A DNA stretch of 24,000 nucleotides. It comes from Bacillota bacterium. GTDB lineage: Bacteria > Bacillota > DSM-12270 > Thermacetogeniales > Thermacetogeniaceae. The position numbers and the translations under genes were made by a program. This document shows positions 1 through 24,000 of this stretch, one piece after another. The DNA lies in NCBI GenBank assembly GCA_029907475.1, contig JARYLU010000007.1:1-24000 (forward strand). The letters are read 5' to 3'. Below the pieces are notes generated by a model, which ran no database searches, was not told where the DNA came from, and saw only the letters and a program-made list of their open reading frames with translations. Every line of letters begins with the position of its first letter. Position 1 is the stretch's first letter.

Positions 1-396
1 AATCTTACCGCTTAAAACAACGGGAGAAGGTAAAGACCAGGTAATATGCTAGATTGTATGGCCGGCCGGGCAGGGAGATTGACATGGGCCGGTGTGCTCC
101 AAAAACCCTGGTTTGTCATAGTCCCTTTAACCGGACCCGGGCTTGCTAGGTTAAATTGAAAGGGAGTGGAAATGACCACATAAGATTTCTCAAAATTTAT
201 TTAAGGTATTCGTGAATAAATTACGTGGGCTGCCAGCAATTGCATATCGCTTTGCTTTGAATTGGGGTAGCTTCTTCCCTGCCCGAGCTACATCAATTCG
301 ACTCTTGCCTGGCAGATCAATTAATGGGTTAATGGCTATGGCATGGCGTTCTGTTACGCTCTACAAAATAACCATCAAGTTAGATATTGGTAAAAC

Positions 397-463
397 GGTG
401 GAAGTGGATCACTTTTGCTTTATCACTGGTGGATCACTTTCACATTATCAGGTGGATCAATTC
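397..463 (+). repeat. Direct repeats GTGGATCA(C/A)TT upstream of the ECF sigma operon (candidate protein-binding sites)
   Basis: GTGGATCACTTT occurs at 404-415 and 429-440 (12/12 identical). GTGGATCAATTC is at 452-463 and a partial GGTGGAA at 397-403. Spacing is 25 and 23 bp. Copy 2 lies in a different reading frame of ORF 212..499 than copies 1 and 3, so the conservation is at DNA level. Confidence 0.5.
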
Positions 464-502
464 TATATTGACAAACGCAACCGTTATATAAATGAGTAAC
501 AA

Positions 503-514
503 GGAATGCATTCC
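503..514. promoter_or_regulatory. Perfect 12-bp palindrome GGAATGCATTCC upstream of the ECF sigma start
   Basis: The sequence is self-complementary over 12/12 positions. It ends 29 nt upstream of ATG 544. It is a candidate operator or short hairpin. Confidence 0.3.
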
Positions 515-543
515 AATTACTTAAAACATCCGGGGAGGCGAAG

Positions 544-1056
544 ATGAGTAATGAAATATTAGAAAAACTGTTAACGAGCAAAATGAACATTGTCTATAAA
601 TACCTTGTTAAAATAGGCTGCAGTCACGCTGATGCTGAAGATATTGTGCAGGATACTCTTTTTAAAGCCATCGTTCACCTTGAAGCTATTGATTCAGATA
701 AAGTGACTTCCTGGCTTTTTAAAGTAGCCTTAAATCGGTACTATGACTTGTGCAGGAAGAATAAAAAGCTTCCACTGGCTTCATTGGAAAGTGAAAACAT
801 TTTAAACAATCTGCCGGCTGTAGATTATCTTCCTGAAAATTATGTTTTGGACAAAGAGAAAAGGAAACAGGTAGCCCGGGTGTTAGACGATTTAAATCCA
901 ATATATAAAAACTTGCTGGTTTTAAAGTATGAAGTAGGACTTTCCTATCAGGAAATCGCAGAAGTGCTGGACATTAATGAGCAGACAGTAAAAACTTACA
1001 TTTACAGGGCCAAACAAAAATTTAGGGATGCCTGGAGGGAGTTAAATTATGAATGA
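544..1056 (+). CDS. ECF-type RNA polymerase sigma-70 family factor
   Basis: 170 aa. It has a region 2-like segment (DIVQDTLFKAI...WLFKVALNRYYD) and a region 4 HTH (LSYQEIAEVLDINEQTVKTYIYRAKQKFR). GGGGAGG lies 5 nt upstream of the ATG. The gene overlaps the downstream ORF by 8 nt. Confidence 0.9.
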   Translation: MSNEILEKLLTSKMNIVYKYLVKIGCSHADAEDIVQDTLFKAIVHLEAIDSDKVTSWLFKVALNRYYDLCRKNKKLPLASLESENILNNLPAVDYLPENYVLDKEKRKQVARVLDDLNPIYKNLLVLKYEVGLSYQEIAEVLDINEQTVKTYIYRAKQKFRDAWRELNYE

Positions 1057-2095
1057 TGAAGAAAAGTTAAAAGAGACCTTCGATTTTGAGAGCGGTGAAA
1101 CAAAAAGGGTGTTACAAAAAGCAAAAATATTTACTCTTGTTAGAACAATTGCTGTGAGTTTACTTGTTTTTATGTTATTGAGTGCAGCAATTGTTATTCT
1201 CAACGCGATTTTGCTAAACCGTATTGCCAATAATGAATTACAAAATGAACAGCTTTTTGAGTCAGTGGCCAGGCCAAACACATATATGGCTCATGATCAA
1301 GTCAATGATGGTTTCCTTGTAGGAGAGGCAGAGTATGTTACTTATCGGATCGTTGGCAACAGACCGGTCTATGACGGGACATATAAAGTTAAATATAAGA
1401 TTATCCCGATTGTTCAGGGTCTTTACGGTACAGGCAGAGGTCAATTGACCCAAATTAAAGATGAAAACGAGTTTAGTTATTTTAGTTATTATAATAAAGT
1501 TGGCAATAGAGAAATGAAGTTTTATCATCCCTATATCGAATATGAAACCTATCAAAACGACCTTGCCCAACTGGAGGAAATCGGTGAAGATAAATACCTT
1601 GAAATGGCACTTTCATTTGACCGGGACTATAGCCTCGAAGAAGTACGAGCAATGCTTCCCGATGAAGTGAAGTTAGTTTGGTACTGGGTAGATACCTATA
1701 ATGAAGAAGATTTGGATAGAATGAAAGGTCATTATGCAGAATTAATAGGCAATGACGGGCAACCAACCGGTGAAAAACAATATCAAGAACCAAGAATTCT
1801 GTTTGCCAATCAGGTCTATGGGATGAAAGGTATGACTTCCACCGGAGAAATAATAGACGACCCCCGTCGTTCCTTCGTTGAAGTAATTAACGCAGGCTTA
1901 AACAGAAAAAGTCGTTACCAGTCACAATTTAAAGAACTTTATAACACTCTAAGCAATAACAAGGGGAAAATCAGTGAAGACGATCTTCGAATTATCGGAG
2001 TGGTTGTTACAGGCGATACTGCTTCCATGAAACTGTTGAAGGACGGGAATTATATTAAAGCATCAACTTTGGGAATAGTCACGGACAAATTTTAA
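1049..2095 (+). CDS. Putative membrane-anchored anti-sigma factor / sigma regulator (single TM, large extracytoplasmic domain)
   Basis: ATG 1049 overlaps the sigma stop (1054-1056). There is a ~27-aa cytoplasmic N-terminus, one hydrophobic span (IFTLVRTIAVSLLVFMLLSAAIVILNAILL) and a ~290-aa external domain. The role is inferred from position and topology only. Confidence 0.6.
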   Translation: MNDEEKLKETFDFESGETKRVLQKAKIFTLVRTIAVSLLVFMLLSAAIVILNAILLNRIANNELQNEQLFESVARPNTYMAHDQVNDGFLVGEAEYVTYRIVGNRPVYDGTYKVKYKIIPIVQGLYGTGRGQLTQIKDENEFSYFSYYNKVGNREMKFYHPYIEYETYQNDLAQLEEIGEDKYLEMALSFDRDYSLEEVRAMLPDEVKLVWYWVDTYNEEDLDRMKGHYAELIGNDGQPTGEKQYQEPRILFANQVYGMKGMTSTGEIIDDPRRSFVEVINAGLNRKSRYQSQFKELYNTLSNNKGKISEDDLRIIGVVVTGDTASMKLLKDGNYIKASTLGIVTDKF

Positions 2096-2113
2096 GGGTA
2101 AAGATGCTAAGAG

Positions 2114-2145
2114 GATGCCCTGTTCAAAATGGGCATCTTTTTGTT
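2114..2145 (+). terminator. Rho-independent terminator after the sigma/anti-sigma operon
   Basis: GATGCCC (2114-2120) pairs with GGGCATC (2131-2137) around a 10-nt loop. TTTTTGTTG follows the stem. Confidence 0.75.
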
Positions 2146-2201
2146 GCTAACGTCCTGGGACGCTCTTGCCCTGGAAGAACCATCCTCGAAAGGCGAACGC
2201 T

Positions 2202-2522
2202 TTAAAGGATTTCGGTTTGATAATCGATAATCTGGGCATGGTTTTGACTTTCAAGAAATTTCACCACCGCGTTTAAAACCTGGCAGGCGTGGCTCTGCTT
2301 ATTGCTCACGCAGGCAAAAGCTACCGACGCCCGCTGCCAGAGATCCTGCTGGTCAACCTCGGCAATTGAGACATTAAAGCGCGCCTTTATCCTGTCAAGG
2401 ATGCTCTTTAAAACGCGCCGCTTATCCTTGAGAGAGACCGCTTCCCCCAGGTAAAGTTCGACAATACAGATCCCGACTGCGACGTGTGCGCATTCACCGC
2501 CGGCTACCGGATAATCCCGCAC
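2202..2522 (-). CDS. DUF503 (YlxP-like) family protein
   Basis: The core GICIVELYLGEAVSLKDKRRVLKSILDRIKARFNVSIAEVDQQDLWQRASVAFACVSN matches the DUF503 pattern as I recall it. I placed the start at in-frame GTG 2522, which follows AGAGGGGG plus a 7-nt spacer. The ORF-track start 2546 is also GTG but lacks a spaced SD. Confidence 0.75.
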   Translation of the reverse strand: MRDYPVAGGECAHVAVGICIVELYLGEAVSLKDKRRVLKSILDRIKARFNVSIAEVDQQDLWQRASVAFACVSNKQSHACQVLNAVVKFLESQNHAQIIDYQTEIL

Positions 2523-2751
2523 CGCTGAACCCCCTCTTATATGCACTCCTGCAACACCGCTGATCCTTTTTCTTCCAGCTTTAAGAGATGCCGGTACAGG
2601 TCCCTCCTCCCGCCCTGTAAAAACCGCCAGAGCCGGTGGAAAGAGCCAAGGCTAAGGCCTTGACCAGGACAACCCGGGGCCTGATTCTGCCCCCTTCCCC
2701 ACGCCACCGCGTACATAATTCAGGTATGCCGTGGCCCTTTACGTCCCGCGC

Positions 2752-2788
2752 CAGAAAATAAACGAGAGGGCCCACCAAAAAGACCCTC
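2752..2788 (-). terminator. Candidate intrinsic terminator downstream of the permease-USP unit
   Basis: The minus strand reads GAGGGTC-tttttggtg-GGCCCTC, a 7-bp stem with one G-U pair. The tail is TCGTTTATTTTCT. It lies ~150 nt past the USP stop. Confidence 0.4.
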
Positions 2789-2936
2789 GCATCCCGGCCT
2801 GTCACCCTCGCTTCGCCTGTCCTGTTACCCGGCCTTCCAGAAGTCGCTCGCTGGTAGACCCGGCCGAAATATTCTCATCCTCTGTTGGTGTCACTAGAAG
2901 TGACGTGGAAGTCTAACGTGAAAAATCGGCCCGCTT

Positions 2937-3395
2937 TTAGGTTTTCTTCTCCCGGACTACCAGGACAGGACAATGAGCGTACCGCACCACATGCTCGGCA
3001 ACACTTCCGATTAAAAGGTATGTAAGACGTGAATAACCATGCGCTCCGACGACGATGAGATCGGCGTCCTGTTCCCGCGCCCAGTCCACAATAACCTGGC
3101 GGGGACTCCCGCTCAAGACAGCTCCGCTTACGTCCCTGAGTCCGGCCTTTTCAGCGAGCTCGACAACCTCATCGACGGCGCGGCTACCCTCCTCCTGCAA
3201 GGTCTCCAGCGCCAGGTACTGGTAGGCACCCAGGTGAAACGCGACATGGGTATTAATGACATAGATGACCCGCAGTTGGGCTCCGTTCAGCCTGGCTAAA
3301 GAAACCGCGTGGCGGGCGGCATGCAAAGCTGCAGGCGACCCGTCTGTTGCAGCAACAATCAACCTGTAAGAAACCCCAGTATGGTTCTCGGTCAA
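2937..3395 (-). CDS. Universal stress protein (UspA family)
   Basis: 152 aa. USP hallmarks are present: RLIVAATDGSPAALHAARHA near the N-terminus and DLIVVGAHGYSRL...GSVAEHVVRYAHCPVLVV near the C-terminus. The start is TTG 3395, preceded by AAGGAGGT with a 6-nt spacer. Confidence 0.9.
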   Translation of the reverse strand: MTENHTGVSYRLIVAATDGSPAALHAARHAVSLARLNGAQLRVIYVINTHVAFHLGAYQYLALETLQEEGSRAVDEVVELAEKAGLRDVSGAVLSGSPRQVIVDWAREQDADLIVVGAHGYSRLTYLLIGSVAEHVVRYAHCPVLVVREKKT

Positions 3396-3494
3396 GGGTA
3401 GACCTCCTTAAGGTAGCCTTTCATGCACTTCTACCCACCTCAAGTAAATTATTTATTTTACTTCGCTATCCGGTGGTTTTAATCCTCCTTGCAG

Positions 3495-4778
3495 TTAACG
3501 AAAATAAAAGATTAGAAGGTACACCTGAGCAATCGCGACGGAGAGAAGCATGAGAGGGAAGGCCACCTTAAAGAACTTCACAAAAGAAAGCGTAACCCCG
3601 TTGCGCTCCGCCAGTCCCGCAACGATCACGTTGGCGGCAGCCCCGATCAGGGTCCCGTTCCCCCCGAGGCAGGCGCCCAACGCAAGCGACCACCATAAGG
3701 GATCGAGGTTTAAAATCCCGCCGAAGTGTCCCATTTCCTTGATGAGAGGAATCATCGCCGCAACAAAAGGTATGTTATCGACAACGGATGATGCGATGGC
3801 CGAAAACCACAAGATAAGTGTTCCGGTCGCCAGAACCCGGCCTTTCGTGAGATCTAAAGCGGCCCGCGCCAGTTCTTCGATAATCCCCACTTTCTCCAGG
3901 GCCCCCACAATGATAAAAAGGCCCATAAAAAAGAAAATTGTCGGCCATTCCACACTGAGGAGCACGTCTTCAATTTCTTCCCGGGTGATGAAAAGCAGAA
4001 GCACCGCTCCGCCCAGGGCAATTGAAGCCGTTTCTAGATGGAGGGCGCCGTGCAGGAAAAAGCCGAGGATTGTTAAACCTAAAACGGCCAGGGACCGGCG
4101 CATCAGCCTGTAGTCTTTAATCTGGGCAACGGCATCGAATGTTTTCACTTTTTCTTTCAGATGATCTTCGATCTCGAGGTTTCTGCGGTAGATCAGCCAG
4201 AGGAAAAACAAAGTAATCAGAAAAATGACGACCGCCACCGGGGCAAGGGTCACGAGAAAATCAAGAAAGGTGAGCTTTGTAGCACTTCCGATCATAATGT
4301 TGGGAGGGTCTCCGATCAGGGTGGCAGTCCCTCCGATGTTGGAGGCAAGAATCTCTGCAACGACGAAAGGCACCGGATTAAGATTGAGTTCGTAAACGAT
4401 GGAAAAGGTTACGGGTACCACAAGAAGCACGGTCGTGACGTTATCCAGAAAAGCAGAAGCGACCGCCGTAAGAACTGCCAGGCCGGCTAAAATCCGGAAG
4501 GGTTCTCCACGTGCCAGGCGGGCCGCCAAGACCGCCAGGAACTCGAAAACCCCGCTCCGGCGGGTCACTCCGACAATGATCATCATTCCCACCAGCAGGC
4601 CAATGGTATTAAAATCTATCGCACGAACGGCTTCTGCCTGCGTGAGGAGGCCGCTCGCCAGAACAGCCATCCCCCCCGCGAGGGCTGCTGCGGAGCGGTG
4701 AATCTTCTCCGTAACAATCAGACCATAGACCGCAACAAAGATTCCTGCTCCCAACAAAACCGGCCCTTCTGCCGTCAT
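3495..4778 (-). CDS. ArsB/NhaD (CitMHS-like) superfamily ion/anion permease
   Basis: 427 aa and polytopic. The N- and C-terminal hydrophobic halves look like an internal repeat. GDPPNIMIG and GGNGTLIGAAANV motifs are typical of this superfamily. It is co-oriented with the downstream USP. Confidence 0.75.
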   Translation of the reverse strand: MTAEGPVLLGAGIFVAVYGLIVTEKIHRSAAALAGGMAVLASGLLTQAEAVRAIDFNTIGLLVGMMIIVGVTRRSGVFEFLAVLAARLARGEPFRILAGLAVLTAVASAFLDNVTTVLLVVPVTFSIVYELNLNPVPFVVAEILASNIGGTATLIGDPPNIMIGSATKLTFLDFLVTLAPVAVVIFLITLFFLWLIYRRNLEIEDHLKEKVKTFDAVAQIKDYRLMRRSLAVLGLTILGFFLHGALHLETASIALGGAVLLLFITREEIEDVLLSVEWPTIFFFMGLFIIVGALEKVGIIEELARAALDLTKGRVLATGTLILWFSAIASSVVDNIPFVAAMIPLIKEMGHFGGILNLDPLWWSLALGACLGGNGTLIGAAANVIVAGLAERNGVTLSFVKFFKVAFPLMLLSVAIAQVYLLIFYFR

Positions 4779-4986
4779 TTCTCCCGTCCCTTCTCTTCCC
4801 GAATTTTATCAAAAATATCAGAAAATCCTGCCTCCGAAATAAGATCCTATCAAAATTTTTTTATCTTCACAACAATTTTTGCTCCGCCAGCTCCGCCACA
4901 TTTATTGTTTCTCCGTCCCGGACTATCGAGCCGGCCCGGCCAGAAAGACAATTGATGGGAACTATTTGAAACAAGGAAAAAGGGTT

Positions 4987-5005
4987 TTCTTGAATTTATC
5001 AAGAA
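4987..5005. promoter_or_regulatory. Inverted repeat TTCTTGA-N5-TCAAGAA in the divergent permease/amidohydrolase intergenic region
   Basis: Two perfect 7-bp arms (4987-4993 and 4999-5005) end ~52 nt upstream of ATG 5058. The geometry is operator-like. Confidence 0.4.
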
Positions 5006-5057
5006 TCATCTAAACACAAGGAGAATGATCCATATTCATCATACTGGGGGGAAAGCC

Positions 5058-5891
5058 ATGAAAATCGATGTGCACGTACATATTCTGTCCCCGGATTTCA
5101 TCCGGGACCTCCAGAGGAACCTGGAACGGGACGCTCACTTTAAAATGCTTCATTCCGGCCCGAAAGCCAAGTTCGCAACAGCCGAAGACGTCCTGGCCAA
5201 CATGGAGAAAACCGGGATCGAGAAATCGGTAGTTTTTGCTTTTCCTTACCGCGACCTGGGGATGTGCCGGGAAGGGAATGATTACATCATTGAAACGGTG
5301 AAACGCTACCCCGACCGGTTCATCGGCTTTGCAGTCGTCCCTCCTCAGGAGCCGGGGATGGAGCAGGAGCTGATCCGCTGCCGGGAAGCCGGACTGAAAG
5401 GAGCAGGAGAGATCATCCCCGCCGCCGTCCACATCGATATTTCCGAGCAAAACCAGGTGGGGCGCTTTACCGGTGTCTGCCGGGAACTGAACTTTCCCAT
5501 CTTGATGCATACAAATGAACTGGTAGGCCACTATTACCCGGGCAAGGGGAAAATAGGGCCCGAGCATGCCTATCACTTTGCTGTTAACAATCCCGACAGC
5601 AAGATCATTTTCGCCCACTGGGGCGGGGGGCTTTTCTTTTACGAACTAATGCCGGAAATCCACAGCTCGCTGAGGCATGTCTTCTATGATACAGCGGCCT
5701 CACCCTTTCTTTTCCGGCCGCAGGTTTACGAAGCCGCCCGGCTCGCCGGGGTGCTTCCGAAAGTCCTGCTGGGAAGCGACTTCCCGCTTCTCTCGCCGGC
5801 ACGCTACTACAAAGAGTGGGAGCAGACAAACCTCACGGAGGAAGAAAAGGCAGGGATCCGCGGCGAAAATGCCTGCCGCCTTTTCCCTTAA
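5058..5891 (+). CDS. Amidohydrolase-2 family metal-dependent hydrolase (TIM barrel)
   Basis: MKIDVHVHILSP is the N-terminal HxH metal motif. HTNE, FAHWGGG and a GSDFP-type Asp occur later. I chose ATG 5058 because of the GGGGGGA SD; the ORF-track start 5025 has none. Confidence 0.8.
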   Translation: MKIDVHVHILSPDFIRDLQRNLERDAHFKMLHSGPKAKFATAEDVLANMEKTGIEKSVVFAFPYRDLGMCREGNDYIIETVKRYPDRFIGFAVVPPQEPGMEQELIRCREAGLKGAGEIIPAAVHIDISEQNQVGRFTGVCRELNFPILMHTNELVGHYYPGKGKIGPEHAYHFAVNNPDSKIIFAHWGGGLFFYELMPEIHSSLRHVFYDTAASPFLFRPQVYEAARLAGVLPKVLLGSDFPLLSPARYYKEWEQTNLTEEEKAGIRGENACRLFP

Positions 5892-6028
5892 ACCTTTATG
5901 TTTCCTGCAGGACCGTGTAGTTGGCGAATTTCAGGCCGCGGTCGACTAGGCCGGTTCGCTGAATCAACCTGCTGCATCGTGCCAGGAGGGCAACGCCATC
6001 ACAAAAAAGATCGGAGTTCTGACCTGGA

Positions 6029-6838
6029 TTAAGCGTAACTGTGCATTCCCGGGAGCAAATAATTAACGCCGAAAAAGGTGAACAAAACCGCCAAAAAACC
6101 CACGACCACCAGGATTGCGGCCGGACGGCCCCGCCAACCCCGGTATTTGCGGATGTGCAGATAGATCCCGAAAATAATCCAGGTCACCAGAGACCAGGTC
6201 TCCTTGGGGTCCCAACTCCAGTAACTTCCCCACGCTTTTTCCGCCCAGACGGCACCGGTCACAATGGTCAGGGACAGCATCATGAACCCGAAAGCCACAA
6301 CCTTGTAGATCAGTTCATCCAGCAACGCTTCCCCTTCTTTAACTCCATCGTCCCTGTACCTCCACAGGTATAAGGCGGACAGACCGCAGGCAAGGGCAAA
6401 GGCGCTGTAAGCCGCCACCGCCGTCAGAACATGGACTGTCAACCAGCCGCTTTTCAAGGCCGGCATCAATGGAGCGACGGCATTCGGCTGCTCCGGCATC
6501 AAAATCCAGATAAAGGCCAGCAGGGCCCAGGCAGAGGCCAGCACAAAACCACCCGCCGCTTTAACGGCTGTGCGCAATTCAAAAATCAAATATAGCAGCA
6601 CTATCCCCCAGGCAAAAGTCAGCAGAAACTCGTATCCGGTTGACAGGGGAAGCCTGCCGGTCAGCACCGACCTGGCGATGAGCGCCACAGTGTTTGTCGC
6701 CCAACCCAGCCCGGCGGCGACTCTGGCCGCCTTCCAGGCCACCTGCCGCCCGGCGGCAGCATACCAGAAATAAAGAATCATACCCAAAAAATAGAGGATA
6801 AATGTGGCAGCTAACGCAATTTGCTGCAGCGAACTCAA
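6029..6838 (-). CDS. resC: Cytochrome c biogenesis protein CcsA/ResC (System II haem handling)
   Basis: 269 aa and polytopic. It carries the tryptophan-rich WWD signature WGSYWSWDPKETWSLVTW with flanking His residues. Confidence 0.9.
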   Translation of the reverse strand: MSSLQQIALAATFILYFLGMILYFWYAAAGRQVAWKAARVAAGLGWATNTVALIARSVLTGRLPLSTGYEFLLTFAWGIVLLYLIFELRTAVKAAGGFVLASAWALLAFIWILMPEQPNAVAPLMPALKSGWLTVHVLTAVAAYSAFALACGLSALYLWRYRDDGVKEGEALLDELIYKVVAFGFMMLSLTIVTGAVWAEKAWGSYWSWDPKETWSLVTWIIFGIYLHIRKYRGWRGRPAAILVVVGFLAVLFTFFGVNYLLPGMHSYA

Positions 6839-7963
6839 TTAAACCTCCCCCTCTTTTCCGTTGTTTTTCGCCCCTGCGCCCGGCAGGCGAGGCTGGTAGA
6901 GCGCCATAAAAATGCCGGCCAGAAGGAGCACAAAACCTGCCCACACAAAAATAATACCCGGGTCGCTCTTTACTTTCAACGTGGTCAAGGGCACGGTTTC
7001 CGCAAACCGGAAATTGACTTCCTCGGTAACCGACACCTTTTCTCTCAACCGTGCAATACCCACGCCAATCCGCTCCTCCCCTTCATAAACCGAGAAGACG
7101 ACCCTGGGGTTTGCCGGTTCCAGATTCTTCGATTCCATCCCGTAAGACGGGTCGTAATTGGGAATGTAACGGTAGAGAAGCACCCGGTATCCGGTACCGG
7201 GAATGTTGACGAATTCACCCTCTTTTACCAGCGCCTGATCTTCGCCGTCGGAGTTACCAAACGCCACCCTGACTGCCCAGCCGTATCTCTCCTGATACAT
7301 TGTCACCCCGCGATACTTGAGGGGGTGGTTGACGGATATATCAAAGGTCCCGATCCTTTTAGACCGGTCCCATATTGTTACGCGGGAAATGAACTGGGAA
7401 GGAGAACCATCGGGGTATAAATCGATACGGAAATCGTTGAGATGAAGGTCGAAAGATTTCTCCTGTCCGAACACTTGAGCCATTGACGCGGTTTCTCCCT
7501 CGGCAATGCTTACAAGGGCTTCTCTCCCCCAAAAAGAGCAGACTGCGCCTCCGAGCAAAACGAATAAGAAGCCGGTATGTAAAAAGAACAGGCCGAAGGA
7601 ACGCCAGTTTCCCTGTCGCAAATCCTTGCGCGTGGAAAATATTACTTTACAGCGTTTTGAGGTACAAAGCAGCATATTCAAAAAAAGCAGCGCCAGCAGC
7701 GACTTGAAAAACCAGGTGTGATAAAAGCCGTCCAGGGACAACAGAGCGGCTACGGCAGCAATTCCCCCGATAATAATAAGCAGCGCAAGTCCCACCCGCA
7801 TGGACCTGAAAAAATCGATCGCCTTTTTCACGGTTCTGCCTTCCTCCCCGGCAAATAACATCACCTCAGTACAAAAACAAGGGAAAGGGGCTCGCAGCAT
7901 CCCGCTTTCGCCCCTTTCATATTTTTCAAATTTGTTAACCCTGTTGTCGACAAGTATTCTCAT
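6839..7963 (-). CDS. resB: Cytochrome c biogenesis protein ResB/Ccs1 (System II)
   Basis: It abuts resC (stop 6839, resC start 6838). It has a ResB-like FFRSMRVGLALLIIIGGIAAV N-terminal TM, a large external domain and a C-terminal TM. ATG 7963 follows AGGAGG. The internal ATG 7861 is an alternative start, since ~50 aa precede the first TM. Confidence 0.8.
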   Translation of the reverse strand: MRILVDNRVNKFEKYERGESGMLRAPFPCFCTEVMLFAGEEGRTVKKAIDFFRSMRVGLALLIIIGGIAAVAALLSLDGFYHTWFFKSLLALLFLNMLLCTSKRCKVIFSTRKDLRQGNWRSFGLFFLHTGFLFVLLGGAVCSFWGREALVSIAEGETASMAQVFGQEKSFDLHLNDFRIDLYPDGSPSQFISRVTIWDRSKRIGTFDISVNHPLKYRGVTMYQERYGWAVRVAFGNSDGEDQALVKEGEFVNIPGTGYRVLLYRYIPNYDPSYGMESKNLEPANPRVVFSVYEGEERIGVGIARLREKVSVTEEVNFRFAETVPLTTLKVKSDPGIIFVWAGFVLLLAGIFMALYQPRLPGAGAKNNGKEGEV

Positions 7964-8035
7964 ATCTCCTCCTGAACTGCGTATCGGGTATAACCAGTGA
8001 TTCTGCCAGTACTTCCGTAGAAAACTAACCCCGGT

Positions 8036-9598
8036 CTATGCCCAGGGTTTCTCCGCGGCAGCATTCTTGCCACAAATACGTCCGAAAGTACATGTGAAGG
8101 AAACAGCTGTTCCGCTGCCGGGATAAATTTTTCCCCGCCAACCGCCTGTTGTGCTACCGGTTGCATACAATCTTGGAATCACTTTGCCCTCCATATTGAG
8201 TACCTTGCCCTCAGTATTAATTTTTAAGCCTCCTGCAGTGTCACAGGTAGCAGGTACAGTTTTTGCTGCGTAGAATGGTGCTCTTTGAACGGGTCCTAGA
8301 CCTACCTTTTTACCGAATTCTTGATCCTTACCTTCCCTGGCATATTTATTGTATATATTTACAGTTTGCTCAAGAGCATTCGGGTCTACATTGATCTGCT
8401 CAGCCAGTTCCTTGATTGTGTCTGCCTTTTTTACCCAACCTTTTTCAACTTCTCTCACACAACCATCACTAAAACCAGGTACAGCGATCACTTCTCCACC
8501 GAGGTCAGTTACATCCTGATCCCAGATTGCCCACACAAATCCTCCTGGTTGGTCGGCGATCTTTTCATAAAGGAATTCATAGTAGAGGTCCTCGCTGAAG
8601 TGCCTCTTGCCGTCGGTGCTTACAAAAATGCAGGGTTTGCCCCAAATAGGAATTACCATACATGGGGTCATTTCAGGAGTTGTGGGTACCCCCATGGTAG
8701 CAGCCTGTGGTATCCACATATTTACGATCTTGGCGCCTATCGCCATACCCATTACAATTCCATCACCCTGCTGATGCATAGAACCAAAAGAACCACCGGT
8801 TAACAATTCCGGCATGAAACTCTTTATTAACTCCTTATTCCGGGAGAACCCGGCAGTGGCTAACACAACTCCTTTTTTAGCCTTAACAAAAATCTTTTTC
8901 CCTTCCCGGTCGGCTTCTACACCCAGAACCTCGTTTTCACTATTTGTAATCAACCGGGTTCCTCTTGTCTTACATAAAAACTTGACATTCTTTTTCTGAG
9001 CGGTCTTATACAGAACTTCTGCAATTGGCCTCCCGCTGTGAGCGTCCGTTATATGACCTCGCGCTACCGGAGGGGTAATATTGGCGTAATCCCTCTCGTT
9101 TCCTGATATGTAGAGGTTCTCGACGGGGAAATTAACACCCAACGCAGCCAGCCATTCGACTGTCTCTCCGGATTTTTGTGCCCAAACCCTCCTGAGATCC
9201 GGGTCTTCAAAGCCTCCACCTACGGCTGCCAGGTACTTTTCAAATTCCTCGGCAGAATCCTTGATCCCCGCCTTTTTCTGAAACGACGTATTAGCGCCCA
9301 TTACGACCCCACCGCATATTGCCGTATTAGAGAACAACGGGGATTCCATTACTTCTAAAACCGTGACAGAAGCACCAGCTTCGGCTGCCTCAATAGCGGC
9401 AGCTAACCCGCCACCGCCTCCACCGACAACCACAACATCCGCTTCTTCATCCCATTTTTCAGGGATTCCTGATGCCCCCGCTTTTTTGGGAAACATCTGG
9501 CTCCCGGCAATCGCCCCGACTACCAAGCCACCACCACCAACACCTGCCAACTTAATGAACTCTCTTCTCGATACGCCTCCAGAACCGTTCTCCGGCAT
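8036..9598 (-). CDS. Tat-signal FAD-dependent oxidoreductase, fumarate reductase/KstD superfamily (flavoprotein B)
   Basis: 520 aa. SRREFIKLAGVGGGGLVVGAIAG is a twin-arginine signal. DVVVVGGGGGGLAAAIEAAEAG is a dinucleotide-binding fold. QQGDGIVMGMAIGA and a C-terminal GGLKIN...LYATGSTTGG segment are present. AAGGAGAGGAG SD. Confidence 0.85.
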   Translation of the reverse strand: MPENGSGGVSRREFIKLAGVGGGGLVVGAIAGSQMFPKKAGASGIPEKWDEEADVVVVGGGGGGLAAAIEAAEAGASVTVLEVMESPLFSNTAICGGVVMGANTSFQKKAGIKDSAEEFEKYLAAVGGGFEDPDLRRVWAQKSGETVEWLAALGVNFPVENLYISGNERDYANITPPVARGHITDAHSGRPIAEVLYKTAQKKNVKFLCKTRGTRLITNSENEVLGVEADREGKKIFVKAKKGVVLATAGFSRNKELIKSFMPELLTGGSFGSMHQQGDGIVMGMAIGAKIVNMWIPQAATMGVPTTPEMTPCMVIPIWGKPCIFVSTDGKRHFSEDLYYEFLYEKIADQPGGFVWAIWDQDVTDLGGEVIAVPGFSDGCVREVEKGWVKKADTIKELAEQINVDPNALEQTVNIYNKYAREGKDQEFGKKVGLGPVQRAPFYAAKTVPATCDTAGGLKINTEGKVLNMEGKVIPRLYATGSTTGGWRGKIYPGSGTAVSFTCTFGRICGKNAAAEKPWA

Positions 9599-9789
9599 TT
9601 TGGAAACTCCTCTCCTTTATTATTATACATCATTTTTTTAATATAAGGGTATAAAAATGCTTACTCTCTTTAGATTTTCAAGTCAAAAGAGCGGCACCTT
9701 GAGCAGTATACATTTTGTGACACTCGTTGCACCCTAAACCTTCTTCGTGCGGATTAGCATGGGGATTATGTCCAGAGTTTTTCTATTCC

Positions 9790-10326
9790 TTATAGCGACT
9801 TCCATTCTGGACCTAATAGATTCGTTGGACTATGACACTGGGAACAATAGTCTTCCGAAGGCCTGTGCATGTTGTGGCAATTACTGCATTCAAGTTCACC
9901 GTAATGTGATTTATGCGGGTTTCTCTGTATCTTCTCAACCAGCCACTCGGTGCGACTAGCGAGGTCTGTGTAACTATTATGTTCGTGACATTGCAAGCAC
10001 TTCTCCATAGGTAAGGAACGCTCCCTTAAAGGAGTCTCATAGTTCCCAGTGATATACTTGATCGTTTCGCCCAGTGATTGCTGCATATCAAATTTATGAC
10101 AGTCAAGACATTCAAGGCCTGCTTTTGCATGGACATTCGCTAGAAGGTCACTTGACTCCCACGATTTCAAATACGGTTTCATCACGTGGCAGGTAGCACA
10201 GAACTGAGGTTCATCATGATAGTTCCAGAGGAAAATACCTCCACTAGTAAACACTACAAGCATTATGAATACTGTCAGCGGTAACCATGCTCTCTTTTTC
10301 TTGAGTACATTTAAATTTAAGTTCAC
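9790..10326 (-). CDS. Membrane-anchored multihaem cytochrome c, NapC/NirT/NrfH-like, five CXXCH motifs
   Basis: 178 aa with an N-terminal TM (WLPLTVFIMLVVFTSGGIFLW). CXXCH motifs lie at C43, C72, C110, C147 and C161. The first reads CATCHVM (CXXCHxM). The start is GTG 10326, preceded by AGGGAGGT. Confidence 0.85.
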   Translation of the reverse strand: MNLNLNVLKKKRAWLPLTVFIMLVVFTSGGIFLWNYHDEPQFCATCHVMKPYLKSWESSDLLANVHAKAGLECLDCHKFDMQQSLGETIKYITGNYETPLRERSLPMEKCLQCHEHNSYTDLASRTEWLVEKIQRNPHKSHYGELECSNCHNMHRPSEDYCSQCHSPTNLLGPEWKSL

Positions 10327-10426
10327 TAATGTACCTCCCTGTATCCTCTCTTCTCATACCATGAAGGTACAACCTTCCTTGCCTGGGAGAGGTTTCATCT
10401 GAGTTTCCTTTATTCTGAGTTGGGTA

Positions 10427-11965
10427 CTATCCCAAAGGCTCTTCTTTCGCGGCTAGTTTACCGGCCACCAGCCCTAAGGCTCCACCGGCGCCAGTAGCCA
10501 AACCATAGATGTAGTGGTTACCGCAGACATTCCGTAGCATGATTTCTCCGACAAGATATAGGCGTGGAATGGGCTCGCCAAAGGCGTTCTTGGGATGAAG
10601 GTTCTTATCAACGATGAAAGAAGTTGTCGGATTGTAAGCCAACCAAGCAGTATTTTTGAATGCGTAGAATGGAGGCTTGTCAATTTTTTCGATTTTTGGG
10701 GTACCTGGGCCAACCATTGTCTTTCTGCCGAATTTGGTGTCATACCCCACTGTATCAATATCCTTGTTATACTGATCAACTGTCTCTTTCAGCTTGCTGG
10801 CACCAATCTTCTTACCAAGCTCCTCGATGGTATCGGCCTTAATAAGTAGCTTGGTAGTGTTGGGACCGAGTCCGATAGGAGGGCCAGCTTTCGTAGCTTT
10901 TTCAAAGGCTTTTTGGTCAATAATCTGGTAGAGAATCGGTATGCCATTCTCCTTGGGCTGTTCCAATACTGCGCGAGTACGCTTGTTACACCAGTACAAA
11001 TCCTCGTTTATATACCGCTCGCCATTCTTATTGACCTGAATAGCGCCATAAAGGAACATTTCTGCATATCCTTCCATCGTAGTGGACGTGGGGTACATGC
11101 CCTGAACCGTATAGATAGTTGGCCTTCCTCTCATATCACACCCGGCTTCGAATACTATCTTGTGTCCGTCGCCAGTATGTCCAGGACAGGAAAGTGCTAT
11201 TACGTTACCCAGACCGGGAATGCACTCGTTTAGCATCTCAGAATTGTGGGTAAAGCCACCAGTAGCCAGGATAACAGCTTTTCGCGCTTTAATATTAATT
11301 TCTTTGCCGCCTGATTCTGCCTTAACGCCCACAACTTCTTTTTTAGCACCGTAGTAAAGCCTCTTCGCAGGAGTTTTAAACATGATCTCTATCCCATCTT
11401 CCCGCGCTTTCTTTTCTAATAACTGAACATGCTTGGCTGGGTCCACAGTATGTGTTCTGGGAACACTGCAACCCGGCGAGGGGCTTACTGTATCCTTAAT
11501 TGGGACATTTATGCTTTTGATAAGCTCATAATAAGCCAGAGTATTGTCAACATATGTGCGAACAACTTCAGGATTGGCTTCTTCTCCGTACTCAAGTATG
11601 TCCTTGTAGAATATATCGGGCGAGTCATTTATTCCGTTTTTCTTCTGGATATCTGTGCCGCAAAAGGTAATGAATCCACCGCAGATTGCGGTTGAGCTGG
11701 TCAGAGTACCTGACATTTTTTCAAGAACGAGCACCTTCGCCCCTTCTTTATTGGCACTGATTGCGGCAGCCAGACCGGCTCCACCCCCACCTACAACGAC
11801 TACATCCACCTCCTTATCCCACTTTTCTGGAACTCCTGTTGACCCTACTTTTTTGGGGAACATCTGACTCCCGGCAAGAGCTCCGACTACTAAACCGCCA
11901 CCGCCGACACTGGCGATCTTAATAAAATCTCTTCTTGTTACGCCTCCAGTCCCGTTCTCTGCCAT
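10427..11965 (-). CDS. Tat-signal FAD-dependent oxidoreductase, fumarate reductase/KstD superfamily (flavoprotein A, paralog of B)
   Basis: 512 aa. TRRDFIKIASVGGGGLVVGALAG is a twin-arginine signal. DVVVVGGGGAGLAAAISA is a dinucleotide-binding fold. PGHTGDGHKI is present. AGGAGGGG SD. Confidence 0.85.
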   Translation of the reverse strand: MAENGTGGVTRRDFIKIASVGGGGLVVGALAGSQMFPKKVGSTGVPEKWDKEVDVVVVGGGGAGLAAAISANKEGAKVLVLEKMSGTLTSSTAICGGFITFCGTDIQKKNGINDSPDIFYKDILEYGEEANPEVVRTYVDNTLAYYELIKSINVPIKDTVSPSPGCSVPRTHTVDPAKHVQLLEKKAREDGIEIMFKTPAKRLYYGAKKEVVGVKAESGGKEINIKARKAVILATGGFTHNSEMLNECIPGLGNVIALSCPGHTGDGHKIVFEAGCDMRGRPTIYTVQGMYPTSTTMEGYAEMFLYGAIQVNKNGERYINEDLYWCNKRTRAVLEQPKENGIPILYQIIDQKAFEKATKAGPPIGLGPNTTKLLIKADTIEELGKKIGASKLKETVDQYNKDIDTVGYDTKFGRKTMVGPGTPKIEKIDKPPFYAFKNTAWLAYNPTTSFIVDKNLHPKNAFGEPIPRLYLVGEIMLRNVCGNHYIYGLATGAGGALGLVAGKLAAKEEPLG

Positions 11966-12153
11966 TTGGGAACCCCTCCTATCTCATTTTTTTGGAGCCA
12001 TTCTTTAAATAACTCTATTTATCAGCCCGGATTAATAAAGGATTAAGAACTATCTTGACGCCAATGCGCATCTTATTAGGACTCCATAACTTTTCACCTT
12101 CTCTTAAGTGTTTCTGGTTAGGTCCGGTGCACTAAATCTTGTAAATATTTTTG

Positions 12154-12170
12154 CAGCAATTATCGTGCCT
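12154..12170 (-). promoter_or_regulatory. Sigma-54 (-24/-12) promoter of the flavoprotein-cytochrome operon
   Basis: The minus strand reads AGGCACGATAATTGCTG, against the consensus TGGCACG-N4-TTGCW. GG and GC are exactly 12 nt apart. The site is ~190 nt upstream of ATG 11965 and directly downstream of a sigma-54 activator gene. Confidence 0.8.
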
Positions 12171-12282
12171 AACGGTTTAAGTTTAATCAGCCTTAAAATT
12201 TCCGAAATGGGGCAGGGCTAACCCTTTTTATAAGGGAAACAGAATGAAACACCTAAATAACGCAGCCATACATTAAAAAAAT

Positions 12283-12305
12283 AAGTGTCGCACAATACGA
12301 CACTT
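12283..12305. promoter_or_regulatory. Candidate enhancer (UAS) palindrome AAGTGTCG-N7-CGACACTT
   Basis: Two perfect 8-bp arms lie ~115 bp upstream of the -24 element. This is the usual distance for an EBP binding site. Confidence 0.55.
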
Positions 12306-12376
12306 AACACCTATTCATCTTCTATTTATCGGGTTATATCACGTATTTAACCTGTTGACCGGAACCTGTATCAATT

Positions 12377-12392
12377 TGTGACATTGTTCACA
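12377..12392. promoter_or_regulatory. CRP-type palindrome TGTGA-N6-TCACA
   Basis: TGTGACATTGTTCACA matches both CRP-family consensus half-sites exactly. It sits 17 nt after the EBP stop and ~210 bp upstream of the sigma-54 promoter. Confidence 0.4.
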
Positions 12393-12408
12393 TTATTATT
12401 ACACTTTC

Positions 12409-14409
12409 TCATCCTTCCATTATTCTAAATTTCTCAAGGTGCCTGTAAAGTGTAGCCCTGGAAATCCCTAATTCGGATGCGACCTTAGTTTTATTGCCTT
12501 TAAAATGAGTCAAGAGTTGAATAATCATTTCTTTTTCATAATTTCTGATACTGAGTATTTCTCTATTGGATAGGTTACTGTTACAAGATCTAACTTCTTC
12601 AGGCAAGTCTTTAACGCCTATATAACAAGAACTTGTTATATGTACAGCCCTTTCAATAACGTTGCTTAATTCCCGAATGTTCCCCGGCCAGTTATAGTTG
12701 CATAATTCTTCTAATGCTTCCGGTGTGATGCCTCGAATCTTTTTACCCAATGAGGTCGAGTATCTTAAAATAAAATTATCAACCAAGAGAGGAATATCGT
12801 CTTTGCGCTCCCGCAATGGCGGCAACTCAATATTAAGGACGTTAAGCCTGAAAAAGAGATCTAGCCTAAAACGCCCTGTTAATGCATCTTCCCGGAGCTT
12901 TCGATTAGTAGCTGCAATGACTCGTACATCTACCGGGATACTGCGCGCACCCCCGATCCGGGTAACCTTTTTATCTTCCAGGACCCTGAGCAAAATGATT
13001 TGCATTTCCAGAGGCATTTCCCCGATTTCATCGAGAAAAATGGTGCCATTGTGAGCCAGTTCAAATTTACCAAAATTGCCGCCTTTTTTCGCACCTGTAA
13101 AAGCTCCTTCCTCATAACCAAATAGCTCAGTTCCCAGCAGTTCCCTTGGAATTGCAGCGCAGTTGACTGAAATGAACGGGCCATTGCGCCTTAAACTGGC
13201 GTTATGTATAGCTTGGGCAAATAGTTCCTTACCACTGCCACTTTCGCCTAATAATAGAACACTCGAAGAACTTTTAGATGCCGTTTTTGCTAAGTTAATA
13301 GCTTTAAGCAAGTTTTCGTTTTGTCCAATGATATCACTAAAAACAAACTTCGCATTAGAATGAGCCGTCCTATTTACAATCTTTTTAACTAACTCGGGTT
13401 CTCTCAAGATAACGATTGCCCCTATTGTTTTCCCTTGATGATTGACAGGATAACAACTTAAACTAAAATCAATAACCCTGTTTTTAGTATAAATTGTAAC
13501 ACCATGCTCAACAATCTTCTCCTCCTGTCGTTTTAAAACTTCATATATGATACCTAACTCGGTTGAAATAGATTCTATTTTAGAACCTCTAATCTCATCT
13601 TCGGCTAATTCGAGCAACTCAACGGCATGGCTATTAACATGGGTAATTTTTCCTAAATTATCTACAACCAAGAGACTGCTACCGAAAGATTCGATTATGG
13701 TGTTTTGAAAATTACTTACAAGTTGCACATTTTGTTTTTCTTCATTTAAGGCGACAAGAGTTTCAATGGCATTAGCGGTTGATGTTACCATGCCCAAGGT
13801 ATGGGGATGAGCCTTTTCCCATAAGGCTAAAATCATTATTAACCCGATAATCTTCCCTTTGAAATTATGAATGGGGGCAGCAGAACAAGTAAAAGGATGA
13901 AATATTTTGCAGAAATGTTCTGTAGCGACAATTTGCACGGATTTATTATGGAGTAAAGCCAGTACCACAGCTGTCGTTCCAAATGTTTTTTCCTCCATAT
14001 ACATCCCTGGAACTACATTATAGTCTTTCATCTGTTGAATAAGTTTGCTATTCCCGATAATCTCAAGGATTAAACCGTTCTCATCTGTAACAATAAAAAC
14101 GAAGTCTGAATCCTCCGTAATTTTATAAAATCCTGTAAGGTATGGAATGGCAATATCTAATAATTGCTTCTTGGCTGATAACCGTTCCTCGAAATCAGAT
14201 GCGACAGAGCAATTGATTTTCGTCAAATATGGATCAACCTTGTACTCATAAGATCTTTTCCAGGAGGATAGAATGCTGATTGGTAGTAGTCCACTATCGA
14301 CAGGCTCACCCCGAATAAAGCGGGTCCACATTTCAAGAACTAGTTCCTTTTTCTCTACATAATTATGGATATATTGTGCATCGAGTGTAATCAAGCAATA
14401 TACCTCCAT
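12409..14409 (-). CDS. Sigma-54-dependent transcriptional activator (AcoR-like sensor N-terminus, PAS, AAA+, Fis-type HTH)
   Basis: 666 aa. Walker A is GESGSGKE and the GAFTGA loop reads EEGAFTGAKKGG. The C-terminal HTH is ASELGISRATLYRHL. SWKRSYEYKVDP is an AcoR-like N-terminal signature. In-frame TTG 14394 preceded by GGAGGT is an alternative start. Confidence 0.9.
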   Translation of the reverse strand: MEVYCLITLDAQYIHNYVEKKELVLEMWTRFIRGEPVDSGLLPISILSSWKRSYEYKVDPYLTKINCSVASDFEERLSAKKQLLDIAIPYLTGFYKITEDSDFVFIVTDENGLILEIIGNSKLIQQMKDYNVVPGMYMEEKTFGTTAVVLALLHNKSVQIVATEHFCKIFHPFTCSAAPIHNFKGKIIGLIMILALWEKAHPHTLGMVTSTANAIETLVALNEEKQNVQLVSNFQNTIIESFGSSLLVVDNLGKITHVNSHAVELLELAEDEIRGSKIESISTELGIIYEVLKRQEEKIVEHGVTIYTKNRVIDFSLSCYPVNHQGKTIGAIVILREPELVKKIVNRTAHSNAKFVFSDIIGQNENLLKAINLAKTASKSSSSVLLLGESGSGKELFAQAIHNASLRRNGPFISVNCAAIPRELLGTELFGYEEGAFTGAKKGGNFGKFELAHNGTIFLDEIGEMPLEMQIILLRVLEDKKVTRIGGARSIPVDVRVIAATNRKLREDALTGRFRLDLFFRLNVLNIELPPLRERKDDIPLLVDNFILRYSTSLGKKIRGITPEALEELCNYNWPGNIRELSNVIERAVHITSSCYIGVKDLPEEVRSCNSNLSNREILSIRNYEKEMIIQLLTHFKGNKTKVASELGISRATLYRHLEKFRIMEG

Positions 14410-14411
14410 AA

Positions 14412-14434
14412 TTTACTTGAGTAATACAAGTAAA
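14412..14434. promoter_or_regulatory. Palindrome TTTACTTG-N7-CAAGTAAA abutting the EBP start codon
   Basis: Two perfect 8-bp arms end 2 nt upstream of ATG 14409 on the coding strand. It could be an operator or a 5'-UTR hairpin. Confidence 0.4.
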
Positions 14435-14522
14435 CATGAAATGCATCAAAATATGACAATTTTCTACACGAAAGAATACTATATTAAAATATGAAGATCC
14501 TGCAAATGTTTAAAAATTAAAA

Positions 14523-14551
14523 TATGTAATATCTGGGATCTCGATTGTCAA
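14523..14551 (-). promoter_or_regulatory. Possible sigma-A promoter for the EBP gene
   Basis: On the minus strand, TTGACA (14551-14546) is followed by a 17-nt spacer and TACATA (14528-14523). The -10 hexamer is weak. Confidence 0.3.
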
Positions 14552-14732
14552 GTAAAACTGCTGGCATGATAAAAGCGCAAGCGCCTCGAATAAAGAATGA
14601 AGGGCGGTCAAATCAACTTGAGGGCGGTCGGCTGCCGTCTGCGACGAGTCTTAGGGCGAGTTCACCGGAGTCCGGGAGCAAGCGCAAGGATAAATCGGGA
14701 CATATTTCTAAGGCAGAAAAACGGGAAAAAAA

Positions 14733-15869
14733 TCACGGCTGCCAGGCTGCATCCCCGGCCCCAGTTGCTACTTTTCTGGGGGAAGTGCCGTCCGCTTCGG
14801 CAACGTAAATATCCCACTTGAACCCATTTTCCCCGGCCGCTTTCGCGAGGAGAATCTTCCTCCCATCCGGGGATACCTGGAGCCAGCTCACCCAGCCCGG
14901 AACCTCTGCAAAAGGGGAGGCCCTGCCCGTCCCCAAATCTAACACCTCGTATTTGGGGACATGCAAATGGGCCTGGGGGGCGTAAAGAAGGCCCCCGCCA
15001 CCGGGCAGCCACTGCGGATCACCTGCCGTTGCAGAGAGTACGGCCTTGCTTGTCCCTGTCTTCCGGTCTAAAAGCCACCAGCAGTCGCCGCCCCCGGCAG
15101 GCTCCGCATAGATCAGTACGTATTTCCCGTCTGGGGACCAGAGGGCGTCAACGGGAGCCTGGCCGCTTGCCCAGATGGTCTGACTGATAAGCTCCTCCGG
15201 TTCTCGTCCCGCTGCTGGAAGCGTGACCAGGCGCGCCCTGACTCTTCCTCCCTCCCCTTCACTGGCGGTGATCCAGAAACTGATCCGGTCTTCCCCGGGT
15301 ACCTCCCGGGGGTGCCAGACCCGCTCGTTTCCGCTTTTCTGTGTGGCGTAAAGAACCCTGGCGCGGTAAACATCCCCCTCCTCCCGCGCCACCCAGATTG
15401 TATCCAGGCTCGCAAGAACAAGGGACTCTCCCCCGGAAAGCCAGGCCATTTCCCCCGGCTCCTGGGCAAGGGGGCCCTGGGGGCCGATTACGGGTTTAAC
15501 TTTACCCTTGAGATCCAAAACCCCGGCGTAACCGGTAATCCACTCCCCGCTGCGGTCCACGGCTGTCAGGACCGCAATTTTTTCGCCTGTAGGGGCCCAG
15601 GGTCCAAGCGACACGTTTCCCGCATTGCCGATCCTGCGCCCTCCTTCTCCCGACGCCTTCACGATCCAGATGTACCCATCCTGCTCGTAAGCGATCAGGC
15701 GATCTTCCGGAGCAATTTCGCGCTTTGTGCGGCTCTCCCCGGCGGGGCCGGCCTCCCGGGTGCCGCGGCAACCGCTCCCTCCTGCGAGGAGCACCGCACC
15801 GATTACTAAACAGCAAAAAAGAGCCGGAACTTTCCCCCAGTACCACTTATTTCCCCCCAAGTCCACCAT
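14733..15869 (-). CDS. TolB-like beta-propeller (PD40 repeat) lipoprotein
   Basis: WSPDGKY and VSPDGRK PD40-type repeats are present. The start is set at ATG 15869, which gives a signal peptide KVPALFCCLVIGAVLLAGGSGC with a lipobox-like GSGC. The upstream 35 codons of the ORF track have no SD. Confidence 0.7.
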   Translation of the reverse strand: MVDLGGNKWYWGKVPALFCCLVIGAVLLAGGSGCRGTREAGPAGESRTKREIAPEDRLIAYEQDGYIWIVKASGEGGRRIGNAGNVSLGPWAPTGEKIAVLTAVDRSGEWITGYAGVLDLKGKVKPVIGPQGPLAQEPGEMAWLSGGESLVLASLDTIWVAREEGDVYRARVLYATQKSGNERVWHPREVPGEDRISFWITASEGEGGRVRARLVTLPAAGREPEELISQTIWASGQAPVDALWSPDGKYVLIYAEPAGGGDCWWLLDRKTGTSKAVLSATAGDPQWLPGGGGLLYAPQAHLHVPKYEVLDLGTGRASPFAEVPGWVSWLQVSPDGRKILLAKAAGENGFKWDIYVAEADGTSPRKVATGAGDAAWQP

Positions 15870-16094
15870 CTCCTTACAGAATTTCCTGAATTTTATTTCG
15901 CCGGAAAAAGCCCAAATCCTGCCTGAACGGACTAATTGGTTCCCGGCGCCTTTTATGTCCAATTCTCCAATCAAATTCAGATTAAGGAAAGGCGGCCGGG
16001 GAAATGATAAGAATAGCTTGAAACAATTATCTAACAGGATAAGTTATTAAAAATTTAAAGATAAAAAATGATTTAGACATTGAGCGGCAAAGAA

Positions 16095-16103
16095 TGGTAA
16101 AAT
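16095..16103 (+). promoter_or_regulatory. Possible extended -10 element (TGgTAAAAT) for the radical SAM gene
   Basis: TGGTAAAAT lies 28 nt upstream of ATG 16131 in an AT-rich divergent intergenic region. There is no good -35 hexamer. Confidence 0.3.
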
Positions 16104-16130
16104 GGTAGAAAAGAAAGGGGAGTGTACACC

Positions 16131-17636
16131 ATGAAAATTCTTCTTCTTTACCCCAACTACCCGGAGAGCTTCTGGAGCTTCAAGTACGCCCTCAAGTTCA
16201 TCAGCAAAAAAGCCGCCCATCCCCCGCTCGGCCTTTTGACTGTCGCCGCAATGCTTCCCCGCGCCTGGGAAAAAAGACTCATTGACCTGAATGTAAAAAA
16301 GCTCACGGACGAGGACCTGAAATGGGCCGATTACGTCTTCATAAGCGCGATGGCGATCCAGAGGAATTCCGTAAAAGAGATCCTCGCCCGCTGTAAGTCC
16401 CTCGGAGTCAGGACCGTCGCGGGAGGGCCTCTCTTCACGATGGAACCGGAAGAGTTTAACGAAGTGGATCACCTGGTCCTTAACGAAGCAGAAATTACGC
16501 TGCCCGAATTCCTGGATGATTTAGAAAAAGGGGCTGCAAAGCACATTTACACCACTGGCCGGCGCCCGGACCTGGAGAGGACCCCGGTACCCATGTGGGA
16601 GCTCATTAATCTCAACGACTACGCCTCCATGAGCATCCAGTATTCCCGGGGGTGCCCCTACGATTGCGAGTTTTGCGACATCACCTCTCTGTACGGGCGT
16701 AAACCCCGCCTTAAAAATGTAGCCCAGTTGTTGCTGGAGCTCGACTCCCTTTATGAACGCGGCTGGAAAGGGAGCATTTTTATCGTTGACGACAACTTCA
16801 TCGGGAATAAGGCCAGGTTAAAGGGAGAGGCTTTACCTGCCATGATCGAGTGGATGGAAAAGCACAAGTATCCCTTTTCGTTCATCACGGAGACCTCGAT
16901 CAACCTGGCAGATGACGAAGAGTTGATGGATCTGATGAGAAGGGCGGGATTTTCCCACGTCTTTATCGGAATCGAAACGCCAAGTGAAGAAAGCTTAAAA
17001 GAATGCAATAAGTTTCATAATGTGAACCGGAACCTGCTCGCCTCGGTAAAAAAGATCCAGAATTATGGCTTCCAGGTAAGCGCCGGATTCATCGTCGGTT
17101 TTGACAACGATACCCCGTCGATTTTCGACAGGCAGATCAACTTTATCCAGCAAAGCGGGATTGTTACGGCAATGGTCGGTTTACTCAACGCCCCGAGAGG
17201 AACGAGATTGTTTGAGCGCCTGAAAAAAGAAAAGCGCTTGCTGCCGAACTTTTCAGGAAACAACACCGATTTTTCCCTTAATTTTATCCCCAAAATGAAC
17301 CCGCAAAAATTGCTCGAGGGTTACAAGAAAATTGTCACAACGATTTATGCGCCCGGGCCCTATTACGACCGGATCTGGGAATTCTTTAAAGAGTTTAAGC
17401 CGGTGAAAAAGAGCAGGATCTCCCAGCTTCGCTTGTGCTACTTAACGGCTCTTTTCAAGGCCATGTTTTACCTGGGCGTTCTTGAAAAAGGAAGAAGGTA
17501 TTACTGGAAGCTCATCCTCAAGACTCTTGTAAAATACCCCCACCTGCTCCCCGAAGCCATTACTTTTGCAATTTACGGCTTCCACTTTCGGAAAATTTTC
17601 AGCAGGCACTCCCCCGCTGTTGAAACCGGTGAGTAA
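16131..17636 (+). CDS. B12-binding domain radical SAM protein with DUF4070-like C-terminus (class B rSAM)
   Basis: MKILLLYPNYPESFWSF...PPLGLLTVAAMLP is a B12-binding-type N-terminus. The radical SAM CX3CX2C motif reads YSRGCPYDCEFCDI. I chose ATG 16131 because of the GGGGAG SD with an 8-nt spacer. Confidence 0.85.
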   Translation: MKILLLYPNYPESFWSFKYALKFISKKAAHPPLGLLTVAAMLPRAWEKRLIDLNVKKLTDEDLKWADYVFISAMAIQRNSVKEILARCKSLGVRTVAGGPLFTMEPEEFNEVDHLVLNEAEITLPEFLDDLEKGAAKHIYTTGRRPDLERTPVPMWELINLNDYASMSIQYSRGCPYDCEFCDITSLYGRKPRLKNVAQLLLELDSLYERGWKGSIFIVDDNFIGNKARLKGEALPAMIEWMEKHKYPFSFITETSINLADDEELMDLMRRAGFSHVFIGIETPSEESLKECNKFHNVNRNLLASVKKIQNYGFQVSAGFIVGFDNDTPSIFDRQINFIQQSGIVTAMVGLLNAPRGTRLFERLKKEKRLLPNFSGNNTDFSLNFIPKMNPQKLLEGYKKIVTTIYAPGPYYDRIWEFFKEFKPVKKSRISQLRLCYLTALFKAMFYLGVLEKGRRYYWKLILKTLVKYPHLLPEAITFAIYGFHFRKIFSRHSPAVETGE

Positions 17637-17724
17637 ATACCGGTAACCGGAAGGGGTTTCTATTGCAAGCGGAAGGCACTAAGGATGAAGGGGGACTGCC
17701 GCGGAGGCGGGAGCGTCCGGTCGG

Positions 17725-18726
17725 TCAAGTGTAGCAGCAAAGCATGCGGGTAAGTTCTCTCTGGATCTCCGCACGTAGCGTCGAAGGAGCCATCACACGG
17801 GCGTGGGAGCCAAAGCCGAGCACCCACCGCCTGACTTCACCCAAACCACTCACCTTCAACCTGAGGATCACCCCCCCATCCTCTTGCTCTTCGATCACCT
17901 GGCTGGGATGCCACCGGCGTTCCCGGATCCAGCGGGCCTGGTAGCTATCGAAGTAAATGACGACCTCTTGCGGAGCCGGGCCCCTTTCAATGCCGAAGCT
18001 GTTTGCCAGGAAAGCTGTCACGGAAAAATCCTCGGGAATCTTAAAGCACCGTTCGGTCAGCCTGATCTCTTTAATGCGGTCCAGGGCGAAGATCCGTACT
18101 TCCCCGCGAGAGTAGCAGAAGGCAATCAGGTACCAGGCCCCGTCGTCGTACCGGAGGTGGTAGGGGGCAACCTCCCGGCTGCTCCATTCCCCCCGGCTTG
18201 CCGTATAGTATTTTACAGCTATAACCTTTCGTTCTTTCAGTGCCTGGTTGAGGAGGGTATAAACCTCCAGCAGCCGGTCTCTATCCCCCCGGACCGGGGT
18301 TTCGTCGAAGGAGATAACCTCCTGAAGGAAGGAGAAATCAACAGAAACGTGCTCGGGGAGGATTAACTCGATCTTTGCAAGCGCCCTCCTGACCATCGCT
18401 TCATAGGGGGTCCCCGCGTAGTGACCGAGGAGCTTCTCTCCCAACAAAAGCCCGATTAACTCCCCCTCGGACAGATCCAGCCTTGGCAACACGAACTCCT
18501 CCCGGTAGAAATAACCCCTCCTTTTCCGCGAGTAGGCCAGGGGTGCACTCATTAAATCGCGCATCGCCTCAAGGTCACGCTCAACCGTGCGCTTGCTTAC
18601 CTCCAGCTTTTCCGCCAGCGCCGGAACATTCGGATATTTTCCTTCCCGGATCATCTGATCGATGATGTAAATCCGCGCCAGCGCCCCCCGTTCCGGGCTT
18701 CGCCCGAAGCATCTTCTTCCCCGCAA
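17725..18726 (-). CDS. WYL-domain transcriptional regulator (YafY/PafBC-like: HTH + WYL + C-terminal extension)
   Basis: The N-terminal HTH is PNVPALAEKLEVSKRTVERDLEAM. The WYL signature is DDGAWYLIAFCYSRGEVRIFALDRI. The ORF-track start is TTG 18726 and the true start is uncertain. Confidence 0.85.
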   Translation of the reverse strand: MRGRRCFGRSPERGALARIYIIDQMIREGKYPNVPALAEKLEVSKRTVERDLEAMRDLMSAPLAYSRKRRGYFYREEFVLPRLDLSEGELIGLLLGEKLLGHYAGTPYEAMVRRALAKIELILPEHVSVDFSFLQEVISFDETPVRGDRDRLLEVYTLLNQALKERKVIAVKYYTASRGEWSSREVAPYHLRYDDGAWYLIAFCYSRGEVRIFALDRIKEIRLTERCFKIPEDFSVTAFLANSFGIERGPAPQEVVIYFDSYQARWIRERRWHPSQVIEEQEDGGVILRLKVSGLGEVRRWVLGFGSHARVMAPSTLRAEIQRELTRMLCCYT

Positions 18727-18757
18727 AAAACCGCCCCCTTTTCTTGGGCCCCGTTTT

Positions 18758-18780
18758 TTCCCTGAAAATTTCCCTGAAAA
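18758..18780. repeat. Tandem direct repeat TTCCCTGAAAA x2 in the WYL regulator upstream region
   Basis: Copies lie at 18758-18768 and 18770-18780 (period 12), 30-55 nt upstream of the annotated start on the coding strand. Confidence 0.4.
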
Positions 18781-18813
18781 AGTCCGCCCTAAATTAATTA
18801 TACGAAATCTGAT

Positions 18814-18830
18814 CCGTCAAATATTGACGG
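18814..18830. promoter_or_regulatory. Palindrome CCGTCAA-ATA-TTGACGG near a perfect minus-strand TATAAT (18802-18797)
   Basis: Two perfect 7-bp arms with a 3-bp spacer overlap the expected -35 position relative to the TATAAT. It is a candidate autoregulatory operator for the WYL regulator. Confidence 0.45.
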
Positions 18831-18939
18831 CACCAAAAACTTTTTTATACCGGAAATCACATTTTTAAAAAGAATTTAATACAAATAGTTTCGATGAAGA
18901 GTGTTTATTTCCTGCCGCTTGCACGCAGTTTCTTACCTT

Positions 18940-20262
18940 TTACAGCCGGATCTGCTGCCAGCGTCCCCGCCGGAACTGCGCCGCAATCAGGAAAGCCCGG
19001 AGCAGCCAGTCGAAAACGGTAATCAGCCAGATCGCGGGGAGACCGAAGGAAAAAACGTAAATCGAGAGGTAAAAAAGAGGAAGGCGAAACAGCCAGGTGC
19101 TCAGGACCGAAATCAGCATCGGAGTCCGGGTATCACCCGCCCCCCGCAGCGCCCCGGCTAGGACCATCTCAAGGGCAATGGTAGGCTGTTCGAAGGCCGC
19201 AATCCTGAGGCACAAAGAGCCCAACGCAACAACCGCCGGATCACGGGCAAAAACGCGGATCACATATTCAGGAAATAAAAGGAAAGTAAGAGAAATCCCG
19301 CCCATTACAATGAGCGCGATTTTCGCTGCCTCCCGGGCATGGCAGTGCGCCTGGAAATATTTTTGCGCCCCCAGGTTCTGCCCCACCAGAGTAGTAGCAG
19401 CTACCGCGAAACCGTAACCGGGCATATAGGAAAGGGATTCCGCCGTCAAGGCAACCTGGTGGGCGGCAAAAGACAGAGTTCCCAGTCCAGCCAGCATGAG
19501 ACTGCCGGTAATCCTTCCAAAACTGAGAAGTGCCTCTTCGAAACCGGCAGGAACGCTCAAATTGCAAATCTTCCAGGCAAGCACCCTATCAAACCTGATG
19601 AATTCGGGAAAACCGACCCTGAGAGGGGTAAGACCCGATGCCAGCAGATATAAGATCAGGATACATCCGACGGTCTGGGCGAAAGCAGTGGCGAGAGCTG
19701 CCCCGCGGACACCTAAAGCAGGGAAACCGAATTTCCCGAAGATTAACACATAGTCGACCGCGATGTGGATCACATTGGTAAGCCCCGCCACCAGGAGGGG
19801 GATCTTCGTTATGCCCGCCCCCCGGAAAATTCCGTTGCCGACAAAAAGCAGGAGGGCAAAGAGGGCGGGGGTTCCGGCAATCCGGAGGTAAGTGGCTGCA
19901 AGCTGCCGGACTTGTAACTCAAAGTGAAACAGGGCAATGATGTCATGAGCAAAGAAGAAGGTGACCAGACCGAACCCGGTTCCGGTGAGCAGCGCAAGGA
20001 AGAGCGCCTGCCCCGCGACCCGGCTGGCCCTTTTCTGATCTGCGGCTCCGAGGGCGCGGGCAACCAGAGCGGTTGCTCCCGCACCGAGAGCTGAAAAAAC
20101 GAAGAGCGCCGAAAAATAAATTTGAGCTCCCAAACCCACAGCAGCCAGGGCGTGTGGTCCAAGACGGCCCACAAAGGCCACATCCACGATGTCAAGGAGC
20201 ATATACAGCATCATTTCCAAAACAGCCGGCCAGGCCAGGGCAAAGATTTTTCTCCTGATCAT
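18940..20262 (-). CDS. MATE family efflux transporter
   Basis: 440 aa with ~12 TM. The N-terminus ALAWPAVLEMMLYMLLDIVDVAFVGRLGPHALAAVGLG and the internal repeat are typical of NorM/DinF-type MATE proteins. AGGAG SD. Confidence 0.9.
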   Translation of the reverse strand: MIRRKIFALAWPAVLEMMLYMLLDIVDVAFVGRLGPHALAAVGLGAQIYFSALFVFSALGAGATALVARALGAADQKRASRVAGQALFLALLTGTGFGLVTFFFAHDIIALFHFELQVRQLAATYLRIAGTPALFALLLFVGNGIFRGAGITKIPLLVAGLTNVIHIAVDYVLIFGKFGFPALGVRGAALATAFAQTVGCILILYLLASGLTPLRVGFPEFIRFDRVLAWKICNLSVPAGFEEALLSFGRITGSLMLAGLGTLSFAAHQVALTAESLSYMPGYGFAVAATTLVGQNLGAQKYFQAHCHAREAAKIALIVMGGISLTFLLFPEYVIRVFARDPAVVALGSLCLRIAAFEQPTIALEMVLAGALRGAGDTRTPMLISVLSTWLFRLPLFYLSIYVFSFGLPAIWLITVFDWLLRAFLIAAQFRRGRWQQIRL

Positions 20263-20420
20263 GAGCCCATCTCCTGCTCTTATATTCTTGCCCCGGCCGG
20301 ATTCCTCCTCTTTCGCCGGCCTTCCATATTATGTGCAAACCTCACTTGCCCCCTTCGGCACGCCCACTCCGGAAACTTGCATTACGACCGGATTGTCCTT
20401 AAAATATAAACTAACCGGAA

Positions 20421-20472
20421 CCGGGCTTGTTCAAGCTGAAAAAGCCCGGAGAGAGTCTCCTTAATTTTTTTT
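20421..20472 (+). terminator. Terminator-like twin hairpin plus T-tract immediately upstream of the PK_C-like gene RBS
   Basis: CCGGGCTT (20421-20428) pairs with AAGCCCGG (20442-20449). GGAGA (20448-20452) pairs with TCTCC (20456-20460). TTAATTTTTTTT (20461-20472) follows. The second hairpin shares 2 nt with the first. The SD AAGGGAG starts at 20474. Confidence 0.45.
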
Positions 20473-20488
20473 CAAGGGAGTGAACAGG

Positions 20489-21034
20489 ATGTACTGGGAA
20501 CAAAAGGGAAGGGTGAATACCGCTGCGACGGCGGAGCTCGCATTGAAAAGGGCACAAGAACTGAAGATTCGCCATCTCGTGGTCGCCTCTAACAGCGGTT
20601 TTACAGTAGAACACTTCCTGGACAGGGGCCTGGAGGTAATCTGTGTCACCCACCATGTAGGTTTCACCGGGCCCGGTGAGGATGAAATGCCGGCCCAGGC
20701 AAGGCAGCGCTTGCTGGATAAAGGGGTGAAAATCCTAACCACCACGCACCTCTTGGCCGGTGTCGACCGCGCTGTGCGCAACAAATTTGGGGGAGTTTAC
20801 CCGGCGGAGATCATCGCCCAGACACTCCGGATGTTCGGCCAGGGTGTAAAAGTCTGTGTGGAAATCGCAGGGATGGCCCTGGATGCCGGGCTGATCCCTT
20901 ACGGCGAGGAAGTAATCGCAGTGGGAGGTTCCGGCACCGGTGCCGATACCGCGCTGGTGATCGTCCCCGCTCATTCCAACCAGTTCTTCGACACAAAAAT
21001 TAAGGAGATCATTTGCAAACCCCGGGAATTCTAA
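20489..21034 (+). CDS. Pyruvate kinase C-terminal (alpha/beta) domain-like protein
   Basis: ~181 aa. RHLVVASNSGFT...VICVTH...AVGGSGTGADTALVI resembles the stand-alone PK_C-like family as I recall it. ATG 20489 follows AAGGGAG with an 8-nt spacer. Confidence 0.6.
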   Translation: MYWEQKGRVNTAATAELALKRAQELKIRHLVVASNSGFTVEHFLDRGLEVICVTHHVGFTGPGEDEMPAQARQRLLDKGVKILTTTHLLAGVDRAVRNKFGGVYPAEIIAQTLRMFGQGVKVCVEIAGMALDAGLIPYGEEVIAVGGSGTGADTALVIVPAHSNQFFDTKIKEIICKPREF

Positions 21035-21810
21035 GGCGATCTTTTCTTTTGAATCCCGCTGTGCTTTTCAATGTAATAATTTTCCTTGATGAGAAGTTCC
21101 GAGATTGGCAGGATCTTGTAGCCCAGTTTCTGCAGCTCTTTAATAATAATGGGGAGCGCCTCGGTGGTGTATCTGGCGTTATTATGAAAGAGGACAATCG
21201 CACCGGGCTGGATATTGTTTAGAACCCGGTCCACCATCACCTCGGCCCCGGCTTCCTGCCAGTCCAGAGAATCCACGCTCCACTGAATAACCTCGTACCC
21301 GAGGCCGCGGGCTGTTTTGATTACGTCGTTGCTGTATTCTCCAAACGGGGGACGGAAAAGGCGGGTCCGTTTCCCGGTCAACTGGTAGATCATTTCTTCA
21401 TTTTCGAGCAGTTCCTTTTTAAACTCCTCTTGGGATAGGGCGGCGCAGTGAGGGTGAGTTGAACTATGGTTCCCCAGCTCGTGCCCTTCGGCGGCGATTC
21501 GCTTCACCATTTCGGGGTATTTTTTTACCCAGATTCCGGTGAGGAAAAAAGTCGTTTTCAGTTTGTTCTCTCTTAAAATTTCCAGCAAGCGCGGCGTGTA
21601 ATCCGCTCCCCAGGCCGCATCAAAAGAAATCGCCACCTTTTTTTCTTTGGTATCCACCGCGTAGATGGGAACCTCCCGGTCAAGCCGGGCCAGAACACCG
21701 GCAACCTGTTCCGCCACCCCCGTAACATAAAGGACCCCCGTGAGGAAGACTGCCCCGGCAAGAACTGCTCCCCGCAGCAGGACATGCCTCCTCAAAAAAA
21801 TGAAGCGCAC
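21031..21810 (-). CDS. Polysaccharide deacetylase family protein (PdaB-like, NodB domain)
   Basis: There is an N-terminal TM/signal. NodB motifs are VAISFDAAWG, FFLTGIW and GHELGNHSSTHPH. The start is GTG 21810, preceded by GGAGGTG. Confidence 0.85.
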   Translation of the reverse strand: MRFIFLRRHVLLRGAVLAGAVFLTGVLYVTGVAEQVAGVLARLDREVPIYAVDTKEKKVAISFDAAWGADYTPRLLEILRENKLKTTFFLTGIWVKKYPEMVKRIAAEGHELGNHSSTHPHCAALSQEEFKKELLENEEMIYQLTGKRTRLFRPPFGEYSNDVIKTARGLGYEVIQWSVDSLDWQEAGAEVMVDRVLNNIQPGAIVLFHNNARYTTEALPIIIKELQKLGYKILPISELLIKENYYIEKHSGIQKKRSP

Positions 21811-21924
21811 GGGACCACCTCCCCTGCTTTTTCTAAAAGTATTTTATTCCGGGGAAGACGGCTTCATGCGCTTTTTTTAATCAATCCGGCCCTGCTTTCC
21901 CTTTCCCGCGCCGGGACAAATACT

Positions 21925-22809
21925 TTACCCGGCGCAGCCCCTGACCTGCCGTACAAGAGACTGGATTTTCAACAGATCCTTTTTTCCAGGGGATGCCTCG
22001 ACCCCGCTGGAGAGGTCGACTCCAGCCGGGTCTACCAGGTTTAGCGCAGTCTGGACATTATCCGGCGTGATCCCCCCGGCCAGAAAAACAGGCCCGGGCA
22101 CCCTTTCCACGAGAATCCGCGCCAGTTTCCAATCGTGCTTTAAACCCGTCCCCCCACGCTGGAGAGCATTTCCCAGCCGGACTGCCGTATCAAGCACCGC
22201 GGCCTGGAGCCCGGCTTGAAATGCAAGGGTTATTTCGTTGATGAGGCCGGTAAGAGAAAGATTTCCATGAAAACTTCCGGCGGGGGGCAAGTGAAAGGAC
22301 TGCCAGATTCCAAAAGAGGGAATGGTGGATGAAAAAGCCTCTTTCAGTTGACGGATCAAGCCAGGGTCGGACTCTCCCAACAACTGCAAACCGGCAGGAG
22401 AAATTTCCGTTCCGACCCTGTACAACCATGTAAAATCGCGCCGGTCCGTTAAGATCAAGACGGGAAGGGGCGAAGTTTCCACCAGGGCACGAGCTTTTGA
22501 AAAACCAACGCTCCGGGGAGAAGAACCGACTTCTAAAATCACGCCGGCCCAGTCAACGCCCGCTGCGCCAACCGCTTCCAGGTCTGTCCGGTTTGTGATG
22601 CCGCAAATCTTAATTTGATACCGCTTCCTCAATGGCGCATCCCCAACCCTTCTCCCCGGTTTAGTTAAGCAGGGTACCACGCACGGCAGTTCCCGGCCCC
22701 TCCCTCGTATCGCGCCCGGTCGATCTGAGCCGCCTGCTCCGGTACGTCGCCGGTTAAAAAGCGGACCTGTCCGGTTTAGGTCTTTACCAATGGTCACTCC
22801 TGTATGCAT
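21925..22809 (-). CDS. trpF: Phosphoribosylanthranilate isomerase (TrpF) with an uncertain N-terminus
   Basis: The PRAI core runs from IKICGIT (about 22620) through GGTGLKHDW...FLAGGITPDNV...GVDLSSGVEASPGKKD. ATG 22809 has the SD AGGAGGGGG. The 60 aa before the core are Arg/Gly-rich and may be leader rather than protein. TTG 22632 is an alternative start. Confidence 0.7.
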   Translation of the reverse strand: MHTGVTIGKDLNRTGPLFNRRRTGAGGSDRPGAIRGRGRELPCVVPCLTKPGRRVGDAPLRKRYQIKICGITNRTDLEAVGAAGVDWAGVILEVGSSPRSVGFSKARALVETSPLPVLILTDRRDFTWLYRVGTEISPAGLQLLGESDPGLIRQLKEAFSSTIPSFGIWQSFHLPPAGSFHGNLSLTGLINEITLAFQAGLQAAVLDTAVRLGNALQRGGTGLKHDWKLARILVERVPGPVFLAGGITPDNVQTALNLVDPAGVDLSSGVEASPGKKDLLKIQSLVRQVRGCAG

Positions 22810-23227
22810 CCTACCCCCTCCTGCCCGTGTTTTCATTTTTTTCATTCCTGCCGGGCAAGAGGCCTGGAGCTTAACTCCTAAATCGATTATATCTTAGCCG
22901 AGGGAGGGCCTCCTGTAAAGTAATTCATCAGCCTCTCTTGTCTTCACCTTTCACCATCGGGCAGGCTGTGCTTTTCCTGCCAGGAGCCTGACGGTCGATC
23001 CCGCCCCGGCCCCTTCCCCGGCGGCAATTCCGGTTTCCCCCAAAATAGTCCACCTGCGGAGATCAGCCCTGCGGCGGAACGAATTAAATATTTGGTGGAT
23101 CAAGGACGTTGCCGCAGGCCCTGGAGAAGAACACCCGGTCGCCTGGGCTGCAATAAAACGCTGCCGGTTTGAAAAGATTCACCCCTTTGAGGTAAAATTA
23201 TTTTAGAACAACGTAGAGGTGAGATCT

Positions 23228-23749
23228 ATGTTCAACCGCTGCTACTGCCAGGAGTTGGAGCCGGCAGACTGGCACGAAAAAGAACACTTCTGGGAGGAGC
23301 CCCGGTTCTTTTACCGCGTTCCGACACCGATGGCCCTCCACAATCCCCTTACCTACAATGAAGACATTTCCCGGGCGATGATCGAGGCCAAGGGAAAGGG
23401 CTACATCGTTAAACCGCGCGCTTCCATCCTCCTTAAAAGCGGCCTGTTCCGGGGTGAAATTTTGCTGGAAGTCCAGCTTCCCCAGCAATTGCGGAGCCGG
23501 CACCAAACCGGCCCGCCACCCGCGTCCTGCCACCGCCTCGAGGGGGCCTTTTACACGATCATCTCCAGGGCGCCTTTATCTCAAATGGGTGCTGTCATCG
23601 AGCAATTTCTCCGGGACTTAAAGAAAAAGGGAGAGAAGGTGCAAGACCTTTACCTCTGCCTTGGTTCCTGTCCACTTTGCAGCAGCAAGAAAGGGAATCA
23701 GACCGTAATCATCGCCCGGCTCCACGAAAGAAAGTTTTCTAAAAACTAG
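23228..23749 (+). CDS. Hypothetical protein with N-terminal CxC and C-terminal Cx4Cx2C motifs
   Basis: 173 aa from ATG 23228, with SD AGAGGTGAG. The sequence includes MFNRCYCQELEPADW and YLCLGSCPLCSSKKG. I do not recognise the family. Confidence 0.55.
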   Translation: MFNRCYCQELEPADWHEKEHFWEEPRFFYRVPTPMALHNPLTYNEDISRAMIEAKGKGYIVKPRASILLKSGLFRGEILLEVQLPQQLRSRHQTGPPPASCHRLEGAFYTIISRAPLSQMGAVIEQFLRDLKKKGEKVQDLYLCLGSCPLCSSKKGNQTVIIARLHERKFSKN

Positions 23750-23800
23750 ACCTCCTGTAAAAATTTTTCTTAAAAAGGGTATCCTAGTTTAAAAAAGGTG

Positions 23801-23829
23801 TTGACAACTTACTCCCTGGTTTGTATTAT
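23801..23829 (+). promoter_or_regulatory. Sigma-A promoter of groES
   Basis: TTGACA (23801-23806) is followed by a 17-nt spacer and TATTAT (23824-23829). Confidence 0.75.
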
Positions 23830-23843
23830 TTATCATAGATTTC

Positions 23844-23870
23844 TTAGCACTCAACTTTAACGAGTGCTAA
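23844..23870. promoter_or_regulatory. CIRCE operator (HrcA binding site)
   Basis: TTAGCACTC-N9-GAGTGCTAA is a perfect match to the CIRCE consensus. It lies between the promoter and groES. Confidence 0.95.
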
Positions 23871-23919
23871 CAAAAAACCGAACTAAACAAAAAACAAACC
23901 ATTTTGAGGAGGGTTGCTA

Positions 23920-24000
23920 ATGCTGAAGCCACTTGGTGACCACGTACTGGTTAAGCCTCTCTCGAAAGAGGAAAAAACTGAAGGAGGGATCATCCTTCCG
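23920..24000 (+). CDS. groES: Co-chaperonin GroES (5' part, truncated by window end)
   Basis: MLKPLGDHVLVKPLSKEEKTEGGIILP is a canonical GroES N-terminus. GAGGAGGG SD. Confidence 0.95.
   Translation, partial: MLKPLGDHVLVKPLSKEEKTEGGIILP

Follow-up and report, generated by a model that had tools for sequence, protein, structure and literature searches.

A probable Cgr1/Cgr2-type, inducible extracytoplasmic reductase locus of mosaic make-up in a Syntrophothermus-like Bacillota

The locus described here encodes a membrane cytochrome with five haems and two flavin enzymes predicted to be exported, which probably hand respiratory electrons to organic compounds. We consider it rather likely that they form an extracytoplasmic, inducible reductase set of the type represented by Cgr1/Cgr2 and the 'respiratory flavin reductases', here in a Syntrophothermus-like bacterium of the Bacillota. 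Such reductases have been reported for Eggerthellaceae, Burkholderiaceae and Erysipelotrichaceae (PMC5953540; bioRxiv 10.1101/2022.12.26.521950). The genes and motifs listed in a preliminary description of the 24-kb stretch of DNA analysed (the window) were all recovered on the minus strand, on which all features given below lie, in the order sigma-54 activator, -24/-12 promoter, flavoprotein A, pentahaem cytochrome, flavoprotein B, ResB and CcsB. That description took the layout, with a reductase on either side of a single cytochrome and sigma-54 in control, for a distinct system that could not be assigned. The comparative context points instead to a mosaic of independent modules, and the layout appears to be built from portable modules of the known Cgr1/Cgr2 kind and not to represent a dedicated two-reductase machine.

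Flavoprotein A (512 aa, 10427..11965) and flavoprotein B (520 aa, 8036..9598) both match PF00890 (E 1e-43 and E 2e-56, respectively), and B is 95% identical to protein P0043 of a Syntrophothermus sp. MAG. Export via the Tat system is predicted: the N-termini (TRRDFIK in A, SRREFIK in B) match Tat-signal profiles, but the scores are marginal (flavoprotein A reaches 24.5 bits with PF10399, whose cut-off is 24; about 19 bits, under the cut-off of 22.7, with PF10518). The AlphaFold2 models of A (pLDDT 84.7) and B (pLDDT 79) show that the two share the fold of Fcc3, UrdA and KstD. More specifically, Foldseek returned TM-scores of 0.73-0.74 to Fcc3 and UrdA for A, and of 0.75-0.78 to UrdA, KstD and cyclohexanone dehydrogenase for B. 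Some relatives of the B clade (54-59% identical) bear an FMN_bind domain.

The cytochrome gene (9790..10326, GTG start) lies 191 nt from the gene of flavoprotein B; given this spacing and the hairpin after B described below, the operon is a putative one. The product of the cytochrome gene, a membrane-anchored pentahaem cytochrome c of 178 aa identified by Pfam and NCBIfam matches, has a single transmembrane helix, at its N-terminus, and carries the CXXCH motif five times (residues 43, 73, 110, 147 and 161). The top NCBIfam match is Cgr1 (E 4.9e-26), with a score of 91.6 bits that is far under the equivalog cut-off of 340. Residues 109-166, which comprise the three C-terminal haem motifs (3-5), align with the haem domains of Ifc3 (E 6e-5) and Fcc3 (E 2.6e-4), two flavocytochromes of Shewanella. 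The protein joins an NrfH/NapC-like anchor and first haem to an Fcc3-like haem domain, and amounts to a split, membrane-tethered Fcc3. The five haems are no oddity: five is the most frequent number of CXXCH motifs in the family, occurring in 53 of the 111 full-length members among the top 150 representatives, and 110 of these 111 have the N-terminal transmembrane helix.

The architecture agrees with that of Cgr1/Cgr2 of Eggerthella lenta, as proposed previously: a membrane multihaem cytochrome of the Cytochrom_c3_2/NapC-NirT type adjoins a Tat-signal PF00890 flavoprotein, in line with the published description, in which a Cgr1-Cgr2 membrane complex is the working model (PMC5953540). Further likenesses are a neighbouring regulator that responds to the substrate (predicted in our case), active sites without the arginines of Fcc3, and additional flavoprotein paralogues close by, as represented in the cgr cluster by the second flavoprotein Cac4 (PMC5953540). 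Nevertheless, there are differences. Neither flavoprotein clade shows a conserved cysteine set of the sort expected for the [4Fe-4S] cluster of Cgr2, a sigma-54 activator takes the place of a LuxR-type regulator, ResB/CcsB genes are linked, and the host is a thermophilic Syntrophomonadaceae-like member of the Bacillota and not a gut Actinobacterium. With the Shewanella proteins Fcc3 and Ifc3 the flavoproteins share the FAD and clamp fold (TM-score 0.63-0.74), and the proposed route, from quinol via c-type haems and FAD to a C=C bond, parallels that of Fcc3/Ifc3 together with CymA. However, the haem domain here forms a polypeptide of its own that includes a membrane anchor and one extra haem, and would therefore stand in for both CymA and the haem domain of Fcc3. 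The top match in PDB at the sequence level is UrdA (PDB 6T85-6T88; E 1.9e-58 for B and E 7.4e-37 for A), like the predicted function of A and B an extracytoplasmic respiratory enzyme, which receives its electrons through an FMN-binding domain and not from a cytochrome.

Considering these top matches in both sequence and fold (UrdA and Fcc3), and the score of B against the flavocytochrome c subfamily TIGR01813 (268.5, just under the cut-off of 285.45), one or both enzymes might be taken for an ordinary fumarate, urocanate or acrylate reductase of the Fcc3, UrdA or ArdA type. We regard this as very improbable. The fumarate-binding His and Arg residues of Fcc3 are missing from A and B (H365, R402, H504 and R545 are all replaced), as are Y373, D388, R411, H520 and R560 of UrdA, and the identity to enzymes of the Fcc3/UrdA/ArdA type is merely 26-31%. 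According to pairwise sequence alignments, to be read with the low confidence of the B model near residues 297-306 and 491-494 in mind, UrdA Y373, R411, H520 and R560 correspond to A300, Y340, C452 and Y492 in B, and to V287, Y324/W325, Y444 and Y485 in A. Flavoprotein A thus has an active site of the tyrosine type (Y324/W325, Y444, Y485 and G488), whereas that of B is KstD-like, with a Tyr/Gly pair (A300, Y340, C452, Y492 and G496). The replacements are kept within each clade (alignments A1 for the A clade and A2 for the B clade). Neither A nor B belongs to a family of known substrate, in line with the preliminary description: they reach none of the NCBIfam equivalog cut-offs and lack the substrate residues of Fcc3 and UrdA. 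Since both lack the Arg and His residues of the fumarate and urocanate reductases, their substrates would be compounds other than fumarate or urocanate; most likely these are activated C=C bonds of phenylpropanoid, enone or lactone-type compounds.

The same residues bear on the direction of catalysis. Y492 and G496 of B pair without gaps with Y487 and G491 of KstD1, B further has a conserved tyrosine at the place of the catalytic tyrosine region of KstD, and the C-terminal Y-P-G-x-G motif (YPGSG in B) is shared with KstD1 (PDB 4C3X), the delta4-(5alpha) enzyme (PDB 4AT0) and cyclohexanone dehydrogenase (PDB 8AM3). In addition, A and B have a conserved E-D-x-Y-[YW] at the site of the proton-donating arginine of Fcc3. 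KstD and cyclohexanone dehydrogenase, which have the Tyr/Gly motif in common with B, are dehydrogenases, and the direction is therefore not proven: together with the TM-scores of B to both enzymes (0.74-0.78), these features would fit extracytoplasmic desaturases that pass electrons via the cytochrome to the quinone pool. There is, to our knowledge, no evident sink for the quinol so formed in a strict anaerobe from a syntrophic lineage, and we consider such an oxidative role of A and B improbable. The identity to KstD and cyclohexanone dehydrogenase is just 22-28%, the scores for the NCBIfam KstD equivalogs are far under the cut-offs (e.g. 215 versus 789), and the solved examples lack a partner cytochrome. 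Moreover, all characterised signal-bearing members with a linked cytochrome or FMN-binding domain (Fcc3, UrdA, Cgr2 and the cinnamate reductases) are reductases, and proven reductases have the tyrosine as well. A tyrosine at the position of R560 is the reported pattern of reductase clades 2-4, which include the cinnamate reductases (bioRxiv 10.1101/2022.12.26.521950).

The activator (666 aa, 12409..14409) was identified by its Pfam and NCBIfam matches. It contains GAF, PAS, Sigma54_activat (E 3e-66), AAA_lid_14 and HTH_8 domains, has the GESGSGKE and GAFTGA motifs in its translation, and is similar in architecture to DhaR, AcoR and PrdR, although it scores 442.7 bits against the NCBIfam DhaR model, under the cut-off of 551. 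The protein is 92.5% identical to a partial activator on contig L001 of the Syntrophothermus MAG; the GC content of its gene is low (about 38%). The -24/-12 promoter aGGCACGATAATTGCt at 12156..12170 is an exact match to the motif, its core GGCACG-N4-TTGC occurs a single time in the 24-kb window with one mismatch tolerated, and the related loci L001 and L002 have it in the equivalent position. At the level of sequence there is support for the dependence on sigma-54 and the activator put forward in the preliminary description. A perfect palindrome, TAAGTGTCG-N7-CGACACTTA followed by a T-run (12282..12306; dG -13.5 kcal/mol, z -4.5 upon folding), precedes the -12 element by about 115-135 nt. It is also kept in L001 and may be the terminator of the activator gene, a binding site of the activator, or both. 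In L001 only about 40 nt separate the promoter and the start codon; the window has an extra leader of about 165 nt (11985..12150, boundaries from the comparison with L001) that is missing there. This leader had no match in Rfam, its fold is ordinary (z 0.2), and no second copy was found elsewhere.

The comparison with L001, the nearest relative, revealed how the arrangement may have come about. L001 lacks the cassette of flavoprotein A and the cytochrome, which is an indel between the two, and the breakpoint lies inside a 249-nt direct repeat (75% identity between copies). The upstream copy (11760..12008) extends over the ribosome-binding site and the Tat signal as well as the first FAD-binding motif; the downstream copy (9393..9641) sits at the 5' end of the gene for B. 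The crossover relative to L001 falls near codon 8 (approximately). As the breakpoint sits in the repeat, A carries a B-type export signal: it consists of a B-type Tat signal joined to the FAD and clamp domain of the A clade. A module of A plus cytochrome thus lies between promoter and B, with the repeat as its boundary. At that hotspot L001 has a different cytochrome-flavoprotein cassette, and its order is activator, B, activator fragment, cyt', C, ResB and ResC.

The preliminary reading, in which A and B are a dedicated functional pair that shares one cytochrome and acts sequentially or on two double bonds within a single family of substrates, was weighed against this background, and we think it unlikely. 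A-like and B-like genes are indeed linked under two unrelated regulators, the sigma-54 activator in the window and a GAF kinase with a LuxR-type protein in L003 and L079, and both proteins in the window have a Tat signal of identical type. The common signal peptide is, however, accounted for by the recombination repeat, and in L003 and L079 (kinase/regulator, A, cytochrome, cytochrome, B) A and B each retain a separate cytochrome. B-like proteins occur without A in L078 and L082 (kinase/regulator, own cytochrome, B) and alone in L083, A-like proteins without B in L080 (followed by the cytochrome) and alone in L076, and in L001 B lacks both A and the present cytochrome and is partnered by a different flavoprotein, C. 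The order A and then cytochrome is also found in L081, an example of a recurring arrangement with several flavoproteins per cytochrome. The mosaic reading is preferred because the parts occur as independent modules: A and its cytochrome co-occur as a unit in other genomes, B elsewhere comes with a separate cytochrome and a GAF-kinase/LuxR regulator, and the regulators vary.

Downstream of B lie the genes of two subunits of the system II machinery for cytochrome c biogenesis, the ResB-like protein (330 aa, 6839..7831; PF05140, E 5.9e-39) and the haem-handling CcsB/ResC (6029..6838; TIGR03144, 248.6 bits, above the cut-off of 187.6). The open frame of resB reaches upstream to 7963, and the ATG at that position was initially taken as its start. 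This is probably wrong: in L001 the corresponding ATG has been mutated or lies out of frame and the orthologue (94.5% identical) is called at 330 aa, and the likely start is therefore the GTG at 7831. Consequently, the gap between B and resB is about 205 nt and not 72. This gap holds GAAAGGGGC...GCCCCUUUC, a hairpin plus U-tract resembling a terminator (7871..7918; folding dG -25.7 kcal/mol, z -3.1), of which the hairpin proper at 7918..7883 precedes the U-tract and is conserved. It renders the earlier suggestion that B is co-transcribed with resB-resC doubtful. The hairpin belongs to a segment of about 105 nt, of which L001 has two copies and which bounds a cassette there.

Taken together, the following mechanism can be proposed. 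A small molecule would be recognised by the GAF-PAS domain of the activator, which would then open the sigma-54 promoter at 12170..12156, and the resulting transcript would code for flavoprotein A, the cytochrome and flavoprotein B. ResB/CcsB would mature the cytochrome outside the membrane, while A and B would cross via Tat already folded and with FAD bound. Electrons from menaquinol would enter the cytochrome at the membrane-proximal haem and run down the Fcc3-like haem chain, and the docked A and B would reduce organic acceptors through hydride transfer from FAD. The route from quinol via the cytochrome to the flavoproteins had been suggested earlier and we rate it plausible; within the 24-kb window we found no tat, rpoN or menaquinone genes. 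The design is known already from Cgr1/Cgr2 of the gut bacterium Eggerthella, and the present locus would therefore be a fresh, mosaic example of it and not a novel type of system.

The gene set claimed in the preliminary description was found on the minus strand of the window, from position 14409 to 6029. Its first member (14409..12409, minus strand) encodes a Sigma-54 activator of 666 aa with GAF, PAS, Sigma54_activat (PF00158, E 3e-66), AAA_lid_14 and HTH_8 domains, the translation of which contains both GESGSGKE and GAFTGA. Over its full length the activator is closest to DhaR, and a match to PrdR spans the part from the PAS to the HTH domain; both matches lie below the NCBIfam equivalog cut-off. 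Located 3' of the gene is a perfect palindrome with a T-run behind it (12306..12282, minus strand; dG -13.5 kcal/mol, z -4.5). The putative Sigma-54 promoter aGGCACGATAATTGCt at 12170..12156 (minus strand) is of the GG-N10-GC type, and the same site has been kept in L001, a contig of a Syntrophothermus sp. MAG that represents the nearest relative, and in the related locus L002. Its core GGCACG-N4-TTGC gives a single match in the 24 kb window when one mismatch is allowed; a looser pattern (two mismatches) gives matches no more often than chance. We consider the promoter credible because it matches exactly, is suitably placed and oriented, and is conserved in both L001 and L002. Thus, at the level of the sequence, the domains of the activator and the conserved -24/-12 promoter agree with the control by Sigma-54 that had been proposed.

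A second Sigma-54 promoter was sought upstream of the gene for flavoprotein B, of resB and of cyt', a second cytochrome gene present in L001, and none was found; the sequence TGGCAG-N4-TTGCA near position 4100 of L001 was dismissed as a candidate because of its wrong spacing. The leader of the window (11985-12150) is about 165 nt longer than that of L001, where the promoter sits some 40 nt before the start codon. This insertion of about 165 nt was rejected as a repeat element, as no further copy is present in the window or in any compared locus. The 186-nt leader and the spacer between the cytochrome and B fold no better than shuffled sequence, Rfam gave no match in the whole window nor in the leader separately, and the window contains no tRNAs.

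In the cytochrome (10326..9790, minus strand; 178 aa) the N-terminus is rich in lysine, a single hydrophobic helix is present and CXXCH occurs five times; it is therefore, as described before, predicted to be a membrane-anchored pentahaem protein. It matches PF14537 (E 1.3e-15) and PF03264 (26.9 bits versus a cut-off of 24.1). The best NCBIfam match is Cgr1 (NF051471, E 4.9e-26), with 91.6 bits versus an equivalog cut-off of 340, so that by sequence the protein is a homologue of Cgr1 and not an orthologue. Residues 109-166, which hold haem motifs 3-5, align with the N-terminal haem domains of Ifc3 (E 6e-5) and Fcc3 (E 2.6e-4) of Shewanella, and the aligned region includes the signature NPHxSH...CxxCH-x9-CxxCH. 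The anchor and first haem weakly resemble NrfH (E 0.65); the score with the NrfH model TIGR03153 is 38.5 bits versus a cut-off of 134, and with this score and its five CXXCH motifs the protein does not belong with the tetrahaem quinol dehydrogenases of the NapC/NirT/NrfH type. The cytochrome thus reads like a fusion in which an NrfH/NapC-type anchor with its first haem is joined to a haem domain of the Fcc3 type, so that one polypeptide would do the jobs of both CymA and the Fcc3 haem domain.

An exhaustive HMMER scan for the cytochrome family (E ≤ 1e-10) yielded 194 clusters at 50% identity. Five CXXCH motifs are present in 53 of the 111 full-length-like members among the top 150 representatives, four in 24 and six in 10, which makes five haems the norm of the family; the N-terminal hydrophobic helix is found in 110 of these 111. 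Also belonging to the family are tandem duplicates that measure 290-520 aa and carry 10-16 CXXCH motifs (P0254, P0255, P0256, P0258, P0263, P0269, P0300 and P0370). In the homologue P0240 the third haem motif reads CLSCK, and in two cytochromes that accompany an A-like flavoprotein (L003:11698-12207 and L079:5687-6196) the fifth motif is CAQCK instead of CXXCH. A lysine-ligated haem of the CXXCK type, as in NrfA, normally needs a dedicated haem lyase.

The two flavoproteins, A (11965..10427, minus strand, 512 aa) and B (9598..8036, minus strand, 520 aa), both match PF00890 (E 1e-43 and 2e-56, respectively). The Tat signals attributed to them earlier were recovered in that the RR motifs match Tat profiles, albeit marginally (PF10399, 24.5 bits versus a cut-off of 24, for A; PF10518, about 19 bits versus 22.7), and the signals should be regarded as predicted. 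The FMN_bind domain that UrdA carries at its N-terminus is absent from both A and B according to Pfam. The best matches among PDB sequences are UrdA and Fcc3. The AlphaFold2 models of A (mean pLDDT 84.7) and B (79.0) give TM-scores of 0.63-0.78 on superposition with UrdA, Fcc3, KstD and cyclohexanone dehydrogenase, and both proteins have the Fcc3/UrdA/KstD fold.

A comparison of the active sites was made by pairwise alignment, with UrdA numbering taken as chain index + 128 and checked by Y373, D388, R390 and R411. The carboxylate-clamping arginine R560 of UrdA corresponds to Y492 in B and Y485 in A, the proton-donating R411 to Y340 in B and to the Y324/W325 region in A, the hinge histidine H520 to C452 and Y444, and the specificity residue Y373 (H365 in Fcc3) to A300 and V287. 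In fact, all four of the Fcc3 residues H365, R402, H504 and R545 are replaced in both proteins, as are all four of the UrdA residues Y373, D388, R411 and R560, and the replacement residues are invariant or nearly so within the A clade and within the B clade. These clade-conserved replacements argue that A and B are neither fumarate nor urocanate reductases. The possibility that both would nest in a clade of known substrate, with its substrate-binding residues conserved, was not borne out, considering the replaced Fcc3/UrdA residues and the fact that no NCBIfam equivalog cut-off was reached.

The motif YPGSG of B aligns without gaps with KstD1, which puts Y492 and G496 opposite positions 507 and 511 of the 4C3X chain, taken as native Y487 and G491 on the assumption of a 20-residue tag. 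The catalytic residues of KstD are Y318, Y487 and G491 (together with Y119), and Y340 of B lies within the expected KstD tyrosine region, as placed by region rather than by direct alignment. The scores with the NCBIfam KstD models are 215 or less versus cut-offs of 788-793. Moreover, the KstD-like motif does not fix the substrate, since a tyrosine is also found at the R560 position of proven cinnamate reductases from clades 2-4 (bioRxiv 10.1101/2022.12.26.521950); for the same reason we dropped, as a firm conclusion, the notion that loss of the arginines excludes an enoate substrate. The activity of Cgr2 requires one or more [4Fe-4S] clusters. A similar cluster was considered here, and neither clade has a conserved cysteine set to suggest one: the invariant cysteines are limited to C95 and C248 in the A clade and are lacking in the B clade, where it should be kept in mind that the cluster ligands of Cgr2 are themselves undefined. 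Various relatives in the B clade, at 54-59% identity, do carry FMN_bind (PF04205; P0148, P0151, P0153, P0155-P0165 and others), which implies that the same catalytic domain is wired either to a flavin input or to a cytochrome, depending on the lineage.

The comparison with L001 (GCA_013314835.1) revealed how the locus is composed. B is 95% identical to P0043, a protein that NCBI names as belonging to a Syntrophothermus sp. MAG, and the nucleotide identity between L001 and the window is 92-94% over the activator, the promoter, B, ResB and CcsB; the window thus stems from a close relative among the Syntrophomonadaceae-like Bacillota. The order in L001 is activator, promoter, B, a 107-aa activator fragment, cyt', a third flavoprotein C, ResB and CcsB; L001 lacks the A-cytochrome cassette of the window and has a cyt'-C cassette, with cyt' 43% identical to the cytochrome of the window and C 41% identical to B. 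The A-cytochrome cassette is bounded by a direct repeat of 249 nt (11760-12008 and 9393-9641, minus strand) with 75% identity. In a three-way alignment, L001 tracks the 5' end of A (the ribosome-binding site and some 8 codons) and then the sequence of B, and such a switch at about codon 8 is what homologous recombination between the two copies of the repeat leaves behind. The repeat likewise accounts for the limitation of the high identity between A and B to the N-terminus (about 85% across the first ~75 residues, about 35% overall). The signal peptide common to A and B is of the B-clade type, whereas A-clade relatives carry the kind SRRxFLKG...GC, so that the A gene of the window is a chimera. 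On either side of the cyt'-C cassette of L001 there is a copy of a segment of about 105 nt that carries a hairpin (L001:3368-3466 and 6340-6438, the upstream copy being degenerate), and the fragment 5' of the cassette (L001:3514-3837) is a remnant of a second Sigma-54 activator. The arrangement suggests a second activator-reductase module that has decayed.

The same mosaicism was observed in loci from other genomes. L003, L079, L080 and L081 have an A-like gene with, behind it, a gene for a cytochrome that shares 52-56% identity with that of the window; L081 carries a string of a C-like flavoprotein, the A-like gene, the cytochrome and a fourth flavoprotein. In L078, L082 (an Anaerolineales MAG), L003 and L079 a different cytochrome (43-44% identical) precedes a B-like gene, together with an orthologous triple-GAF HisKA_3 kinase and a LuxR-type regulator. 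In L083 the B-like gene lacks a cytochrome, and in L076 (a Coriobacteriia MAG) the A-like gene stands alone. A dedicated two-reductase machine is therefore not supported, as the layout is a mosaic and A and B each occur without the other; some functional link between them may still exist, given that the window and L003/L079 have both. The stretch L078:1-3159, which adjoins the kinase/regulator-cytochrome-B-like module on a 2.1-Mb contig, has genes for a B12-binding corrinoid protein, CobW, DUF1638 and a GntR regulator, a set that we take to be typical of corrinoid methyltransferase systems. When the genome collection was scanned with patterns derived from the A-clade alignment, these amounted to the generic FAD-binding motif and the matches listed included distant relatives only (22-35% identity). 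A literature search on cytochromes or flavoprotein reductases of Syntrophothermus brought up no relevant work.

The ResB-family protein adjoins CcsB (PF05140, E 5.9e-39; TIGR03144, 248.6 bits versus a cut-off of 187.6), which places a system II for cytochrome c biogenesis 3' of B, as had been noted. The start of resB at ATG 7963 in the ORF list should probably be replaced by the in-frame GTG at 7831, which has GGGGAGGAAGG just upstream and gives a product of 330 aa with a typical ResB N-terminus; the gene call in L001 is likewise 330 aa, and the ATG that matches 7963 is mutated in one L001 copy of the ~105-nt segment, while in the other a 4-nt indel has moved it to a different frame. With this start the B-resB spacer measures about 205 nt and not 72, and it contains a strong hairpin (7918..7883, minus strand; dG -25.7 kcal/mol, z -3.1) followed by CCUUGUUUUUGU. 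Hence, although the presence of resB-resC was confirmed, their location on the same transcript as the reductase genes is doubtful.

The GC content is about 38% in the activator gene, 45-48% in the reductase genes and 50-60% in most flanking genes. A second stretch of low GC (~38-40%) at 544-2095 (plus strand) encodes an ECF-type sigma factor and its regulator (Sigma_reg_N/C domains); this stretch and that of 12409-14409 could be of foreign origin or reflect a mosaic composition. Convergent to ccsB lies a gene for an Amidohydro_2 protein (5025-5891, plus strand), a family that includes aromatic-acid decarboxylases and lactonases, and adjoining it are genes for a CitMHS/ArsB-type anion permease (3495-4778, minus strand) and a universal stress protein (2937-3395, minus strand). 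This context could point to a metabolism of organic acids or aromatics, but it is not kept in L001, where a transposase-like gene is found. Unrelated neighbours are a B12-binding radical SAM protein with DUF4070 (16122-17636, plus strand), a WYL/WCX-domain regulator (17725-18726, minus strand) and a protein of 413 aa (14733-15974, minus strand; 60% GC) with weak similarity to TolB-like beta-propellers and no Pfam match.

From here on we go beyond gene content, homology and fold, and all the steps that follow are ones we infer. Binding of a ligand to the GAF-PAS module of the activator would open the Sigma-54 promoter, after which A, the cytochrome and B would be produced. System II would mature the cytochrome outside the membrane, and A and B would be exported in folded form via Tat. 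Menaquinol would then supply electrons to the haem nearest the membrane, and these would travel through the Fcc3-like haem chain to FAD, from which a hydride would be transferred to an organic acceptor with an activated C=C bond. As activator-promoter-B is the linkage kept between the window and L001, the inducer is more probably tied to the substrate of B. The energetics of the Syntrophomonadaceae provide a basis for the idea that a syntroph-like host could discharge its quinol pool on organic acceptors. A bolder proposal, which we consider unlikely as a whole, is that the locus would let a syntrophic fatty-acid oxidiser of the Syntrophothermus type oxidise menaquinol with external unsaturated organics without a hydrogen- or formate-consuming partner, that the double bonds on which A and B act would be related, or successive, within one family of inducer-substrates, and that the site from the promoter to resBC would be a hotspot where cytochrome-flavoprotein cassettes are swapped via the Tat-signal/FAD-motif repeat and the hairpin-bearing boundary segment.

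As in Cgr1/Cgr2, a multihaem membrane cytochrome (Cytochrom_c3_2/NapC-NirT-like) is located beside a PF00890 flavoprotein with a predicted Tat signal, and the locus would work in the manner of that system, of the respiratory flavin reductases at large and of a split Fcc3. Nevertheless, its proteins are not orthologues of Cgr1, Cgr2, Fcc3, UrdA or KstD, and it has a Sigma-54 regulator where other lineages have LuxR-type or GAF-kinase regulators. What is new are the two uncharacterised flavoprotein clades, the Sigma-54 wiring, the thermophilic Bacillota host with linked ResB/CcsB and the well-resolved junctions of cassette exchange. The Cgr-type design of respiratory flavin reductases thereby extends beyond gut Actinobacteria, Burkholderiaceae and Erysipelotrichaceae, and the locus offers a concrete case of the reshuffling of a reductase arsenal, with junctions that can be mapped to about codon 8. 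No Cgr1-like protein has yet been obtained in functional form (PMC5953540), and the view of the pentahaem cytochrome as a membrane-tethered Fcc3 haem domain would provide a testable model for docking and electron transfer in such proteins. The Sigma-54 activator is a possible handle for the screening of inducers. Finally, the host is a thermophilic relative of syntrophs, and an organic electron sink at the level of quinol would alter the view of its energy metabolism.
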